A stretch of 64,000 nt of DNA from a virus. Lineage: Duplodnaviria; Heunggongvirae; Uroviricota; Caudoviricetes. The stretch lies in IMG/VR virus record IMGVR_UViG_3300021255_003438, positions 13,508 to 77,507 of that record; one strand, 5' to 3'. Under the pieces are notes generated by a model, which worked only from the letters and a program-made list of their open reading frames with translations, did no database searches and was not told where the DNA came from. Position numbers and translations under genes: made by a program. Below, in pieces: positions 1 to 64,000 of this stretch (position 1 is its first letter; every line of letters begins with the position of its first letter).

Positions 1-209
1 TGAGGAATCTTTCTTTAAAATTTTTCATAACTATTTAAATAAAATTATTCCAATCAAAACTAATGTTATAATAAATAGTGCTAACTGTAAAAAATCTAAT
101 GCCTTATAAATTTTTAAAGGCATATAATTACTTCCCTTGTCATTCATATGCTGCAAATATATAAATAATTTTTTAAATAACCAAATATATAGTTATATTT
201 TAACAAAAA

Positions 210-896
210 TTATTCCAATTTCTTCCACATATCTTCTGGATATGAACTATGCAGCTTATTCAACCACCACTTTGTCTTCGTCTTACACATTGGCAGTCTC
301 TGACCACTCATAAGCGTTGACCTCTTAATTACCACACCTTCCTTAATATTAGGATATTGACAGCCCTTTTCCGTCCAATCATTGTTGTTTACGGAGTTGA
401 TGAAATCCATGTTAAGTTTGCCAATGTATATCACCTCTGGAGTTTCAATCCTATCGTCCTCACAGAAGATGTCAATGAATGTGTTAGGCTCAATATAGCC
501 CTTTTTCTTCAAAAACACGTCAATCAATGCAAGGTGCATTTCATCACCATCTTGGTGGAATCCACAAAAGCTGTGCTCACCGTACCATTCAAAGAACAGT
601 GTAATTTCTTCAATGCCGTTGAAGATGCCTTTCTTTCCAGAGTTATTAATAATGATTTCCCTCAAAACATTTTCATAGTTCTTTTTAAAGAACCTTACAG
701 CATCACCAAACCCATCTGTGTTTTCATCCACTAGGGTTTGACGAGAGCCAAACAATGTAAACTGTTGCTTAGTTGCACCCTTGGGAGTATATTTCACCCT
801 AAAATTTTGGCCATCAAGCTTGTTGAACGCAACTACTTGTTCACCATGTAGTGTTTTGTCATCCCTAAAATTTGGTATGCTTAGATATTCTTTCAT
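210..896 (-). CDS. Putative ATP-dependent RNA ligase-like nucleotidyltransferase (KxDG motif)
   Basis: 228 aa ORF. N-terminal 'AFNKLDGQNFRV' matches covalent nucleotidyltransferase motif I (KxDG). Ends with a TAA stop. Confidence 0.45.
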   Translation of the reverse strand: MKEYLSIPNFRDDKTLHGEQVVAFNKLDGQNFRVKYTPKGATKQQFTLFGSRQTLVDENTDGFGDAVRFFKKNYENVLREIIINNSGKKGIFNGIEEITLFFEWYGEHSFCGFHQDGDEMHLALIDVFLKKKGYIEPNTFIDIFCEDDRIETPEVIYIGKLNMDFINSVNNNDWTEKGCQYPNIKEGVVIKRSTLMSGQRLPMCKTKTKWWLNKLHSSYPEDMWKKLE

Positions 897-899
897 GAT

Positions 900-1457
900 T
901 TAATGCCAACAACTTTTTTTATGTAATACTTTAAGCTTTTGAAGCCAATATGTTTCTATACGCTGTTTTTTATAACTGTTAAAACAATTCCTTACAAGTT
1001 CAAATTGATTTTCACCTATTTGCCATTCCGTTCCAATCGTGCAAGAATAGTACATTTTATCACCAGTTTTAATATAAGGCTTCAATTCAATATAAAACGA
1101 TAGATTAGGAGCATGACTAATTAGAGTTAAACATAATTCTTTGACTTTTTCTTCTATCACAAACTCAAACTCTTCAAAATGAGTTTCCATTTCGTTGTCT
1201 ATGTATATTTTGATAGCTATATCATCTGTAAGATAGTTACTGTCTTCGCAATAATATATCCTACCAACACAAAACTTACCAGTAGAAAAATAGTTTTGCC
1301 TAGTAATTTGTTTATAATAATAATCGCCCAAATAATGTTTATAAGAATCGTCCAAATAGCCGCCAAACATTTTTTGAATGGCATATTCATAGTTTATGGT
1401 ATTTGGCTCAAACGGCAGTTCCTTTGTTAAGATGTAATACTTACCTTTTTCTATCAT
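900..1457 (-). CDS. Hypothetical protein, paralog of the next gene
   Basis: 185 aa ORF. Starts MIEKGKYYILTKELP, similar to MFEKGKYYVCIGKP of the adjacent ORF, so a tandem paralog. Confidence 0.5.
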   Translation of the reverse strand: MIEKGKYYILTKELPFEPNTINYEYAIQKMFGGYLDDSYKHYLGDYYYKQITRQNYFSTGKFCVGRIYYCEDSNYLTDDIAIKIYIDNEMETHFEEFEFVIEEKVKELCLTLISHAPNLSFYIELKPYIKTGDKMYYSCTIGTEWQIGENQFELVRNCFNSYKKQRIETYWLQKLKVLHKKSCWH

Positions 1458-1995
1458 AGAAATATCGTCCTCTAATTGCTTTCAATAGTTTACAGTCTTT
1501 TAACACAGCTATTTTGATTTCTCTGAGCAAAATCTTAGCAGTATCAGTTAGTTCATTGCGGCTTATGCCAGTGTAACGGATATATTCATCAGTGGCATAT
1601 ATGCACTCAATTTTAAATTTCACTTCGTCATTTTTTCTATCTATATAGTCTGGTTTTATACTCAAGTTTCTAACGCATTTAAGTTCATAAATTGGTTTAA
1701 ACATCTTGTCATCAAAAGTCACATCTATTTCTTGAAAATAGTTCTCATCCCTTTCTGAAAGTTTATAATACATACCACAGTCATTTTTCAAAAGACCCCA
1801 TGTCACTACTGGACCATATATCTTATCTTTGGTAAAGTTGAATTCACAGTCCTCAGTATAGAACTCACGGTCTTCAAAGTATATTGTGCTTCTTCTCCTA
1901 AATCTATTGTTTCCAAATACAGATGCAATAAAATCATTCACCTCTTCTGTACTTGGTTTACCTATACACACGTAATATTTCCCCTTTTCAAACAT
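1441..1995 (-). CDS. Hypothetical protein, paralog of 900..1457
   Basis: 184 aa ORF with N-terminal similarity to its neighbour. Confidence 0.5.
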   Translation of the reverse strand: MFEKGKYYVCIGKPSTEEVNDFIASVFGNNRFRRRSTIYFEDREFYTEDCEFNFTKDKIYGPVVTWGLLKNDCGMYYKLSERDENYFQEIDVTFDDKMFKPIYELKCVRNLSIKPDYIDRKNDEVKFKIECIYATDEYIRYTGISRNELTDTAKILLREIKIAVLKDCKLLKAIRGRYFYDRKR

Positions 1996-2001
1996 ACTTT
2001 G

Positions 2002-2361
2002 TTAGCATTTTACGTATTTCAGTTTTATTGTCTTTTTATCCCTATCTATTATACAAGAGTCATCATCTTTATTGGAATGTGGATAAATAATGTTATTTCC
2101 ATATTTTTCTTGGTAAAATACATTTAGCCATTTTCGAAAGGCGTAGTATAATCCTATTTTAAAATCTATGTTTTTTTCATGTTTAAACCAATGGGTTATT
2201 GATGAACAACCAAAATCAACAATAATACTTGAAGAATCAAATGGAATTGTTCGATAATACTTAGTATTTCTTTGATACTCCAAAAATTCATGATAGAATC
2301 CTATTTGTTTAAAGAATCTACATAGTAGTTTATATCCGTCTGAAAATGTTTTAGCAGCCAT
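2002..2361 (-). CDS. Hypothetical protein
   Basis: 119 aa ORF, minus strand, packed with its neighbours. Confidence 0.4.
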   Translation of the reverse strand: MAAKTFSDGYKLLCRFFKQIGFYHEFLEYQRNTKYYRTIPFDSSSIIVDFGCSSITHWFKHEKNIDFKIGLYYAFRKWLNVFYQEKYGNNIIYPHSNKDDDSCIIDRDKKTIKLKYVKC

Positions 2362-2782
2362 AAGCCCTTACTTTTCTCCATGTATATTTCCCAAAAGAAT
2401 CTTCCAAGTATAGTTCTGGAAATATATAACCCCTAATTACAAATGATATTGTTTGTCCGTTTCTTGTGAATTTTATGGTGTTACCATAGTATGAATAGGT
2501 GAATGTCTGTGTATACCAATTAACGTCTCTTGCTTGAGCCATCGTGATGTCGCACGTCCTTTCACTTAGGAACTTTATTTCCTTGAACTCAACGCTTCCA
2601 ACAATGCAGCCGTATTCACACTGCCATGTACCCAAAAGCTTTTCAGCACAGAAATAATCATACTTTTGATGGTAATGTGGTATTCCATAATCATCAAACC
2701 CATCTTCATCATGCCCATAGGGGCAATATTCACAAGATATGAATGATAGTGATAGTATGGTAAATAAAATTATTTTTCTCAT
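2351..2782 (-). CDS. Putative lipoprotein (signal peptide + lipobox-like ...FISC)
   Basis: 143 aa. N-terminal hydrophobic MRKIILFTILSLSFISCEY, Cys-rich. Confidence 0.45.
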   Translation of the reverse strand: MRKIILFTILSLSFISCEYCPYGHDEDGFDDYGIPHYHQKYDYFCAEKLLGTWQCEYGCIVGSVEFKEIKFLSERTCDITMAQARDVNWYTQTFTYSYYGNTIKFTRNGQTISFVIRGYIFPELYLEDSFGKYTWRKVRAYGC

Positions 2783-2985
2783 ATTCGTTTAATCTTATTT
2801 ATGTCTAGATTTACGATACTAGCGTTTAGTCTTTCCTCATTGCCTTTCACATTTGTAATCTTTCCATCCCTAATAATGACTATTGTGCACTGTCCATTCC
2901 CATGTAATGAATATAGATACCACTGTCTGTTCGGTTTCCAATCGTCAACATAGGTCACTACATCGCCAACTTGTAGGTTATCCAT
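2779..2985 (-). CDS. Hypothetical small protein
   Basis: 68 aa ORF with a 4-nt overlap to its neighbours. Confidence 0.35.
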   Translation of the reverse strand: MDNLQVGDVVTYVDDWKPNRQWYLYSLHGNGQCTIVIIRDGKITNVKGNEERLNASIVNLDINKIKRI

Positions 2986-3481
2986 TTTCCTTCAACAGCT
3001 TTTCCCTAACCTCATCTAATGCTTTCCCAAGTAGGTTTAAACCGTTCCAATTGGACTTGTCATCAAGTGCTTCTGTCTCTCCGCATTTGATGCCATAAAT
3101 TCCATCGATGGGTGAAGCCTCCACAAAGTGCTTACCCTTTAGCTCATCATTGAGCAAGTTAGCCTTAAGCTCTTCGTTGTTCTTGAACTTGTGATAACAA
3201 GCATCAACCATGACTTGATAACGCTTTTCATCCCAAACTTTATCGTCATAGTTCTTTACCATGCGCCCAAACGTCTTGGCTTTCTTTGGATTCTTGCCCT
3301 CAAGTAGTATCTTAAGTGCCATTTCTTCGTCACCGAATGTCTTGGCTTTGATGTACATGAAATACTGTTCAGAGTTATAGAATGTATAATTATTACCGTC
3401 AATCTTTACATTGAAAAGACATGGAAACCAGTTTGATGGCCATTCTCCCCAAAAAAATACGTGCTTATCTGTTACTCTCAT
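2978..3481 (-). CDS. NADAR (DUF1768/YbiA-like) domain protein, ADP-ribose/NAD-related N-glycosidase family
   Basis: 167 aa. 'FFWGEWPSNW...YNSEQYFMYIKAKTFGD...KFKNNEELKANLL...EASPIDGIYGIKCGE' matches the NADAR consensus (FxSNf...saEqyfq..Ka..F.D...EaSp.D..WGiG). Confidence 0.7.
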   Translation of the reverse strand: MRVTDKHVFFWGEWPSNWFPCLFNVKIDGNNYTFYNSEQYFMYIKAKTFGDEEMALKILLEGKNPKKAKTFGRMVKNYDDKVWDEKRYQVMVDACYHKFKNNEELKANLLNDELKGKHFVEASPIDGIYGIKCGETEALDDKSNWNGLNLLGKALDEVREKLLKENG

Positions 3482-3842
3482 AATAATGGTTTTTTAAAAT
3501 GGTAATTCTAATGGTGGGTTTTTTATCTATTAATTCCTTGGTTTTCAAATTGTATGTATACCTATTGGTTTCTTTCAATTCTTTGTCCAACATGAGCATG
3601 TTTTCTGCCGTTGGTTTGTCTAATATCCAATCTCCGTTGTCAACTATGAAAAGAATGTCATCTATTTTAAACTCTAAATCAAAATCTGAATGTATAAGGC
3701 AAAATTTATACCTAATTGACATTAGAGGACCGAAAGGAGTAGTTTCATCTGTTTTAGTAAATGTTGGATAAACCAATATCCAATTATATGACTGCCATTT
3801 TGATTTTAGTCTGCATAATTTATTTAATGGTATGTTTAACAT
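3465..3842 (-). CDS. Hypothetical protein
   Basis: 125 aa ORF. Confidence 0.4.
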   Translation of the reverse strand: MLNIPLNKLCRLKSKWQSYNWILVYPTFTKTDETTPFGPLMSIRYKFCLIHSDFDLEFKIDDILFIVDNGDWILDKPTAENMLMLDKELKETNRYTYNLKTKELIDKKPTIRITILKNHYYESNR

Positions 3843-3875
3843 TTTTCAATTCTAATGTTTAATAATTAATTCTCT

Positions 3876-4262
3876 TTAGGATTCTCCTTTAATTTTTAAA
3901 CGACTCCTATTTATTCTTAAATGGTTTTCCCTCATTACGTTTTTCAGCTTCATATACTCTTCAAGTGTCGGTTTTCTGATGACACACCTATTATTACACC
4001 CACAAATGGTATTAAAAGACCATTTATCAGTCATTGAATTATAGTACATATAGCAGTATATTTCGTGCCATCCCATACCGAAACCGTTTAAACTGACTGA
4101 TTTAACTATCCCAATTATTTTTTCTGTTAAAACATTATGGTCGTTTATGCCCCATCGCATATGTTTATACTCTAAAGCGAAAACATCACCAATTTTCAAT
4201 TTGTTGACAAATTCAATATTTGGGTCGTTTTTGCCATATTTTTTAGAACATACTTTCTCCAT
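3876..4262 (-). CDS. Hypothetical Cys-containing protein, paralog of 4243..4620
   Basis: 128 aa. Shares GxGWHxIxCY...W..N..CGC with the neighbour. Confidence 0.45.
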   Translation of the reverse strand: MEKVCSKKYGKNDPNIEFVNKLKIGDVFALEYKHMRWGINDHNVLTEKIIGIVKSVSLNGFGMGWHEIYCYMYYNSMTDKWSFNTICGCNNRCVIRKPTLEEYMKLKNVMRENHLRINRSRLKIKGES

Positions 4263-4620
4263 ATTCGTTAGTAAAATTAATATCTTCTCCTCTTGTTAAT
4301 AAACGTTTGTGGTTTAAAATGGTTTTGTTGCCTTTAAGTATGGAAGCCATTTTAAAATAATCTTCCATCGTTGGCTTTAATATTTTAGTCATTGTATCAC
4401 ATCCGCAAGAACCGTTTATATACCACTTTTTATTGGTTAAATTTATCAAAAAATAACAATTTATCTTATGCCAACCTTGTCCATACACATCTAGTGCACA
4501 AGACTTGAAAATGCCAACTATTTTTATTCTTGAGTTAAAGCTATTAAAAGCTATTTTAAATAAATCACCTTTTTTAAAATTAGCGATTATATCTTTATTT
4601 TTATCTTCTAATTCTATCAT
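4243..4620 (-). CDS. Hypothetical Cys-containing protein (paralog). Start moved to the internal Met downstream of the promoter.
   Basis: The ORF track gives 4243..4683, but a host-type promoter (-7 at 4644-4651) lies inside the 5' end. A Met (MIELEDK...) at 4620 fits. Confidence 0.4.
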   Translation of the reverse strand: MIELEDKNKDIIANFKKGDLFKIAFNSFNSRIKIVGIFKSCALDVYGQGWHKINCYFLINLTNKKWYINGSCGCDTMTKILKPTMEDYFKMASILKGNKTILNHKRLLTRGEDINFTNEYGESMF

Positions 4621-4643
4621 TTTACTATCTGCAATTATATTTG

Positions 4644-4675
4644 CAAATATATAAAAAAACATGGAGAATTCAAAA
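4644..4675 (-). promoter_or_regulatory. Bacteroidetes sigma-A type promoter (TTTG -33 / TAnnTTTG -7)
   Basis: Plus strand reads caaatata at 4644-4651 and caaa at 4671-4674 with a 19-nt spacer. Confidence 0.5.
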
Positions 4676-4703
4676 TCCTCCATGTTAATTTATGTTAACT
4701 GAT

Positions 4704-5927
4704 TTAACCAATCTGTTTAATCAGATAATTGCACTTCTCAGTATTTCCCAAGGTTTTACCCTTATCATTGGAAAGCTTAACGCAATCATGCCATTCACGG
4801 CTCTCTGTAAGCCTCATTCCAATCAATTTGATTACAATGTTGCTATAAGGAAATTTCTCTTTTGTTTCCATGTTGGCAACATCAGCGCAAAGATGTGTTC
4901 CAATGCCATAGGAGTCCTTCATACGTCCGCCAAGCCACTTGTGCAACTCAACAGCCTTGTCAATGGTAAGGGCGTTAGAATATACAATAGACTTGGTTGA
5001 TGGGTCAATACCAAGAGAACGATATTTCTCAATCATCTTCTCAGTTTCCTCATGCTCGTCACCACTGTCAATACGGATACCATCGAACATCTTAGCCATC
5101 TTTTTAGAGAAATTGGAAAGGAACACCTTTGAGCCAAAACAGTCAGGAAGGAATATGCCCAAGTCGCCGTCATACACGTCAGACCATTTCTTCATAACTT
5201 GATAATTGCACTCAAACACGCCACTTACGCACTCTTCGAATGAGCAAATCTGGTGTGACATCGTTCCTATCACTCCAAGGTCAAATTCCTTTGCAAACCA
5301 CACATTAGATGTTCCAACGAATTTTCCATTGTAATGAGGGGTTTTCTTAATCTCTATATCAGCATTTTTTAATGCGTTAATTACATTACGCTGAACGTCA
5401 AATGAAAAGCGTCTACGTGTTCCCATGTCAGAAAGCAGCAGTCCATTTGTAAATGCTTTAGCTCCTTTTGCATACGCTTCTCTGTATACGTCATCCATGT
5501 CAACCTTTTCAATGTCGCCTTTAAGTATATGCATCAACTCTGAAATGGTAGATAGAATTGGCATTTCCCACATAATTGTGGAATACCACTTACCCTCAAT
5601 CATAATTGAGAGATAGCCATCAAGGTCTTGGAAAATGTGAACCTCACTAGGATTGAAACGGAATCCACGAAGGAAATTGTAGTACCACTCTGGAAGGAAA
5701 TAAATCTTTTTCTTCATAAACTCAATCTCTTCTTCAGTGATAATTACATTGGCCATTCCGTTAATCTGCTCTTGTAGCATCTGACCAAATCCTTTTGGAT
5801 AGCGAGTATAGTTTCTGTCAAAGAACGAATACCTTACCTCTGCACGAGGATAAGTGTGTAAAATGTAATACTGACAAGTGTACGTATAGAGGTCGTTATC
5901 AGTAAAATGAGTTACAATTTGTTTCAT
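4704..5927 (-). CDS. pncB: Nicotinate phosphoribosyltransferase
   Basis: 407 aa. Has 'LLSDMGTRRRFS' and the overall NAPRTase layout and length. Confidence 0.8.
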   Translation of the reverse strand: MKQIVTHFTDNDLYTYTCQYYILHTYPRAEVRYSFFDRNYTRYPKGFGQMLQEQINGMANVIITEEEIEFMKKKIYFLPEWYYNFLRGFRFNPSEVHIFQDLDGYLSIMIEGKWYSTIMWEMPILSTISELMHILKGDIEKVDMDDVYREAYAKGAKAFTNGLLLSDMGTRRRFSFDVQRNVINALKNADIEIKKTPHYNGKFVGTSNVWFAKEFDLGVIGTMSHQICSFEECVSGVFECNYQVMKKWSDVYDGDLGIFLPDCFGSKVFLSNFSKKMAKMFDGIRIDSGDEHEETEKMIEKYRSLGIDPSTKSIVYSNALTIDKAVELHKWLGGRMKDSYGIGTHLCADVANMETKEKFPYSNIVIKLIGMRLTESREWHDCVKLSNDKGKTLGNTEKCNYLIKQIG

Positions 5928-5962
5928 GCTTTATATATTTTGGTAATAATATAGGTGTTGAC

Positions 5963-6406
5963 CTATTTTTGAATGCTAATCGAAATATCTGGTTTAACAA
6001 CGAGTTCAAATTGATTAAAGTCTTTACCGCCTTCTTTTTCTTTAATATATCTTTGTTTTAAATCAAAATTTTCGTGTTCCCCTTCATTTATAAACAATTC
6101 AACATCAATAATAGTTGCCAACTTGAATACTGGCATACTTCTAAATAATGTTGTATTCCAATAAATCATATCAATTTTGTTTTTAGCAGCCTTTTTAGTA
6201 TTAAACAATTTCGCATTGTTAATGTTTTGGCTGTAACATTTAAAATAATATGCACCGCCATCGTAATACAATGGCTCTTCTCCTTTCCACCCATCAGCAA
6301 TGAATTTTGGGTCTTCTTCAAGATGATACTTTTTTTTACAATTAAGTAACTCTTGTATACCATCTTTGGACGGAAATAATTTAATAATATATTTTTTCAT
6401 ATTCAA
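5963..6406 (-). CDS. Hypothetical protein
   Basis: 147 aa. Uses a TAG stop. Confidence 0.4.
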   Translation of the reverse strand: MNMKKYIIKLFPSKDGIQELLNCKKKYHLEEDPKFIADGWKGEEPLYYDGGAYYFKCYSQNINNAKLFNTKKAAKNKIDMIYWNTTLFRSMPVFKLATIIDVELFINEGEHENFDLKQRYIKEKEGGKDFNQFELVVKPDISISIQK

Positions 6407-6474
6407 TAATTAAAATTTAAAAATATGTTAATTTTTGCTTGGGTCAACTGATATATCATTGCCTATATTTTTAA

Positions 6475-6846
6475 TTAATGTATACTTTGTACAAAAACAT
6501 TTGATGTTGTGTTTTTACCTCGTCTTATAAGTATGATTTGGTCTTTGGTAGAGTCTTTTAACTCAAATACTATGTGTTGATTAATCCTGTTTTTCAGCAA
6601 AATAAGTGCTTCAAAAGGATAAAGTGCTTTAACAGCTATTATCTTCCACTCACGGCTAACAATACTAGTCGAAGGATATTCTGTATCACTACTACAAGGA
6701 ATGTTTGAACTAACGCCAAAAAAAGTTTTACTAGAATGGAGTTGAAAGCACCATTCGTTAGTATCTAGTGCCACAATATCACCAATATTCGGCACACAAT
6801 CGATGTCTGTGTATATACCTAAACGATTTCTAATGTGTATTGTCAT
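6475..6846 (-). CDS. Hypothetical protein
   Basis: 123 aa ORF. Confidence 0.4.
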   Translation of the reverse strand: MTIHIRNRLGIYTDIDCVPNIGDIVALDTNEWCFQLHSSKTFFGVSSNIPCSSDTEYPSTSIVSREWKIIAVKALYPFEALILLKNRINQHIVFELKDSTKDQIILIRRGKNTTSNVFVQSIH

Positions 6847-7364
6847 CTTCTTGGTAGTTTCAGAACTTTAGGAGTGTTGTTCTTGGGGTTATGCTTCACC
6901 ATTGCAAGTCCATCAACGCCAACCAATATACTTCTTTTCAATTCGTCAATAAGTTGGCATATTATATTATGCCCCCTTTCGTGCATAATCATTCCAGCAA
7001 TGCGCCATTTCTTATTTTGCCAATATTTTTCAGGTGGTATTTCACCATTTGCAACAAATAAGTAGCCTCCAGCGTAATAACGGTTATTAAAATCACTTCT
7101 ACCCATCAATCCATTGGGGTATTGTTCTTCTGCCTTAGAAAAACCATGCCATTTCTTTCCCCATAAAGCTTCCATAGCATCTGAATAGGTTGAATATAAG
7201 CATCCGTAATTTACGCACTTAACTATGTCATTTATGTTAAAGCCGCTATTGTTAATAACCGTTTCCATAGTCGTAATCGTATCTATTGTATCTGTGTTTC
7301 TGATAGCTGTTGCTGCCATCTTTTGCCATATCCCCAAGGTAATAGAAAGATTCACAGCAGCCAA
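6843..7364 (-). CDS. Hypothetical protein with HExxH (MIMHERGHN) motif, possible zinc metallopeptidase
   Basis: 173 aa. The single HExxH motif is the only evidence. Confidence 0.3.
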   Translation of the reverse strand: MAAVNLSITLGIWQKMAATAIRNTDTIDTITTMETVINNSGFNINDIVKCVNYGCLYSTYSDAMEALWGKKWHGFSKAEEQYPNGLMGRSDFNNRYYAGGYLFVANGEIPPEKYWQNKKWRIAGMIMHERGHNIICQLIDELKRSILVGVDGLAMVKHNPKNNTPKVLKLPRR

Positions 7365-7424
7365 CCATCAAGAATATTATTAGAATGAGCCTAATAAACC
7401 ATCTGAAAAAATCTCTTCCCATAA

Positions 7425-8327
7425 CTACTTTGCCTCTACGTTGGTATAGTACCATTTCTCAAACTCGTTAAACTCTTCTTCAGAAAATTCTTTTTTCACA
7501 CGGTCAAGTTCGACATAATCACAATATTTAACTTTTACGATTACCCTATTGCCATTGCCACTGCAAAGAGGTACAACTGGACGTGCGACAATACCCTCTT
7601 CAATCATGGTTGGGTCAGCAGCCTTATCGTACTGAGTCGTAAAACCACTACGAACTTTGCGCTCAATTTCCTCAAGCGTCATTACACCTAGGAATGGAAC
7701 AGTCTCAAGCCCAAGACCCTTACAGAGAGAGTCACGAACATCCTTTGGAGTCCACCAGCCTTGCTGCTGGATGTCGAACACTACGAACCCATTTCCGTTC
7801 TGAATATAACGAGAGCCGCATTTCTGAATGCCAGTTCCGAAATACTCGCCATAGATGTAGATGGGGACTTCCTCAAGACGAACACCATACTGCCCTTCAC
7901 TTGTAGGAACTACAGTTAAAAGGCCAAGATGGTCTGACATATCCCAATACTCAACCTTGTTGGTGCTGCTATCCTTTACAGGGGCAAACCTAGCAGTCTC
8001 TTTTGGGAACATGGCCTTTAACTGAGGCTTGATACGCTCACCTATGGCTTGCAGCATTTCAAACTGACCATGCTGAGAATCAGCCTTATCCGTTTTACCA
8101 CCAACACGAATCTCACCAGTTGATGGGAAGTATGCAATCTTGGAGTTAGTTCCGTCAATCTTGGAATATGCCTCCCAAGGACAATTGAACAGATACTTAG
8201 CCTCTACATTGGAGAAGTTACCAATGATGATTTTGTTCTTGAACTTAAGCCAATCCTTGTTAGGACACTCCTTGCCATCGAAAATGTACCTTTTATATAG
8301 GGTATCAATCTTAGTATATGTATTCAT
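7425..8327 (-). CDS. ATP-dependent RNA ligase-like protein
   Basis: 300 aa. 'EAYSKIDGTNSKIAYF' carries the KxDG(T)N motif I of RNA/DNA ligases. TAG stop at 7425-7427. A host-type promoter lies just upstream at 8348-8379. Confidence 0.6.
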   Translation of the reverse strand: MNTYTKIDTLYKRYIFDGKECPNKDWLKFKNKIIIGNFSNVEAKYLFNCPWEAYSKIDGTNSKIAYFPSTGEIRVGGKTDKADSQHGQFEMLQAIGERIKPQLKAMFPKETARFAPVKDSSTNKVEYWDMSDHLGLLTVVPTSEGQYGVRLEEVPIYIYGEYFGTGIQKCGSRYIQNGNGFVVFDIQQQGWWTPKDVRDSLCKGLGLETVPFLGVMTLEEIERKVRSGFTTQYDKAADPTMIEEGIVARPVVPLCSGNGNRVIVKVKYCDYVELDRVKKEFSEEEFNEFEKWYYTNVEAK

Positions 8328-8347
8328 GTTTTCTAATTTTTTTTTTG

Positions 8348-8379
8348 CAAATATACGATAAACTTACGAAATAGCCAAA
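8348..8379 (-). promoter_or_regulatory. Bacteroidetes-type promoter
   Basis: caaatata at 8348-8355 and ccaaa at 8375-8379, spacer 19 nt. Confidence 0.55.
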
Positions 8380-8397
8380 TATGAAATGTTAAAAATG

Positions 8398-8922
8398 CTA
8401 AATATAGGTTTTATACTCTGCATAAGATATAAACATTCCCAAAACTATTGCCACAAGCAAAAGTGCTTTTATTGGAAGAATTATTGTTAAATAGCAAAAG
8501 AAAATCATCAGTCCAACAGTTGTTGTTATTACACCCCCAACCATTTTGTAGTGAACATCAGTATGCTTTGTTACAATTTCATTAGGATGGCTCTTAAAAT
8601 AGTCTTCGATGAATATGTCTTGCAACGATTCTATTGTCACTGGTTCTTTTACATACTTAATTTTTTTTGTCGGCAAACAATGAATAAGTTTTATCCCTTC
8701 CATGAACTCAGTTGGAGGAACGCTTGTTGTTGGAAATTTGACTTTATTCGTCCGTATTATGTAATCATGCCTTACTAGGAAAGAAAGATTATCATCATAA
8801 TAGTAATCGTAAAGGCTTTTATATGAAAGCATAAAACTTCCAAACAACTTTCTTTTTTTAAGAGACCTAAAAAAAGAAATGAAATGTTTTAAATATGGAC
8901 TAGAATGAATTCTTTTTTTCAT
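8398..8922 (-). CDS. Membrane protein
   Basis: 174 aa with C-terminal hydrophobic segments. Confidence 0.4.
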   Translation of the reverse strand: MKKRIHSSPYLKHFISFFRSLKKRKLFGSFMLSYKSLYDYYYDDNLSFLVRHDYIIRTNKVKFPTTSVPPTEFMEGIKLIHCLPTKKIKYVKEPVTIESLQDIFIEDYFKSHPNEIVTKHTDVHYKMVGGVITTTVGLMIFFCYLTIILPIKALLLVAIVLGMFISYAEYKTYI

Positions 8923-9143
8923 TTATAAAATAGGTTGCTAAATGGTTTTATAACACGTTTCCAATTAAACAATCTGTTAATGAAGCCTTCACTTTTCAAA
9001 TCATCAAACAATTCTTTTGCTTCGTTGAACTTTTGTTTGTATATGATTGTTTGATTTTTCTCTTCAATTAAAGAAGATTCCAAGGACTTAACTTTATCCT
9101 TAAGTCCTTGGTACTCTTCCATTGGAATTTCTATACGAGCCAT
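8919..9143 (-). CDS. Hypothetical small coiled-coil protein
   Basis: 74 aa ORF. Confidence 0.3.
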   Translation of the reverse strand: MARIEIPMEEYQGLKDKVKSLESSLIEEKNQTIIYKQKFNEAKELFDDLKSEGFINRLFNWKRVIKPFSNLFYK

Positions 9144-9742
9144 ACTCTTTCTGAATTTTCAATAAAATTAGTAAAGCTATTTGCTGTGTCTTCGGCTATA
9201 GCTGGGCTATATTCCTTCATCACTGCGAAATTAACATCAGGCATCGCTTTAACGCCATCTTTCACTGAGTCTGCAAGGCAATAGTCATATGCAAGGCCGC
9301 ATACATTAATGACTTGCGGTTTAATATAGTTGCAAAGGTTTACGATGAGGTCATGAGACTTTTCGTTCTTGAACACAGAATATTCCTCATGCTCTTCATT
9401 AAGACCCTTGGTGACTACAACATAATCAGCCTTAATTTCGTTGAGCGCGTCAAGAATCGGCTGATAGATAGCTGCTCCATGAGAGTGCTGAACACAGTGC
9501 ATTGGCCACATGCCGCCATTATCCTTAAACGAACAATGTGTGATAGGATGCCAATCAGCAGTTAGAATGATTTTTTCGTAATCCTTTCCGTGACCTCTGA
9601 TAAAGTCAGCCAAGTTATTCATTGCTCTCTCTGCACCATTTACAGGGAGTGTTCCACCCTCTAAAAAATCATATTGTGGGTCTACTACTAATAAAATTTT
9701 ACTTGTCATATTATTATTTGTTTTATTTTTCTTATAAATCAA
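9131..9742 (-). CDS. pncA: Nicotinamidase/pyrazinamidase (isochorismatase family)
   Basis: 'ILLVVDPQYDFLEGGTLPV', 'ADWHP', and a catalytic Cys context (NVCGLAYDYC). The start may be the internal Met at 9709. Confidence 0.75.
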   Translation of the reverse strand: MIYKKNKTNNNMTSKILLVVDPQYDFLEGGTLPVNGAERAMNNLADFIRGHGKDYEKIILTADWHPITHCSFKDNGGMWPMHCVQHSHGAAIYQPILDALNEIKADYVVVTKGLNEEHEEYSVFKNEKSHDLIVNLCNYIKPQVINVCGLAYDYCLADSVKDGVKAMPDVNFAVMKEYSPAIAEDTANSFTNFIENSERVWLV

Positions 9743-9983
9743 TAGAGTCTTCAGTTATGTCATAGGTGACACAACTGTTATGATACTTTTTCACAAATAG
9801 GTCGGTGCAATGACCATCTTCCTTTTTAGTGCCCTTAAATGGGCATTTCTTACATAATGTTCCCATGATTTATTCCTTTTTTGCAAATATATAAAAAATA
9901 TATTAAATATAAAAATATATTAATATATAATTTATTTATTTAATATAATTTAATAATATATATTAATTAATTAAGAGTCCAAC

Positions 9984-11381
9984 TCAAGTTGTTAGGCTCT
10001 TAATTTTATTCTCTACGACCTCAAAGCATTCATCTTTCGTAATATTTGGATTTTCGAAATAGGCATCTTTGACTGCCTCAAGCAGAACTCCAATTATCGG
10101 CCCACCTTTTAATTTAAATTCTGCCATAATGTCTTTTCCATTTATAGGCAGTTTGATGTTGGCCATCTTATCAATGTCCTCAAGCTCTTCTATTCTGTTA
10201 AGAAGGTCGTACACTTGTCGTTTTTTCTTGTCGTATGTGGAATGTAGGTTATTGGCGTTCATTAGGTCAACCACTGTTCCGATGTCGTTTCCGCATAGAT
10301 TCATGAACTTTCTGATTTTCTTATCTGGAGGTACTACGCCATCCGCATAGATTTTGAAAATCCTATGATATTCTATAGCAGTTTGTACGCTTTTAATGAT
10401 ATGGTTTGGAAACTTCATCATCTTCAAGTCTGCTGCTGCAATCTCTCCGCTAAAGTTATCAGGATTAACTGTTTTGTCCTTATCCGTTATAACCTTTCCA
10501 ACGTCATGGAATAATGCTGCCAATCTGCTTTCAAGGTATGGCTGCGTTTCGTCCAACACATTCATGGTATGGTCAAATGTTGTTACCATTGGGTTTTTAG
10601 ACTCATACGCAAAGTTAGTGTCGTATATATCAGGCATTACCTTGTTCAGCACGCCACAGTAATACATTTTCCTTATGCCAACGCTAGGCTTGCTGCATAA
10701 CAGAATTTTTGAAATTTCATCACTGATTCGTTCTTGTGATACGATTTCCAACCTATTTACGTTTTTAATCATACCAAGCCATGTGTCCTTATCAATACCC
10801 CATCCTAGACGAGTTGAGAAACGAATGACACGCATAATCCTCAATGGGTCATCATTGAACGTTATATCTGGGTCTGTTGGTGTTCGTATGATTTTAGCAC
10901 AAAGGTCAGAATATCCAGTGCCGTTAAAATCGCACAGTTTATCTTGGCTTATGTTGTAATATAAAGAATTGATTGTTAAATCTCTTCTTTTTGCGTCTTC
11001 TTCTATAGTTCCAAATACAGTCTCTGGATTCCTATTTTCTTTATGATACTGCTCCTTACGAGTCTGCACACATTCTATTTCAATGTCCTTAAACTCTTCG
11101 TGTTTATATAATTGGAATTTAGCAGTACCATAGGTCTCAAATATTACAGGATTTGTTGACGTAACAAAACATTGATGTTTCATCGTCATGTATGTGGAGA
11201 ATAGAAGTCCTCCATTTGGTATGTCAATTACCAAATCCAAATCCTTAATTGGAAGCCCTAAGATGCTGTCACGGACAGAGCCACCGACAACGTATACATG
11301 ATTGTCGAAGTGGGTGAACTTAATCGTTTCCCTTATTAGATTTAGAAGCTTTTTTATTTTCTCGTCCTTGAATATTTCCAT
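9984..11381 (-). CDS. cca: tRNA nucleotidyltransferase (CCA-adding enzyme) with HD domain
   Basis: 465 aa. 'VVGGSVRDSILGLPIKDLDLV' is the PolyA-polymerase head motif. 'LFHDVGK' is the HD motif. Confidence 0.8.
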   Translation of the reverse strand: MEIFKDEKIKKLLNLIRETIKFTHFDNHVYVVGGSVRDSILGLPIKDLDLVIDIPNGGLLFSTYMTMKHQCFVTSTNPVIFETYGTAKFQLYKHEEFKDIEIECVQTRKEQYHKENRNPETVFGTIEEDAKRRDLTINSLYYNISQDKLCDFNGTGYSDLCAKIIRTPTDPDITFNDDPLRIMRVIRFSTRLGWGIDKDTWLGMIKNVNRLEIVSQERISDEISKILLCSKPSVGIRKMYYCGVLNKVMPDIYDTNFAYESKNPMVTTFDHTMNVLDETQPYLESRLAALFHDVGKVITDKDKTVNPDNFSGEIAAADLKMMKFPNHIIKSVQTAIEYHRIFKIYADGVVPPDKKIRKFMNLCGNDIGTVVDLMNANNLHSTYDKKKRQVYDLLNRIEELEDIDKMANIKLPINGKDIMAEFKLKGGPIIGVLLEAVKDAYFENPNITKDECFEVVENKIKSLTT

Positions 11382-11622
11382 TATCGTTTAAAGATTTTAA
11401 TCTGTATTTTTTGAATTCTTCTAACAAACAACACATCCATTTCATGTTTATATTTTTCCAATACTTAACCCCTTCCTCAGTTTTATCCCAAGGAATCGAT
11501 GTGACAGCAAAACTATTGTCGTTAAGAGCATATTTCCTATAATAGTAGCAATATTTTATATAACATCCGTTTTCCTTCAAGAATTTGGAAAACAAAGGTG
11601 TTATTCGCGTTTTTTCTTCCAT
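11320..11622 (-). CDS. Hypothetical protein
   Basis: 100 aa. Overlaps the cca start by about 60 nt. Confidence 0.3.
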   Translation of the reverse strand: MEEKTRITPLFSKFLKENGCYIKYCYYYRKYALNDNSFAVTSIPWDKTEEGVKYWKNINMKWMCCLLEEFKKYRLKSLNDNGNIQGRENKKASKSNKGND

Positions 11623-12632
11623 TATGATACTAACTCTAAAGGATATAAAAATCTAGCCAATTCATGCTCATAGTAAAAAACTAAGTCAGAATCAACAATT
11701 TCTATCCCATTGAGTAATTTATACACTTGAGGGTAATAAGTGGCAGGAACGCCCTTTAAAATGCGTCTATTGGCATTTAAATAATCTTCTTTCTCATATA
11801 CAGTTAATATTGAGCTAGATGCTGCTAATTTAAAATTTCTTGCATAAAGTTTAAACTTGCTTCCTTTGTATTCAATTCCTTCAAATACAATAGATGGTAA
11901 TATTTCGCATTTTTCAAATTCTTTTTCATTACCATTCCATTTAAAAATTATTTCGTCTGAATTTATAGAAAATAAAGTGAGCTTTCCAGCCATTATATAA
12001 TCTCTACTATGTTCTTTTGCGAAAATATTAATTATTCCATTGGTAGAAGATACGATTGACTTTGCAACTTCATTTGTAATCCACTTTTCAAGATTAATTG
12101 TTCTTTTTGGATTGAGTTTACCAAAAATTACTTGTCTTGTGTATTTTGACTGTTTTATATAATCAAGGTCAGTGAATTTTCCAATAAAATTTTCATAAGT
12201 ATTAGCATCGCAAACTATAGCTGGATTTGCATATTTCAACGTTTGGAAGTTTGCTTTTTTCATATCATATGATATAAACAAGCATCCATCTTGTTCGTTT
12301 GTGTATAAATTTTTATTTGAACAAATTGGAACTATATTCTTGACAAATTTTTCATTAGATATGAAATCTTTATATGCTTCAGAATTTGTTATACTTGTAA
12401 TAATATTGTCTCTTACTTGATGATAATATTCAAGAAACTTATTTGGATTTCCATCGAATTTTTCATCAATCATAAATAACAAATTTTCGTATAAGGTTTT
12501 CGCCATATATTCTTCCTCTAGCAGTTCTAATCTATCTTCAAAGTATGGCGACTGCACCACTTGAATGGGCAGACTGAAATCGCTCACAAAGCGGTTTCTG
12601 AGTTGTTTAATTTCTAATGATGTTTCTATCAT
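11622..12632 (-). CDS. Hypothetical protein
   Basis: 336 aa ORF. Confidence 0.45.
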   Translation of the reverse strand: MIETSLEIKQLRNRFVSDFSLPIQVVQSPYFEDRLELLEEEYMAKTLYENLLFMIDEKFDGNPNKFLEYYHQVRDNIITSITNSEAYKDFISNEKFVKNIVPICSNKNLYTNEQDGCLFISYDMKKANFQTLKYANPAIVCDANTYENFIGKFTDLDYIKQSKYTRQVIFGKLNPKRTINLEKWITNEVAKSIVSSTNGIINIFAKEHSRDYIMAGKLTLFSINSDEIIFKWNGNEKEFEKCEILPSIVFEGIEYKGSKFKLYARNFKLAASSSILTVYEKEDYLNANRRILKGVPATYYPQVYKLLNGIEIVDSDLVFYYEHELARFLYPLELVS

Positions 12633-12940
12633 ATGTCGTATTTTTCTTTATATTCTTGATGATACACAAATGACTTCCATTCCTCATTTATTTTATGCCA
12701 AAAATCAAGTTTTTTAAAAAACCCATTTATATTTTTTGGATAACTAATACTTGATACACTAGAAAATGAATGAATCAAGTCACGCATTTGGCAATTGTTG
12801 AAAATGTCATTGACATATATTCTGTGCCTTTTTGCCTCAATCATATAGTTACCAATGAAATCCCCTAACAGTTTTTTCTCTTTCAAGAATTTAACCAATA
12901 TCTGTTTTTTTTTCAGTCCAATTTGATGTAAATCTTCCAT
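12629..12940 (-). CDS. Hypothetical protein
   Basis: 103 aa ORF. Confidence 0.4.
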   Translation of the reverse strand: MEDLHQIGLKKKQILVKFLKEKKLLGDFIGNYMIEAKRHRIYVNDIFNNCQMRDLIHSFSSVSSISYPKNINGFFKKLDFWHKINEEWKSFVYHQEYKEKYDI

Positions 12941-13000
12941 AGTGCAAATATATGAAAAAAACGTGAGATACCAAAATATCCCACGTTAAAGTTTATTAAA

Positions 13001-13771
13001 TCAACCATTATTGATTGAACATTCAAATATTGTGACTAATGCATTTGGGTCTAGGTTCTTTATAAACCTATCATAAAACGTACTGACCCATTCAGTTTCA
13101 CTACCTTCAAAGGTATCTACGTCAACCCACCCATCTTTGTCAACAAAGGCATAGTTCCAATAAGAGGTGCTGTAGTTTACATACTCTTCTTCTGATTTGA
13201 ATTTACGGAAATATGCTTCTTTGTCTTTCATGGCGTTATAGATGGCCTCTTCTTCCGTATTTGAAGGTGTTTTACCTTCCATAACCATTTCCCAAGCAGC
13301 TTTATAGACACTTGCGTTTGTGTGTGTCATTGATTCCCAATCCACTTCACTTACATGAGCAGAATAGGCTTCCATACCATTTTTTAATAGCAATGGCATA
13401 GAGAAATTCCTTCCTACCCTACAAGTGTTGAAATGGGCATTAGGATTTTCAGTTGACAAGGCATCACCATCTTCATTGTAATACATTCCATCTGTAAGCT
13501 GTCTGTAATACTCGAATGAAGATTGTTTTTTAAGCTCTTCTAAGCGTGTTTTAAGCGTTTCTTGTGTGGTTGGTGGTATTCCTATCTTATCAGCTTCATC
13601 AAGCAACTTCTCAAGCGTTTTAATAGATGCTTGCTGATACTTCTTAGCCTCAAGATATTTGTACTTGACATATGGTTCGACTTCATAGTCTGCGCCATAT
13701 TTCTCCATCATTTTCTGTGGCTCTTCTCCTACGGCCATTACAGAAAAAAATCTACTATTCGTCTGTGCCAT
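13001..13771 (-). CDS. Hypothetical protein
   Basis: 256 aa ORF. Confidence 0.45.
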   Translation of the reverse strand: MAQTNSRFFSVMAVGEEPQKMMEKYGADYEVEPYVKYKYLEAKKYQQASIKTLEKLLDEADKIGIPPTTQETLKTRLEELKKQSSFEYYRQLTDGMYYNEDGDALSTENPNAHFNTCRVGRNFSMPLLLKNGMEAYSAHVSEVDWESMTHTNASVYKAAWEMVMEGKTPSNTEEEAIYNAMKDKEAYFRKFKSEEEYVNYSTSYWNYAFVDKDGWVDVDTFEGSETEWVSTFYDRFIKNLDPNALVTIFECSINNG

Positions 13772-13774
13772 ACA

Positions 13775-15154
13775 TTATCTGTTTGGGGTCGTTTCACCTA
13801 GATAGTTCGGCATTTCAAAATGCATTCTAACTGGTTCATATTCAATATGAGGTACTTGAATGTCAGCAGTTATAGTTGCTGCGATTTGGTTTACACCGTT
13901 CAGTGCTGTGTTGTCAATGAAATCCCTATCCATTTGTTGGCCAATTCTGCCACCAAATATATCATCAAGGGAATCATCATCGTCATTTGCCGCACCAACA
14001 GCACCTACTCCTTCCATAGGTTCGCCACCTTCTACTTCTTCCTCACCTATAAGCTCACCGTTCTCTACCTCATCCTCTTCAATGTCAAAGGCGTTTGTCA
14101 TTTCACTTCCTATGCTTTCAATTTTTTTAATAAGCTCATCCGTTACTTCTTTATTGTAGGAAATTTTGGTTGAAGAATCAAAATTTACTCCAAAATTAGC
14201 AGACACGCAATCATTGAAAGAATATGTTTCTTGTTTGCCTAGAGATTGGAACAGAATATCATTCACGATATTGTTGTGATTTGTTTTATATCTTGTGTAA
14301 AACCAAGTATATGGTTTTTTGTTTTTGCTAATAATCTTTTCATACACCTTATCCATGAGTCTTCTTTCATTAAGAATGTCCTCAAGGAGTGACTTGTCTT
14401 TCAAGGCCCAAGAACTCTTATTGAAGGAGTTGGTGCCAGGAAATGCAAACGATGGGCATGTGCTAGACACTATGCAAGCGATGTCATAGTCTTCTAATAT
14501 ACTATCAATCGCTTTTTCGTTGTAAACAAAACTTTCATCTTTCCAATACAGTTTCCTACCGATTCTTTCTTGCTGCGCCTTTTTCCATTCCCTATCCAAT
14601 GAAATGCTTCCGCCCAAACATAGGCAGTTGAATGATTCAAACTTAACTATTGAATAATCAGGTACTGTCTTCACATTTGACAGATTGATTTCTTCATTGT
14701 TGAACAAACTAGGGTTGTCGCTGTTTCCTCTGACAAACAGCACATGACAATTGTTATCACTTAAAACTGTATTGAAATTGTTAAACTTAGAAATGTAGAA
14801 AGATGTGTCTTTACTACCCAAACCACAATTTCCGCATACGATTATAATAGTGTCATTTAAGAAACCACGCATACTTGACATCATCTTTTTAAGCGATGGC
14901 CTAGAATGGTCAAATGCATGAGCGTGCAAACCAAAAGGATTGACAAAAGGGTTATTAAGTTGTTCTCTAAGTCTTTCCTCTTCTTTCCTTTTAAGCCTTT
15001 CTTGTCTTTCAACTTCTTTTGGATGAATTTCTTTTGATACGTTCTGTGTATTAGGCAGTTTTCTTATAACGTTTTCGATGAATTTGTCAAGGCCGTTTTC
15101 TATACTGCCACAAAGCACACAGTTATTAATCGGTTCGTAATCATAAATTTTCAT
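13775..15154 (-). CDS. Hypothetical protein with degenerate calcineurin-like phosphoesterase motifs and an acidic C-terminus. Start adjusted.
   Basis: 'IIIVCGNCG' and 'FVRGNSDNP' weakly resemble metallophosphoesterase motifs GDxHG and GNH[DE]. The ORF track gives 13775..15352, but a promoter at 15197-15228 lies inside, so the Met at 15154 (MKIYDYEP) is the likely start. Confidence 0.35.
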   Translation of the reverse strand: MKIYDYEPINNCVLCGSIENGLDKFIENVIRKLPNTQNVSKEIHPKEVERQERLKRKEEERLREQLNNPFVNPFGLHAHAFDHSRPSLKKMMSSMRGFLNDTIIIVCGNCGLGSKDTSFYISKFNNFNTVLSDNNCHVLFVRGNSDNPSLFNNEEINLSNVKTVPDYSIVKFESFNCLCLGGSISLDREWKKAQQERIGRKLYWKDESFVYNEKAIDSILEDYDIACIVSSTCPSFAFPGTNSFNKSSWALKDKSLLEDILNERRLMDKVYEKIISKNKKPYTWFYTRYKTNHNNIVNDILFQSLGKQETYSFNDCVSANFGVNFDSSTKISYNKEVTDELIKKIESIGSEMTNAFDIEEDEVENGELIGEEEVEGGEPMEGVGAVGAANDDDDSLDDIFGGRIGQQMDRDFIDNTALNGVNQIAATITADIQVPHIEYEPVRMHFEMPNYLGETTPNR

Positions 15155-15196
15155 ACTTGTTAGGTTTTTTAAAAATTCGACATATATTTCTTTTTG

Positions 15197-15228
15197 CAAA
15201 GATATGTTTTTTTTTCTTAATTTCCAAA
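15197..15228 (-). promoter_or_regulatory. Bacteroidetes-type promoter
   Basis: caaagata at 15197-15204 and ccaaa at 15224-15228, spacer 19 nt. Confidence 0.5.
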
Positions 15229-15290
15229 ATTTGAACAATAAAAAAATGAGTGATACTTTCAAAATAGCACCACTCATTTCTGTATGTAGT

Positions 15291-17333
15291 TTACATTGCT
15301 CTAGTAAGCTCGTATTCCAATGAGTCCTCCGTCTCAACCTCAACGTTGTCATTGAAGATGTCTTTGTTAGGTTTGATATACTCCTTAAGGTCTATCTTAC
15401 AAGACTTTGCGAGTTTCTTGTCCTCTTCCCTAACCTTAAGGTCAGGTCTCTGACCAATAATCTTCAATGCCTCAAGGTTGTTATTCACGATGCACTGTCC
15501 AAGTGCAGCGCAACCAAAATCATTAACGTTGTTGACGTTGACGTTCTTCTTTGCTGCAAGAACCTTCACAACCCACACTTGGCTTGGGAATTCACATGCC
15601 ACGTTAATAGCCGTATCGTGGTTAAGGTCAAGCGTATTGAAGTCGAATGTCTTGCTAGAAAGAACTGACTTAATCATGGTAGTAAGCAGTTTGTTGTCCT
15701 CCTTAGAAGTGACAATTTCATCACTGCCGTGCAGATAAAGAAGTGACTCAAGAAGTGTCTCGCCAAAGCCGTCTTCAATCTTAGAGTTGAACTTAGGATG
15801 GTTCACAATAGCATCGAAAAGCTTATACATCTTGTTGTTGATGGCAGAGAACACAGGAACTCTTGTGTTAAATTCATAGTTAACGTCAATGTTGTTACCC
15901 TCTTTATTAATAAGCTCAATTGCACCAAGCTCATCGTTCTCGTCAATCAGCTTGTGTAGCAAGATGGATGGGTCAATAGCCTCACGGTTCAGATATGCGT
16001 CACTTGAAATGCCAATCTTTGACAGATAGCCTTGCTTGGTCAAGTCTGCGCCGAATGTTTCAGTCGCACGAACCAAAGATAGTGCACCATATTGGTCTTT
16101 GCGGTACTGCATTGCAATCATGGACATGTCATCGTTGTAGTTGAGGTTGAAGTCCATAAAGAGATACAACTTATTATTGGTATCCACAGAGAAGTTTCCA
16201 CTCTTGATGAAACTGTGACCCACAAGCTTGTCAAATCCATTCTTGTTAAGGATGTTGATAATCAAACGGCCATCACCCTCGTATGCAATTGCATAGTTTG
16301 ATGGTTCTTTCTTTACCATTTCAAGAATGGATGCAATAGTCCAAGTGAAACCAATGTTCCTAGGCAGACGCATGAACTTGCTGGCCTTAACGCCAATCTT
16401 TGCAAGAAGCTTGTGGATGTTAAGAGTTTCACTACCTTGCTTGAAATCTTCCATCATGTCCTTGTTGTCACAAGTCTGAGCAATGATAATTCCACTACCA
16501 CCCTCAACTGTGAATCCAACGTGTGCGAAACAGTCAGTTTCCTTACGGCTGAAATCAAACAAGAAGTATTGGTCACGCTTGCCATCGTAACGTGTCACAT
16601 AATCTGAAAAGAAATGTGCCTCACGAGTAATGCACCACTGTGTACGGCCGCTGCCACAAAGCTTGTGGCTAGAATCGAATGACGGAACGCGAATAATAAC
16701 AACAGACCCTTCGTTGTACACGATTTCACAATCGCTAGCATTATGCTCAAGGTAACAAAGCATATCTTCCTTATCCCATTCATATGTCTCTTCAAGACAG
16801 CTATTGATTGCTGCTAGCAAAGAGTCAGCAGTTTTCAGTGCAGAGCAAGTGCTATAGAACTTGTTCTTGCGACCCATAGGCTTTTTATTGAAGAGTTTGA
16901 ATACATTGTACCATTTCTTAATCGTGGCATCGCTGTAAGCTTCGAGAGCCGTATATTCCTTATCAAGGAGTGCCTTGGTAAGAATCTTCCTTTGGTCAGT
17001 GTTAAAGTGCGAAATGATGTTCTTGATGAATGCCAATCTGTCAAGTCCTTCCATTTCCTTTTTCAACTGAGCAATACCTGATTTATTAGAGTAGGACACA
17101 ATGTTCTTTTTCGCAAGCTTACTGATGAGGTTCTGATTTTCAACAATCCAATCGTGAATCTGCTGTAAGTCCTCAAAAGTTAATGACTGCGAGAAAATCA
17201 TCTTAACAGCCCAATTTTGATAGTTGGTCTGTCCATCGAACATTTCTACTACGCTAATAAACAATTTGTTAGTCTCTGGATTGATTTGATACTTATCAAT
17301 CAAGGGCTGCATCTGTTTTTTGTTGTAAGTCAT
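15291..17333 (-). CDS. Large ankyrin-repeat protein with an N-terminal domain paralogous to 17655..20174
   Basis: 680 aa. The C-terminus has ANK-like repeats (G.TLLESLL..., HDTAINVACEF...NDFGCAALGQC). 'TQWCITREAHFFSDYV...QYFLFDFS...HVGFT' aligns with 'TNWCISKNKSYWNNYI...QYMIFDFS...IVGFT' in the next gene. Confidence 0.5.
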   Translation of the reverse strand: MTYNKKQMQPLIDKYQINPETNKLFISVVEMFDGQTNYQNWAVKMIFSQSLTFEDLQQIHDWIVENQNLISKLAKKNIVSYSNKSGIAQLKKEMEGLDRLAFIKNIISHFNTDQRKILTKALLDKEYTALEAYSDATIKKWYNVFKLFNKKPMGRKNKFYSTCSALKTADSLLAAINSCLEETYEWDKEDMLCYLEHNASDCEIVYNEGSVVIIRVPSFDSSHKLCGSGRTQWCITREAHFFSDYVTRYDGKRDQYFLFDFSRKETDCFAHVGFTVEGGSGIIIAQTCDNKDMMEDFKQGSETLNIHKLLAKIGVKASKFMRLPRNIGFTWTIASILEMVKKEPSNYAIAYEGDGRLIINILNKNGFDKLVGHSFIKSGNFSVDTNNKLYLFMDFNLNYNDDMSMIAMQYRKDQYGALSLVRATETFGADLTKQGYLSKIGISSDAYLNREAIDPSILLHKLIDENDELGAIELINKEGNNIDVNYEFNTRVPVFSAINNKMYKLFDAIVNHPKFNSKIEDGFGETLLESLLYLHGSDEIVTSKEDNKLLTTMIKSVLSSKTFDFNTLDLNHDTAINVACEFPSQVWVVKVLAAKKNVNVNNVNDFGCAALGQCIVNNNLEALKIIGQRPDLKVREEDKKLAKSCKIDLKEYIKPNKDIFNDNVEVETEDSLEYELTRAM

Positions 17334-17368
17334 TGATTATTTAATTTATGTTATTCAACTTTTTTGTG

Positions 17369-17399
17369 CAAATATATAGTTAATTTTCAAAAATGCAAA
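17369..17399 (-). promoter_or_regulatory. Bacteroidetes-type promoter
   Basis: caaatata at 17369-17376 and caaa at 17396-17399, spacer 19 nt. Confidence 0.5.
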
Positions 17400-17418
17400 G
17401 TTTTTCGTGTTAATAAAA

Positions 17419-17604
17419 CTAAAAACATGAAAAATATATTGTCCAAGCTATTATAATGACCATCATCATAATGAAGGAATATATCGCACTACTCTTTGTT
17501 TCGTCTTCACTAAATGCAATTACTCTTACTGCTTTGCTGAATTTATCGTTTATGAAAAACACTGTAAATGCAATTGCAATAAATAAAACTAAGGCTTTTA
17601 TCAT
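17419..17604 (-). CDS. Small membrane protein
   Basis: 61 aa with two hydrophobic helices. Confidence 0.3.
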   Translation of the reverse strand: MIKALVLFIAIAFTVFFINDKFSKAVRVIAFSEDETKSSAIYSFIMMMVIIIAWTIYFSCF

Positions 17605-17654
17605 TTTATGTCTAATATTATGTGGTGTGCCTTAACGGCACACCACTTATTATT

Positions 17655-20174
17655 TTAATCGTTACCCCTACGCAAATAAGGAGGGTTCGCACCAACAGCA
17701 ACTAAGTAGTCATTTAACATGGCGGTAGTTACTGGAGTAACGTTTGACTTAGCAAACTTTTCACTGACTTTGATTTGCTCATACAAATCGTTACACAGTT
17801 TCTTAGCCCATCCATGCTTATTGGAAATGTTTTTAGCAATTTCCTTAAGCTCCTCATCACCGTACATGACAGAGTACCTAATAAAATGGGTAGTTGCATC
17901 GTTTCTCTGATTGAAATCAAGCCTGTTAATCATTGCAAGCAAGAATTCTTTAATCGCATCACCAACCAAGCTAGAAGAAAATATGTTCGTGATAACCCTT
18001 CCGTAATGTCTAGAATACTCTACAGTTGTTTTTTCGTTGGAAACCTCTTTCTCTAACAACATTTTCATAAGTATGTAGTTTCCCACATAAACAGTAAAGT
18101 TTCTGTCTGCTATTGAACGATTATAGAATGCTTCAATGTCTTCTTCCGAAGGTTTCTTAAAGTTGTTGTTCTCAAACACCCTTCTGCCATAGTTTTTCAT
18201 AGTGTTGAACACCATTTTGAACAATTCACTGACATAGCCCTCATCCAAGAATTGTGAAAGTATGTAGCCGTTGTCATAGAATATGTCCAAGTAATCAAAT
18301 GAAAGATAATCGTTAACAGACACCCTAATCAAATGATACAAATGCTCATTGTCTATGTAGTTGTTCAATACAATTTCCATGACCTTTTTGTCTTTCTCTA
18401 GACAATCTTTAATCATAGGCGTATTGAAATTTAAAAACGCATTCTTGAACTTCCTAACATTATCATCCGTTCTTCTGATAATGTCATAAGGCACGCCAAA
18501 TTCAATAAGCTTTGCATCGAAATTGTTTAAAATAGGCGTAGAGGTCTCATTATACATTGCATTGCAATAATCTTCATCAGACCCACCATCGTATATAATA
18601 GCAAACTGGAGCTTGTTTGGGTCGTACTGACTCATTGAAAAGTCAATGAAAATGATGTGCTGTTCACCCCAATCGTCAGAAGAAACATTATCCATGTAGG
18701 CATCACCAAAGAAATACTTGATGTTCTCATCAGTGACAGATAAGACAAGTTTGTCACCATCTGACTTAATAATGTCCACATTTTCAGAATTGACGCATTC
18801 ATATAGATAATCCATGAGTGCTTCCCTATCCCACTTGTAAAGCGGCTTGTCGTAATGGGCAACCAAAGTAATATCTATATTGCAGTCTTGCATTATCTTA
18901 TAGATGTTCTTATTATTGTCAAATCTTGAAACATAAGACGTGAGGTACTGCATGGCATTGTTGTCACTAGCCATAAGGTTGTTGTTAACAAAGTCATGGG
19001 CTGACGTAATACCTTTATTATATGTGGTAGTGAATCCAACAATAGATAATTTTTCATCCTCAAGCTTTGAGAAGTCAAATATCATATACTGGGTTGCCTT
19101 GCCATGATGGTTTTCAATGTAGTTGTTCCAATATGACTTGTTCTTGGAAATACACCAGTTGGTTGTCTTACCCAACTGCTTAATCGTCTCATAATCAGCC
19201 ACTTTCACAAGAACGACATTATCACTCTCGTATATTGTTTCATACTTAATACCCTCAACGTTCCTAATGAAGTCCATAAATGAATCTTTGTTCCATTCAA
19301 AATGAACGCTAGTTATGTGGCGCATTTGCCTCATAAGCTCTTGGAAGTCTTCAATGGTCGAAACTTTTTTGATGAAGTTAATGCGCTTTGTATCAGACAG
19401 CTTTGAGAACCTAGCAAGGGTCTTATTGTCAGTTTCAGACAATTCATTAGTCTTTAACAGCTTTTTCTGTGCGGTGTTGAAAGAGTTAATGGCATCGTTG
19501 ATGCGCTTTCCGTTCCTAAGTTCAGAAAGCTCATCCAACAGTTTGGCAATGGCATCAGGAGTTGTGTATGCCGTAATACTACCTTTGCTAAGATTTTTGG
19601 ACAACTGTTTGTAATATTCGTTCCAAGTCAGTATGTTCTGGATTGTCCTCATTGAAATACCATACTGATAATGGAGATTAACTGCCCACTGGAAAAAGTT
19701 CTTAGAACCATCTGTGTAGATGTAAAGCCTTTTGATTCTTACGTCTCTAGTATTGAAGCCAATCTTATCACTGAGCGTTTTAATCATCTTGGCATTTTCT
19801 TTCAAAAATGCTTCGTAATCCTTGTCAAACGTTTTAGGCAATAAATATATTTCATTGAAAAATGCATTATATTCCGTAAAATTGTCATGGTCATGCCTAG
19901 GCTTGACTTCAAGTATTCTTGAATGCTCAATATCCTTTAGCTCCTTTTTCAATTCTTTGTTATAACTCACAATTGAGCTAAACCCATAATTGTTCTGGTT
20001 ATAATAACTGTTGAAGATAAACATACGTTCACCCATAAGGGGATTATCCTTTTCAGTTTTTACAACCTCGCAAATATCATAGCCATGCTCGTTGCAACGG
20101 GCTAGTATTTTCTGGAGAGAGGTATCAGCTACCCTCCAAAGATGTCTGATACCTCTAATGCTTGTTCCTATCAT
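17655..20174 (-). CDS. Very large hypothetical protein (paralogous domain shared with 15291..17333). Start adjusted.
   Basis: The ORF track extends to 20561, but that 5' extension overlaps the upstream gene in another frame. The Met at 20174 (MIGTSIRG...) abuts the stop of the upstream gene. Confidence 0.5.
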   Translation of the reverse strand: MIGTSIRGIRHLWRVADTSLQKILARCNEHGYDICEVVKTEKDNPLMGERMFIFNSYYNQNNYGFSSIVSYNKELKKELKDIEHSRILEVKPRHDHDNFTEYNAFFNEIYLLPKTFDKDYEAFLKENAKMIKTLSDKIGFNTRDVRIKRLYIYTDGSKNFFQWAVNLHYQYGISMRTIQNILTWNEYYKQLSKNLSKGSITAYTTPDAIAKLLDELSELRNGKRINDAINSFNTAQKKLLKTNELSETDNKTLARFSKLSDTKRINFIKKVSTIEDFQELMRQMRHITSVHFEWNKDSFMDFIRNVEGIKYETIYESDNVVLVKVADYETIKQLGKTTNWCISKNKSYWNNYIENHHGKATQYMIFDFSKLEDEKLSIVGFTTTYNKGITSAHDFVNNNLMASDNNAMQYLTSYVSRFDNNKNIYKIMQDCNIDITLVAHYDKPLYKWDREALMDYLYECVNSENVDIIKSDGDKLVLSVTDENIKYFFGDAYMDNVSSDDWGEQHIIFIDFSMSQYDPNKLQFAIIYDGGSDEDYCNAMYNETSTPILNNFDAKLIEFGVPYDIIRRTDDNVRKFKNAFLNFNTPMIKDCLEKDKKVMEIVLNNYIDNEHLYHLIRVSVNDYLSFDYLDIFYDNGYILSQFLDEGYVSELFKMVFNTMKNYGRRVFENNNFKKPSEEDIEAFYNRSIADRNFTVYVGNYILMKMLLEKEVSNEKTTVEYSRHYGRVITNIFSSSLVGDAIKEFLLAMINRLDFNQRNDATTHFIRYSVMYGDEELKEIAKNISNKHGWAKKLCNDLYEQIKVSEKFAKSNVTPVTTAMLNDYLVAVGANPPYLRRGND

Positions 20175-20184
20175 ATCGTAACTG

Positions 20185-21711
20185 TTAGAATTTAATTTCG
20201 TTATTGAATTTTTCGCTGATAGCAGCTTCAAATACATCGAACAAAACATGATTCTGCACGCACAAGTCCTTAACGGCCTCAAGCACCTCTTCCTTAATCG
20301 AGTTGATGTGACCCTCGTAGCGGTTGACGATATACTTAACCGTTTCAAACTTGATTTCGTCCTCTTTCTTGGTGGTGTACGTTGTGGTAGTATTGGTGTT
20401 CGTGTGCGTTGAACCGCTACCATAACCAAAGTAGTTCTTACGAGTGTTGTCACCAAGGTTTTCAAGCTTTGTAATGTCATCAACGTCAACACGCTTGTAT
20501 GTACCATCGTCATTACGCACGTATGTGCCATTGTTACGGTCAGTCCAAGTGCTGCCGCCATGCTTCAAGTAATGCCTTGTGCAACCAATTGATTCGATAA
20601 GGTCAACGCCCATACCACATGCTTGGTCCATGTCTTCAATGATGCAGTACTCATTTTCAGAGTGAGCATAATAACCACCGTTACCAAAGTTCATACAGAT
20701 AACTTCGACTTTCTCACGAATGTTCTTAACGTCCGTGTAAGGCTCTGAGAAGAAACAGCCTTTGGTAAGACCCCAACGGTCACAAACCTCTTTCATATGT
20801 TTCTCGTAGAACTCATAGCTAAACAACTTTGTTCCACTACAAGCCCATGCAGCACGATAAAGGTCTGGAGAGTCATAACCAATCACATAACCTACATCTT
20901 TAAACCAATCCTTGTCAAGGTTATCACTTCCATGACAACCTGTTTCCTCATCCAAAAAGAAGCAAGCCTTAAGTTTGTCAAGGTGATTAAACAACGAAAG
21001 ACAGATACATACACCGCCCTTGTCATCAGCACCAATACCAATTGAAGAGCCACCGTTTGCATCAACGCTAATCTTATGCAAGCCATCCTTGGTGCGCTCG
21101 GTCTTGAGGTCAAGAGGAACACCTGCATAGATGTATGGGTCATGCTTGGTCTGAACAGTATCAAGGTGTGACGTTACGCAAGGATAGTATTCGCCTTCTG
21201 CAAGTTCACCCTTTGTCAGATACACATTGCCAAAGTCATCAAACTCATATTTGATGCCGTTCTTTCTAGCCCACAAGATGATAAATACGACCATTCTGTA
21301 CTCTAACTTACTGTGAGTAGGAACAGACATACAATCATACACGAAATCCTTGTCAAGATACAAGAGCTTCATGTCATCGTCACGAGGGTTCAAAGGAATT
21401 GTAACAGCCTCAGTAGGCTCGGTAGATGTAGGAGGTATTTCAACAGCATCGTCTTCTGTATAATCCTCTACAGTGGTTTGCGCGTTAGTTTCTGCGCTAT
21501 TTTCCACGTTGTTCTCTTTGATTGACTCATTGGTGCTGTCGTTGGCAACATTAGCGTTAGCAACATTAGCGTTTTCTGCGCTAGTATTCTCTACGTTTTC
21601 GTTAGAGTCAGTCTTTGGTTTTTCAACCTCTGCTGATGGTGTCTGAACCACCTCAGTAGGTGTGTTGGCAACAACATTGCCATTCTCATTTAAAATGTTT
21701 GAGTCAGTCAT
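20185..21711 (-). CDS. M20-family metallopeptidase-like protein with an acidic N-terminal extension
   Basis: 'CVTSHLDTV' and 'IGADDKGGV' resemble the M20/ArgE/DapE metal-binding motifs. The start is moved to the Met at 21711 because a promoter at 21739-21770 overlaps the annotated start. Confidence 0.45.
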   Translation of the reverse strand: MTDSNILNENGNVVANTPTEVVQTPSAEVEKPKTDSNENVENTSAENANVANANVANDSTNESIKENNVENSAETNAQTTVEDYTEDDAVEIPPTSTEPTEAVTIPLNPRDDDMKLLYLDKDFVYDCMSVPTHSKLEYRMVVFIILWARKNGIKYEFDDFGNVYLTKGELAEGEYYPCVTSHLDTVQTKHDPYIYAGVPLDLKTERTKDGLHKISVDANGGSSIGIGADDKGGVCICLSLFNHLDKLKACFFLDEETGCHGSDNLDKDWFKDVGYVIGYDSPDLYRAAWACSGTKLFSYEFYEKHMKEVCDRWGLTKGCFFSEPYTDVKNIREKVEVICMNFGNGGYYAHSENEYCIIEDMDQACGMGVDLIESIGCTRHYLKHGGSTWTDRNNGTYVRNDDGTYKRVDVDDITKLENLGDNTRKNYFGYGSGSTHTNTNTTTTYTTKKEDEIKFETVKYIVNRYEGHINSIKEEVLEAVKDLCVQNHVLFDVFEAAISEKFNNEIKF

Positions 21712-21738
21712 TTCGATTATTGATTTAATTAGTTTTTG

Positions 21739-21770
21739 CAAAGATATGAAATTTTAATCAGTTAAACAAA
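21739..21770 (-). promoter_or_regulatory. Bacteroidetes-type promoter
   Basis: caaagata at 21739-21746 and caaa at 21767-21770, spacer 20 nt. Confidence 0.5.
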
Positions 21771-21802
21771 TAATTGGTATAAATTTTAACATTAATTAAC
21801 TA

Positions 21803-22048
21803 TTACTCCACTATTGCACATGCTACCAACGGTGAAACATTGCTTTTAGGGGCAATCTGTATTCTTATTTCGTTTCTTTTACCTATAGTAATATCTTTCT
21901 CATTACAACCTTGCGTTGTGACATTCACACCAATTTTATAACCCAAAGACTTAATTAAACTTGTCCTTAGTTCAATGTTCTTAACATGGTCAACAAAATA
22001 GTTGATGTCACGAATATCAATTGAAAAATCTTTTTTATTCTTACCCAT
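21803..22048 (-). CDS. Hypothetical protein
   Basis: 81 aa ORF. Confidence 0.35.
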   Translation of the reverse strand: MGKNKKDFSIDIRDINYFVDHVKNIELRTSLIKSLGYKIGVNVTTQGCNEKDITIGKRNEIRIQIAPKSNVSPLVACAIVE

Positions 22049-22403
22049 TATTTAATATTGAGTTTAGCAAGATTTTCTTGTCTTGAGGCGATAGCTTAAA
22101 CCATTTGCTTGCGAAATGAGACAACCCAAACTTCTGTTTTATTCGTGTTTTGTCAATATTCGCTAAAGCGTCATAAGTCCTAATCAATTCTCCTTTGATT
22201 AATATGTTCCTCTGTTGTTTCGTGAGGTTAGAAAAATTGTTAGACCAATCGGTACTAGGTAAGTTGTGCTTAACGAAAATATGCTTGTATTTTAGACTAG
22301 AACGCACTTTTTCACTTGGCGTTTTCCTATTCCATCTTTCGCTAGCCTTGTTTGTGATGCTGCGAGTTGATAAAATGTTTTCAATATTTTCATTCTCTGC
22401 CAT
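22041..22403 (-). CDS. Hypothetical basic protein
   Basis: 120 aa. Its start is in frame immediately after the folA TAA stop. Confidence 0.4.
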   Translation of the reverse strand: MAENENIENILSTRSITNKASERWNRKTPSEKVRSSLKYKHIFVKHNLPSTDWSNNFSNLTKQQRNILIKGELIRTYDALANIDKTRIKQKFGLSHFASKWFKLSPQDKKILLNSILNNG

Positions 22404-22928
22404 TTAAATCTTCTTTTTAAGAACTTCAAAATAGAATGACTTGTCCACACCCTCCCATGAACTCACTTGAGCCATTGACTTGTAATATGAATACCAATCA
22501 TCCTCTGTGTACTCAGGAAAAAACACATCCCCATCGCTCTCGTCTTTAACGATGGTCAGCCTCATTTCGTCAACAAGGTTCTGTTCCATAAACTGACGAT
22601 AAATGCTCTCTCCACCTATGACAAACAATTCTTTATCATAGAAGAAAGCATCGCACAGTTCTACCACGTCATTTACAGAATGAGCAATGTAAACATTCTC
22701 ATACTCTGGACTTACACCAAACTCTTCATCTGACGTAAGAATGACATTAATCCTATCCTTTAACGGTTCTCCGTTGGGCAAACTTTCATAGGTCTTACGA
22801 CCCATGATAACAACATTACCAACTGTCATACGCTTGAAGTTAGCAAGGTCATTACCAATGTGGAAAAGAAGCTTACCATCCTTCCCCAATGCCCTTTTTT
22901 GGTTAATACATGCGATAATTTTAAACAT
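22404..22928 (-). CDS. folA: Dihydrofolate reductase
   Basis: 174 aa. Has 'IIACINQKRALGKDGKLLFHI...DLANFKRMTVGNVVIMGRKTYESLP' and 'LFVIGGESIY', the classic DHFR motifs. Confidence 0.85.
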   Translation of the reverse strand: MFKIIACINQKRALGKDGKLLFHIGNDLANFKRMTVGNVVIMGRKTYESLPNGEPLKDRINVILTSDEEFGVSPEYENVYIAHSVNDVVELCDAFFYDKELFVIGGESIYRQFMEQNLVDEMRLTIVKDESDGDVFFPEYTEDDWYSYYKSMAQVSSWEGVDKSFYFEVLKKKI

Positions 22929-22957
22929 ACTGTTGAAATTTAGTTTTTACTTTTGTG

Positions 22958-22989
22958 CAAAGGTATATAAAAAAATTGAGAAATCAAAA
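22958..22989 (-). promoter_or_regulatory. Bacteroidetes-type promoter upstream of folA
   Basis: caaaggta at 22958-22965 and caaa at 22986-22989, spacer 20 nt. Confidence 0.5.
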
Positions 22990-23019
22990 AATGATTCCTC
23001 AATTCTATATTAAAAAATG

Positions 23020-23370
23020 TTAAAGCGGAACTAATGCTTCCATTAAACTTTTCATAAAGCATGTATTAACCACTTTTTCTAGTAGATAGTCCTTTATAGT
23101 TTCCATTGTAGGATATTTGGCGCAAAGGCAGTCTGGTTTGTCACCAATCCACGCCACTTCGGTAAAGTAAAAGTGCACGCCCTCTTCCCCATATTTGAAC
23201 AACTTTTCATCATCACCGTCTTTGTTATAGTATACGGCAACTTTTCCACGATTATAACAATACTTCTTAAGAAGCTTATCTATGTCTTCGTTTAATAAGT
23301 TAATTTTAATTTCCATATCACTTACATTTTTTTTAATTATGCCAATAGCAATAAATACATTTATGCTCAC
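23020..23370 (-). CDS. Hypothetical protein
   Basis: 116 aa ORF. Confidence 0.4.
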   Translation of the reverse strand: MSINVFIAIGIIKKNVSDMEIKINLLNEDIDKLLKKYCYNRGKVAVYYNKDGDDEKLFKYGEEGVHFYFTEVAWIGDKPDCLCAKYPTMETIKDYLLEKVVNTCFMKSLMEALVPL

Positions 23371-24097
23371 ATTGTTTGGGCTTCACTTTTAATAAAGAAG
23401 TTTTATTGGCTGGACAGCCACAGCTCTTCCTTTGTTCAGCACTTCCGACCAATTCTATTTCATCATTTAAACCCAATATATCAATATCTTTTTGCGATAA
23501 ACATGGAATACTTTCAATTCCTGGTTCACCACATGCTTCAACTGATTCAAATCCGCACTCAAAAGCACACTGCTTAATCTTTTCTAAAGCATCTAGCCTT
23601 TCTGCAAGTGGCGCATGGAAACTACCGTCATATAAAATAGGTATATTTTCCTCTTTAAAACGCTCTTGGACGTGTTTATAGTTGTCCAAGAAGGAAATCC
23701 TCACCCTACGTATTCCAAAGTCTCTAAAAGCCCTTAAAACGCGCATAGCAGTCTCTACACCCTTATGTGTGGGAACAATTGGGTCAACCCTTAACACAAC
23801 GTGGGAAATAGGAAATCCACCTTCAATCAGTTTAACAAACTTATTATGCGTCTCTTCAACTGACGGAACAAACGGTTCAATGCGAGTGCTACCCATTCCT
23901 GTGCATGTTAGATGCAATATTACCTTGTCTTGATGCTCTATGAGTTTTTCAATTAACTTATCAGTTAACCTTTTGGTAATAATTATGTTACCTTTATAAA
24001 GTCTGTCAAAGGCATCTAGGTTATAAGAAATTTCGCCACTTTCAGTAGTACCTATCCTATTTTCTGTGTCTAAAACTAATTTTTTTGTCGAAGCCAT
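23333..24097 (-). CDS. Hypothetical protein with C-terminal CxxxCxxC Fe-S-like motif
   Basis: 254 aa. The C-terminus reads '...KPKQCEHKCIYCYWHN'. Start codon verified at 24095-24097. Confidence 0.4.
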   Translation of the reverse strand: MASTKKLVLDTENRIGTTESGEISYNLDAFDRLYKGNIIITKRLTDKLIEKLIEHQDKVILHLTCTGMGSTRIEPFVPSVEETHNKFVKLIEGGFPISHVVLRVDPIVPTHKGVETAMRVLRAFRDFGIRRVRISFLDNYKHVQERFKEENIPILYDGSFHAPLAERLDALEKIKQCAFECGFESVEACGEPGIESIPCLSQKDIDILGLNDEIELVGSAEQRKSCGCPANKTSLLKVKPKQCEHKCIYCYWHN

Positions 24098-24701
24098 GTG
24101 ATTCTATGTGTTCATCGTTTGTTCTACCATCTACAATTTCTTTATCTCTTAGCGAAGAAATATATTCGTATAAATTATTCCACATTTCTTTTGCATCAAT
24201 GAATTTAGGAATATATGTGTTTTTCAATATAGGGTTTTCAATAATATTTATTGGGTTTTTACTAATAGAAACCTCACCTCTATATCTAGTGTATATAACA
24301 TCAGTGCAAATAGATAGAGGGCAATTGCTTAATTTGTGCTTTTTATCAATTTTCTTTTTTTCTATTAATTGCGGCTCTAATATCAAATTATCATTATCAT
24401 CAAGATACCTCTCAACTTTAAAAAAATAATGATAATATCCACTTTCCACTAGAAAATAAAAAAATCTACCTTCCATGACTGGTACTTTAATTCCGTATCC
24501 TTTAACTAGTCTACGTTTTATATCATATGTTTTATCTTTTTCTTTTTTGAAAATGTTATCAAGACCGTGACCAATATAATAATTATTCAAATCAATTGGG
24601 TATGATTTCCTTCTGTCATAAACCACCAATTCATCAATTCCAAAATAATTTTGGAGATAATCATAATAGTCTTTCTCCCCACGTTTGCATAGGATTTTCA
24701 T
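24057..24701 (-). CDS. Hypothetical protein, dispersed paralog of 42392..43009
   Basis: 214 aa. C-terminus 'HGFDKKISFRHRK' versus 'HGFDLKTSFRKRKES' in the paralog. Confidence 0.45.
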   Translation of the reverse strand: MKILCKRGEKDYYDYLQNYFGIDELVVYDRRKSYPIDLNNYYIGHGLDNIFKKEKDKTYDIKRRLVKGYGIKVPVMEGRFFYFLVESGYYHYFFKVERYLDDNDNLILEPQLIEKKKIDKKHKLSNCPLSICTDVIYTRYRGEVSISKNPINIIENPILKNTYIPKFIDAKEMWNNLYEYISSLRDKEIVDGRTNDEHIESHGFDKKISFRHRK

Positions 24702-24802
24702 AATAACAATTATATTTTTAAATGTTAAACGCTAGATGATAGATGTTTTAAGCACCCACCGTCTAGCGTTATTTAAAATTTTTAATAATCTCTTGTTAGG
24801 GA

Positions 24803-24994
24803 TTACTCAGCAACAACCACTGTATCAGCGGCAGTCTCAACAAGTGAGTCAGCTACAACAACAGTCGTATCTGCACCTGCTACTGCTAGACTATCAGTTC
24901 CGTTTGCTGTAGTGTCGCACTTACTTGTACCATTTCCACAAGATGCGAATGTCATAGCCATCATTGCTACGAATAAAAATGCAATCTTTTTCAT
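24803..24994 (-). CDS. Small secreted lipoprotein
   Basis: 63 aa. Signal peptide 'MKKIAFLFVAMMAMTFASCG' with a lipobox Cys. Ala/Thr/Asp-rich mature part. Confidence 0.5.
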   Translation of the reverse strand: MKKIAFLFVAMMAMTFASCGNGTSKCDTTANGTDSLAVAGADTTVVVADSLVETAADTVVVAE

Positions 24995-25056
24995 TTTTTC
25001 TTTAATTTTGTTTGTTTTATAATTGTTATTTTATAATTGTTATTTTTTTTCGAGTG

Positions 25057-25088
25057 CAAAGATATAATAAATATTTCTAATTTCCAAA
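25057..25088 (-). promoter_or_regulatory. Bacteroidetes-type promoter
   Basis: caaagata at 25057-25064 and ccaaa at 25084-25088, spacer 19 nt. Confidence 0.55.
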
Positions 25089-25092
25089 TTTT

Positions 25093-25566
25093 TCAGCAAT
25101 TTTTTTTCACATTTGAAAGAAAACTACGATAATAATGTTGTTTGTTTGAATATTCTTCTTTAGAAATCTTCCCACTATGAGGATGTTCTGAAAACTCTAA
25201 CACGTCCATCAAATGACATTTAGCATCGTAATAATTATATATCTCATTATACAATTTGGCATGGGTAACTTGGTATTTTCCCCATCGTAGGGCAAGGAAA
25301 TAGAAAAAATCATATCCTTGTGCGGATGCTGACCAAATAACTGCCTTATTGATGGTGTCCATATGCTGGCCTTCTTCAAATTTCTCTAGAATTTTATATT
25401 TTTCACAAGTTGCAACGTCATGCACTTCAAGAAAATTGACTAACGCATCAAATAACTTGAGCAGTTGTTTTTTCTTTTCTCCTTTATAGTGCGCAGACAT
25501 ACGTTTGCGAATTATCTGTATTCGGCTTTCTTCCGTTTCTTTGCATTTTGTAAATTTAAGTTTCAT
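25093..25566 (-). CDS. Hypothetical protein
   Basis: 157 aa ORF. Confidence 0.4.
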   Translation of the reverse strand: MKLKFTKCKETEESRIQIIRKRMSAHYKGEKKKQLLKLFDALVNFLEVHDVATCEKYKILEKFEEGQHMDTINKAVIWSASAQGYDFFYFLALRWGKYQVTHAKLYNEIYNYYDAKCHLMDVLEFSEHPHSGKISKEEYSNKQHYYRSFLSNVKKNC

Positions 25567-25574
25567 TGGCTAAA

Positions 25575-26165
25575 TTAATATAAGTTGGAAAAATAAAGGT
25601 AAATTTCATTAATGCGAGTCTTATGATTAAACGCCCATTCATAATTGTCAATGTCATTCACTTTCACCCATTTAATTTCCCCAACTTCTTTACCCTCGTT
25701 GTTTTTCTTGGAAAACTCAAAATCAGTCGTAACCTTGTCTGTAATCCAAGCGCCAAACCTAAACGTAACGTTCTGTCTGTTGGTGGTAACTGGGTCATCC
25801 TCATAGTTGATGAACGTAAGTTGGGATGGGTCAAGTTTAACACCTGTTTCCTCAAAGCACTCACGAACCGCGCATTCCTTTGTGGTCTCGTCAAAGTCAA
25901 GATAACCACAAGGACAATTCCACATGCCTCTGAAATCAGCAGCCTCTTCACCACGTTCAGATGCTAGCACACACCAATCGCCATCAGCATCCTTACAGAA
26001 TACGAAAATGGCTGTTGCCATAGAACGGCTAAACCAACCAATAAATGCTTGGCTTAACACTACTCCAATATCTCCTTCTGAAATGCCCAAACTACTTAAA
26101 TTGGTTGCAAGCAATTTTATTGCTTTTTCCATGTCCAAACAAGGACGATTTGTCATCTTCTCCAT
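25575..26165 (-). CDS. Nudix hydrolase
   Basis: 'GMWNCPCGYLDFDETTKECAVRECFEETGV' fits the Nudix box Gx5Ex7REUxEExGU. Confidence 0.75.
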   Translation of the reverse strand: MEKMTNRPCLDMEKAIKLLATNLSSLGISEGDIGVVLSQAFIGWFSRSMATAIFVFCKDADGDWCVLASERGEEAADFRGMWNCPCGYLDFDETTKECAVRECFEETGVKLDPSQLTFINYEDDPVTTNRQNVTFRFGAWITDKVTTDFEFSKKNNEGKEVGEIKWVKVNDIDNYEWAFNHKTRINEIYLYFSNLY

Positions 26166-26231
26166 ATGTTTTTAAAACGTTTTTCGTAACTTTTTTGTTC
26201 CAAATTTATTCATTACACACTTTATTTGTTG

Positions 26232-26262
26232 CAAATATATGAAAAATAAATGAAATGTCAAA
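26232..26262 (-). promoter_or_regulatory. Bacteroidetes-type promoter upstream of the Nudix gene
   Basis: caaatata at 26232-26239 and caaa at 26259-26262, spacer 19 nt. Confidence 0.5.
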
Positions 26263-26324
26263 ATCTGAAATATTAAAAAACCATAAAAGAGGTTAGGAAT
26301 CCTTTTTCCCAACCCCTTTTGAAA

Positions 26325-26708
26325 TTATTGGTTTATCTTAGATAAATCAAACCCTCTATTCTGTAGAGTTACATTAAGCAAAGTTAAGTATTTACGGTAC
26401 TGCTCCTTATTAAGGACATAACCCATATACCTAGCATTTTTCTTAACTGCGCTAGCTATGACCTTCATACGAGATTCCTCAGTCTCCATAGATGCTGCAA
26501 ATCTCATGTCGTTTACAAACTCGTTAAAAATGCTTTCAAACATTTCCATCTGGTCTAATGTCATTTCTAGCACGCATGCTAGTCTACGATGGTTAAACTT
26601 GAACTCATATCTTTCGATATTGTCAACCTTTGCTGCATTGCTGTCATCAGCAAATGAATAAACGCTCATACTAAGCATCATAAACATAATTAAAATAAAC
26701 TTCTTCAT
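26325..26708 (-). CDS. Secreted protein (signal peptide)
   Basis: 127 aa. N-terminus 'MKKFILIMFMMLSMSVYSFA'. Confidence 0.45.
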   Translation of the reverse strand: MKKFILIMFMMLSMSVYSFADDSNAAKVDNIERYEFKFNHRRLACVLEMTLDQMEMFESIFNEFVNDMRFAASMETEESRMKVIASAVKKNARYMGYVLNKEQYRKYLTLLNVTLQNRGFDLSKINQ

Positions 26709-27063
26709 AATAAATTTCCCTTTTTTTTTTACACTTACTTATTTTTCACTTACTTTGTTTTTAATTTGGAACTGAATATCGGCTTGATGCCGATACCAAT
26801 TCCATTGCACTTACTTTCATAACCCCCAAGCTGTTGCTTATGGATTCATTCTAGGGTGCGAGGAGGATAATGATGCATACTTCATAATTATTTCCCTTTC
26901 ATTTTTTTAATTTGACACTTACTAACTTACTCACTTCATATAATATATATTATACATTTTTCTTTTGTAAACCATTTTCATGGCCAATTTCACTTAAACC
27001 TATCCATTCTTGATGTACATCAAAGTGTGCTGTGCACGTACACACCGTTTAAATTTAACAATG

Positions 27064-27095
27064 CAAAGATATAAAAAATATATTAGAAAGGCAAA
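27064..27095 (-). promoter_or_regulatory. Bacteroidetes-type promoter with a ~350-nt leader
   Basis: caaagata at 27064-27071 and caaa at 27092-27095. The leader 26709-27060 has a 10-codon uORF and a GGTATCGGC/GCCGATA hairpin. Confidence 0.4.
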
Positions 27096-27298
27096 ATTTT
27101 TCATCAAAAAAGGTATCAAATACACTTATTATTGATATAAATCATTATATAAAAAATGAGCACCCATCGCTGGATGCTCTTGAAAAATCTTATCGCAACA
27201 AGAAAGATTTTAAAAAACAAGGAACAATAATGGTCGGATTCTAACCGACACAAGATTGATTTGCAATCAATTGAGTTAACTTGCTGTATGTTCCTTTG

Positions 27299-27370
27299 TA
27301 GCGAGAGAGAGAATCGAACTCTCACCTAATGAATATGAGTCACTTGTTCTAGCCGTTAGACTATCTCGCT
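27299..27370 (-). tRNA. tRNA-Met/Ile2-type (anticodon CAT)
   Basis: Acceptor AGCGAGA/TCTCGCT. T-arm GAGAG-TTCGATT-CTCTC. Anticodon stem AGTGA/TCATT with loop CTCATAT. Confidence 0.65.
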
Positions 27371-27529
27371 ATGAATTTATTAAATTCTTCTTCTACAAAT
27401 TTGGGGTCATATTTACCCATATCTTTGATTATATATGGAGTGTAACCGCAATTTATAATTTCTTTAATCTTTATTTTATCTCTATTGATATTTTTCCTAA
27501 ACGATTGACCACTCTGCCACCTCGTCATA

Positions 27530-27781
27530 TCAATTAAATATGCTCATAGGGTCTTCATTAACCTTAACAAGCTCAACAGACAATTGGAATCGTGGATTTT
27601 CATCCTTTTCCTTATACTCTTCTGGATGCTCTTCCATCTGTTTCACTTGCTCTTCAAGCCTTTTAATAGCCTCCTTGAGCATTTCAACTTTGTCAGTTCC
27701 AGGATAGTTTAAACCAAACCTAAACTCCTTCCCTTCCATAAGCAACATTTTTGCTTGCAACATTTTTGTAAACTTATCCAT
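27530..27781 (-). CDS. Hypothetical coiled-coil protein. Start uncertain because the 5' end overlaps a tRNA-like element.
   Basis: The ORF track gives 27530..27838. The start is moved to the internal Met (MDKFTKML). Confidence 0.3.
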   Translation of the reverse strand: MDKFTKMLQAKMLLMEGKEFRFGLNYPGTDKVEMLKEAIKRLEEQVKQMEEHPEEYKEKDENPRFQLSVELVKVNEDPMSIFN

Positions 27782-27797
27782 AACCTTAAATAATTTG

Positions 27798-27859
27798 TCG
27801 GTGGTGTTGGACTCGAACCAACCATGCTCTAGAATCATCGCGCCAAAAATTTACCACCG
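27798..27859 (-). ncRNA. Truncated tRNA-like element (no D-arm) with a TTCTAGA loop (anticodon-like CTA)
   Basis: Perfect acceptor CGGTGGT/ACCACCG and T-arm GTTGG-TTCGAGT-CCAAC. Only 62 nt. Weak ATG(A)/(G)CAT stem around a TTCTAGA loop. Confidence 0.3.
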
Positions 27860-27861
27860 TT

Positions 27862-27905
27862 TTGTTAAAAAATGGCTGTTAAGTTAGCTACTCCTAACAG
27901 CCATA
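27862..27905 (-). terminator. Rho-independent terminator-like hairpin (ATGGCTGTTA...TAACAGCCAT + T-tract on the minus strand)
   Basis: 10-bp perfect inverted repeat at 27873-27905, followed on the minus strand by TTTTTTAACAAAA. Confidence 0.4.
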
Positions 27906-28363
27906 AAGCCCATCATATCCCAATCTCCCTCACGTGTTGGGTAGGTGATATGATATAGTCACGAAAGTTTCCATTTTTATAATACAAATATTAATTAATC
28001 AATAAATATAATCTATTTTTTTCCGAGTCATTTTATCTAAAATAGATTCATAATTAACTTCCGTAACTTTTTAAGACTTTTTGTTGTATTCTAATCCGTA
28101 TTTAAAGAACTTCTCACATAGTATCATCACTTGGTTCTGTGACATAAATGATGGCTCACCTAGTAATTCTATTCTCATTTTCTTACGGAAAAATTCTAGT
28201 GCTTCCTTATCCATCATTGTATTCTTTTTAAATAAGTTATTTTCAATAAGTCGTTCTCTCTAGGAACTCGTCATCATCTTCTTCTTTTACAATTATTCCC
28301 ATGTCGAAAATGCAACGTTTTCTTTTGCCACTTGCTTCACACTTCCCATATAACCGACATTTT

Positions 28364-28675
28364 TCATTGCAAGGTATCATGGTCTAATTCTTTTAAAACG
28401 TTATTGGTTAAATCTTTACTTTCTTTTCTGAGGGTTTTAATCTTTTTGTGCGCATTATATTGGTCATATCTGTACGTCCACTTTGTAGCAGTTTTTTTGT
28501 ACTGTTTGACCTTTGAGGATGGGTCAGAGTCAAGTTCTTTCCAATTTTTCGCATTCCTATACCCTCTAGGGGCATTTTTATCTTTAACTATCCAATAGTA
28601 CAAGTTTTTGCTAATGCGAGACACATATTTTGTGTGTGACTTCCACATTCTGAACGCTTTGCCTCTTTTTGTCAT
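28364..28675 (-). CDS. Hypothetical basic protein
   Basis: 103 aa, Lys/Arg-rich. Confidence 0.4.
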   Translation of the reverse strand: MTKRGKAFRMWKSHTKYVSRISKNLYYWIVKDKNAPRGYRNAKNWKELDSDPSSKVKQYKKTATKWTYRYDQYNAHKKIKTLRKESKDLTNNVLKELDHDTLQ

Positions 28676-28771
28676 AGATAAATAGTTTGTAAAGATTATT
28701 TATTCGCTAAATTAATAACGAAATGTTACCAAATGATATGTTTAAAAAGTGTACGAAAAAAACGAACCTTG

Positions 28772-28844
28772 TGATTGGGATGGGACTCAAACCCATATGA
28801 ACAGACTTAGGAGGTCTGTGCCTAATTCTTTCAGCCACCCAACC
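28772..28844 (-). tRNA. tRNA-Arg (anticodon CCT)
   Basis: Acceptor GGTTGGG/CCCAATC (one G-U pair). Anticodon stem CAGAC/GTCTG with loop CTCCTAA. T-arm ATGGG-TTTGAGT-CCCAT. Confidence 0.55.
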
Positions 28845-28898
28845 AAGTAATAAAAAGGCTTACCAACCATTCTCCTAATTGATAAGCCTTAAAAGTGT

Positions 28899-29453
28899 TT
28901 AGTGTCTGCCAAGTCTGAATCTACGATTCATAACTACGCTTGGGTCAGTATCCGCTACCACTGGCGGAGTCTTCCAAGGCTCGTCACTCTCCGTCTTACG
29001 GACGAATCGTCCTCTAGCGTCACGTTTTGCAAGCTCTAGAGCACACGGTGCTTCACGAGGAGCTTCAAAGCGAGGGCAATCTCTACGAACCTCTGGTCTA
29101 CCACACTGAGACTGTCTTGGCTGCACGCAACCGTTAAGCAGTTCAGTAACCACGCAAAGCAATACGGCTGAAGCCACTGGAAGCTCTGGGGTGCTGTCAA
29201 TCAAGTAGACCTCACCACCCTTTACATCGAAAGCAAGGATAGCGTGTACGCCATTCTGTGCATCACGGCTGATTGCGCGTGCCTCTTCGCTACTGAGCTT
29301 ATACTCGCGGTTAGCGTTAGGCGTGGTAGCGCACTCTACATGATTCTCAGAGAGGTGGTAGATTACAAGACGCAGATTTGACTTGTCGCTACACTGTGAC
29401 AGAATTTCAGCCATAGGGCTGTTGTCAGAATGAAGTCTAATGTAATTCCACAT
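28899..29453 (-). CDS. Hypothetical protein, GC-rich compositional outlier
   Basis: 184 aa. Markedly higher GC and Arg/Pro/Ala content than the surrounding AT-rich genes. Confidence 0.4.
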   Translation of the reverse strand: MWNYIRLHSDNSPMAEILSQCSDKSNLRLVIYHLSENHVECATTPNANREYKLSSEEARAISRDAQNGVHAILAFDVKGGEVYLIDSTPELPVASAVLLCVVTELLNGCVQPRQSQCGRPEVRRDCPRFEAPREAPCALELAKRDARGRFVRKTESDEPWKTPPVVADTDPSVVMNRRFRLGRH

Positions 29454-29477
29454 AAATTTCTCTTGTTAGCTAATTAA

Positions 29478-29530
29478 TACTCGTTTGTTTTAAAAAAAAT
29501 AGGTGGGTAGCTTGGTGGCCACCCACCTTT
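29478..29530 (-). terminator. Rho-independent terminator (AGGTGGGT...ACCCACCT hairpin + T-tract on the minus strand)
   Basis: 8-bp stem. The minus strand continues with ATTTTTTTTAAAA. Lies downstream of 29549..29893. Confidence 0.5.
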
Positions 29531-29548
29531 AAAAGAGAGATACAACGA

Positions 29549-29893
29549 TTAATCTGCGTCAGCAGTCTCCTCATCGTCATCGAAGAACTCGTCAAAGGTT
29601 GCCTGAGCAATCTTGAGTTCAACGTTCAGCTCGTAGAGACGAGTCTTAGCGTCCTGCAAGTCAGCAGCCCACTTGGTTGGATTCCAACCCTTCACACCAG
29701 GACGGAGTGAATCAGTGGTGTCTGGAGCGAAATCGGTCAGACCCTGAATCTGCATTTCCACGTTGGTCTTCTCAATCTTAAGCTTGTGGATGATTTCCTC
29801 TTGGGCAATCTTTGCCTGAGTGTTAATCTGTGAAGCACGTGCTACAAGAGCCTTAGAGTCATTCTGACTCATCATCTGTAAAAACTTTCCCAT
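29549..29893 (-). CDS. Hypothetical coiled-coil protein
   Basis: 114 aa. Tandem promoters upstream at 29975-30006 and 30082-30113. Confidence 0.45.
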   Translation of the reverse strand: MGKFLQMMSQNDSKALVARASQINTQAKIAQEEIIHKLKIEKTNVEMQIQGLTDFAPDTTDSLRPGVKGWNPTKWAADLQDAKTRLYELNVELKIAQATFDEFFDDDEETADAD

Positions 29894-29974
29894 TGTTGTT
29901 TAAGTTTTAAAAGGTTTATAAAATGTGAACTATAAATAATTGTTTTACAACTTGTTGTTGTCTTTTTTACAGTG

Positions 29975-30006
29975 CAAAGATATATTTTTTATTTGTAATT
30001 TCCAAA
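29975..30006 (-). promoter_or_regulatory. Bacteroidetes-type promoter (first of a tandem pair)
   Basis: caaagata at 29975-29982 and ccaaa at 30002-30006, spacer 19 nt. Confidence 0.5.
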
Positions 30007-30081
30007 TTTTTTTGGATTAATTTTTCAAAAAAATTACCTTTGTTTTTTTGATGTTGTTTTCATCGTTTCTTTTTAACAATG

Positions 30082-30113
30082 CAAAGATATATCTTTTTTT
30101 CGTAATTTCCAAA
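30082..30113 (-). promoter_or_regulatory. Bacteroidetes-type promoter (second of a tandem pair)
   Basis: caaagata at 30082-30089 and ccaaa at 30109-30113, spacer 19 nt. Confidence 0.5.
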
Positions 30114-30123
30114 ATTTTCAGTG

Positions 30124-31110
30124 TTAATGCTTGTTAAAAGTTTTAAAAGCCTCATCTGCAAGTTGTGATACTAGGTCTATCTGAGCAGTTGCTAACGCAC
30201 TTCTGAACATTCTAGGGTTAATGCGCCTTTTAGAGTCTTTCTTGCCCTTTCTAGAAGCTATTACCTTGTCTACAAGCTCTTTGGAGGGTTTCAACTGTTC
30301 TTTCTCTGACGAATAACCAACGTGGGTAAACCCAAGGAAAGAACCGCTTTTTTCAATCTTACAAAGCTCAACATGGTTTTCGCCATATTTAAACTCTCCA
30401 GTGCGAACTTTAATCTGCTTGATGTACCTAATGGTTGGGTCTTTAATGCTTGCGCCAATTGCAAACATGGCGTCAAAGAAATTGGTCAGCTTTTTACTGC
30501 CACTAAGACTGTTCTGCGTTAAAGGAGTGCCCAAGTTACGCTTTGGAGTATGGGAAAGCACAAGAATGCTTATATCATATTTCTTCTTCAATGTACAAAG
30601 GTTTTTCATGAGCTTTCCAGCAGTAGTTGCGGTGTCTTTCATATTCACCAACCAACTGAGGTTGTCAACAATGATTACCTTTGAGTTGTATTTGTTAATG
30701 TTGGCCTCAATGCCGCCAATAATAACCTCGTCAAAGCTTTGCTTGGAGGCATCACAATAATCCCTCACTTTGTCACTGTCAAGCTCAACACGAATAAACT
30801 TGTCGTTGAACTTGAAAGTGCTCTTATTCTTCTCGTCAGTATAACGTAGTTCAAATTGCTTCTTGCTCAACTCAAAGTCATAATACAAAACAGTTTCATC
30901 CTTACCCAACTTATCAGCAATCATATTGCTAATCTGAACGGCAAGGATGCTCTTACCAACATTGGCATCAGCAAAAAGGCAACATACCTCATTCTCAATC
31001 CAAAACTCTTTCCAAAGTTTCTTCGGATTCTTCTGCACCTTTGCAGCCTCGATTGTCTCATTGGCTGTCATTGCGCTAAAGATGTCTGTTAAATTTGGTT
31101 TGTTTGCCAT
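30124..31110 (-). CDS. RecA-like P-loop ATPase (DnaB/RepA-family C-terminal-like, AAA_25-type)
   Basis: 328 aa. Walker A 'ADANVGKS'. Walker B 'VIIVDNLSWL'. Confidence 0.45.
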   Translation of the reverse strand: MANKPNLTDIFSAMTANETIEAAKVQKNPKKLWKEFWIENEVCCLFADANVGKSILAVQISNMIADKLGKDETVLYYDFELSKKQFELRYTDEKNKSTFKFNDKFIRVELDSDKVRDYCDASKQSFDEVIIGGIEANINKYNSKVIIVDNLSWLVNMKDTATTAGKLMKNLCTLKKKYDISILVLSHTPKRNLGTPLTQNSLSGSKKLTNFFDAMFAIGASIKDPTIRYIKQIKVRTGEFKYGENHVELCKIEKSGSFLGFTHVGYSSEKEQLKPSKELVDKVIASRKGKKDSKRRINPRMFRSALATAQIDLVSQLADEAFKTFNKH

Positions 31111-31297
31111 ATATAAAAATTAAATTGATTTCTAAAAAAAAAAAATAAAAATTAGCTGCTAGGGGCAGGCTACGTTCTAACGATTATCCCCTCTTAACTG
31201 AGTACGCCCATAGGTATTATTACGTAATTATCCCCTATTGCTTTCTCTGCCCTGTGGTAGACCTTTATCAAATTACGTCCGCAACAGCTAATTATTG

Positions 31298-31368
31298 TAC
31301 CCCCTCAAGGAATCGAACCTCGTTGTTACAGCACTACGCCAAATGTCCTACCATTAGACGAAAGGGGT
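31298..31368 (-). ncRNA. tRNA-like element with a non-canonical anticodon region
   Basis: Acceptor ACCCCTT/AGGGGGT. D-arm GTC-TAATGGTAG-GAC. T-arm CGAGG-TTCGATT-CCTTG. No clean anticodon stem found. Confidence 0.35.
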
Positions 31369-31454
31369 ATAGACGAGAAATGATTTTGCTAGCGTTGCTC
31401 ATTTCTCGCAAAAGCAACAGTTGTACTCAACCAACGAGACGGTTTAAAAGACAC

Positions 31455-31540
31455 CCACATGACTCGAAATCCGACAACCCAGTCAGTTGCTTGAGAGCAA
31501 CCACTCTACAACCTTATGCGTCATACCATTACGCAATATA
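31455..31540 (-). ncRNA. tRNA-like hairpin element. Perfect GTTGC/GCAAC stem with loop TCTCAAG (anticodon-like TCA).
   Basis: Hairpin at 31485-31502 and a T-loop-like GACTCGAAATCC at 31461-31472. No acceptor pairing found. Confidence 0.25.
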
Positions 31541-31568
31541 AAAGGGAAGGTTGTATACCCTTAGTTCG

Positions 31569-32390
31569 TTATTTTATTGGATACATCATTGTTGTACCTC
31601 CACCGACAACTACGTCAACGTTAGCATCCTTCTTCTTTTCAATGACTTCCCACTTACGTAACTCAATATACTGAGGCACAGTAAGATTCAATGCTGTCAT
31701 ATATGCTTTATCAGCAATAGCCCTCTGACGTTCAGCCTTTTCACGAGCCAACTGTACCTCTGCTTCACGCTCTTGCGTCTGCTTTGCTTGCACAGCCCTA
31801 GCAGTTTTGTTCATTTCAGCCAACTGTTCCTCATTAGGTGTAGCCTTACCAATCGTCACTTGGCGAATGGTCACTGGAAATTCCTTGTCCTTTGACAGCT
31901 CTGCCACATAATCTTGCATCTGTTTCAATACCCTATCGTCAATCTCATTCAGAATCGCACGATTGGACATAAGGTCAAACGGACTATGCTGTGAAATATG
32001 GTCTCGCACTAGGTTACAGTAGTAGTTATAAATGTTGGTATTAAACCAATCCTCGCCATAATTCTGCAATAGTACTGGAGACTTTCCCTTCTGAATCTGA
32101 GTGATAATCACGGTATGGAAATCCAACGGTGTATTGTCATCAGAGAACAAATCGTTCATATCCACTTGATGCTTCACTGGAACAATCTTGAACGTAACCG
32201 CATCAGTTGTCCACACACACCAAGTAAGACCACTCTCCACTGGAGTCATGTCAATACCACCATGACCAAAGAACCAAGGCTTGTAAATCAGCACAGCCTC
32301 CTCGTCTGCGTTAGGTTTAACGCCATGACATGAACATGTCATCACTAGCGTAAGAAACGCCATCAAACTAAGAACTAAATATTTCTTCAT
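31569..32390 (-). CDS. Lipoprotein (signal peptide + Cys)
   Basis: 273 aa. N-terminus 'MKKYLVLSLMAFLTLVMTCSC'. Confidence 0.45.
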   Translation of the reverse strand: MKKYLVLSLMAFLTLVMTCSCHGVKPNADEEAVLIYKPWFFGHGGIDMTPVESGLTWCVWTTDAVTFKIVPVKHQVDMNDLFSDDNTPLDFHTVIITQIQKGKSPVLLQNYGEDWFNTNIYNYYCNLVRDHISQHSPFDLMSNRAILNEIDDRVLKQMQDYVAELSKDKEFPVTIRQVTIGKATPNEEQLAEMNKTARAVQAKQTQEREAEVQLAREKAERQRAIADKAYMTALNLTVPQYIELRKWEVIEKKKDANVDVVVGGGTTMMYPIK

Positions 32391-32415
32391 GTTCTTTTGT
32401 TTTTTAAAGTTAAAA

Positions 32416-32778
32416 TCAATAGAAACTGCTTATCTTTACCTCAAGAGAAGACACGGTATCTGCTGTAGCGGCCTCTTTCTCTACGATGTTGATTTCTGCA
32501 TAACCGCAGTCACCACCTTGAATGAAGATGCTACCATCCTTTTTACGTTCAACATTCTCGTTCTCCCACTCTTTAAGGTGGTCATCATCGCGGAAAGTGC
32601 AGTTATCAAGAATCTTCTCGTAAACTTTTTCCACTACAGCTTTTGCTGTTTCTTTACTGTCGCAAGGGATGACCTCAGTATTTACGTAAAAGTCATCACT
32701 GTTGAAAAACATTGTTTCTACTACTACCATTGTTTTTTGTTTTTTAAAGTTAATAATGTTGTTGCTAAATTTTGGCAA
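32416..32778 (-). CDS. Hypothetical protein
   Basis: 120 aa ORF. Confidence 0.4.
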   Translation of the reverse strand: MPKFSNNIINFKKQKTMVVVETMFFNSDDFYVNTEVIPCDSKETAKAVVEKVYEKILDNCTFRDDDHLKEWENENVERKKDGSIFIQGGDCGYAEINIVEKEAATADTVSSLEVKISSFY

Positions 32779-32987
32779 TTATATAGTACTTGACCCAAAT
32801 AGTTAATCTACTATTGCGTACATATATTCTTCGCCATTTGCTTCTTTATCCATTATGGATTTAATCTCCTCTTTGCTTTTTTTAGCAGTTTTGTTCCAAT
32901 AAATAAAATGTTTCATACGTTATTAATATAAATTATTTTTTTTTTTTCTAAAATGTCTAATTGTATATAGTTACCTAAATTTTTGTG

Positions 32988-33019
32988 CAAATATATGAAA
33001 AACAAATGGAATAACCAAA
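32988..33019 (-). promoter_or_regulatory. Bacteroidetes-type promoter
   Basis: caaatata at 32988-32995 and ccaaa at 33015-33019. Drives a 37-codon ORF at about 32808-32921 (-). Confidence 0.45.
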
Positions 33020-33046
33020 TATTTTAACATTTATTATGCATTTTGT

Positions 33047-33119
33047 TGCGGAGAAAGGACTCGAACCTCTAACCTCCCCATTATACGTGGGGTGAGCTTC
33101 CCAACTTGCTCTACTCCGC
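33047..33119 (-). tRNA. tRNA (anticodon TAT, Ile-like)
   Basis: Acceptor GCGGAGT/TCTCCGC. D-arm GAGC-AAGTTGGGAA-GCTC. Anticodon stem CCCCA/TGGGG with loop CGTATAA. T-arm AGAGG-TTCGAGT-CCTTT. Confidence 0.5.
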
Positions 33120-33216
33120 GAAACTAAGTATACCTAGAACACCTTTCAACATTGATGAACTTCATAACAGTAACGGCCTATTACCGTTATGCTCTATCAA
33201 CATCTAATCAATGTTG

Positions 33217-33293
33217 TGGGTCTAGAGGGGTTTGAACCCACGTGTAACCAACTACGGTTTCAACTGCTTATGAGGCAGAGCCGATATAGACCC
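33217..33293 (-). ncRNA. Non-canonical tRNA-like gene: no recognizable D-arm, CTCATAA (CAT) anticodon loop, extra hairpin in the variable region
   Basis: Acceptor GGGTCTA/TAGACCC is perfect. Hairpin TCTGC-CTCATAA-GCAGT. Extra AACC-GTAGTT-GGTT hairpin. T-arm GTGGG-TTCAAAC-CCCTC. Confidence 0.4.
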
Positions 33294-33446
33294 AAATTGC
33301 CAAAGGAACTTTCAATTTAATTCTATCATGTATGCTGCGCCTTACGCCCAGACTCTGACGCATTAATTAAATAAGATAAGTACTCCTGCCGTAACAAATC
33401 ACATACATGAATCCTATGTTAGACTCTCTTTGGCTATATGGTTTAT

Positions 33447-33713
33447 TCAATAATAATCGTCTTCGTCATAAAACTCGTCATCATAAACATCATAGTCTTC
33501 GTAATCATCGTATTCATTATAATCCTCGTAGTCTTCGTCTTCATACTCTTCGTCCTCGTAGCCCTCATCTTCGTAGCCCTCGTCATAGTCCTCTTCGTCT
33601 TCATCACCGTTTTCTATGATGTCCATTACGTCCTCTTCGGAGATTCCTAACTCATCGGCTATGTCTTCTACTGTATAGCCATCTTCAATCATGTTGTAAA
33701 TTTCTTCTTCCAT
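33447..33713 (-). CDS. Highly acidic small protein (HTH-like N-terminus + D/E/Y-rich tail)
   Basis: 88 aa. 'YTVEDIADELGISEEDVMDII' followed by a tail of about 55 residues made almost only of D/E/Y. Confidence 0.5.
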   Translation of the reverse strand: MEEEIYNMIEDGYTVEDIADELGISEEDVMDIIENGDEDEEDYDEGYEDEGYEDEEYEDEDYEDYNEYDDYEDYDVYDDEFYDEDDYY

Positions 33714-33726
33714 AGTGATTTTTTTG

Positions 33727-33758
33727 CAAATATATGATTTTTATTTTTAATAACCAAA
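33727..33758 (-). promoter_or_regulatory. Bacteroidetes-type promoter
   Basis: caaatata at 33727-33734 and ccaaa at 33754-33758, spacer 19 nt. Confidence 0.55.
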
Positions 33759-33762
33759 TATT

Positions 33763-34026
33763 TTAACATTTATTAATGCTATACATCCAATAAATTAAAA
33801 AAAATATCCAACCAACCAAAAACACGATACCATAAGATACGGCCATACAAACATACACATAAACAACATCAAGCAAATTCATAAGGCTTTTGGCGAGCAT
33901 TTCCTTAGTTGGTATGTCACTCACATCACTAGGCACTATGCTATCTTTGAATATAAGAAAACTAGTTAAACAGAATAATGCGATGAGCAATATGATTTTG
34001 AATCTATTTTTATTTTTCATAATCAA
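33763..34026 (-). CDS. Small membrane protein
   Basis: 87 aa with two TM helices. Confidence 0.4.
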   Translation of the reverse strand: MIMKNKNRFKIILLIALFCLTSFLIFKDSIVPSDVSDIPTKEMLAKSLMNLLDVVYVYVCMAVSYGIVFLVGWIFFLIYWMYSINKC

Positions 34027-34048
34027 TTATAACAGAAATAAAAACTAA

Positions 34049-34456
34049 CTAGTAATTCATACGTGAGGGTATAACACCTCTTACGCCACCTCTAGGGTTT
34101 TCAACGTCACCCTCATATCTAGGAATTATGTGTATGTGACAATGATGAATGGTTTGCCCAGCAACCTCTCCACAGTTAATACCAATATTATAACCTTGGG
34201 GATGGTATCTTTCGTCTAATATTTTTTTGGCATTCTCTATCGCATAATGCAATGACTCCTTTTGAGAATCTGATAAATCAAAATATGTTTCAACGTGTTC
34301 CTTTGGTATAATAAGTGTGTGACCTTTAGATACTGGATATTCATCTAATACGGCTTTCCATATAGTTCTGTCGAACAACACATTCTCTTCCTTTTGATTT
34401 TCACAAAAAACACACTTATCCATTGTTCTGCTGCCCATTCTCTCTAATGTGTTCAA
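34049..34456 (-). CDS. HIT-family (histidine triad) nucleotide hydrolase/transferase
   Basis: 135 aa. 'IHHCHIHIIPR' is the HxHxHxx motif. Confidence 0.75.
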   Translation of the reverse strand: MNTLERMGSRTMDKCVFCENQKEENVLFDRTIWKAVLDEYPVSKGHTLIIPKEHVETYFDLSDSQKESLHYAIENAKKILDERYHPQGYNIGINCGEVAGQTIHHCHIHIIPRYEGDVENPRGGVRGVIPSRMNY

Positions 34457-34934
34457 CTGCGCTCTTAAGTGCTACCGAAATGGCTTTTTCAATATTATTG
34501 CTTCTAGAAGAATCAGCTTCAATCTTTACATACTTGAAAGTGACTCTTCCATTTATTTTCTTGCACACACAAATCCATATTGTACCATTTTCACTGTCCT
34601 CATGGATAAATGCGTCACCAATAACACTAATACATACATCTACGTTAAACATATAAGACGCACATAATGCAGTTTTCATTGCCACTTGAGAACTGTATAA
34701 GCCATTCGCCTTTATAACATCTTCACCTATTCCCATCAACGTTTTAAGGGCATCGTCATTGAAATAGTTAAGAGTGCCCTTATATATTGTTGGAACGGCA
34801 CATACGCTTCCTATGGTTGCTCCAAGCAGTCCACAAGTACAATTTTCAACCGTTGCTATCGTTAGACCTCTGTTGAGGATTTCTAGGGCTAATTCTTTCA
34901 ATTCTTCACTCATCGAAATAAACGTTTTTGTCAA
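34416..34934 (-). CDS. pncC: CinA C-terminal domain protein (PncC-like NMN deamidase)
   Basis: 172 aa. 'TIATVENCTCGLLGATIGSV...YSSQVAMKTA...DVCISVIGDA...GTIWI' matches the CinA_C/PncC consensus (ESCTGGLLA...SNE.K...GAVS...MA.GA...ISVTGIAGP...GTV). Confidence 0.6.
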   Translation of the reverse strand: MTKTFISMSEELKELALEILNRGLTIATVENCTCGLLGATIGSVCAVPTIYKGTLNYFNDDALKTLMGIGEDVIKANGLYSSQVAMKTALCASYMFNVDVCISVIGDAFIHEDSENGTIWICVCKKINGRVTFKYVKIEADSSRSNNIEKAISVALKSAVEHIRENGQQNNG

Positions 34935-35286
34935 TATTAAACTCTCTAAACACGTCCATGATTTTTTTGTTGATGTCTTGTTTCTGCTTTTTCAATTTGG
35001 CTATGATGCACCTTAAAGCTTCTTCCTTGTTAAGGAAATATACATTATTTACAGATGATTTTTTCATATCATCAGAATGCCAAATACTGAATTGGCAGCT
35101 ATCACCCCACCAATCATGCGTTTGCCTACCTAGCTTATCCACGAAGAGGCAAAGTAATCGCCCTTGGTCTCTACCATCAATTATGCCATTGGTAGGCTTA
35201 ATTCTTTTGGTTTCAACCTTATTCCCTTTTATTACGTATATTGGATAAATCTCTCCAATAGTTAAATCTTTAAATGTAAGTGCCAT
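34906..35286 (-). CDS. Hypothetical protein. Start moved to the Met downstream of the promoter.
   Basis: The ORF track gives 34906..35361, but a promoter at 35318-35349 lies inside. The Met at 35286 (MALTFKDL) fits. Confidence 0.4.
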   Translation of the reverse strand: MALTFKDLTIGEIYPIYVIKGNKVETKRIKPTNGIIDGRDQGRLLCLFVDKLGRQTHDWWGDSCQFSIWHSDDMKKSSVNNVYFLNKEEALRCIIAKLKKQKQDINKKIMDVFREFNIDKNVYFDE

Positions 35287-35398
35287 TCCATATATTTTTT
35301 TTTTATTAAACTTTTTGCAAATATATAAAAAAAAATTGGAAGATACAAATATATCTCCCAACTTTAATTTTGTTTAACAATTTGCCTATATGGATGTG

Positions 35399-35472
35399 TG
35401 AGCGTAGTGGGATTCGAACCCACGAACAACGGTTTTAGAGACCGCCCCAATAGACCACTCTAGCATACGCCC
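35399..35472 (-). tRNA. Candidate suppressor tRNA (anticodon CTA, would read UAG)
   Basis: Acceptor GGGCGTA/TACGCTC. T-arm GTGGG-TTCGAAT-CCCAC. Anticodon stem (G)CGGT/ACCG(T) with loop CTCTAAA (U33, CUA, A37). The D-arm is irregular. Own promoter at 35481-35511. Confidence 0.45.
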
Positions 35473-35480
35473 TTATGTTG

Positions 35481-35511
35481 CAAATATATGAAAAATAATT
35501 TGCATAGCAAA
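35481..35511 (-). promoter_or_regulatory. Bacteroidetes-type promoter driving the CUA tRNA
   Basis: caaatata at 35481-35488 and caaa at 35508-35511, spacer 19 nt. Confidence 0.5.
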
Positions 35512-35576
35512 ATAATTTAAAGAATTTTAATAAAAAAGCACCATAAGCAAGAGCCTATAGTGCTTTTTATATTGTA

Positions 35577-35936
35577 TTAGTCTTCGGTAACAATATCTAA
35601 ATTCTTAAATAGCTCTTCATGACCGTGTACCGCGATTGCAGTAATTCTATCGTCCAAGTCAGGTTCTCTGAACTCAGAATAATCAACGCCTAGAAGGTCT
35701 AACTTCCTTCTCCACTTTATTATGTCAGCTCTTAAGTAAATCAGATATTCGTTATCCCATAGGTGGGTATTTTTATGCTCTAGCATCCATTGCGCTACGG
35801 CATGACCCCCTTGGACACAACCATATACTGGTTTCAACGTCTTGTCAATCAAGACATAAAGTTTATTCTTCTCCATCAGTTGATGCATATTTGTTGTAAG
35901 TGTTAATAACACGGTTTTTAAATGCTGGAACCACAT
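35577..35936 (-). CDS. Hypothetical protein
   Basis: 119 aa ORF. Confidence 0.4.
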   Translation of the reverse strand: MWFQHLKTVLLTLTTNMHQLMEKNKLYVLIDKTLKPVYGCVQGGHAVAQWMLEHKNTHLWDNEYLIYLRADIIKWRRKLDLLGVDYSEFREPDLDDRITAIAVHGHEELFKNLDIVTED

Positions 35937-36177
35937 AGCTTTCGGTCATTTCACCTCCGCTTACTCCCCAACGGCCACTGTATAACATCTTCCAACAACG
36001 ATGTCTTATTTCATCCTCAAGATACTTGTCACGCTCCTCACCTTCAATACGATGCTTAAAAATGTAATAAGCAACATAATCAGAATGGTCTTTTTCTGCG
36101 TCTGACTTAATAAACTCTTTAAACTTAAGATACTGTTCCTTAGTGGTGGCTTCGTTTGTAAAAATTTTCTTTTCCAT
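35863..36177 (-). CDS. Hypothetical protein
   Basis: 104 aa ORF. Overlaps the downstream gene. Confidence 0.35.
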   Translation of the reverse strand: MEKKIFTNEATTKEQYLKFKEFIKSDAEKDHSDYVAYYIFKHRIEGEERDKYLEDEIRHRCWKMLYSGRWGVSGGEMTESYVVPAFKNRVINTYNKYASTDGEE

Positions 36178-36429
36178 ATGATATATTTTTTAATTTGTTT
36201 GTTATTATTAATGAATTTAAATTACTTCACTTATATTTCCCATTCAAACTAAAATATATCAGGACCACGAATCTTTTTCAGCTACCAGAATTCGTCAGAA
36301 ATCTACCAAAAACTGTTCTTTTTCATAATGTTAATTAATTTAATTTGTTATTAAAAAACGGAAGCTCTTTTTCTAGAATAAATTGATTACAAGTCAAGCC
36401 CTATTAGAAATTGCTGTAAGCTTCCTTAC

Positions 36430-36456
36430 GATAAAAATAAGGAGATTATTCTCCCA
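36430..36456 (-). terminator. Rho-independent terminator after tRNA-Met (GGAGA-ATAA-TCTCC + TTATTTTTAT on the minus strand)
   Basis: Hairpin at 36441-36454, followed on the minus strand by a T-tract. Confidence 0.5.
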
Positions 36457-36462
36457 CTCTAG

Positions 36463-36535
36463 TAGCGACCCTTGGAGTCGAACCAAGTGTTACAAGGTTA
36501 TGAGCCTTGTGTGTAAGCCGTTTCACTCGGTCACT
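36463..36535 (-). tRNA. tRNA-Met/fMet/Ile2-type (anticodon CAT)
   Basis: Acceptor AGTGACC/GGTCGCT. Anticodon stem CAAGG/CCTTG with loop CTCATAA. T-arm CTTGG-TTCGACT-CCAAG. Confidence 0.65.
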
Positions 36536-36564
36536 ATTAAATCTTCACCCTTCCGCAATGTTAA

Positions 36565-36650
36565 AACTCAATATATAGGATTCAAACCCATGTATTCCAA
36601 TGCTAGTGTCTATCTGTTGCTCTACTCAAATCCATTTAAGGTTAGTTAGC
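36565..36650 (-). ncRNA. tRNA-like element (type-II-like length). Structure unresolved.
   Basis: T-arm ATGGG-TTTGAAT-CCTAT and acceptor-like GCTCAAT/ATTGAGT pairing. Inconsistent internal arms. Confidence 0.25.
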
Positions 36651-37076
36651 GATTGAGCTAATATTGAGTTATATTAAAACTTACGGATATACTTTATCAG
36701 GAATCTGGCTTTCTCTGCTGAAGACTTATTTTTACCCATCCACTCATAGGAACTTCACAGAGTGCTTCACACACCATTAGGTAGCATCGAATGAGATAGT
36801 ATTCCATACGCTAGTGGAACTATATAGACATTGTTACATACCTCAATCTACATTCTTCTTAGTGTGTACCCTTGCGACAAATGTACCCACGCTTGTATAT
36901 CTACGCCTCTATCGTAAGTTTTGTGTTGAAGGGAACTTTTTTTTTCGGTATTCGTTTCAAGCAAATTCCATATAGTCATTGCTGTAAGTTCCCGCTATTG
37001 GTTAAGGAATTGGAAACGGTAGAGCCACACTACGAAACTCTCTACCTACTCATCGTAGCATTATCCAAAACCTTAG

Positions 37077-37149
37077 TGGAGGTAGAGAGACTCGAACTCT
37101 CAAATATAGCTTGCAGAGCTATCAGTTTAGCCTGTTAGCCTATACCCCC
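37077..37149 (-). tRNA. tRNA-Ala (anticodon TGC)
   Basis: Acceptor GGGGGTA/TACCTCC with the G3:U70 Ala identity pair. Anticodon stem ATAGC/GCTAT with loop TCTGCAA. T-arm GAGAG-TTCGAGT-CTCTC. Confidence 0.65.
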
Positions 37150-37193
37150 AATGTTAGTCAGAAGGAATCGAACCTTCATACAACCATTTGACC

Positions 37194-37520
37194 TTAAAGT
37201 TTCTCTACGACCTTTCCGTAGATTTGGTTTCTACCTATCCATCCATTCATGTGACCGTGAGTATTGCCTATTAGGTATTCACTATCATTCTTTATGGCAT
37301 GGATTAGATGCAAATAATGATGACCTCTAACCTTACATAATACAATGTCCTTTTTGTTAAGTTTAGTGTCATCTTTCACAGGTTCACATATTACTGCTTG
37401 CCTTGATTTCAAAAGTGGTAACATAGAATTGCCTATTCCAGTCACCTTACATGTCTCACCTCCTCTGAGGTGGTTGCATGTCTCTTGGTTTTCAAAACCA
37501 CTATAAGTAAAATCTCTCAT
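37194..37520 (-). CDS. S24-family (LexA/UmuD-like) peptidase domain protein
   Basis: 108 aa. 'GNSMLPLL' is the G(D/N)SMxP motif, with a downstream Lys (CKVRG). Confidence 0.5.
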   Translation of the reverse strand: MRDFTYSGFENQETCNHLRGGETCKVTGIGNSMLPLLKSRQAVICEPVKDDTKLNKKDIVLCKVRGHHYLHLIHAIKNDSEYLIGNTHGHMNGWIGRNQIYGKVVEKL

Positions 37521-37686
37521 ATATTGTTAAGTTTTAGATTCACTTACCTAAAAAGATTGAGATTCTTGCAAGCTACATAGTAGTATCTCCTCATTTATGT
37601 CCAGCCCACCGATGAAGGCTTCTACTAGAACTGGTTACCTCCGATTCACACGTGCTTCGCTTTTCTACTATGTAAATCTCAATTTG

Positions 37687-37811
37687 CAGGGACTGATGGA
37701 CTCGAACCACCATTTTTCATTAACAGTTAAAGGCGTAATCTGTTCCGCAGTCGAGACTACGTTAATTCCTTAAATCGTAACAAACCACTCTTACCCTTGA
37801 GCTAAATCCCT
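37687..37811 (-). ncRNA. Long tRNA-like gene (~125 nt) with acceptor + D-arm + T-arm and ~50 extra nt
   Basis: Acceptor AGGGATT/AGTCCCT. D-arm GCTC-AAGGGTAA-GAGT. T-arm GGTGG-TTCGAGT-CCATC. Extra internal hairpins, including AACAG...CTGTT. Confidence 0.35.
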
Positions 37812-38612
37812 ATATAAATATACAAAAGACTGAGAATGTTGTCTTATGTTGATGCCGTCACACAACGGTTGGACGTTGCTCTTCACACGCTGCCTTACAG
37901 CAGACGTAGACACCATGCACGATGATTTTGCGAAAACCACCAAAAAACTTACTAGTTTAAACCTCTCGGTGCAGCATCATAGCTTTCAGTTCTTCGCCAA
38001 GCTCTTGCGGATTCATAGGATGCCTCCTATTAACTCAGGCGAGTACTTTTACACGCTCATTGAATTCCTTGCGAGTCCTCAATGTCTTCATATTGCAGAA
38101 GAATAAGTGCATTTTAGCTGCCTAGTGTCGCGCACTTTTGCTAATATAAAACCGTTTGAATCAACATTTCAAAATTTTATTGCCCATGACCTTGGAAGAC
38201 GAGGCGCGACCCATCGCATTCGTACCTTTTGAGTACGACCCACGAAATCGCCTTCCTACAAAGACTCACCACAAGTCCAATTGCTGTTATGCACTATCAG
38301 CCTTACGGTTCTCACGCCTTTCAGCGCAAGACTAGCGAATAACTAAACCCAACACGCCAACTGGTGATTATTGCATCGAGTTCAGCACAGTAATCTATTG
38401 TGTCACCACTCATCCAAAGACTCTTCGCCCTTGGAAACCTACACCTATGGTGTTACCCACGATGTAGACCGTACTATGCTCTTTTCAGTGAAATGCCTCA
38501 GTCAGCCAAGGCATCTGCAACGCTACTTGGTCAATTTCACGCCACATTTATCCTATCACTAGATTATCCTTAATGGCTACGAAAGCTAGCCAAAACCCCT
38601 TGCGAGATTCGT
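37800..38612 (-). ncRNA. GC-richer ~0.8 kb region with no ORFs: candidate large structured RNA or degenerate tRNA-like array
   Basis: No ORF over 90 codons on either strand. GC visibly higher than its flanks. Long-range complementarity (for example GGAAGACGAGGCG...CGCCTTCC, TTCGTAC...GTACGA). Embedded between tRNA genes on the transcribed strand. Confidence 0.3.
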
Positions 38613-38722
38613 TGGTAAGAAGAGATTTGCACTCTTGAAGCCTCCGAAGAGGCACATCAAGCACGAACTTGATGCCCATTTGTCTACATCAGTCTCTCGA
38701 CTGTTCTCCTCTGGTACTTACC
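38613..38722 (-). ncRNA. Long tRNA-like gene A (~110 nt), tandem paralog of 38760..38866
   Basis: Acceptor GGTAAGT/TCTTACC. T-arm AAGAG-TGCAAAT-CTCTT. Internal hairpins (GCATCAAG...CTTGATGTGC, GCCTC-TTCG-GAGGC). Conserved 5' blocks AGAGGAGAACA and GATGTAGACAAAT shared with its neighbour. Confidence 0.4.
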
Positions 38723-38759
38723 AAAAGGTGGTTTTTCAATTTGTCCACCACAAAATAGT

Positions 38760-38866
38760 TGGTAGAGCTAGATTTGCACTAGCGAAGCCACCTAAGTAGC
38801 ACAATACTTACCGTATTGCCGATTTGTCTACATCACCATCACTGGTGTTCTCCTCTCGTATCTACC
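38760..38866 (-). ncRNA. Long tRNA-like gene B (~107 nt), tandem paralog
   Basis: Acceptor GGTAGAT/CTCTACC. T-arm CTAG(A)-TGCAAAT-CTAG. Shares the 5' conserved blocks with gene A. Confidence 0.4.
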
Positions 38867-38875
38867 AAATGTAGT

Positions 38876-38954
38876 TGCGGAAGTGGGATTTGCACCCACG
38901 AACCTTACGGACTAGCTTATGAAACTAGCGAGATTGACTACTCCTCCATTCCGC
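38876..38954 (-). tRNA. tRNA (anticodon CAT) with an extended variable region
   Basis: Acceptor GCGGAAT/(C)TTCCGC. Anticodon stem CTAGT/GCTAG with loop TTCATAA. T-arm GTGGG-TGCAAAT-CCCAC. Confidence 0.5.
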
Positions 38955-39067
38955 TATGTTAAAAATAAGGAAACGTTTTTGTTTTTTCAAGAAACATTTA
39001 CATACTTAAGCTAGTTGCTGTGCGTTTCCACTATTCTATGAATTTTATTATCTTTTTTCCAACTGCG

Positions 39068-39099
39068 CAAAGATATAAAAAATATTTTTAATATCCAAA
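39068..39099 (-). promoter_or_regulatory. Bacteroidetes-type promoter upstream of the tRNA cluster unit
   Basis: caaagata at 39068-39075 and ccaaa at 39095-39099, spacer 19 nt. Confidence 0.55.
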
Positions 39100-39103
39100 T
39101 TTT

Positions 39104-39370
39104 TTACGAACTTTTTTCAGCTTTTTTGAAAAATTCTTTCAACTTGGCCAATTCTGCAAGTTGGAAAGTGTATTCATCAGCACTGATTATCAATTCATCT
39201 TTATCTTCTTCAATGTTAACAATCTGTGCCTTTAGCTTTTCAATAAGGCTTGCTTTTAATGCATCACGATACTTGACGCTAACTATATTAGTAGCTTCGC
39301 CTTTACTGTACCCAGCATCACATAAGTTCTTATACAACTCGTTTCTAAACTCTTTGTCTAATATTTTCAT
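39104..39370 (-). CDS. Hypothetical protein
   Basis: 88 aa. Promoter at 39393-39424. Confidence 0.4.
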   Translation of the reverse strand: MKILDKEFRNELYKNLCDAGYSKGEATNIVSVKYRDALKASLIEKLKAQIVNIEEDKDELIISADEYTFQLAELAKLKEFFKKAEKSS

Positions 39371-39392
39371 AACCGTTTTGTTTTTAACAGTG

Positions 39393-39424
39393 CAAAGATA
39401 TATAAAATTTTTGAAACTTCCAAA
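39393..39424 (-). promoter_or_regulatory. Bacteroidetes-type promoter
   Basis: caaagata at 39393-39400 and ccaaa at 39420-39424, spacer 19 nt. Confidence 0.55.
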
Positions 39425-39427
39425 TTT

Positions 39428-39676
39428 TTATGAACCTTTTTTCTTAAAAATCACAATTTCTTTTGATTTTTCCCATATCAGCCATCCAATCATCACAAAA
39501 AAGGCAAATATCATAAATAGTACCACAAACCAAGATAATGTACAACATATCAAAGCTGCAATAATGTCAGATAGCCTAATTTCATCAATTCGGAATTTTT
39601 CGCTTCTGTCACATCTTACTAGTAGAACTAATAGAAATGCAACAAAGCACCCAATAAGATAAATTGTCATAACCAT
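39428..39676 (-). CDS. Small membrane protein
   Basis: 82 aa with two TM helices. Confidence 0.4.
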   Translation of the reverse strand: MVMTIYLIGCFVAFLLVLLVRCDRSEKFRIDEIRLSDIIAALICCTLSWFVVLFMIFAFFVMIGWLIWEKSKEIVIFKKKGS

Positions 39677-39690
39677 TTGTCCATCAATTT

Positions 39691-40391
39691 GTTAAGTGGA
39701 GCTAGAGTGAAATAAATCTCATTAAACTCCGTACTTTTCCACATTTGTAAATATTTATATTAAAATCAATATTACTATGTCAAAAAAATATAACTTTAAT
39801 CGTAAACTAGGTACAGTTAAATGTGATAATTGCGGCAAAGAATTCCAAAAGCCCCAATCAGAAATTAACCGTAACGCTAAACTCAATAGAAATAACTACT
39901 GCTGTAGAGAATGTTCTGCTGAAGGGGTTAGAAAAACTAGATTGAATTTACCTTATAAACCAGCATCTAAAAAAATGTTAGAACATTTAAAAGATATTTG
40001 TGGAAATCATCGTGATGATTACACTCCATTCAGATATTCTTTAAGATGCGCTAAAAGACGTTTTAAAGACGTTAATGTAACTTTGGAAGACTTAAAAGAA
40101 ATATGGGAAAAACAAAATGGTGTTTGCCCATACACTGGTTTTAAACTAATTCTTCCTGAAAACTCTAATGTGAATAAAATCGATTTTTTTCATAGAGCAT
40201 CTTTAGATAGAATAGATTCTTCACTTGGTTACATTAAAGGTAACATTCAATTTATTTCTACACCTATTAACTTGATGAAACAAACACAAAGTGATGCAAG
40301 CGTTAAACAATTCCTAAAAGAAATTTCAAGTTATACATCAAAACTTTTATAAGTGTCTGATTTTCAAGTAGTTAAGTGGAGCTAGAGTGAA
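39691..40391 (+). mobile_element. Free-standing HNH homing endonuclease insertion flanked by a 21-bp direct repeat derived from a tRNA 3' end
   Basis: Identical gttaagtggagctagagtgaa at 39691-39711 and 40371-40391. The right copy continues into an intact T-arm (GAGTG-TTCGATT-CACTC). The only sizeable plus-strand gene in the window. Confidence 0.55.
39777..40352 (+). CDS. HNH homing endonuclease
   Basis: 191 aa. 'FFHRASLDRIDSSLGYIKGNIQFIS...N' matches the HNH_3 motif. N-terminal Cys pairs (CDNCGK...CCREC). Confidence 0.65.
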   Translation: MSKKYNFNRKLGTVKCDNCGKEFQKPQSEINRNAKLNRNNYCCRECSAEGVRKTRLNLPYKPASKKMLEHLKDICGNHRDDYTPFRYSLRCAKRRFKDVNVTLEDLKEIWEKQNGVCPYTGFKLILPENSNVNKIDFFHRASLDRIDSSLGYIKGNIQFISTPINLMKQTQSDASVKQFLKEISSYTSKLL

Positions 40392-40762
40392 TCGAACACT
40401 CGTCCATACTACCATCCCATAAGAGATTATACAAGCTTTAAAATTGGAAAGTTGACATTGCTGTCCTCACCGCCACCTCATTTTGCGAAAACGAGGAAAA
40501 CTAGGGGGATGACTAGAGTCATCAGTCCACCATTCGGTTTTAAGAAACCGACAAAAAGTTGCTAGGATGTTCTGTTCCTAAGAGCCTAGCCTCTCGGCTT
40601 ACATTACGCAGCTATTGCGTACTCGTAAGCAGGAGTATCAATATACTCGCCGTTTATTTTTTTCTTGCTATTTCTAGTGTATGCCCACTGCTTGTCTCTT
40701 ACCAAATGCATAGCTGTCTATACCATTGTAGCCCCATTGTGTCAAAGAACTCTTTCTTGTTG

Positions 40763-40839
40763 TCGAGACGGCAGGAGTTGAACCTGCGTGTGACCTACTA
40801 CACTTTCTACTCCTTATCAGGGAGAGGTGATACGTCTCG
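40763..40839 (-). ncRNA. Non-canonical tRNA-like gene (no clear D-arm, CTGATAA/GAT Ile-like loop, extra variable hairpin)
   Basis: Acceptor CGAGACG/CGTCTCG is perfect. CTCC-CTGATAA-GGAG hairpin. GTGT-AGTAGGTC-ACAC hairpin. T-arm GCAGG-TTCAACT-CCTGC. Confidence 0.4.
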
Positions 40840-40842
40840 CTG

Positions 40843-41052
40843 TTATAAAAATACTGTTTTAGCTTTATTTAAAACTTCATCTACCCTACCATCAAAAGTA
40901 AAACTATTACCATCTACTCTAATGCAAGTTTTTTCTTCACCTTCGTTGGTTGTGTAATCATAAATATTCTTTATGTCAGTTTTTCTAATCAATATTTTAT
41001 GACCATCTTGATTAGTTATTTCCAAAAACGCATTCGTATAATCGTAATTCAT
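40843..41052 (-). CDS. Hypothetical protein
   Basis: 69 aa ORF. Confidence 0.35.
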   Translation of the reverse strand: MNYDYTNAFLEITNQDGHKILIRKTDIKNIYDYTTNEGEEKTCIRVDGNSFTFDGRVDEVLNKAKTVFL

Positions 41053-41123
41053 ATTTTTATTTTTAAAAAACGGAAACGATTCAATTTAAAGTTGAACTAT
41101 TAGAAATTGCTGTATGTTTCCTT

Positions 41124-41191
41124 GGTGCTTGCGATAGGATTTGAACCTACTGTACCCCACTATAAGATGGCGTGTGTCTGCCAATATATCA
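41124..41191 (-). ncRNA. tRNA-like element with encoded CCA. Internal structure unresolved.
   Basis: T-arm GTAGG-TTCAAAT-CCTAT. 3' end ...CGCAAGC-A-CCA. 5' GCTTGAG pairs 6/7. No clean anticodon stem. Confidence 0.3.
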
Positions 41192-41390
41192 CCCCTCAAG
41201 CATGTTCGCACTCTGTACTCTTTCAAGCCATCGAGCACTTGTCTTGCATTATCGTAGTTAAGACCAATATACGGCATTCTTGACCTAAAGTATGCTTACG
41301 ATGGAGTTAAATGTGTGTCCTCTGTTTTAAGTCCGCGCAATTTCCTCATAGCTCCCAAGAGACTTATGCGCTTGACTGATACTCAAGTAG

Positions 41391-41466
41391 TTGGAGGTAA
41401 CGGATTCGAACCGATGACCTTCTGCTTGTAAGGCAGACGCTGCTGAACCAACTGAGCTAACCTCCA
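41391..41466 (-). tRNA. tRNA-Val (anticodon TAC)
   Basis: Acceptor TGGAGGT/ACCTCCA. Anticodon stem TCTGC/GCAGA with loop CTTACAA. T-loop TTCGAAT. Confidence 0.6.
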
Positions 41467-41678
41467 ATTTGGGAGCGTTTGTTTTACGTGTGACTCGCCC
41501 TTTCAACAAGACCTGAGGTTTCCGAAGATTCCACTATTACAGTTCTCTTGTTCCACAATCCCTATTGTCTGTTTACTTGTCCATCAGAAACTTATATCCG
41601 AAAACTCCACAAACAGCACCAACAATAAATGTAAGCATAATGATTTTTTTTATTAGTTAGACATTTGAATTAACAGTG

Positions 41679-41710
41679 CAAAGATATATAAAATATTTGA
41701 AACTTCCAAA
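41679..41710 (-). promoter_or_regulatory. Bacteroidetes-type promoter
   Basis: caaagata at 41679-41686 and ccaaa at 41706-41710, spacer 19 nt. Confidence 0.55.
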
Positions 41711-41729
41711 TTTTATTCCTTAAAAAATG

Positions 41730-42395
41730 TTACCATTTGTCTATATTGTCAGCTACCCATTGTTTTGCCGCTTTCTTTTCGTATTCCTCTTGGATTGCGT
41801 CAGTAGCATCAAACTCATCTTCCAATTCGCTTTCGTCAAACTGAACATGCAACCCATATTTTTTCTTACGAGGTTTCTTGCAAGTTTCTTGTTTGCAAAT
41901 CACTGCATTCTTGCCATCACCCCAACGGTATTGTAGCCACCCTTCGTATTCTCCAGTGTCAAATAAATATCCTTTTGGAATTTCATCATCACCTCTAAAG
42001 AAATCATCAAGCATTTCCAACCCCATGCGTACAGTTCCACGACATATTTTCATGACATTGCCATGATATTTGTAAATGCCATCACCACCTGTTTTTAATA
42101 TCTTGTTTTTTTCAAAATCAAGAACCAAATACCCCCAAAAGCGGCTTTCAATTTTAAACTCCCAAATTTCTTCATGCCTTTTGGAACGCAAATTGGGAAC
42201 TTTATATGGCCTTGGCGTGTCTGCGTAAACCTCTTCTATAAGTTTAACCTCTTCTTTCCATTCAGCTTCGGTATTAAATTCTGTCTCAGAATGAGAATAT
42301 TCTTTCAACTGATACAAATCTTGCATATCCCTAGCTGTAGGGGATTTACCCCACATGGAAAAAATCACCATATATCTTTTTGTATGCTTTTTCAT
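41730..42395 (-). CDS. Hypothetical protein
   Basis: 221 aa ORF. Confidence 0.45.
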   Translation of the reverse strand: MKKHTKRYMVIFSMWGKSPTARDMQDLYQLKEYSHSETEFNTEAEWKEEVKLIEEVYADTPRPYKVPNLRSKRHEEIWEFKIESRFWGYLVLDFEKNKILKTGGDGIYKYHGNVMKICRGTVRMGLEMLDDFFRGDDEIPKGYLFDTGEYEGWLQYRWGDGKNAVICKQETCKKPRKKKYGLHVQFDESELEDEFDATDAIQEEYEKKAAKQWVADNIDKW

Positions 42396-43009
42396 GATTC
42401 TTTTCTTTTTCTAAAAGATGTCTTCAAATCAAAACCGTGAGCTAATATTTTACCTTCGTTGGTTTGTGTTTTCACACCCTCTGGAGAACCAAATAAATCA
42501 CAGAAACAGTCATGTTTAAACTCATTTATTTTTTTCTCATCATATTTGTTTTCATATAAAAAAGTAACGATGTTATTCATTACCTTTTCCAAATCACTAA
42601 TGAGGTGGTCTTCAATTCCGTTTCCAATCAAATCCCAAGGTCTAATTTCATAGCCTATGGAAGTGTTATTCCTATTTGTTAAATAACTTATGTCATAGTA
42701 GCCACCTTGAAACTCTATCCTATACACCTTTCTAATACCTTCCTCTTGGTATTTTTTCTTATTGTTTAAAGAACTTTCGCTTTTGTAGTAGTAAAAGCCC
42801 AAAGGAGAGAGACATTTCAATTTCCTTCCACCTTTACCTACACGGCTAACAACTCTTTCATCACGAACAATTTCTTCTCCTTTTTGAAAGGTAATGGTGT
42901 TGCTATATATAAATTGAGCATTAATTGCGGGGTTTTCTACTTTCTGTACAATAACCTCACATTTACTGAACAATATCTTCCTTTTTTCTCTTACCTTATT
43001 GTCTTTCAT
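42392..43009 (-). CDS. Hypothetical protein, dispersed paralog of 24057..24701
   Basis: 205 aa with a conserved C-terminus HGFDLKTSFRKRKES. Confidence 0.45.
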   Translation of the reverse strand: MKDNKVREKRKILFSKCEVIVQKVENPAINAQFIYSNTITFQKGEEIVRDERVVSRVGKGGRKLKCLSPLGFYYYKSESSLNNKKKYQEEGIRKVYRIEFQGGYYDISYLTNRNNTSIGYEIRPWDLIGNGIEDHLISDLEKVMNNIVTFLYENKYDEKKINEFKHDCFCDLFGSPEGVKTQTNEGKILAHGFDLKTSFRKRKES

Positions 43010-43218
43010 GACGCGAAACTTTCAAACCAATTTTTAATAAGTTTTACAGGCCAAAAGAACATAAGGAAAACTATAAGCAGAACAGCCATAGACTCTTCAA
43101 CCTCGTCAGCGTCTTTCTCATATTCGTACTCTGGTTTATATTCATCATTCCACCACACTAGTGCTAGAACCAAGCCTATTACAAAATAAGCTATTAATAT
43201 AACTTGACCTACACTCAT
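43006..43218 (-). CDS. Small membrane protein. Start adjusted to avoid the tRNA overlap.
   Basis: The ORF track gives 43006..43266, but its first 16 codons overlap the tRNA 3' end. The Met at 43218 (MSVGQVIL) fits. Confidence 0.35.
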   Translation of the reverse strand: MSVGQVILIAYFVIGLVLALVWWNDEYKPEYEYEKDADEVEESMAVLLIVFLMFFWPVKLIKNWFESFAS

Positions 43219-43241
43219 AACAATAAAAATTAAATTAACAG

Positions 43242-43330
43242 CTCGCAGGGTGCGATTCGAACACACGGTAGGATTTTAAACCTACGGCAGTTTTGGAGAC
43301 TGCTGGGTTAAACCACTCCCCCACCTGCGA
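43242..43330 (-). tRNA. tRNA with a Trp anticodon (CCA) but a type-II-like long variable arm
   Basis: Acceptor TCGCAGG/CCTGCGA is perfect. Anticodon stem GCAGT/ACTGC with loop CTCCAAA. Variable hairpin GTAGG-TTTAAAAT-CCTAC. T-arm GTGTG-TTCGAAT-CGCAC. Confidence 0.5.
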
Positions 43331-43386
43331 ATATATACCTAAATTCCTAGATATGTTTTTAACTCCTTTTTAGATGTTGGTAAATT

Positions 43387-43644
43387 TTAGTTCAAATACC
43401 CATGTTCAATAAGGTATTTCTCGCCTTTCTTTGTGCAACGATACCGCGTTTTCACGATACTTCCATACCGATACTTCTTACGGGCAACCTTTTCAATGAT
43501 AAAGTTTTTTTTAATCAGCATTTCGATTGAAAAACTAATACCATAATAAGAAATTGTCTTTAAATATGGGAGTTGTTCTATTTCCCCATAAGACATCGGC
43601 ATCGCATATATGCTAGCTAATATTTTTTCAGTCACTTCTAACAT
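43387..43644 (-). CDS. Small hypothetical protein (possible winged-helix regulator)
   Basis: Start moved from 43665 to the Met at 43644, downstream of the promoter at 43663-43694. Confidence 0.3.
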   Translation of the reverse strand: MLEVTEKILASIYAMPMSYGEIEQLPYLKTISYYGISFSIEMLIKKNFIIEKVARKKYRYGSIVKTRYRCTKKGEKYLIEHGYLN

Positions 43645-43662
43645 ATTCTGTAGTTTTTTTTG

Positions 43663-43694
43663 CAAATATACGAAAAAAAATTCATATAGCCAAA
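43663..43694 (-). promoter_or_regulatory. Bacteroidetes-type promoter
   Basis: caaatata at 43663-43670 and ccaaa at 43690-43694, spacer 19 nt. Confidence 0.55.
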
Positions 43695-43698
43695 TCCT

Positions 43699-44274
43699 TT
43701 AACGTATATTAACAAAATCTATTGCCAATATGTCTTTATCCGTTCCCTTTTTAAGTGTTTTTTTGTTATTCAACTTAGCAAATAACCAAGGAAACCAATC
43801 ATCTATTATCTTAGGACTTTGAACTGACGAATATACAGCCTCCTCAGTTGGCTCATACTCATACTTATAGTCAAATTCCCAATTGTAAAGATTCCTACCA
43901 CAATAGAATTTTATATTAGGAAACCTAATTTCCATTGCTTGACAGAAATCCTTGAATCTTTCAACACTTTCTTTAGTATATTGTTTTTTGTTCCTTGCCT
44001 CATGCAATACTCTAACAATGCACCCATTATCATTCATGAACTCCAAATGCTTCATTAAAGTCATGTAGTTAATGCCAAATTGAAAGAATCCATGAGCAAT
44101 TACAATTCTGCCCTTCTTGTCGAATCTTATCCTCAAATCAAAACTTCTAACACCATAATCATAATATTGATGATATATTGAAGCTTTTTGGCATCTAGCC
44201 ATAAATCTAAATGGCCTTAACCACCATTTCTCTGGCCTTAAATATGACCACGAATTGTGAGATTGTAATATCAT
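43699..44274 (-). CDS. PI-PLC X-domain-like phosphodiesterase
   Basis: 'YDYGVRSFDLRIRFDKKGRIVIAHG' resembles the PLC-like phosphodiesterase motif (GiR.fDlRv...v.HG). The N-terminal part of the ORF-track ORF (to 44460) is a read-through of two tRNA genes. The start is set at the Met at 44274 and is uncertain. Confidence 0.4.
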   Translation of the reverse strand: MILQSHNSWSYLRPEKWWLRPFRFMARCQKASIYHQYYDYGVRSFDLRIRFDKKGRIVIAHGFFQFGINYMTLMKHLEFMNDNGCIVRVLHEARNKKQYTKESVERFKDFCQAMEIRFPNIKFYCGRNLYNWEFDYKYEYEPTEEAVYSSVQSPKIIDDWFPWLFAKLNNKKTLKKGTDKDILAIDFVNIR

Positions 44275-44281
44275 TTGCTTT

Positions 44282-44354
44282 CCATTTTTTGAGCCTTGTG
44301 TCGGAATCGAACCAACGACATTCACGTTACGAAGGTGACGCTCTACCGTCTGAG
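44282..44354 (-). tRNA. tRNA-Thr (anticodon CGT)
   Basis: Acceptor GCCTTGT/ACAAGGC is perfect. D-arm GCTC-AGACGGTA-GAGC. Anticodon loop TTCGTAA. T-arm GTTGG-TTCGATT-CCGAC. Confidence 0.7.
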
Positions 44355-44361
44355 CTAACAA

Positions 44362-44445
44362 GGCATTACCTTTAATGTCCTCCGTGTTGGAGTCGAACCA
44401 ACGTTGCGTTTCCGCACAGATTAAGAGTCTGTTGCATGACCTCTC
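44362..44445 (-). ncRNA. tRNA-like element with a Lys-type anticodon arm (ACAGA-CTCTTAA-TCTGT, CTT). Acceptor pairing not found.
   Basis: Perfect T-arm GTTGG-TTCGACT-CCAAC and anticodon hairpin. No complementary 5' acceptor strand. Confidence 0.3.
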
Positions 44446-44460
44446 TGCCAGGTGCATCAT

Positions 44461-45306
44461 TTATTGTATGTCCTTCTTTCTATATGGTAAACCGTAGTAT
44501 TTACACCATTTTCTTACAGCGTTGTCTGATACCCCATAAGTCCTTCCTATTGCACTGAAATTGCTCTCTTGCAGCAGCATACTAAGTTCTTCCTTACTTG
44601 GTCTCTCAACTTTTCTCTGAAGTTTCTTATTACATTCATCACATCTAGTACTATGCGAATCTATATGTTTACCACAATTAATGCACACGCCATAATATCT
44701 AACTCTTGGATGTGGCATTATACTGTTTGTTTTTAATTCACCATTGACCATCTTCTTATAACATTCATCGCAAAGTCCTGTCTGAGTCTTGTTTATTTCC
44801 TTTCCACAGCATTTACAATAATGTTTCTTATCTACACCATTGTGATGATTATTAGCGCCACAATAGTTATCTGTTTGTGAATGGCAATTGGGGCATAGTA
44901 TTTGTAAATTTTCTAGCCTATTGTCTGTATTATCCCCATTTATATGGTGTAGTTGTAAACTTATTTGTTCACCATTCCAATGAATTATACCGCATTTCTC
45001 GCATTTATATTCTTTTAGTCCACTAGAAAATAGTTTCCATTTAAGTCTATCAGCCTTAATATATGAGTTAGTAGTAAGGTAATCTTCTACTTTTTTCTCG
45101 TTGTGTTTAACACCACTATTGGACTTTCCTTTCATTGTGAAATGACTAGTATCAAGCTCTAACTCATTTATGTATTTTTTGACATATCTGTAGTTACCGC
45201 CTTGTGGCTTCCATCCAATCTTTCTACATACATCAGCGTATGTGTGGCTCTCTTCAACGAACCTTTTAAAATCCTCGTTACTAATTCTTTTCATATGCAA
45301 AATCAT
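44461..45306 (-). CDS. HNH homing endonuclease-like protein with a C-terminal HTH
   Basis: 281 aa. 'LQLHHINGDNTDNRLENLQILCPNCH' is the HNH motif. Several CxxC pairs. Confidence 0.6.
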   Translation of the reverse strand: MILHMKRISNEDFKRFVEESHTYADVCRKIGWKPQGGNYRYVKKYINELELDTSHFTMKGKSNSGVKHNEKKVEDYLTTNSYIKADRLKWKLFSSGLKEYKCEKCGIIHWNGEQISLQLHHINGDNTDNRLENLQILCPNCHSQTDNYCGANNHHNGVDKKHYCKCCGKEINKTQTGLCDECYKKMVNGELKTNSIMPHPRVRYYGVCINCGKHIDSHSTRCDECNKKLQRKVERPSKEELSMLLQESNFSAIGRTYGVSDNAVRKWCKYYGLPYRKKDIQ

Positions 45307-45370
45307 TTCCTATATAAATAAATAGTTAACGACTTGCAAAAATCAAGTCTTAGTTCGATTTTTTTTTTTG

Positions 45371-45442
45371 TGCCCCCAGAGAATTTTGCAATCTCGACCC
45401 CATGTTTAAGAGACACGTGCTCTACTTCTGAGCTATGGAAGC
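45371..45442 (-). tRNA. tRNA-Lys (anticodon CTT)
   Basis: Acceptor GCTTCCA/TGGGGGC (two G-U pairs). D-arm GCTC-AGAAGTA-GAGC. Anticodon stem CGTGT/ACATG with loop CTCTTAA. T-loop-like TTGCAAAAT. Confidence 0.5.
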
Positions 45443-45452
45443 ATATGAACTG

Positions 45453-45527
45453 TACGCCTGGTGGGATTCGAACCCACGTAGTCACAGATTAAAAGTCTGG
45501 TGCATAAAGCCACTCTGCCACAAGCGC
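45453..45527 (-). tRNA. tRNA-Lys-like (anticodon TTT)
   Basis: Acceptor GCGCTTG/CAGGCGT (two G-U pairs). Anticodon stem (C)CAGA/TCTG(T) with loop CTTTTAA. T-arm GTGGG-TTCGAAT-CCCAC. Confidence 0.45.
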
Positions 45528-45535
45528 AAATATTG

Positions 45536-45607
45536 TGCGCCCAGAGGATTCTGCCACCTCGACTCCTAGTTTAAAAGACTAGTGCTCTACTTCTGAGCTA
45601 TGAGCGC
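45536..45607 (-). tRNA. tRNA-Lys (anticodon TTT)
   Basis: Acceptor GCGCTCA/TGGGCGC. D-arm GCTC-AGAAGTA-GAGC. Anticodon stem CTAGT/ACTAG with loop CTTTTAA. Confidence 0.55.
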
Positions 45608-45609
45608 AA

Positions 45610-45680
45610 TTTCTACTATTTTACCTATAGTTAAAAGAGGCCGCAGCTCTACCGTTAAGCTATAGGAGCAATTATCTATA
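45610..45680 (-). ncRNA. tRNA 5'-fragment-like element (acceptor + D-arm, no T-arm)
   Basis: The sense strand reads GCTCCTA-TA-GCTT-AACGGTA-GAGC..., then closes on itself (CCTATAG...CTATAGG) without a T-arm. Confidence 0.3.
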
Positions 45681-45775
45681 TCTTATTCATAACGCTCCTA
45701 GTCCAACGGTGTTGGTACTCGACAGAGCATTACATCTGTTTACGTTTTATACACTTTATCTTTCTCATACGTTTT

Positions 45776-46084
45776 TTACTTCTTTTTCTTATACTTATTA
45801 AGTTCATTTAAGAACATTTCTTTAGTGTTTAAATTATCCAATTCATACTCTTTCTTTCTTTCGCTGTACATATTTAAATCAAATACACCTATAACAAAGT
45901 TAATTGCTGCCAATACGTAACGACCGTGTAAAAGACACCCAATTCCATTGCAAATGATACCTATGGCCATAAACAACAAACCAAGAACAACCTTTTTTTT
46001 GTCAACATTCATCGTAAGAGACATACCCCAAAGAATGAACACTAGACATAATATTGAAAAAATTGAACTAATAATTGAAATCAT
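45776..46084 (-). CDS. Small membrane protein
   Basis: 102 aa with three hydrophobic helices. Confidence 0.4.
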   Translation of the reverse strand: MISIISSIFSILCLVFILWGMSLTMNVDKKKVVLGLLFMAIGIICNGIGCLLHGRYVLAAINFVIGVFDLNMYSERKKEYELDNLNTKEMFLNELNKYKKKK

Positions 46085-46106
46085 AACACTTAGTTTTAAA
46101 ATTATG

Positions 46107-46192
46107 CGGAGGGGCAGGAATTCGAATCCTATACCCTAATGGGTACGTTCTGATTAGCAGTCAGACCCAGTTCCTTTCTGGTTGCGCCCTCC
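46107..46192 (-). tRNA. tRNA-Ser (anticodon GCT), type II
   Basis: Acceptor GGAGGGC/CCCCTCC. D-stem CCAG/CTGG. Anticodon stem TCTGA/TCAGA with loop CTGCTAA. Variable-arm hairpin TACCC-ATTA-GGGTA. T-loop TTCGAAT. Confidence 0.6.
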
Positions 46193-46339
46193 TTCATATC
46201 TTCTACTATTATACGCCACTATTTAAATACTTACATTCCACTATCTCGTACAACTGTAAAGAATACCTTGATAAATGATATATTCCATCGTTGCCTACGA
46301 TAACTTCTTCAAGTAATTAGCTTGATGTTTCCTTCAGTA

Positions 46340-46633
46340 TTATAATGTTCCATTAAATTCTATACTTTTAATATTAGCCCTTTCTAGTGTCACATAAAGA
46401 TTTTCCTTGTGCAAATGACTTGGCGAACTAATTACCCATCTATGTTGTTCAATTACTAAATCAACTGAATCATTATTGAATTTTGCCTTTATTATTTTAT
46501 CGTCAGCAAATGAATGGCATAACAAATTCCACCTATTATAGAATTCTCCATTAACTTCTACAGATTCAAACAAATCAATTCGATAAGTTTCATTAATTCT
46601 TCTCTTCCAGTCATTCCAAAATTTTTTAGTCAT
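46340..46633 (-). CDS. Hypothetical protein
   Basis: 97 aa ORF. Confidence 0.4.
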   Translation of the reverse strand: MTKKFWNDWKRRINETYRIDLFESVEVNGEFYNRWNLLCHSFADDKIIKAKFNNDSVDLVIEQHRWVISSPSHLHKENLYVTLERANIKSIEFNGTL

Positions 46634-46662
46634 TTTATATCAACCGCCACCAACTATATTTG

Positions 46663-47037
46663 TTACTCCCCTAATGTTGGAAGGGATGCTTTTCTTATCA
46701 TTGTCGGCATAAGTGGGTCATCAGTTCTTTCAAACCCAAATTTCTTATAGAAAGCAACCAAACCGCTTACAGTTCTATGATTAATACTTTCATCCACTCT
46801 TGGCATAGGTACTACGTTTAGACGTAATTCATAACCTTTAAAGTCTTCAATCATCTTGTTCAACATAGAGGTTGCTATACCATTTCCACAAGCTGATAGG
46901 TTAGTTATGACATATATAATTTTAGCAACTTTTCCATCGACATATACGCCCAACTTGCCTATTCTGTTGTCGTTATTGTCAAAAGCATTAACATAATAAT
47001 AGTCTTTGCCTCTTTTAACTTGTAGTTTATACTCCAT
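46663..47037 (-). CDS. GNAT-family acetyltransferase-like protein
   Basis: 124 aa. C-terminal 'LVAFYKKFGFER' resembles the GNAT motif. Confidence 0.4.
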   Translation of the reverse strand: MEYKLQVKRGKDYYYVNAFDNNDNRIGKLGVYVDGKVAKIIYVITNLSACGNGIATSMLNKMIEDFKGYELRLNVVPMPRVDESINHRTVSGLVAFYKKFGFERTDDPLMPTMIRKASLPTLGE

Positions 47038-47043
47038 AACTGT

Positions 47044-47844
47044 TTAAATATTTTGCAAATTGTTTAATATATGTTCTTTCCAATAATTTCTTCTAGTGCT
47101 GTTTTTATTTTTTGACTTAAATGTGTCTAACTGACTATCACAATTAGGACATATCATCCGCAAATTTTCTCTTTTGTTGTTAGAAGCATCACCATCAATA
47201 TGGTCTAGTACAAATACTAACGGTTTACCATTATGTTCTGGTTTACCTCCACATATTGGGCATATACCACCTTGTTCCTTTAAGAATTCTTTTTTAAAAG
47301 CTTTTGGTGTATAATTTCCTCTACAGTATTTATTGTTATTTTCTAGAAAATCTTTATAAGATTCTCTATGCCTATGTTCTGCAACACATTTTTCAGAACA
47401 ATATTTAGCATCTTTTACTGTAGTTTCAAAATATTTTCCACAAACAACACATTTTTTTGTATATTTAATTAATTTCTTTTCTTTTTTAATGTGTTCTTTT
47501 TTCGTTTTCTTTAACTTACTAGCAATACCATCATAAACAGATTTATCCCTATGTTCATTGTTATACTTCGCAGCACAAGAACGGCAACAAAATTCCTTAC
47601 CCCATTTATTAGTAATTTCTTTTCCGCATTGCTTACAATATTTAATTATTTTTTTCTTTTTATAAGTATCTAAATCAAATCCAACTGACGTTGCAATTTC
47701 TTTCAAATATTCAGAACCTTGTTTATTATCGCTTATTCCGAAATATTCATGTGCTTGATTTTTGCTAGTAAAACTATCAAATTTATCAAAGACCTCTTTC
47801 TTTTTTTCTTCTGTACTAATGTCAATAATCTTTCTTTTCCTCAT
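47044..47844 (-). CDS. HNH homing endonuclease-like protein
   Basis: 266 aa. 'VLDHIDGDASNNKRENLRMICPNCDSQ' is the HNH motif. Many CxxC pairs. Confidence 0.6.
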   Translation of the reverse strand: MRKRKIIDISTEEKKKEVFDKFDSFTSKNQAHEYFGISDNKQGSEYLKEIATSVGFDLDTYKKKKIIKYCKQCGKEITNKWGKEFCCRSCAAKYNNEHRDKSVYDGIASKLKKTKKEHIKKEKKLIKYTKKCVVCGKYFETTVKDAKYCSEKCVAEHRHRESYKDFLENNNKYCRGNYTPKAFKKEFLKEQGGICPICGGKPEHNGKPLVFVLDHIDGDASNNKRENLRMICPNCDSQLDTFKSKNKNSTRRNYWKEHILNNLQNI

Positions 47845-47933
47845 AATTAAATGTATTATATATAATATATAATACTTTTTGCGGAAAAATCAAGGTTTTG
47901 ACCAAACTTTTTTTTGTTTTTTTTTTTGAAATG

Positions 47934-48028
47934 CGGTGGGAGTAGGATTCGAACCCACGCTCCGATATATCTCAACCGAACTAAGAGATTTCAAGTCTCC
48001 CCCCTTATAACCACTTGGGTATCCCACC
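47934..48028 (-). tRNA. tRNA-Ser (anticodon TGA), type II
   Basis: Acceptor GGTGGGA/TCCCACC. D-stem CCC/GGG with a long loop. Anticodon stem GGAGA/TCTCT with loop CTTGAAA. Long variable region. T-arm GTGGG-TTCGAAT-CCTAC. Confidence 0.55.
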
Positions 48029-48299
48029 AAAATAAAGGAATATACTAGCGAATCGTGTGTTGTATTTCACTCCACGTCTTTGACCACTACCATTTCATCA
48101 ATCCATTTCGTCTACCATACTTTCACATGTTTGGAATAATTAGATAATCAGTAATAACGACTATAGTCTCCTGAAGTTTGTCCATCTAATCCATGTTATT
48201 CATACAGCCTATTCTTTCATTTGTAATTTAATACAGATGATACTCTATGCATCACGAACTTACTGTTCTTCCGACCTTTATTCCTTTGTGGAGCTGAAG

Positions 48300-48372
48300 A
48301 GAATCGAACTCTCCCACGAACCTTGCAAAAGTCCATCGCCAGCCTTGGAACATGCAACCCCAAGCAATGCAC
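48300..48372 (-). ncRNA. tRNA-like element (acceptor with G3:U70, canonical T-arm, no clean anticodon stem)
   Basis: Acceptor GGGGTTG/CAGCTCC. T-arm GAGAG-TTCGATT-CTCTT. A palindromic TTTTGCAA sits where the anticodon arm should be. Confidence 0.3.
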
Positions 48373-48500
48373 AGCAGCAGTATCGTTGGCTTAGTGCGTC
48401 CTTACGGCTAGGTAAAAACCAATCCATCATGGGGGGAACAACCCTAGCCACTCATATGTACATCTTTGAGTGTTGTTTTAGACCCACGTCTGGGTGCGTT

Positions 48501-49571
48501 CTATTTCTTGTCAAATATCACCCCATCTGGTAAATCATTGTCTACCACTTTCTTCTCCTTGTAGTAGTCCAAATAGGCATTTCCATCGTCATTGATGATG
48601 TATTCGATGCCTCTTGAATATTCATAGGTAGATGCAACACCTTGCAGCATAAAGAAGAAAAATCCATCCTTATCTACTAGTCGCAACCAATGGGAATCAT
48701 TTGTATTTTCCTCTTGTATGATTTTGTACTTGTCCGTTGCCTTTACCTTTTCTATGTATTTGTTGAAAGTTGGGGCAAACTTACCAGTTGCACAATCACC
48801 TCTGAAACGAACAGATTCAAACCCTATTTTCTTAGCCCATTCGACAAAATTCTCAACGAATGTAGGAAAGTTCTCAATTTCCTTATACACAACACTCACT
48901 GCTGATGTTGTTATGTTTCTGTCAAGAAGCTGTACTATCAAGCTAGTAAGCTCTTCGTCTGTCGGAATTCTCCAAGTGTTAAATATCTCTCTTCGTGCAT
49001 CTAAATTATAATGATGGATTGAAATATTTACATAGTTAACCACGCCAATTAATGAATCTAAAACTTCATTCAGCTTATATCCATTTGTGGTAAGGGTCAC
49101 TCTGTTAATTTTATCCAACCATTTAGAGTTTTTTAGCCTCCTTAACACTTTCCTTAACAAGTCTGGATTGAACGTTGGTTCATTTCCAGTTATGTCAAGA
49201 CTAATTGGCTGTTTGCCGTATACTCTATCAACCACATCGCCAAGAGAATCAATAAATCTGCTCAAGAATAAGTCATAGTCATGCTCCATGTTCTTATATC
49301 CGTTCATAAAACAAAACTCACACTTTGCTTGGCAGAAAGATGGGATTATCAACTTAATTGAAACCACATTCTCATAGTCAACTCTTACGTTGTAATTGTC
49401 AAGTACCCATAAATGCCATTTTGCAGCATTCACAACATTTTCATTCTCATGCTTTAGAAGAGATTCAACATAACCTCTGTCCAAGGTAAAATCCTTTTTC
49501 AGCTTATGGTATATGTCTGTCCATTTCTCCCTTTTGTGTTCTAAAATTGTCTTTTTGACATCTTTCCACAT
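48501..49571 (-). CDS. Radical SAM domain protein
   Basis: 356 aa. N-terminal 'CQAKCEFCF' is the CxxxCxxC motif. Confidence 0.6.
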   Translation of the reverse strand: MWKDVKKTILEHKREKWTDIYHKLKKDFTLDRGYVESLLKHENENVVNAAKWHLWVLDNYNVRVDYENVVSIKLIIPSFCQAKCEFCFMNGYKNMEHDYDLFLSRFIDSLGDVVDRVYGKQPISLDITGNEPTFNPDLLRKVLRRLKNSKWLDKINRVTLTTNGYKLNEVLDSLIGVVNYVNISIHHYNLDARREIFNTWRIPTDEELTSLIVQLLDRNITTSAVSVVYKEIENFPTFVENFVEWAKKIGFESVRFRGDCATGKFAPTFNKYIEKVKATDKYKIIQEENTNDSHWLRLVDKDGFFFFMLQGVASTYEYSRGIEYIINDDGNAYLDYYKEKKVVDNDLPDGVIFDKK

Positions 49572-49599
49572 ACTACTGAGTTATTAATTGATGAAACAT

Positions 49600-49670
49600 T
49601 GCGGAGGTAGAGGGAATCGAACCCACACCTAATGGTTAACAGCCACTTGCTCGACCTTCGAGCTACACCT
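49600..49670 (-). tRNA. tRNA-Asn (anticodon GTT)
   Basis: Acceptor GGAGGTG/TACCTCC. D-arm GCTC-GAAGGTC-GAGC. Anticodon stem AGTGG/CCATT with loop CTGTTAA. Confidence 0.6.
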
Positions 49671-49677
49671 CCAATTT

Positions 49678-49748
49678 TGTGGATGCAATAGGATTCGAAC
49701 CTATGTTTTTTTACCATTGTATATGGTCACTCCCCAGAGGAGTCCTTA
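49678..49748 (-). ncRNA. tRNA-like element (good acceptor/T-arm, aberrant D/anticodon region)
   Basis: Acceptor GGATGCG/TGCATCC. T-arm ATAGG-TTCGAAT-CCTAT. ACCA-TATACAA-TGGT hairpin. Confidence 0.35.
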
Positions 49749-49761
49749 CACGCATCCATAT

Positions 49762-49953
49762 TTAGTCATTACAAAAATGTACCCAATAGGTATCATCTTT
49801 AATATCCTTTAAAACTTTTTTCCTATCCCAATTATGTAGTATACATAATTTCCATAACATTTTTTTAGATAAAGGATTTATACACCCAAAAGGTGTAGTT
49901 CCAATAAGAGAATTTAACACCTCAATATGCTTTGTGTTACGTATTTTATGCAT
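49762..49953 (-). CDS. Small hypothetical protein. Start adjusted because the annotated 5' end overlaps tRNA-Asp.
   Basis: The ORF track gives 49762..50022. Its first 23 codons translate tRNA-Asp. The Met at 49953 (MHKIRNTK) fits. Confidence 0.25.
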   Translation of the reverse strand: MHKIRNTKHIEVLNSLIGTTPFGCINPLSKKMLWKLCILHNWDRKKVLKDIKDDTYWVHFCND

Positions 49954-49975
49954 AGTTATTATAATTTCAATTTTG

Positions 49976-50047
49976 CAGTGACGATGGGATTCGAACCCAC
50001 GACTTTTGGTTAGACAGACCAACGCTCTACCACTGAACTACGCCACT
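49976..50047 (-). tRNA. tRNA-Asp (anticodon GTC)
   Basis: Acceptor AGTGGCG/CGTCACT. D-arm GTTC-AGTGGTA-GAGC. Anticodon stem TTGGT/ACCAA with loop CTGTCTA. T-loop TTCGAAT. Confidence 0.65.
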
Positions 50048-50065
50048 ATTTGAACTAATTTTTTG

Positions 50066-50138
50066 AGCCGTGTGAGGGATTCGAACCCACGACATTCACA
50101 TTACAAGGGTGACGCTCTACCAACTGAGCTAACACGGC
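50066..50138 (-). tRNA. tRNA-Thr (anticodon TGT)
   Basis: Acceptor GCCGTGT/ACACGGC is perfect. D-arm GCTC-AGTTGGTA-GAGC. Anticodon loop CTTGTAA. T-loop TTCGAAT. Confidence 0.7.
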
Positions 50139-50220
50139 ATTGTTAAACTAGGTCTGCACTCCCCTCGCATGCTACGTGTCGGAGTTACTTGCATTGCTGC
50201 ATTTGTTGTTACCTAGTTTG

Positions 50221-50293
50221 TGGGGCTGGGTGGAGTTGAACCACCGACACGAGGATTTTCAGTCCTCTGCTCTACCACCTGAGCTACAGCCCC
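50221..50293 (-). tRNA. tRNA-Phe (anticodon GAA)
   Basis: Acceptor GGGGCTG/CAGCCCC. D-arm GCTC-AGGTGGTA-GAGC. Anticodon stem GAGGA/TCCTC with loop CTGAAAA. T-arm GGTGG-TTCAACT-CCACC. Confidence 0.75.
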
Positions 50294-50298
50294 AATAT

Positions 50299-50589
50299 TC
50301 ATTTGTCAATTTTATCAAGAATCTCTTGAGCCAAATTTATCATCTTTCCTAATGTCTGTAGATGCTCATGTAAAAGCAAACAGCTTGGTGCTTCGGCTGC
50401 ATTCTCTTTAGTTAAATGAGAGTTTTCTTTCCACCACTTTTTAAACACCCTCGGATGTACGTCACAATGATGCTCTATTACCTTTGTTATTGGCACTAGC
50501 ACCATGCCGTTACATTCCTCTTTGTACCCATCTACCACCTCTTTTTGTGGACAGTAGTTTTGGCAATCTAAGCAACTATACTTTCCCAT
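50299..50589 (-). CDS. Cys-rich small protein
   Basis: 96 aa. 'CLDCQNYC...HHCDVH'. Promoter at 50598-50629. Confidence 0.4.
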   Translation of the reverse strand: MGKYSCLDCQNYCPQKEVVDGYKEECNGMVLVPITKVIEHHCDVHPRVFKKWWKENSHLTKENAAEAPSCLLLHEHLQTLGKMINLAQEILDKIDK

Positions 50590-50597
50590 TTTTTTTG

Positions 50598-50629
50598 CAA
50601 ATATATGATTTTTTTTTCAAATAGCCAAA
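50598..50629 (-). promoter_or_regulatory. Bacteroidetes-type promoter
   Basis: caaatata at 50598-50605 and ccaaa at 50625-50629, spacer 19 nt. Confidence 0.55.
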
Positions 50630-50960
50630 TTTTTTCTCCACTTTAACATACCTTAACTATAGGCACATAAAAAAGCTGCTGAATACTTTTTTGAGAGTTC
50701 TTCAACAGCTTGGGAAATATATAGTGAAGTAAGTGCCTACATTAAACCTTTCATACCTCTATATCACCGTCTAGCTGTCCTAGAACTGCGTCTGAATTAA
50801 ACACAACTGTATCATTCCATTTACTATTCGCAAATGAATCAGATGTCTTAATGATATTTTTAATAGTTGTGTTCATGATATAAAAGTTTAATTGATTTTT
50901 CTATAATTATATATTAACTCTCAAAAAGTTCTATTTTTCGTGAATTTTTTTTTAATTTTT

Positions 50961-51392
50961 TTATTTAAGTATATTTCCCACTTCTTTACACTTAGCTTTC
51001 AATGCCTCAAGGTGTTGCATGGCACTTTCATTGTCTTTAAAATATTGTGTATTGTTAAGCCTACATTCAACACAGTTAACCCTAACCTTGGCTTTATCGT
51101 ACACATCATTACCTTTCAAAAAGGTATTCCCCCAAGGGAAGTTAATATCATACGCTTTCTGTAAATCACTAAACCTATAGAATGGGTTATTCGATGTCCT
51201 ATAAAGGTCTTTTTTAGCTACCAATGGAATCAGTGGAATAAAGCCCCAAAGTCTCCAAAAATATAGCTTGCCTTTACGCACTTTAGGATTAAGAGTTATG
51301 CGTTTCTCAACTGGAGTAAAGCTAATATTTGTTATATTCTTATAATAAGCTTCTCCTTCCAATTTAATTGGTGTATAATTTTTACCTTCCAT
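50961..51392 (-). CDS. Hypothetical protein
   Basis: 143 aa. Promoter at 51430-51461. Confidence 0.45.
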   Translation of the reverse strand: MEGKNYTPIKLEGEAYYKNITNISFTPVEKRITLNPKVRKGKLYFWRLWGFIPLIPLVAKKDLYRTSNNPFYRFSDLQKAYDINFPWGNTFLKGNDVYDKAKVRVNCVECRLNNTQYFKDNESAMQHLEALKAKCKEVGNILK

Positions 51393-51429
51393 TTATATGG
51401 TTATTTAAAGTTTCACAATGCAAAGATAT

Positions 51430-51461
51430 ATATTTTTTTTATAAATTCCAAATTTTTAGAA
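51430..51461 (-). promoter_or_regulatory. Bacteroidetes-type promoter
   Basis: caaagata at 51430-51437 and ccaaa at 51457-51461, spacer 19 nt. Confidence 0.55.
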
Positions 51462-51523
51462 AACTTTTTTCAAAAAAAATTGCCTTTTTTTTATGTATAA
51501 AGTTCCATATTTTAAGTCTCTTT

Positions 51524-51871
51524 TTAATGATATTTATAAGTAATCGTATGAACGTTTAACCCATATCGTTCATAATCTTCAACAATAACATTACTGATTG
51601 GGCAATTTTCTTTTCGTTCTGCCATTCTATATCCACACACAGCATTATCGTATACTTCATTTGCTCTCTTTTTATTCTCTACGATATAGATGTTTCTTCT
51701 TTCATTTGAATTGGGTTTGAAACAAGTCATAAGGTGACAGCCACAAATAGTGTTAATAGAAAAACCGCCATCACGATGATAACCACATCCAAATTCAAGC
51801 CAAATGGGAATGTGCTTTTTTTTAGAAACTCCACTTTCATTCAGATAACTGTAATTAATTTCTTTGTCCAT
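51524..51871 (-). CDS. Hypothetical Cys-containing protein
   Basis: 115 aa ORF. Confidence 0.4.
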   Translation of the reverse strand: MDKEINYSYLNESGVSKKKHIPIWLEFGCGYHRDGGFSINTICGCHLMTCFKPNSNERRNIYIVENKKRANEVYDNAVCGYRMAERKENCPISNVIVEDYERYGLNVHTITYKYH

Positions 51872-51924
51872 TATACATTATTCTATTTTAAAAGTTAAAC
51901 ATGAAACCATTGAAAAGAAAATTT

Positions 51925-51960
51925 TGTATAGGGGGTGGGAGTCGAACCCACAACTACCTT
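51925..51960 (-). ncRNA. Orphan tRNA 3' half (T-arm + acceptor 3' strand) directly downstream of tRNA-Arg
   Basis: GTGGG-TTCGACT-CCCAC then CCCCTAT. No 5' partner strand within 100 nt. Confidence 0.35.
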
Positions 51961-51965
51961 ATTCG

Positions 51966-52040
51966 TTGCTCGTCTGGGACTCAAACCCAGGACCCTATCT
52001 TTCGTAGAGATATGCTCTAATTCAACTGAGCTAACGAGCA
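51966..52040 (-). tRNA. tRNA-Arg (anticodon ACG)
   Basis: Acceptor TGCTCGT/ACGAGCA. D-arm GCTC-AGTTGAATTA-GAGC. Anticodon stem TATCT/AGATA with loop CTACGAA. T-arm CTGGG-TTTGAGT-CCCAG. Confidence 0.65.
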
Positions 52041-52459
52041 ATAAAAAGGAAACGTAGGTTTTCGAGCTTGCTTATTCTGCTATTACTATGAGGGTGGTAT
52101 TTCAAGATTGACTCCACACATCCTAGCGAATATGCTTCAACGTCTCCCACCTATCCTACACTCATATGCCATTGCTACTGTTATTCACAAGAGTAACACG
52201 TTATGCAGCCCTAGCCTTATCTTTTGGAATTGTAACGAGTTAAGATTTCATATGCTGTACGTTTCCGATATATTGTGTCAATTGCGACAAAAGAAAAAAG
52301 GAACGACCAATTTTATGTCTTGGCTCGACATTCGCCCCGAAGAGCATAGGTAAGTGCCTCGCAATGATGATTTAACGCTTCTCTTACCTTCGTCTAGTCT
52401 GAATTAAAAATGTGTTCTTATAAATTTATTTTAATCAAACTGCTGTACGTTCCTACTTG

Positions 52460-52533
52460 TACATCCGCTGGGACTCGAACCCAGAACCTACGGCTTAGAA
52501 GGCCGTTGCTCTAATCCATTGAGCTACGGATGC
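52460..52533 (-). tRNA. tRNA-Arg (anticodon TCT)
   Basis: Acceptor GCATCCG/CGGATGT. D-arm GCTC-AATGGATTA-GAGC. Anticodon stem ACGGC/GCCGT with loop CTTCTAA. T-arm CTGGG-TTCGAGT-CCCAG. Confidence 0.7.
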
Positions 52534-52867
52534 ATTTACATTAACTCAACGTTGGGTCATTTTTTGGGTCGTAGTCATCGTGCAAGAAAGGCTCTGTTGA
52601 TGGAACTTCTACTGCATTGCGAAATTCATACACCATTATGCCTATAAATGCTACTAAAAACGCCAATACGATTATTCCAATTATTCTCATTTTATTTATT
52701 TCTTTTTTTAGAATATTTTTCCAACTCTTCTTTAAAGGATTTCATTTTTTCCTTTTTACTTGGACGTTTCTTAGGGAAACTACAAACTAGCATAATAAGC
52801 ATGTATCCCCATATAAACGAAAGTAAAATAAATAGTAACCTTCCCATAGCATTTTCTATTTACGTTG

Positions 52868-52899
52868 CAAATATATGAAAAAAAATTGAAATAGCCAAA
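52868..52899 (-). promoter_or_regulatory. Bacteroidetes-type promoter (drives two small TM-peptide ORFs at about 52536-52851, then tRNA-Arg)
   Basis: caaatata at 52868-52875 and ccaaa at 52895-52899, spacer 19 nt. Confidence 0.5.
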
Positions 52900-53922
52900 T
52901 TATTTTGACCTTTTTAACTTATTTCTATACCAATTTTTCAAAATATCATAAATTCCTTTATTTCTTTTAACAAATATATCACCTTGTGGAATCTCCTTTG
53001 ATGAATATTTTTTGAAACTACCTCTAGCAGTACCATTTTCCTCATTCCATCTTCCAATGACCCTTCTCATTTTCTTAATCAAATAAGAAATGTTGGCATC
53101 GCATAATTTAAAATAGTTTTTTGGTTCATCTATTCTCCTAATAGATGCATCAATATATTCTTTTGTGTTATCTTTTGTGTAATAATCATCTTTTGAAACA
53201 TACACTCGTTTCAACAATTTGTAGTCTTTAATTGTACCAGATAGCATTTTATAGGTCTTAGTGTCTCTGATGTCATTTTCATATTGTGACTCCATATACA
53301 TTTCTTGAACCCATGCATCTATCTCGTCTCTATCTAATCTATAGTATATCCAAGGTATTGTAAAATCTACAATTTGTTTCATAGGAGTATTCGCGCTTGG
53401 ATTGAAGCCAAATTTATTCCTCATTTCGCTTTGCGCTTTGGAGTATTGAGGTGTAATATTAGTGCCACCTCTTTTATACGATTGGTAAGCATGTTTTACT
53501 TCATGATTGATTGTAGATACGATATAGTTTTTTTCCCTATGAGGTATGACATCTGTCATTGTCCATACAAATGAAAATGTTATTACTCTATTACTAGGAG
53601 AAAAATTATTTTTTAAATAGCCATTACTAGAAATAAAATCCATAACATCATCAAACGTTTCATTCTGTGGGTTATAGTAGTATAGGTTAACAGTGATTCC
53701 ATTCAAAAAAGACAATATTTGAATATTATTAATATCTAAATTAAATGTTTTACCATATATTTTTTTACCCCCAATCTGGAACATTTGACCTCTATATTCT
53801 CTATGATGCTCATATATCAAATTAAAAATGGTCATAGATATTTGCATAATATCATTTGACACACCGCCATATTCTAATATTACTTCTTTTACTATGGATT
53901 CTATGAGATTATTTTTAATCAT
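52900..53922 (-). CDS. Hypothetical protein with HExxH (INHEVKHAY) motif, possible metalloprotease
   Basis: 340 aa with a single zincin-like motif. Confidence 0.35.
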   Translation of the reverse strand: MIKNNLIESIVKEVILEYGGVSNDIMQISMTIFNLIYEHHREYRGQMFQIGGKKIYGKTFNLDINNIQILSFLNGITVNLYYYNPQNETFDDVMDFISSNGYLKNNFSPSNRVITFSFVWTMTDVIPHREKNYIVSTINHEVKHAYQSYKRGGTNITPQYSKAQSEMRNKFGFNPSANTPMKQIVDFTIPWIYYRLDRDEIDAWVQEMYMESQYENDIRDTKTYKMLSGTIKDYKLLKRVYVSKDDYYTKDNTKEYIDASIRRIDEPKNYFKLCDANISYLIKKMRRVIGRWNEENGTARGSFKKYSSKEIPQGDIFVKRNKGIYDILKNWYRNKLKRSK

Positions 53923-54299
53923 AACAAAAAATGATATTTTATTATTTTAACTAATAATAAATATCATTTTAAGCTAAAAATAACTGAATGTGTTGTTACA
54001 CCAAAGACAACGCTTGTACTTTACGTCTCACGATTTACGTTTACATTCGACTAAGAATCCAGCAGCGGCTTTAAAGGTTCTCCAACTTGACTTCACGAGC
54101 CTCATTCGGTCTTATATTTCAGATTCTCAGACTTCGACCTCTCGTCTCTCGCCAATTAGGGATTTGCAACTCCCACGTTATTTGGATGCACCTAGGGTTT
54201 TTATATGAGGTGTAAACCCATAAAACATTCTACCTCACCACTTACTGAGTACTGTCACTCCTTAGAAGATGGACACTACCAATCCCACTTTTTCAGTTA

Positions 54300-54340
54300 T
54301 CTATGTAGGGTAGAAGGGATTCGAACCCCCCACAAACCTT
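54300..54340 (-). ncRNA. Orphan tRNA 3' half downstream of the 54343..54420 tRNA
   Basis: GGGGG-TTCGAAT-CCCTT then CTACCCT-A. No partner 5' strand. Confidence 0.35.
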
Positions 54341-54342
54341 TG

Positions 54343-54420
54343 TACCGCTGGTGGGAGTCGAACCCACAAAATGACGCTACCCCTAAAATAGCCGACTTTA
54401 CCTAATTTGCCCACAGCGGT
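54343..54420 (-). tRNA. tRNA (anticodon TAG, Leu-like) with an irregular D region
   Basis: Acceptor ACCGCTG/CAGCGGT is perfect. Hairpin GCTAT-TTTAGGG-GTAGC. T-arm GTGGG-TTCGACT-CCCAC. Confidence 0.4.
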
Positions 54421-54547
54421 ATTATTTAGACAGATTGAATTTTTGACTCCATTTATGTATTGCTTTATCACTAACCTCAAAATATTTTCCAGTTTTTGTT
54501 TTGTTCCAATTGCGATTAGCGGTTTTGAACAAATATTGCTGTTTGTT

Positions 54548-54621
54548 TCCTTACAAGTGGACTCGGAGGGAATTGAACCCACGACCTTCAGATTATGAGT
54601 CTGCTGCTCTAACCAACTGAG
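54548..54621 (-). tRNA. tRNA-Met/Ile2-type (anticodon CAT)
   Basis: Acceptor GGACTTG/CGAGTCC. D-arm GCTC-AGTTGGTTA-GAGC. Anticodon stem (G)CAGA/TCTG(A) with loop CTCATAA. Confidence 0.6.
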
Positions 54622-54825
54622 CTACAAGTCCTTACACCAATATGGATAATTCCTCTTTTCAGATTCTGGTGTATCTGTCAACTCATACCTTGCGCCACAG
54701 TAAGGACAATGGGCATAAGTCACCATTGCATCGTCTTCTTCACTCAAATCTTCTCCGTTGATTTCACTGAGCATAAAGTTTCCCTCTAGAATTAGGTCAT
54801 GCTCACAACGCATACATTTTTCCAT
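54622..54825 (-). CDS. Small zinc-ribbon protein
   Basis: 67 aa. CxxC...CxxC. Confidence 0.35.
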   Translation of the reverse strand: MEKCMRCEHDLILEGNFMLSEINGEDLSEEDDAMVTYAHCPYCGARYELTDTPESEKRNYPYWCKDL

Positions 54826-54843
54826 ATTGAATTAGTTTTACTG

Positions 54844-54957
54844 AGCCGTGTGCTGGATTCGAACCAACGTTTGTACTTAAACACCCCTTGTGCATATGCT
54901 GGTACCTACTGGGGTCGCCTCGTTTGCGCTGTGCTGACCGTCTTACACTAACACGGC
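54844..54957 (-). ncRNA. Long tRNA-like gene (~114 nt) sharing the acceptor stem with tRNA-Thr(TGT)
   Basis: Acceptor GCCGTGT/ACACGGC. T-arm GTTGG-TTCGAAT-CCAGC. About 85 nt internal with GGTACC/GCATATGC palindromes. Confidence 0.35.
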
Positions 54958-55231
54958 AATTTCTTGAGCAGTGTAGGAGATTCGAACTCCCTCCTTGACC
55001 TTGGCAAGGTTATATGCTACCATTAACACCAACACTGCAAAGTCAGTTTTTATAACCGTAAAACTGAAAAACTTCCTCCACCTACGATGAGGCAATAGTT
55101 TGAATCCCTTCAGGGACTACTGACGTTACGTTGAGCCTCAAATCTCTTTTGATAGTCTTTTTTAACGTGCAGATAATCTAGCAAGTAGTATGTACACGAT
55201 ATTTTAAGGAAACGTTTGTTGTTTATTTTTT

Positions 55232-55320
55232 AGTGCTCTAACCAACTGAGCTACCACGCTATGTTATTATGATTTAGTAGCGTGGACAGGATTCGAACCT
55301 GTGACCCCTAGCTTGAAATG
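55232..55320 (-). ncRNA. Permuted/split tRNA-like unit A: 3' half then 17-nt linker then 5' half
   Basis: On the sense strand: ...GGGTC-ACAGG-TTCGAAT-CCTGT-CCACGCT-A, then CTAAATCATAATAACAT, then AGCGTGG-TA-GCTC-AGTTGGTTA-GAGC-A, then an A-rich tail. The acceptor strands are perfectly complementary (7/7). Confidence 0.45.
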
Positions 55321-55358
55321 CTTTTTAAACGATGTACTTTGCTGTACGTTTCCACTTG

Positions 55359-55430
55359 AGCGAGTAAAGGGAATCGAACCCTCATCAGAAGATTGGAAAT
55401 CTCCTACACTAACCGTTGTGCTATACTCGC
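55359..55430 (-). tRNA. tRNA-Gly (anticodon TCC)
   Basis: Acceptor GCGAGTA/TACTCGC. D-arm GCAC-AACGGTTA-GTGT. Anticodon stem GGAGA/TCTTC with loop TTTCCAA. T-loop TTCGATT. Confidence 0.65.
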
Positions 55431-55666
55431 AACGATGAACTAACTTAGTGATACTTCGATTTATTATCGGAAAATGAACAAATGAAAATAGTATCTAGTT
55501 TGGTATTAGTCCGTGAGCTGTTTACTTTTCGCAGCAACCGTTTATCTAACTATCTTTACCATCATAATAGCAGAAAGGAGAATGTAGACAACTTGATAGT
55601 TGATAAACTTGCGGTTTTAACGATTTACCGCCAACGCCTTACTTTTTAGTATTCTCCTAAAACTTT

Positions 55667-56689
55667 TTACTGAGCAGTAGTTGGCTTAACGATTACCAAA
55701 CGGTTAAGCTTAACGCCCTCACCTACGGACTTGTTAACTCTTACACCACGAGCCTTAAGGTACTCTGCAACAGCATCTGCTCTGCGCTGTGAAAGCTCCT
55801 TGTTATAAGCTTCACTACCCTCTGGTGATGCATATCCGAACACGTCAACGATACCATCTTGTCCGATTGTGTTAAGAACTGCCTTTGCATCACTTGTAAG
55901 CTCTGCGCTATTGAAAGCGAACTCAACCATCCACTCGTTAGTCTTTTCAACAGCACGGAAGATAGGCTTCTCAACAACAACTTGCGTTACAACCGTATCA
56001 ACTGGATGTTGTCTTTGACACTCATCAAGTGCGCCACGAAGTCTATTAATCTCATCATTCATAGCACCAATATCCCATGTCTTGAAGTGATGTGTACCGT
56101 TGCTAGTCTTGAAGTGGTATACATAACTTACGTTAAGTGCCAACTGTGAACCACGCTTATCAAACTGAATATCGCCAAACTTGTGGAGATTCCAATAGAT
56201 TGCTGGAGTCAAGACCAACGAATGAGCTTTTTTCTTACCAATGTTCCAAGCAAAGTCAAGACCTGTCTTAGAACTTAGATAGTTGTTACTTGTGTTCCAT
56301 GTATGAAGCCAACCGATACCTGCAATTGCACTAACTTCAAACTTCCTAGGAGTACCTTGGTATCCACCAAATACATTTGACAAATTGAGTGCGCCATTAA
56401 GACCTACGTTTGTTGCCTTTACTGATGTCTTGATGTCAGTGAAATGGTTGTCATTCAAAAATGCCAAACCTTCTACTTGGAAACCGAATGCTGGAGTGAA
56501 ATCCTTAGTGAACTTAAGACCAACATTTGTGTTGAGAGGGAAAACTGAGTTGAAGTCAAGCGGAGTTGAAACGCCACCAGTGATACCGATGCCAATGTTA
56601 TCAAGTGCTGAACTGTTCTCAGTTGCAATCTGTGCCTTTGCACCAACTACGGCACTAAAAAGTGCCAACATTAAAATTAATTTTCTCAT
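55667..56689 (-). CDS. OmpA-family outer membrane protein (signal peptide + beta-barrel + OmpA_C peptidoglycan-binding domain)
   Basis: 340 aa. 'MRKLILMLALFSAVVGAKAQ'. C-terminal 'FAFNSAELTSDAKAVL...GYASPEGSEAYNKELSQRRADAVAEYL'. Confidence 0.7.
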   Translation of the reverse strand: MRKLILMLALFSAVVGAKAQIATENSSALDNIGIGITGGVSTPLDFNSVFPLNTNVGLKFTKDFTPAFGFQVEGLAFLNDNHFTDIKTSVKATNVGLNGALNLSNVFGGYQGTPRKFEVSAIAGIGWLHTWNTSNNYLSSKTGLDFAWNIGKKKAHSLVLTPAIYWNLHKFGDIQFDKRGSQLALNVSYVYHFKTSNGTHHFKTWDIGAMNDEINRLRGALDECQRQHPVDTVVTQVVVEKPIFRAVEKTNEWMVEFAFNSAELTSDAKAVLNTIGQDGIVDVFGYASPEGSEAYNKELSQRRADAVAEYLKARGVRVNKSVGEGVKLNRLVIVKPTTAQ

Positions 56690-56734
56690 AACTTTTTTTT
56701 AATTGTGCTATTTTTAATAATGTTATTTCAAATG

Positions 56735-56766
56735 CAAAGATATACAAAAAAATTGTAAATTCCAAA
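56735..56766 (-). promoter_or_regulatory. Bacteroidetes-type promoter upstream of the OmpA-like gene
   Basis: caaagata at 56735-56742 and ccaaa at 56762-56766, spacer 19 nt. Confidence 0.55.
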
Positions 56767-56768
56767 TT

Positions 56769-57074
56769 TTAGAATGGCAATTTATCAATTTTTTTTAATT
56801 TCCATTTGTACGTATACGTTCTAACCCCATTGTTCTTAACCATTTTATATGTTGGAGTGCTCACATAAAAACTTTTTCTTGTGAACGCTTTTATTATCAA
56901 CGTAAATGCATCAGAACAATAAGGATGACTAGATGTTTCTATCGTAACCTCTATTTCATCACCGACATTTTTGATGTCATATTCATCAATGCTGTCTTGA
57001 ATTTCCTTAATGAAGAAATAGCAATACCTTGGAAAATCAATATACTCTTTTGTTATTTTCTTATATTCACCCAT
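56769..57074 (-). CDS. Hypothetical protein
   Basis: 101 aa ORF. Confidence 0.4.
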   Translation of the reverse strand: MGEYKKITKEYIDFPRYCYFFIKEIQDSIDEYDIKNVGDEIEVTIETSSHPYCSDAFTLIIKAFTRKSFYVSTPTYKMVKNNGVRTYTYKWKLKKIDKLPF

Positions 57075-57100
57075 AACATTACCTTAAAAAACGGATACTT

Positions 57101-57165
57101 TTGTTTAATATACCAATACCCACGAATGGGTGCTTAAACCATTTGTTTAGGTTTAGCTTGGATTC
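57101..57165 (-). ncRNA. Permuted/split tRNA-like unit C (3' half then 8-nt linker then 5' half)
   Basis: On the sense strand: CTTGG-TTCGAAT-CCAAG-CTAAACC-T, then AAACAAAT, then GGTTTAA-GC-ACCC-ATTCGTG-GGT. Acceptor strands pair 6/7. Confidence 0.4.
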
Positions 57166-57359
57166 GAACCAAGAAATTGTAACAAAATTACATTGCTGTA
57201 AGTATCCTTGCGTTAATTATATCAACTATCACGTTTGGACTGCTACTAGAGACCTTACCCCCATCCATACCTCTCTAGGAAGATAACCTAGCACATTCTT
57301 TCAATTTCCATGACCCCACAGTTTATTGGACTTACGTGGCACGATTATTTGATATATAG

Positions 57360-57432
57360 TCTAGGTGAAGGGACTTGAACCCCCGACCACAGCCGCCCAA
57401 GGGCCGCATTCTACCTACTGAACTACACCTAG
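57360..57432 (-). tRNA. tRNA-Pro (anticodon TGG)
   Basis: Acceptor CTAGGTG/CACCTAG is perfect. D-arm GTTC-AGTAGGTA-GAAT. Anticodon stem CGGCC/GGCTG with loop CTTGGGC. T-loop TTCAAGT. Confidence 0.6.
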
Positions 57433-57460
57433 ATTTTTCGGAAACATTTTTTATTTTTTA

Positions 57461-57530
57461 CATTGCTCTACCAACTGAGCTACAACGAGCTATTGCCCAT
57501 TGAAGAGACTCGAACTCTTGACCTACGGAT
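57461..57530 (-). ncRNA. Permuted/split tRNA-like unit B (3' half then 5-nt linker then 5' half)
   Basis: On the sense strand: AAGAG-TTCGAGT-CTCTT-CAATGGG-C, then AATAG, then CTCGTTG-TA-GCTC-AGTTGGTA-GAGC-A, then an A-rich tail. Acceptor strands pair 7/7 with two G-U. Confidence 0.4.
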
Positions 57531-57732
57531 TACAAATCATAATAAAAACGTTTGCATTGCTGTATGTTTCCTTTTATGTTTTATGAAACTGTTTTGGCTC
57601 TATGCTTTCTGTTCTATCACGTTCCAATACGTAATCCCTAAGAAGGGTTAGGCTTAACGAATTATTCTTTTACATTTCATTCGCCCTCTTGCTACGATAG
57701 CAAGACTGTGATTACTCACCGTTCAGTCTCAT

Positions 57733-57810
57733 TGAGCAAGCCTATGGAATCGAACCATTCTTTCCCTCGGATGAGGGCTGTGCTAGCCATTACACCAAAG
57801 CCGCATTTTA
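57733..57810 (-). ncRNA. tRNA-like element (T-arm AATGG-TTCGATT-CCATA). Anticodon region is a tetraloop hairpin.
   Basis: T-arm present. CCCTC-ATCC-GAGGG hairpin. Poor acceptor pairing. Confidence 0.25.
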
Positions 57811-57821
57811 TTTTAACGATG

Positions 57822-57853
57822 CAAAGATATAAAAAATATTTGAGAACTCCAAA
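57822..57853 (-). promoter_or_regulatory. Bacteroidetes-type promoter
   Basis: caaagata at 57822-57829 and ccaaa at 57849-57853, spacer 19 nt. Confidence 0.55.
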
Positions 57854-58016
57854 TTTTTTACCATTTTTTGGCATTAAAATCCCATTTCTTCCTTAGTTGG
57901 TTCTTCTGAACCGCCTATTCTTATACCTTCTGCCAATAGTTTCAGCATTTCCCTATCTTTTTCGTTTGGGAATCTTTTTTCAGCTAGCCTATAATATTTT
58001 CTTTTTTTCATATTTG

Positions 58017-58090
58017 GGTGTACGACAGGATTCAAACCTGCGTATACAAGTGCCACAAACTTGCGCCTAAGTCTCTCGGCCACGTACACC
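58017..58090 (-). tRNA. tRNA-His (anticodon GTG) with encoded G-1
   Basis: G-1 pairs with C73. Acceptor GTGTACG/CGTACAC is perfect. Anticodon stem CAAGT/ACTTG with loop TTGTGGC. T-arm GCAGG-TTTGAAT-CCTGT. Confidence 0.65.
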
Positions 58091-58242
58091 ATGTTTAAAA
58101 CTAGGTGTTGCAACATTAGAAATGGGCTTACAATATTCGACATTCGGCTCAACCGCTCTAGATTTCGGTATCATAGCCTCCTCCTCGTAGCCTCTTACTG
58201 CCATTCTAAACCTAGTTTTATGAAAACGGAATCTATAAACTT

Positions 58243-58313
58243 TCGGTAGGTTGAGACTCGAACTCAAATCTCTTAGTAAAAGCCAAGGCTCTAACCCATT
58301 GAGCTACCCATCG
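58243..58313 (-). ncRNA. tRNA-like gene (canonical D- and T-arms, unresolved anticodon stem)
   Basis: D-arm GCTC-AATGGGTTA-GAGC. T-arm TTGAG-TTCGAGT-CTCAA. Acceptor pairs 6/7. Confidence 0.4.
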
Positions 58314-58340
58314 CGTTACCTTATGCTGTTAGATTCCTTT

Positions 58341-58421
58341 GTCGGAAGGGTAGGATTCAAACCTACGAACTCTGCTATATCAACACGGCTAGTTTGCAGA
58401 ACTGCTGCCGTTTCCTTCCGA
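58341..58421 (-). ncRNA. tRNA-like gene (perfect acceptor TCGGAAG/CTTCCGA, T-arm GTAGG-TTTGAAT-CCTAC), internal arms unresolved
   Basis: 81 nt. GCAG-TT-CTGC hairpin inside. Confidence 0.35.
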
Positions 58422-58426
58422 TTTTG

Positions 58427-58499
58427 TCAGGGTACTTGGACTCGAACCAAGAACAGCGTGTCTCCAAAGCACGTCGTCTACCTATTGACGTACACCCTG
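58427..58499 (-). tRNA. tRNA-Pro-like (anticodon TGG), second copy
   Basis: Acceptor CAGGGTG/TACCCTG. D-arm CGTC-AATAGGTA-GACG. Anticodon stem CGTG(C)/(A)CACG with loop TTTGGAG. T-arm CTTGG-TTCGAGT-CCAAG. Confidence 0.5.
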
Positions 58500-58593
58500 A
58501 GTTAAAATGCCAACACGTTAGAATTCTTGCATTATTACCTCTATAGTCTTATGCTGCTCTTAGAGAGGTTGCCTAAAGACTTGTGTTAGCTTG

Positions 58594-58679
58594 TCGGAGG
58601 AGAGGGATTCGAACCCCCTGCGTATCTTACGTGCTAGATTTACAGTCTAGTGCCCATCCACCATCTGAGCAGCCCTCCG
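58594..58679 (-). tRNA. tRNA-Tyr (anticodon GTA), type II
   Basis: Acceptor CGGAGGG/TCCTCCG. D-arm GCTC-AGATGGTGGAT-GGGC. Anticodon stem CTAGA/TCTAG with loop CTGTAAA. Variable-arm hairpin CGTA-AGA-TACG. T-loop TTCGAAT. Confidence 0.65.
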
Positions 58680-58902
58680 ATTTTAAAGCATAGGTTTCTC
58701 AACCACAATCCTTTCGAATTGACCACAGTGGTGAACTGTGTATGCTTTTATGTTTATTTAATTTTTCTATTTCATTTATTTATTATCGTCATAACAACAC
58801 GGATATGGACATTTCACCCTTAATGCTCTATCACGCCCATCACAAGGATTGCAAGAACATGCGTCACAACGTTTTTTCCACTTTTCTTCGTATTCGTTCA
58901 TG

Positions 58903-59340
58903 TTACTTAAACTTACCCAATCGTATACTTTCCACTAAATAATCGTATAATATTTCCCAATCTGTTTCAGCATCAAATCCAAATTTATCATCAATGCCTA
59001 CATTGAAATATGTTTTTTCATCGAAACAAGACAACGATGTATTTTTTGTTTCAATGTTTCGGTTAATATAATCAAACCGAATGCCATTAGCTTTAAAATA
59101 TCCAATATACTCATCTATTATGTTTTTATAAGTTGATGTCCAAAGAATTAAAGAAATTTGTTGCGCATGGCTCATAATATCCAATGCTTCTTTCGCAAAG
59201 GGATACCATTTATATTCTTCCTTGTTGTGATAGCACGCTTCAAACACTGTATCGTGTATATCCACAAGGACATAGATTTTCTCCCAATTACGTTCTTTCA
59301 TTCTTTTGAAAGCGCCTTCGAAACTCTTAGTTATACTCAT
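58903..59340 (-). CDS. HAD-superfamily 5'(3')-deoxyribonucleotidase-like (NT5C family)
   Basis: 145 aa. 'IYVLVDIHDTV' is the DxDxT motif at the N-terminus. Size fits NT5C. Confidence 0.45.
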   Translation of the reverse strand: MSITKSFEGAFKRMKERNWEKIYVLVDIHDTVFEACYHNKEEYKWYPFAKEALDIMSHAQQISLILWTSTYKNIIDEYIGYFKANGIRFDYINRNIETKNTSLSCFDEKTYFNVGIDDKFGFDAETDWEILYDYLVESIRLGKFK

Positions 59341-59775
59341 ACTTATAATTTCATTTTAGAAAAGATTCCTACATCTGTCATAGAGCAATTAACTCAAAGG
59401 CAAATAGACTTCATATTCGATGTAAAATTGCTTCTACAAGTTTTCAATCCATCACCACTTTTATTTACCTGGAAGTGCAGATTCTCACTGCTTTTCTCTT
59501 ACACAGTCTCCATCTGGTTGCTTTACCAATCACACTGGCCTCAATCACGTGTTTGCCACTACAAGGTCTTCCAACTGTCAATTCAGTATCCCCATTGAAA
59601 TAAATTATTTCGCCCTCGGAATCTTTTGTTAAAAAAAGGATAGTAGTCTCAAATCAAGCAAACAAACCAAAGTACCCTCTATGGCTGTTATGACATTCTC
59701 ATATGCCTTGGGTAATCTGCATCAAATGACATATCTCGAAAGACTTGCTATCCTACAAGGCTTACATACCCATTT

Positions 59776-59800
59776 TGTCAGCCAAGGTAGATTCGAACTA
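59776..59800 (-). ncRNA. Orphan T-arm/acceptor 3' fragment (GGTAG-TTCGAAT-CTACC + TTGGCTG)
   Basis: No complementary 5' strand found. Confidence 0.25.
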
Positions 59801-60101
59801 CCACCGTTATTTCTAACGCCATCAAGTCTTCCCAATTGCACTATAACTTGAAACCTCCTAGCCCAATGTAGGTGTGCTACCATTACTCCATTGACTGAAT
59901 TTGCTACATCGGTGGGATTCGAACCCAACGTAGAAACGAAAATGTTTCGACTCATATCTAACAAGGATGCACTTTTAAGGTCTTTGCTAGCAATTGACCT
60001 CCTAGTTTCATTGACTGTTTGTCTCATTTGTCCCAGATGTGGCATTAAGACTTGCAATTTTCTTAAAAATCCATATCCATTCCTCTGATACGATGCAGTT
60101 G

Positions 60102-60174
60102 TTGGGATTAAGGGAATCGAACCCCTACAGACCAAGAGTCAGAGTCTTGCGTACTACCATTATACTAAACCCCA
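60102..60174 (-). tRNA. tRNA-Gln (anticodon CTG)
   Basis: Acceptor TGGGGTT/AATCCCA. D-arm GTA-TAATGGTAG-TAC. Anticodon stem CAAGA/TCTTG with loop CTCTGAC. T-arm AGGGG-TTCGATT-CCCTT. Confidence 0.55.
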
Positions 60175-60262
60175 AAGTAAAGGGAACATTTTTAACCGTA
60201 TTCTTAAAACCCAAATTTAATTACTTGTTAATTCAATAATACTTGCTGTAAGTTCCCACTTG

Positions 60263-60334
60263 TAGCGCATAGGAGAGTCGAACTCCTCTTTAGAGAATGA
60301 AAATCTCTCGTCCTAGCCGATAGACGAATGCGCC
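60263..60334 (-). tRNA. tRNA-Glu (anticodon TTC)
   Basis: Acceptor GGCGCAT/ATGCGCT. D-stem GTCT/GGAC. Anticodon stem AGAGA/TCTCT with loop TTTTCAT. T-arm AGGAG-TTCGACT-CTCCT. Confidence 0.6.
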
Positions 60335-60484
60335 ATTAAAGAAAGATGCTGTGTTGGAGGCGTGAATCTCTCGCCCACTATTCTCATACTACGGATGGAA
60401 AACACCAGTGCATGTAGGGTACGACTTTCCACATTTAATATACTTCGGTGCATTTCGAACTACACCTTTTCTAACATCTTTTTG

Positions 60485-60557
60485 TAGTCGTAGGGAGGCT
60501 CGAACTCCCATTCTCTGCGTGAGAGGCAGTACTCCTAACCTTTTAGAGGATACGACC
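60485..60557 (-). tRNA. tRNA-Glu (anticodon CTC)
   Basis: Acceptor GGTCGTA/TACGACT. D-arm CTCT-AAAAGGTTA-GGAG. Anticodon stem (A)CTGC/GCAG(A) with loop CTCTCAC. T-arm GGGAG-TTCGAGC-CTCCC. Confidence 0.55.
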
Positions 60558-60576
60558 ATTTTCAAATTTCACGTTG

Positions 60577-60608
60577 CAAATATATGAAAAAAAATCGGAA
60601 TATCCAAA
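60577..60608 (-). promoter_or_regulatory. Bacteroidetes-type promoter at the head of the tRNA island
   Basis: caaatata at 60577-60584 and ccaaa at 60604-60608, spacer 19 nt. tRNA-Glu 5' end at 60557. Confidence 0.55.
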
Positions 60609-60892
60609 TTTTTAGCCAATTTTTAACGTATTTAAACAATTTAAGGTGGATAATCCGTAGACTACCCACCTATACATTATATTTTACCGATGTAAGAAAT
60701 CTTGTTTAAATATAATAATAAAATGATTGAGTCTACACTTAACATATGGACATACCGCCTAGTCTTGGGTATTCATATCCAAGCTCTCTAGGCTGTTCTA
60801 TATGTAGACTAAAAGTAATCATATTATTATTAACTGTTTATTATAAATATAATGTATTTCAAAAAAATTTAAATGGAAAATGAAAAATATTT

Positions 60893-61321
60893 TTATTCCC
60901 CATTATGTTCTTCCCAAGAGGTTCTTATTTCGTCAGTAACCTTTTGGTATATGTCCGTGCCCTTTGCAAGGCCATAGACTTTCTTTGTCCATCCGAAAAC
61001 GGACGTTCCAGTGCTACCAATCTTAAACCAAAGTTCATGATTGTGGCTTGAACTTGATATTTCCCACACTTGGTGCACCATAGGATATTCGTTGCCGTAT
61101 CCGTCATCAATAAGGCAGAATACACAATCGCCTCTTTTAATGTCAATAGGAACACAAGGTTTAATCTTGCAGTATTCCATGTGGTTAATCAATGGACGAA
61201 GTGATGTTCCAGCTTCCCAATGATATACGGTTTCACCATGTTTAAGGGCTTCTTCAATTTCCTTATAGTCTTGAACTACCCTTATTCCATCTATTTCTTT
61301 TGGTTCATTTACTATCCTCAT
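60893..61321 (-). CDS. Hypothetical protein
   Basis: 142 aa ORF. Confidence 0.4.
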   Translation of the reverse strand: MRIVNEPKEIDGIRVVQDYKEIEEALKHGETVYHWEAGTSLRPLINHMEYCKIKPCVPIDIKRGDCVFCLIDDGYGNEYPMVHQVWEISSSSHNHELWFKIGSTGTSVFGWTKKVYGLAKGTDIYQKVTDEIRTSWEEHNGE

Positions 61322-62787
61322 AACATTTCAAATAATTTATAAAGTTCGTTTGTGTCATCATCGACTGCTGTTTTTCTCTTCTTTTTTACGCCACTGAGTT
61401 TACACATTGTGTCCAAGTCTTCTTTCATAATTGCAATAGAAGAGTTAAGAGACTTTACATAGTTGTTCAGAGAGTTGACCATCATGTCAACTGATGCCAC
61501 ACTACCATTGAAATTCATTCGTGGCAAAGAAGGAATTGTGGGCATTTTAATGTTGTAGTTTTTCATTCTGAAAACTGCTGCTTCTGCCCTTTTCCTTTGT
61601 TCTTTGATTCTTCTTTCCTCTGCTTCTATTCTTTTACGTTTTTCTTCCTCTTCTCTTCTAGCCCTTTCAGCAGCTTCTTTAGCTTTCCTTTCCTTTTCAG
61701 CTTCGTACTCTTCAATGGTAATTGCGCCTAGTTCATCCCAACTAATTGTGAAATATTCATTTGGGTTAACGCCATCGAAATAAGCTCTATCAACACCAAA
61801 ACATCTATCAATTGAGTCTTCTACACCTTTTTTCGTTAATTTGATTAGAATGTAAATAGTATCCTCAGATGATATAAAATTGCCATGATTGAACAGCATA
61901 CCTTTTGGATAAACAATTTGAATATCCAAATTTGTTTTATCTTTGGTGATATAACCGTTGCCATATACTAATGGTTCAATTGTCTGAATCCTTACACTCT
62001 TCTCAAACTGCTTTTCGGTAATAAGATGACCACTAGGAGTTAGGACATACCCATCAAAGTAATCCTTAAACCCATCAAGTCTTATAAGTATGTTCCTAAC
62101 GGTGTTATCAATGTCTGACAATGGAGTAGTACCTAAGTTGTTCTTATCAAATGGTATAATGTCTTTAACTCTTTTCCAAGCTAGTTTCTTAGGAAAAAGC
62201 TGCAAACCAGTCTGATATTCAATTCCAAGCTGTGCACAGTCATTTTTGGATAATGTAAATATTAATCCTTTTTCTCCACCCACTTGTTTTACGATGACAG
62301 AATCAACTTTAACTCCATGAAACTCATCAACCATACCAACAAGTTCATAGACTTTCTCTTCCATCTTAAACCCATCGCAAGCTACACCCCTTAAAGCATA
62401 CTTCTCACCTTCAATAAACTTAGGTATCATATGCTTTGGTTCATTTACCACGCTCATGTCGGTAAAGTCAACAGCTTCAAACAACTCTTTAGGCTGAGAA
62501 AATAGCTTCTCAACCTTTGGCGTGCTGCGTTTGCGAGGACAGCCTATAGCTTCCAAAGCAGCGTTGTTAATTTCGTCTACCACCTTAAAAACGGTGCTAT
62601 TACTATTCCACAAACTCATTATATTAGTATCTACTATATCAGTCAACGGAAAAACTATTCCATCATCTGTGCTTTTTAATAAAAGGTTATTACCTTGCGC
62701 ATCTGTTACTATCTTAACAACACCTAACCCACTAGGCAGTTTAGTCCTAGTGGGAGGTGGTATTCTAGATGGAGTTATTTTTGCCAT
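61318..62787 (-). CDS. Hypothetical protein with a charged coiled-coil segment
   Basis: 489 aa. 'EAEKERKAKEAAERARREEEEKRKRIEAEERRIKEQRKRAE'. Confidence 0.45.
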   Translation of the reverse strand: MAKITPSRIPPPTRTKLPSGLGVVKIVTDAQGNNLLLKSTDDGIVFPLTDIVDTNIMSLWNSNSTVFKVVDEINNAALEAIGCPRKRSTPKVEKLFSQPKELFEAVDFTDMSVVNEPKHMIPKFIEGEKYALRGVACDGFKMEEKVYELVGMVDEFHGVKVDSVIVKQVGGEKGLIFTLSKNDCAQLGIEYQTGLQLFPKKLAWKRVKDIIPFDKNNLGTTPLSDIDNTVRNILIRLDGFKDYFDGYVLTPSGHLITEKQFEKSVRIQTIEPLVYGNGYITKDKTNLDIQIVYPKGMLFNHGNFISSEDTIYILIKLTKKGVEDSIDRCFGVDRAYFDGVNPNEYFTISWDELGAITIEEYEAEKERKAKEAAERARREEEEKRKRIEAEERRIKEQRKRAEAAVFRMKNYNIKMPTIPSLPRMNFNGSVASVDMMVNSLNNYVKSLNSSIAIMKEDLDTMCKLSGVKKKRKTAVDDDTNELYKLFEML

Positions 62788-63971
62788 TACTTCTCAAGCA
62801 TTCTTATGCCATCATTTTGAAGCTCCTTGGCAATAACACGCTGTGTCGATTCAGCAACACCAAGTGCTGTCTGAGACATCTGCTTCTCCAACTTGGCAAT
62901 TTCAGCCTCGGCAGCAGCACGCTTCTGAGCACCCTCTTGCTGGGCTTTCTGCACGCCCTCAACCGTAGCCAACAAATCTGTCGTAGTCTTACGAAGCGTT
63001 TCAATGTCAATTACTGTACGCTGATTCTGCTTTGCAACCTCAATTGCTTGGGTCTTCATCATTTCAGAATTCTTTCTGAAGATTTCATTGGTTGCATTTG
63101 CAACCTTACTACTAACTTCAAGACTCTGCTTCTGATTATACAAAGCCACTGCAAGTGAAAGCTGATTCTTCCAAAGAGGAATTGTCATGGCAATCTGAGA
63201 CTCTGTATTGTTGGCATCCATAATATTGGTGCGCTGAATAATGCGAATCTGCGTGAGAGACTGCTTAAACGCATAGCGAAGCATTGTAAGGTCTGTGAGA
63301 CGCTTATCCAAAGAATTTTTGTACTCTTCGATGTCGCTAATCTGATAGTCCTCATACTCGCCAACCCTAGACTTCATGTCTTCAATCAGTGTTCCAAGCT
63401 CATCGGACTTAATCTTACCTGCAATGATAAGGTCTTCAAGTTGGTCTACATAATCACAGTTGTTTTCAAACTGCTTCTGCAAAAGGTTGTTGTCACGAAT
63501 TGCAATCTGACGAGTGGCCTCAAGCTTATTGACAATACCATCAATGTTCTTCTGAATGGTGTTGTACTTGGCTTTAATCTGCTCAACAGATACCACAAGT
63601 TTGCGCAGCATAGGAATCTTACGCAAAAACCTCTTCATCTTACTAGGTGCTTCAAGGTCATCAATGTTGACCTCATGCAGTTCACCCAAAAGATTGGAAA
63701 TAAGCTCTGCTGATTCGATGCTTGTACGAGAGTCCATCTGCTGAGACAAAAAGTCATTGGAATAGGTGTCCATAGCCCTCTGTAGGTCAGAGCCATAGCT
63801 AGAGATACTTGTCAAGTCCTTTTCGTCAAGAACCTTTGCAATTTCAGCATAATAAGCTTTCTTTTGAGCTGGCAAGTTTTCCGTGTTAATCGTGCCATCA
63901 TCAGATACTCTCTTCTGAGGCAGATTTCCACTAATGTTCTCGCCATTAAGCTCTGCTTCTGCTTCTTCCAC
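62787..63971 (-). CDS. TelA-like (toxic anion resistance family) protein
   Basis: 394 aa. Mostly helical/coiled-coil. Length and sequence character fit the TelA/KlaB family. The start lies close to the window end. Confidence 0.4.
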   Translation of the reverse strand: MEEAEAELNGENISGNLPQKRVSDDGTINTENLPAQKKAYYAEIAKVLDEKDLTSISSYGSDLQRAMDTYSNDFLSQQMDSRTSIESAELISNLLGELHEVNIDDLEAPSKMKRFLRKIPMLRKLVVSVEQIKAKYNTIQKNIDGIVNKLEATRQIAIRDNNLLQKQFENNCDYVDQLEDLIIAGKIKSDELGTLIEDMKSRVGEYEDYQISDIEEYKNSLDKRLTDLTMLRYAFKQSLTQIRIIQRTNIMDANNTESQIAMTIPLWKNQLSLAVALYNQKQSLEVSSKVANATNEIFRKNSEMMKTQAIEVAKQNQRTVIDIETLRKTTTDLLATVEGVQKAQQEGAQKRAAAEAEIAKLEKQMSQTALGVAESTQRVIAKELQNDGIRMLEK

Positions 63972-64000
63972 AATAGTTTCAGCTACTTTCTTAGCCTTAC

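Follow-up and report, generated by a model that had tools for sequence, protein, structure and literature searches.

A back-to-front tRNA-like RNA recurs within a phage tRNA array

The 64-kb window (the whole stretch of phage DNA that was analyzed) carries 32 tRNA genes called by ARAGORN and a normal one-piece tmRNA (40376-40735), all on the minus strand, and also RNA-repair genes encoding two PF09414 RNA ligases, a CCA-adding enzyme (9984-11381), and a Band-7 protein. Three further units on the minus strand (U1, U2, and U3; Table 1), all missed by ARAGORN, present the parts of a tRNA in an altered order, in which the T arm and the 3' strand of the acceptor come first, followed by a loop, the complementary 5' strand of the acceptor, and the D arm. 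The initial annotation had placed the second and third of these at 57101-57165 and 57461-57530, which delimits their cores correctly, whereas the full units are longer and lie on the minus strand.

Each unit starts 3 to 5 nt downstream of a tRNA gene (tRNA-Gly in the case of U1), is closed by an 8-bp terminal stem whose sequence covaries among the units, and carries an invariant ACAGCAA directly 3' of the 5' strand of that stem (nt 9 to 15). An alignment of the three units, which the initial annotation had suggested as a search for a shared linker or trailer, gave a conserved leader, GGAWACNU followed by ACAGCAAWG, and a conserved trailer consisting of the complementary 8-mer, usually with a U-rich tail; a U-rich stretch follows most of the frames in the window, including that of U2. 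All three share the defining features of the wider family described below, namely, a 7- to 8-bp terminal stem with ACAGCAA, the 3' strand of the stem coming after an A-rich linker.

Minimum free energy (MFE) folding recovered the terminal stem, the T arm, the closed acceptor hairpin, and the D hairpin in all three units (MFE z of −3.9, −3.2, and −2.4 for U1, U2, and U3, respectively). The acceptor strands are complementary at 7/7 positions in U1, at 7/7 in U3 (two of the pairs being G-U), and at 6/7 in U2, which has one A-C mismatch. In U3, the mini-hairpin and the pairing of CGU (57525-57527) with AUG (57461-57463) together form a 5-bp "anticodon stem" that is broken at 29/30, and each of U1, U2, and U3 can be drawn as a full cloverleaf, its anticodon stem having 5 bp and its loop 7 nt (U33 and A37-like). 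U2 has GC at positions 8-9 and, as it lacks the elbow-forming G18G19, may not form the tRNA-like L shape.

The same kind of frame encloses other RNAs in the window. One of them holds a mimic of the L1-stalk region of 23S rRNA (Rfam LSU_rRNA_bacteria, 52087-52166, 63.1 bits, model positions 2131-2210), with an orthologue in a related contig (L048:345-564), and others hold short hairpins.

Table 1. Framed RNAs of the window and their parts (window coordinates)
Feature	Coordinates	Strand	Remarks
U1	55208-55353	−	146 nt; complete framed tRNA-like RNA, the first instance; terminal stem GGAAACGU/ACGUUUCC
U2	57093-57207	−	115 nt; complete framed but degenerate tRNA-like RNA, the second instance
U2 terminal stem, 5' strand, GGAUACUU	57200-57207	−	Pairs with 57093-57100
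U2 terminal stem, 3' strand, AAGUAUCC	57093-57100	−	GUUUUUU next
U2 ACAGCAA motif	57193-57199	−	
U2 T arm, CUUGG-UUCGAAU-CCAAG	57157-57173	−	
U2 acceptor-like hairpin, CUAAACC-UAAACAAAU-GGUUUAA	57134-57156	−	9-nt loop
U2 D-like hairpin, ACCC-AUUCGU-GGGU	57118-57131	−	Noncanonical, no G18G19
U3	57440-57571	−	132 nt; complete framed tRNA-like RNA, the third instance
U3 terminal stem, 5' strand, GGAAACAU	57564-57571	−	Pairs with 57440-57447; family helix 1 covaries
U3 terminal stem, 3' strand, AUGUUUCC	57440-57447	−	
U3 ACAGCAA motif, proposed protein-binding handle	57557-57563	−	Conserved at protein-anchored loci retrieved without an RNA pattern
U3 pseudo-anticodon mini-hairpin, GA-UUUGUAA-UC	57528-57538	−	
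U3 T arm, AAGAG-UUCGAGU-CUCUU	57503-57519	−	
U3 acceptor-like hairpin, CAAUGGG-CAAUAG-CUCGUUG	57483-57502	−	7-bp stem, 6-nt closing loop
U3 D arm, GCUC-AGUUGGUA-GAGC	57465-57480	−	Canonical, preceded by UA
ACAGCA frame, GGAAUCUA...UAGAUUCC	58228-58337	−	Nonpermuted odd tRNA-like RNA; ARAGORN "tRNA-???" at 58243-58313
Frame GGAAACGU ACAGCAU...ACGUUUCC	52048-52266	−	Holds 23S rRNA L1-stalk region mimic
Short framed RNA, GGGAACUU ACAGCAAG...UGUUCCC	60182-60257	−	No tRNA-like module
Short framed RNA, GGAAACG CACAGCAA...CGUUUCC	38969-39029	−	
Short framed RNA, GGGAACUU ACAGCAAUG...AAGUUCCC	36931-36993	−	
Short framed RNA	36360-36425	−	Anticodon-arm-like hairpin UUGA-CUUGUAA-UCAA
Framed RNA	27219-27296	−	Anticodon-like and T-arm-like hairpins only

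The units belong to a covarying RNA family in phages and bacteria

Two covariance models of the family (R1 and R2) were used, R2 being a leave-out model built without sequences from the window or its clade. R2 recovered U1 with 88.3 bits (E = 8e-19), U3 with 87.5 bits (E = 1e-18), and U2 with 42.6 bits (E = 7e-8), each match spanning model positions 1-117, that is, the full length. Ordinary neighboring tRNA genes also present a T arm-spacer-D arm succession and reach 22 to 35 bits against the family models, without acceptor complementarity; weak matches at 52419-52520, 45396-45511, 50003-50126, and similar sites were rejected as adjacent ordinary tRNAs.

Beyond the window, the framed architecture occurs with strong covariation at more than 100 viral and about 30 bacterial loci. 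A first pattern scan with GGAAACNTACAGCAAWG had yielded 71 matches, mostly due to chance and about eight of them real, and the pattern scan of the family returned more than 114 viral and 47 genome loci; the invariance of TACAGCAA, GTTCGANTC, and GTAGCT within the collected set was imposed by the scans. Over 36 units, 92.5% of cells are paired, shuffles giving 63%; the score for covariation, 0.718, compares with 0.19 in shuffles and at most 0.137 with slid partners; and RNAalifold found compensatory changes at 16 of 21 pairs. Related phage contigs give direct examples: the T stem of U3, AAGAG/CUCUU, is GUUGG/CCAGC in its L015 orthologue, and the acceptor stem of U1, CCACGCU/AGCGUGG, is CCGCCAC/GUGGCGG in its L047 orthologue, the helix being kept in both cases. 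U2 likewise has an orthologue (L047:5552-5661). A search of 54-60 kb for near-identical sequence in phages matched tRNA-Met only. A 31%-identical homologue of the window open reading frame (ORF) at 13775-15352 lies near units in four loci and was discarded as a signal because the four loci represent one near-identical lineage.

Folding, the leave-out model, and covariation among orthologues agree that back-to-front tRNA-like units exist at both sites flagged in the initial annotation. Its reading of them as independent members of a recurrent gene type, and not as one duplicated segment, is borne out as well, since their acceptor, T, and terminal stems differ and covary.

Several parts of the module vary. 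Among close orthologues of U1, the "anticodon" loop is AUUUCAA, AUUCCAA, AUUACAA, AAUCCAA, or ACGCUAU, and the body is unchanged; in many family members the acceptor stem is capped by a GAAA or UUCG tetraloop; and some members have no anticodon hairpin or no D arm. The single-stranded ACAGCAA is conserved across actinobacterial, proteobacterial, firmicute, and Bacteroidota-type phages. No RNA feature is annotated at the framed-RNA sites of the eight annotated phage records that we inspected.

The framed RNAs are linked to a protein with a predicted Ro60 fold

A gene encoding a protein of 450 to 580 amino acids with the Pfam domains DUF2828 and DUF7788 (von Willebrand factor A [vWA]) lies near the RNA at 44 of 114 viral loci and at 27 of 47 genome (bacterial) loci. 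The linkage is tight: the gene is on the same strand as the RNA in all 28 clustered viral loci checked and is often within 500 nt of it. The protein matches Pfam DUF2828/DUF7788 and falls below the TROVE model, with NCBIfam Rsr matching only at E = 0.009. Its predicted fold is that of Ro60/TROVE. For the AlphaFold2 model (pLDDT of 85.6), the top 13 PDB matches are all Ro60/TROVE structures, with E values of 3e-9 to 2.5e-5, best TM-scores of 0.55 to 0.62, and about 500 to 555 aligned columns (full length); the best structural match is 9KOP, and the best PDB sequence match of the family's protein profile is also Ro60.

The phage of the window encodes such a protein. Contig L236 is the window's own contig (one mismatch in 12,683 nt against the reverse complement of the window), and its DUF2828+DUF7788 gene (1394-3067, 557 amino acids, PF11443 and PF25043, HMM E = 2.6e-100) corresponds to window-equivalent positions 69721-71394, 5.7 kb past the end of the window. 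The gene is on the minus strand, as are the units, and lies upstream of them by 12.1 kb (U3), 12.5 kb (U2), and 14.4 kb (U1). Within the window itself there is no TROVE or DUF2828 protein; no TROVE/Ro60 protein was found among its ORFs with Pfam (40 ORFs), PHROGs (10 ORFs), PDB sequences, or hhalign of the unannotated 489- and 525-amino-acid ORFs. The short flanking sequences of the closest relatives (L015, L047, L048, and L062) likewise showed no DUF2828 gene.

We also approached the linkage from the protein side, with nine phages retrieved through the protein gene and without any RNA pattern. Mycobacterium phage Moostard has a framed RNA (83 bits) 105 nt downstream of a gene annotated "Ro-like RNA binding protein." Beside the gene there are framed RNAs of 91 and 71 bits in Enterococcus phage EFDG1, one of 77 bits in Sinorhizobium phage phiM7, one of 52 bits, within the tRNA array, in Escherichia coli phage JH2, and two of 41.5 and 33.7 bits in Campylobacter phage CP30A. 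The last phage also has two short framed RNAs just upstream of the gene, and Fusobacterium phage FNU2 has a short framed RNA 49 nt upstream. Listeria phage A511 gave weak candidates only, and two of the nine, Stenotrophomonas phage DLP_6 and Aeromonas phage Ah1, have no clear framed RNA within 3 kb of the gene. The protein family is very large, with at least 7,991 proteins at E ≤ 1e-10 among 8,000 candidates scored and matches in 710 cultured phage records. We found no paper linking DUF2828 to Y RNAs in our literature search; an earlier description may exist.

Relationship to YrlA and other phage Y RNAs

YrlA RNAs are tRNA-mimicking Y RNAs of bacteria and phages that bind Ro60/Rsr (Chen et al. 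2014, PMC4201824; bioRxiv 10.1101/312249). Their defining layout has a closed acceptor hairpin with the T arm before it and the D arm after it, so that the 3' half precedes the 5' half, and GNCGAAN0-1G near their 5' end is the proposed Ro60 contact (PMC4201824). Further traits of YrlA are in vivo binding by Ro60/Rsr and modification by the tRNA enzymes TruB and DusA. The units described here resemble them in many respects: the 5' and 3' ends are paired; a V region is followed by a T arm, a loop-closed acceptor-like hairpin, and a D arm (in U2 only with the noncanonical D hairpin); the T-arm and D-arm sequences are nearly identical to the YrlA consensus; a locus may hold several RNAs, some without a tRNA-like part (YrlB-like); and there is same-strand linkage to a Ro60-fold protein in an RNA-repair context. 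Among Rfam models, U1 (39.8 bits) and U3 (34.1 bits) match YrlA (RF02553) best, along its whole length, and U2 has no Rfam YrlA match.

With these likenesses, and given that phage Y RNAs beside Ro60 are already known (PMC4201824; PMC12135203), the units could be taken for merely divergent YrlA RNAs that partner a canonical Ro60 (Rsr) orthologue, with nothing new beyond annotation. We consider this quite unlikely. None of U1, U2, and U3 reaches the YrlA gathering score of 69 bits, and the family members tested, neighbors of the partner gene included, score 31 to 50 bits. In place of GNCGAAN0-1G, which a regular-expression search did not find in U1 to U3 or in the first 40 nt of any of 95 family units, they carry ACAGCAA right after the 8-bp stem. 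The partner is a DUF2828+DUF7788 paralogue, whereas that of YrlA is a PF05731 TROVE orthologue. In most members, an additional mini-hairpin with the loop YU-NNN-AA makes up an anticodon arm, a feature outside the YrlA model, and the acceptor stem usually reaches the full 7 bp. In addition, the window units sit in a tRNA array 12 to 14 kb from the protein gene, compared with a distance within 4 kb typically for YrlA, and have no Ro60 (TROVE) orthologue within about 4 kb on the same strand.

A second comparison is with Thermus phage phiLo, in which a phage-encoded Ro60-fold protein likewise goes together with phage Y-like RNAs, Yrl1 and Yrl2 (PMC12135203; PDB 9KOP and 9L5Y). Those RNAs differ in that they were found by a CGAA motif in a stem-bulge-stem, with no tRNA-like domain reported (PMC12135203). 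Our verdict is that the framed RNAs form a sister family of the YrlA Y RNAs, with a distinct handle, an added anticodon-arm mimic, and, as the probable partner, a distinct Ro60 paralogue (DUF2828+vWA).

Alternatives to a Y-RNA-like gene family

Permuted tRNA genes, known from Cyanidioschyzon merolae and some archaea, have the 3' half upstream of the 5' half, with a short linker joining the acceptor ends. Their leader and trailer pair, a bulge-helix-bulge (BHB) is processed by splicing endonuclease and ligase through a circular intermediate, and the products are essential decoding tRNAs. U1 to U3 share the upstream 3' half, the mutually complementary acceptor strands, and the paired leader and trailer, and the initial annotation implied such a gene. 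On this account, the units would be genuine circularly permuted tRNA genes with functional products (U1 giving Glu-UUC, U2 Lys-UUU, and U3 Thr-UGU). Cleavage would be guided by the leader-trailer helix, the nick at 29/30 in the anticodon stem would be closed by a phage Rnl2-type ligase, and the acceptor loop would be opened through RNase P, 3' trimming, and the CCA-adding enzyme of the phage. The drawable cloverleafs, the RNA ligases and CCA-adding enzyme encoded in the window, the 7-bp acceptor stems as the main RNase P determinant (PMC4201824), and the RNase P cleavage and CCA tailing of Mycobacterium smegmatis YrlA in vivo all speak for it.

We nevertheless regard functional permuted tRNAs as very unlikely. 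The "anticodon" drifts among U1 orthologues (UUC, UCC, UAC, and others) while the body is kept, and canonical tRNA-Glu(UUC), tRNA-Lys(UUU), and tRNA-Thr(UGU) are already encoded in the window. The tetraloop caps, which are frequent, and the members without an anticodon hairpin or D arm also speak against it, and the most conserved part is a non-tRNA handle, within which an rRNA mimic and short hairpins are found as well. The YrlA-type layout and the linkage to a Ro60-like gene likewise oppose it. By inspection, U1 to U3 have no BHB (3-nt bulge, 4-bp helix, and 3-nt bulge); next to the 8-bp helix there is instead an asymmetric bulge of 7 nt or more (ACAGCAA...). The host is bacterial, and bacteria are not known to have a splicing endonuclease. 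BHB-type or group-I-type processing was rejected, the flanks being too short and the BHB absent, and Rfam searches of 54-59 kb at E ≤ 10 gave no ribozyme or intron. Two-piece (permuted) tmRNA (RF01851 and RF04321) shares the succession of T arm, acceptor 3' strand, linker, and acceptor 5' strand with the units. Scores were only 15.6 to 19 bits compared with gathering scores of 47 and 70, ARAGORN called no tmRNA at the sites, and U1 to U3 differ in lacking a tag reading frame and pseudoknots and in having a D arm.

The frame might instead be a processing or termination cassette, in which the long-range stem and the U-tract would be cut by RNase III or RNase E or act as a terminator and so release structured RNAs from the transcript of the tRNA array, and the inserts decayed, functionless tRNA genes. 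The position of the units 3 to 5 nt downstream of tRNAs, the U-rich stretch after most frames, and the heterogeneous cargo would suit this. We find it highly improbable, given the single-stranded ACAGCAA conserved across distant phage groups and the specific link of the frame to one protein family; moreover, because compensatory changes keep all helices of the tRNA-like module, the inserts are not decaying. Finally, chance juxtaposition of neighboring or recombined tRNA gene halves in a dense array, for which the weak 22- to 35-bit matches of adjacent tRNA genes might be invoked, has a virtually nil probability, as it is already refuted by the 36-unit covariation and the leave-out scores of 43 to 88 bits and conflicts with the within-unit acceptor complementarity, the compensatory changes in orthologues, and the recurrence of the family at more than 150 loci.

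Proposed function

We consider it highly probable that U1, U2, and U3 of this large phage encode small RNAs of a Y-RNA-like kind that bear a tRNA mimic. Rather than rearranged tRNA genes, they most likely specify RNAs shaped like tRNAs that act as decoys or scaffolds together with a Ro60-like protein. The 8-bp terminal stem and the single-stranded ACAGCAA form a conserved handle that opens into a copy of a whole tRNA, comprising a variable loop, a T arm, a loop-closed 7-bp acceptor stem, a D arm, and an "anticodon stem" of 5 bp whose anticodon-like loop has 7 nt; the chain enters and leaves this stem at 29/30. By analogy with the stems of Y RNAs and Ro60, the handle would bind the Ro60-like protein; because YrlA scores are below the gathering score and GNCGAAN0-1G is absent, we infer the binding of ACAGCAA from the co-occurrence of RNA and protein. 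The tRNA-shaped module may then tether the protein to tRNA-recognizing factors or act as a decoy for them, the candidates being modification enzymes, RNase P, the CCA-adding enzyme, RNA ligases, exonucleases, and host anticodon nucleases. During infection, such a ribonucleoprotein (RNP) would serve in the quality control or repair of tRNA or in counter-defense, and the phage may make a battery of framed RNAs with varied cargo, cotranscribed with the tRNA array. For the phiLo Ro60 and Yrl RNAs, hijacking of host RNA enzymes has been proposed (PMC12135203).

A more modular arrangement, which we regard as unlikely, would have one Ro60-like protein display interchangeable cargo on the common ACAGCAA handle. 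The full tRNA mimics with anticodon-like loops, the 23S L1-stalk mimic, and the bare anticodon-arm hairpins would then either act as decoys for tRNA- or rRNA-targeting host nucleases or bring repair enzymes to their substrates. In a sharper version, included in the same estimate, RNase P would open the members with 7-bp acceptor stems and the phage enzyme would add CCA, giving aminoacylatable two-piece tRNA-like molecules tethered to the Ro60-like protein.

Implications

The ACAGCAA-framed RNA family is widespread in phages, and we found no description of it in the literature searched. In terms of annotation, the family accounts for one type of "back-to-front tRNA" sequence within the tRNA arrays of phages. 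It also provides a candidate RNA partner for the very large and largely uncharacterized DUF2828+vWA family and, with the conserved ACAGCAA handle, a defined sequence for mutation. The RNA-protein pair is present in Felix O1-like E. coli phages, Enterococcus phage EFDG1, cluster L mycobacteriophages, and Campylobacter phages, and such cultured carriers allow the question to be asked of what a phage gains from tRNA-shaped RNPs, be it tRNA repair, quality control, or counter-defense. If the proposed partnership is true, Ro60/Y-RNA biology in phages would be far wider than the canonical TROVE set suggests.

Framed tRNA-like RNAs

U1, U2, and U3, three framed tRNA-like RNA genes on the minus strand, share one fold and belong to a family of RNAs that is linked to a DUF2828 protein. 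Read on that strand, they bear out the 3'-half-then-5'-half order that the initial annotation had proposed for 55232-55320, 57101-57165, and 57461-57530: each runs from a T arm through the acceptor 3' strand (7 nt), a loop of 6 to 18 nt, and the complementary seven nucleotides of the acceptor 5' strand to a D arm. The coordinates of these stretches did not stand; they were truncated, and the full units are longer. Alignment of the three units, suggested earlier as a way to find a common linker or trailer, revealed that both leader and trailer are conserved. The leader is an 8-nt arm (GGAAACGU, GGAUACUU, or GGAAACAU) followed by ACAGCAA; the trailer passes from the D arm through an A-rich linker to an 8-mer exactly complementary to the leader arm, usually with a U-rich tail 3' of it. 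MFE folding recovered all helices (z = −3.9, −3.2, and −2.4 for U1, U2, and U3, respectively). A mini-hairpin (2 bp, 7-nt loop) lies between ACAGCAA and the T arm, and the three nucleotides after it pair with the three after the D arm, so that each RNA can be drawn as a complete cloverleaf with a loop-closed acceptor end, whose chain termini leave the anticodon stem at position 29/30.

The frame (the 8-bp terminal stem with its adjoining ACAGCAA) is a shared handle that also encloses other cargo in the window. ARAGORN called a “tRNA-???” (anticodon “tt”) at 58243-58313, inside the framed RNA with the 6-nt loop, which has an equivalent at 7891-7962 of a related locus (L047). The L1-stalk mimic is framed as GGAAACGU ACAGCAU ... 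ACGUUUCC UUUUU, has cargo matching bacterial 23S rRNA positions 2131-2210 (Rfam LSU, 63.1 bits; gathering score, 50), and is kept at L048:345-564. Some short framed RNAs hold an anticodon-arm-like hairpin alone (e.g., UUGA-CUUGUAA-UCAA).

Positions of framed RNAs and associated genes
Feature	Position	Strand	Remarks
U1, full unit	55208-55353	−	
U2, full unit	57093-57207	−	
U3, full unit	57440-57571	−	
Framed nonpermuted odd tRNA-like RNA	58228-58337	−	6-nt “anticodon loop”
Framed 23S rRNA L1-stalk-region mimic	52048-52266	−	Rfam LSU match
Five short ACAGCAA-framed RNAs	27219-27296, 36360-36425, 36931-36993, 38969-39029, 60182-60257	−	
RNA-repair gene set	210-896, 7425-8327, 9984-11381, 13775-15352, 31569-32390	−	
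“tRNA-Pyl” of ARAGORN	35398-35472	−	Anticodon CUA
tmRNA	40376-40735		One-piece
557-aa DUF2828+DUF7788 gene	69721-71394 (window equivalent)	−	Same contig, beyond the window
Example viral neighbor loci	L173 268-783, L144 352-1089, L076 3742-4167		

Other tRNA-like elements were observed on the minus strand. The one at 58343-58420, not called by ARAGORN, has a perfect 7-bp acceptor stem (CGGAAGG/CCUUCCG), a T arm (GUAGG-UUUGAAU-CCUAC), and an aberrant 5' half, and adds to the weak matches to YrlA and to R1, a covariance model of the framed family. The element at 54844-54957 (acceptor GCCGUGU/ACACGGC, D arm, and T arm), called neither by ARAGORN nor by Rfam, contains ~40 to 50 inserted nt within its anticodon or variable region; it is possibly a long-arm tRNA or one with an intron. 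At 57735-57805, a tRNA-like 5' part (GCGGCUUUGGUGUAAUGGCUAGCAC...) is combined with a T arm (AUGG-UUCGAUU-CCAU) and noncomplementary ends; downstream of it, to 57572, ~160 nt of structured-looking noncoding sequence lie upstream of U3.

A recurrent family related to YrlA

The distinct acceptor sequences had been taken to indicate a recurrent gene type, and this gene type is real: scans with a pattern that holds TACAGCAA, GTTCGANTC, and GTAGCT invariant by force, together with a lenient terminal-stem filter, located at least 114 viral loci in IMG/VR and 47 loci among GTDB species genomes. The T stem is fully paired in 92 of the 95 distinct viral units parsed, 67 of which retain 7/7 acceptor pairs, and the terminal-stem sequences differ freely, with compensatory changes. 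In a 36-sequence alignment, the hand-drawn structure pairs 92.5% of cells, compared with 63% after shuffling, and scores 0.718 for covariation, compared with 0.19 for shuffled alignments and no more than 0.137 for slid controls, with support for all six helices; RNAalifold independently found compensatory changes in 16 of 21 pairs. As a control, a covariance model (R2) was built without window or window-clade sequences but including RNAs found via the protein; it gave 88.3 bits for U1, 87.5 for U3, and 42.6 for U2, versus at most 35 bits for adjacent-tRNA artifacts.

The pseudo-anticodon loops of the family share the consensus [C/A]-U-N-N-(U)-A-A (alignment A2, columns 37 to 43), with U at position 2 in 32/35 sequences and A at positions 6 and 7 in 30 to 31 of 36; the U33-like and U36-A37-A38-like positions are conserved and the “anticodon” varies freely. 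These loops presumably resemble the anticodon loops of ANN-decoding, t6A-modified tRNAs and those of tRNAs hit by anticodon nucleases.

The best Rfam match is YrlA, a family of tRNA-mimicking bacterial Y RNAs, with matches spanning the full model length (U1, 39.8 bits; U3, 34.1 bits; gathering score, 69); U2 was not detected by this model, and framed RNAs from protein-retrieved loci scored 34 to 50 bits, all under the Rfam threshold. YrlA RNAs are bound by bacterial Ro60 and mimic tRNA, with a closed acceptor-like hairpin between the T- and D-arm stem-loops and a GNCGAAN0-1G motif close to the 5' end; their genes lie on the same strand as the Ro60 gene, within about 4 kb, and M. smegmatis YrlA, with its 7-bp acceptor stem, is cleaved by RNase P and receives CCA (PMC4201824). 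YrlA shares the closed-acceptor layout of our units, and their permuted look is therefore a known architecture, whereas the GNCGAA motif is absent here. The short framed RNAs, without the full tRNA-like module, are reminiscent of YrlB.

It is very improbable that U1 to U3 are instead true permuted tRNAs, processed into two-piece tRNA-like molecules. The 7-bp acceptor stems, phage ligases, and CCA enzyme would permit such processing, but no BHB motif is present, the best-conserved element is a non-tRNA sequence, and canonical tRNAs with the same anticodons are already in the window. Moreover, U1 orthologues keep the body while the pseudo-anticodon loop changes (AUUUCAA, AUUCCAA, AUUACAA, AAUCCAA, and ACGCUAU), the acceptor stem of many family members ends in a GAAA or UUCG tetraloop, and others lack the anticodon or D hairpin. 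The U1-U3 family is a sister family of the YrlA Y RNAs; its new features are the handle and the added anticodon-arm mimic, and the general principle is already known. No description of the framed family was found in Rfam 15 or, key reviews aside, in the searchable literature.

A probable Ro60-like partner protein

ORF clustering revealed one dominant neighbor of the units, a protein of 450 to 580 aa with Pfam DUF2828 and DUF7788 (vWA-like) domains, encoded on the same strand in 28/28 clustered loci and often 80 to 400 nt away. By HMM, it is present at 44 of 114 viral loci among the matches listed and at 27 of 47 genome loci; it was also found in 710 records of cultured phages, in some of them under the label “Ro-like RNA binding protein.” Ro60 was its best match in a PDB sequence-profile search (E = 0.006), and the top 13 Foldseek matches to its AlphaFold2 model (pLDDT, 85.6) were all Ro60/TROVE structures, including Thermus phage phiLo Ro60 (~500 to 555 aligned columns; best TM-scores, 0.55 to 0.62). 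The modeled fold is that of Ro60, and the partner of the sister family is probably a Ro60 paralogue. Other recurrent neighbors of viral units are an RNaseH_like PF04308 protein (same strand, 10 loci), GIY-YIG and HNH homing endonucleases, and a PD-(D/E)XK nuclease.

Loci were also fetched through the DUF2828 protein, independently of any RNA pattern, and in six phages the gene has ACAGCAA-framed RNAs next to it. In Mycobacterium phage Moostard, one such RNA (83 bits) lies 105 nt downstream and is flanked by two short framed RNAs. Enterococcus phage EFDG1 has RNAs scoring 91 and 71 bits, Sinorhizobium phage phiM7 has one of 77 bits, and E. coli phage JH2 has one of 52 bits within its own tRNA array. 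Campylobacter phage CP30A combines RNAs of 41.5 and 33.7 bits with two short framed RNAs just upstream of the gene, and in Fusobacterium phage FNU2, a short framed RNA lies 49 nt upstream. The short RNAs of Moostard, CP30A, and FNU2 resemble those of the window. Handle variants at these loci were ACAGCGA and ACAGCAC; the Listeria A511 locus gave weak candidates only, and the Stenotrophomonas DLP_6 and Aeromonas Ah1 loci gave no clear framed RNA. Tandem Y-like RNAs adjoin a single DUF2828 gene at L205 751-1198, L241 2360-2793, and L235 3983-4239, with three each in a Thermoguttaceae MAG, EFDG1, and Moostard.

Within the 64 kb of the window, no DUF2828/Ro60-like protein was found. The contig to which the window belongs, with 1 mismatch in 12,683 nt, encodes a 557-aa DUF2828+DUF7788 protein beyond the window end, on the minus strand and upstream of the units, at a distance of 12.1 kb from U3 and 14.4 kb from U1. 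This gene, adjoined there by TyrRS and NAD synthase (L236), heads a block that continues with SSB, TelA, and then the tRNA array.

Genomic setting and proposed role

One long minus-strand tRNA array occupies the window, with 32 tRNA genes and a tmRNA called by ARAGORN and a few extra tRNAs found by Rfam. In and around it are a NUDIX enzyme, NAPRTase, and an RNA-repair set of two PF09414 RNA ligases, a CCA-adding enzyme, a Band-7/SPFH protein, and a 525-aa protein that weakly matches a metallophosphoesterase. The CUA-anticodon tRNA is probably an amber suppressor, a possible sign that this phage recodes TAG. The window, from a 201-kb metagenomic contig (ENA ERZ12302814 NODE_38), has no close match among cultured phages. 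Its TAnnTTTG promoter-like motifs suggest what we take to be a Bacteroidota host.

Following the precedent of Y RNA and Ro60, we hypothesize that the terminal stem and ACAGCAA may form the binding site of the Ro60-like protein and that the tRNA-shaped module might tether or decoy tRNA-recognizing factors, a role that would be placed inside a phage tRNA supply and repair module.
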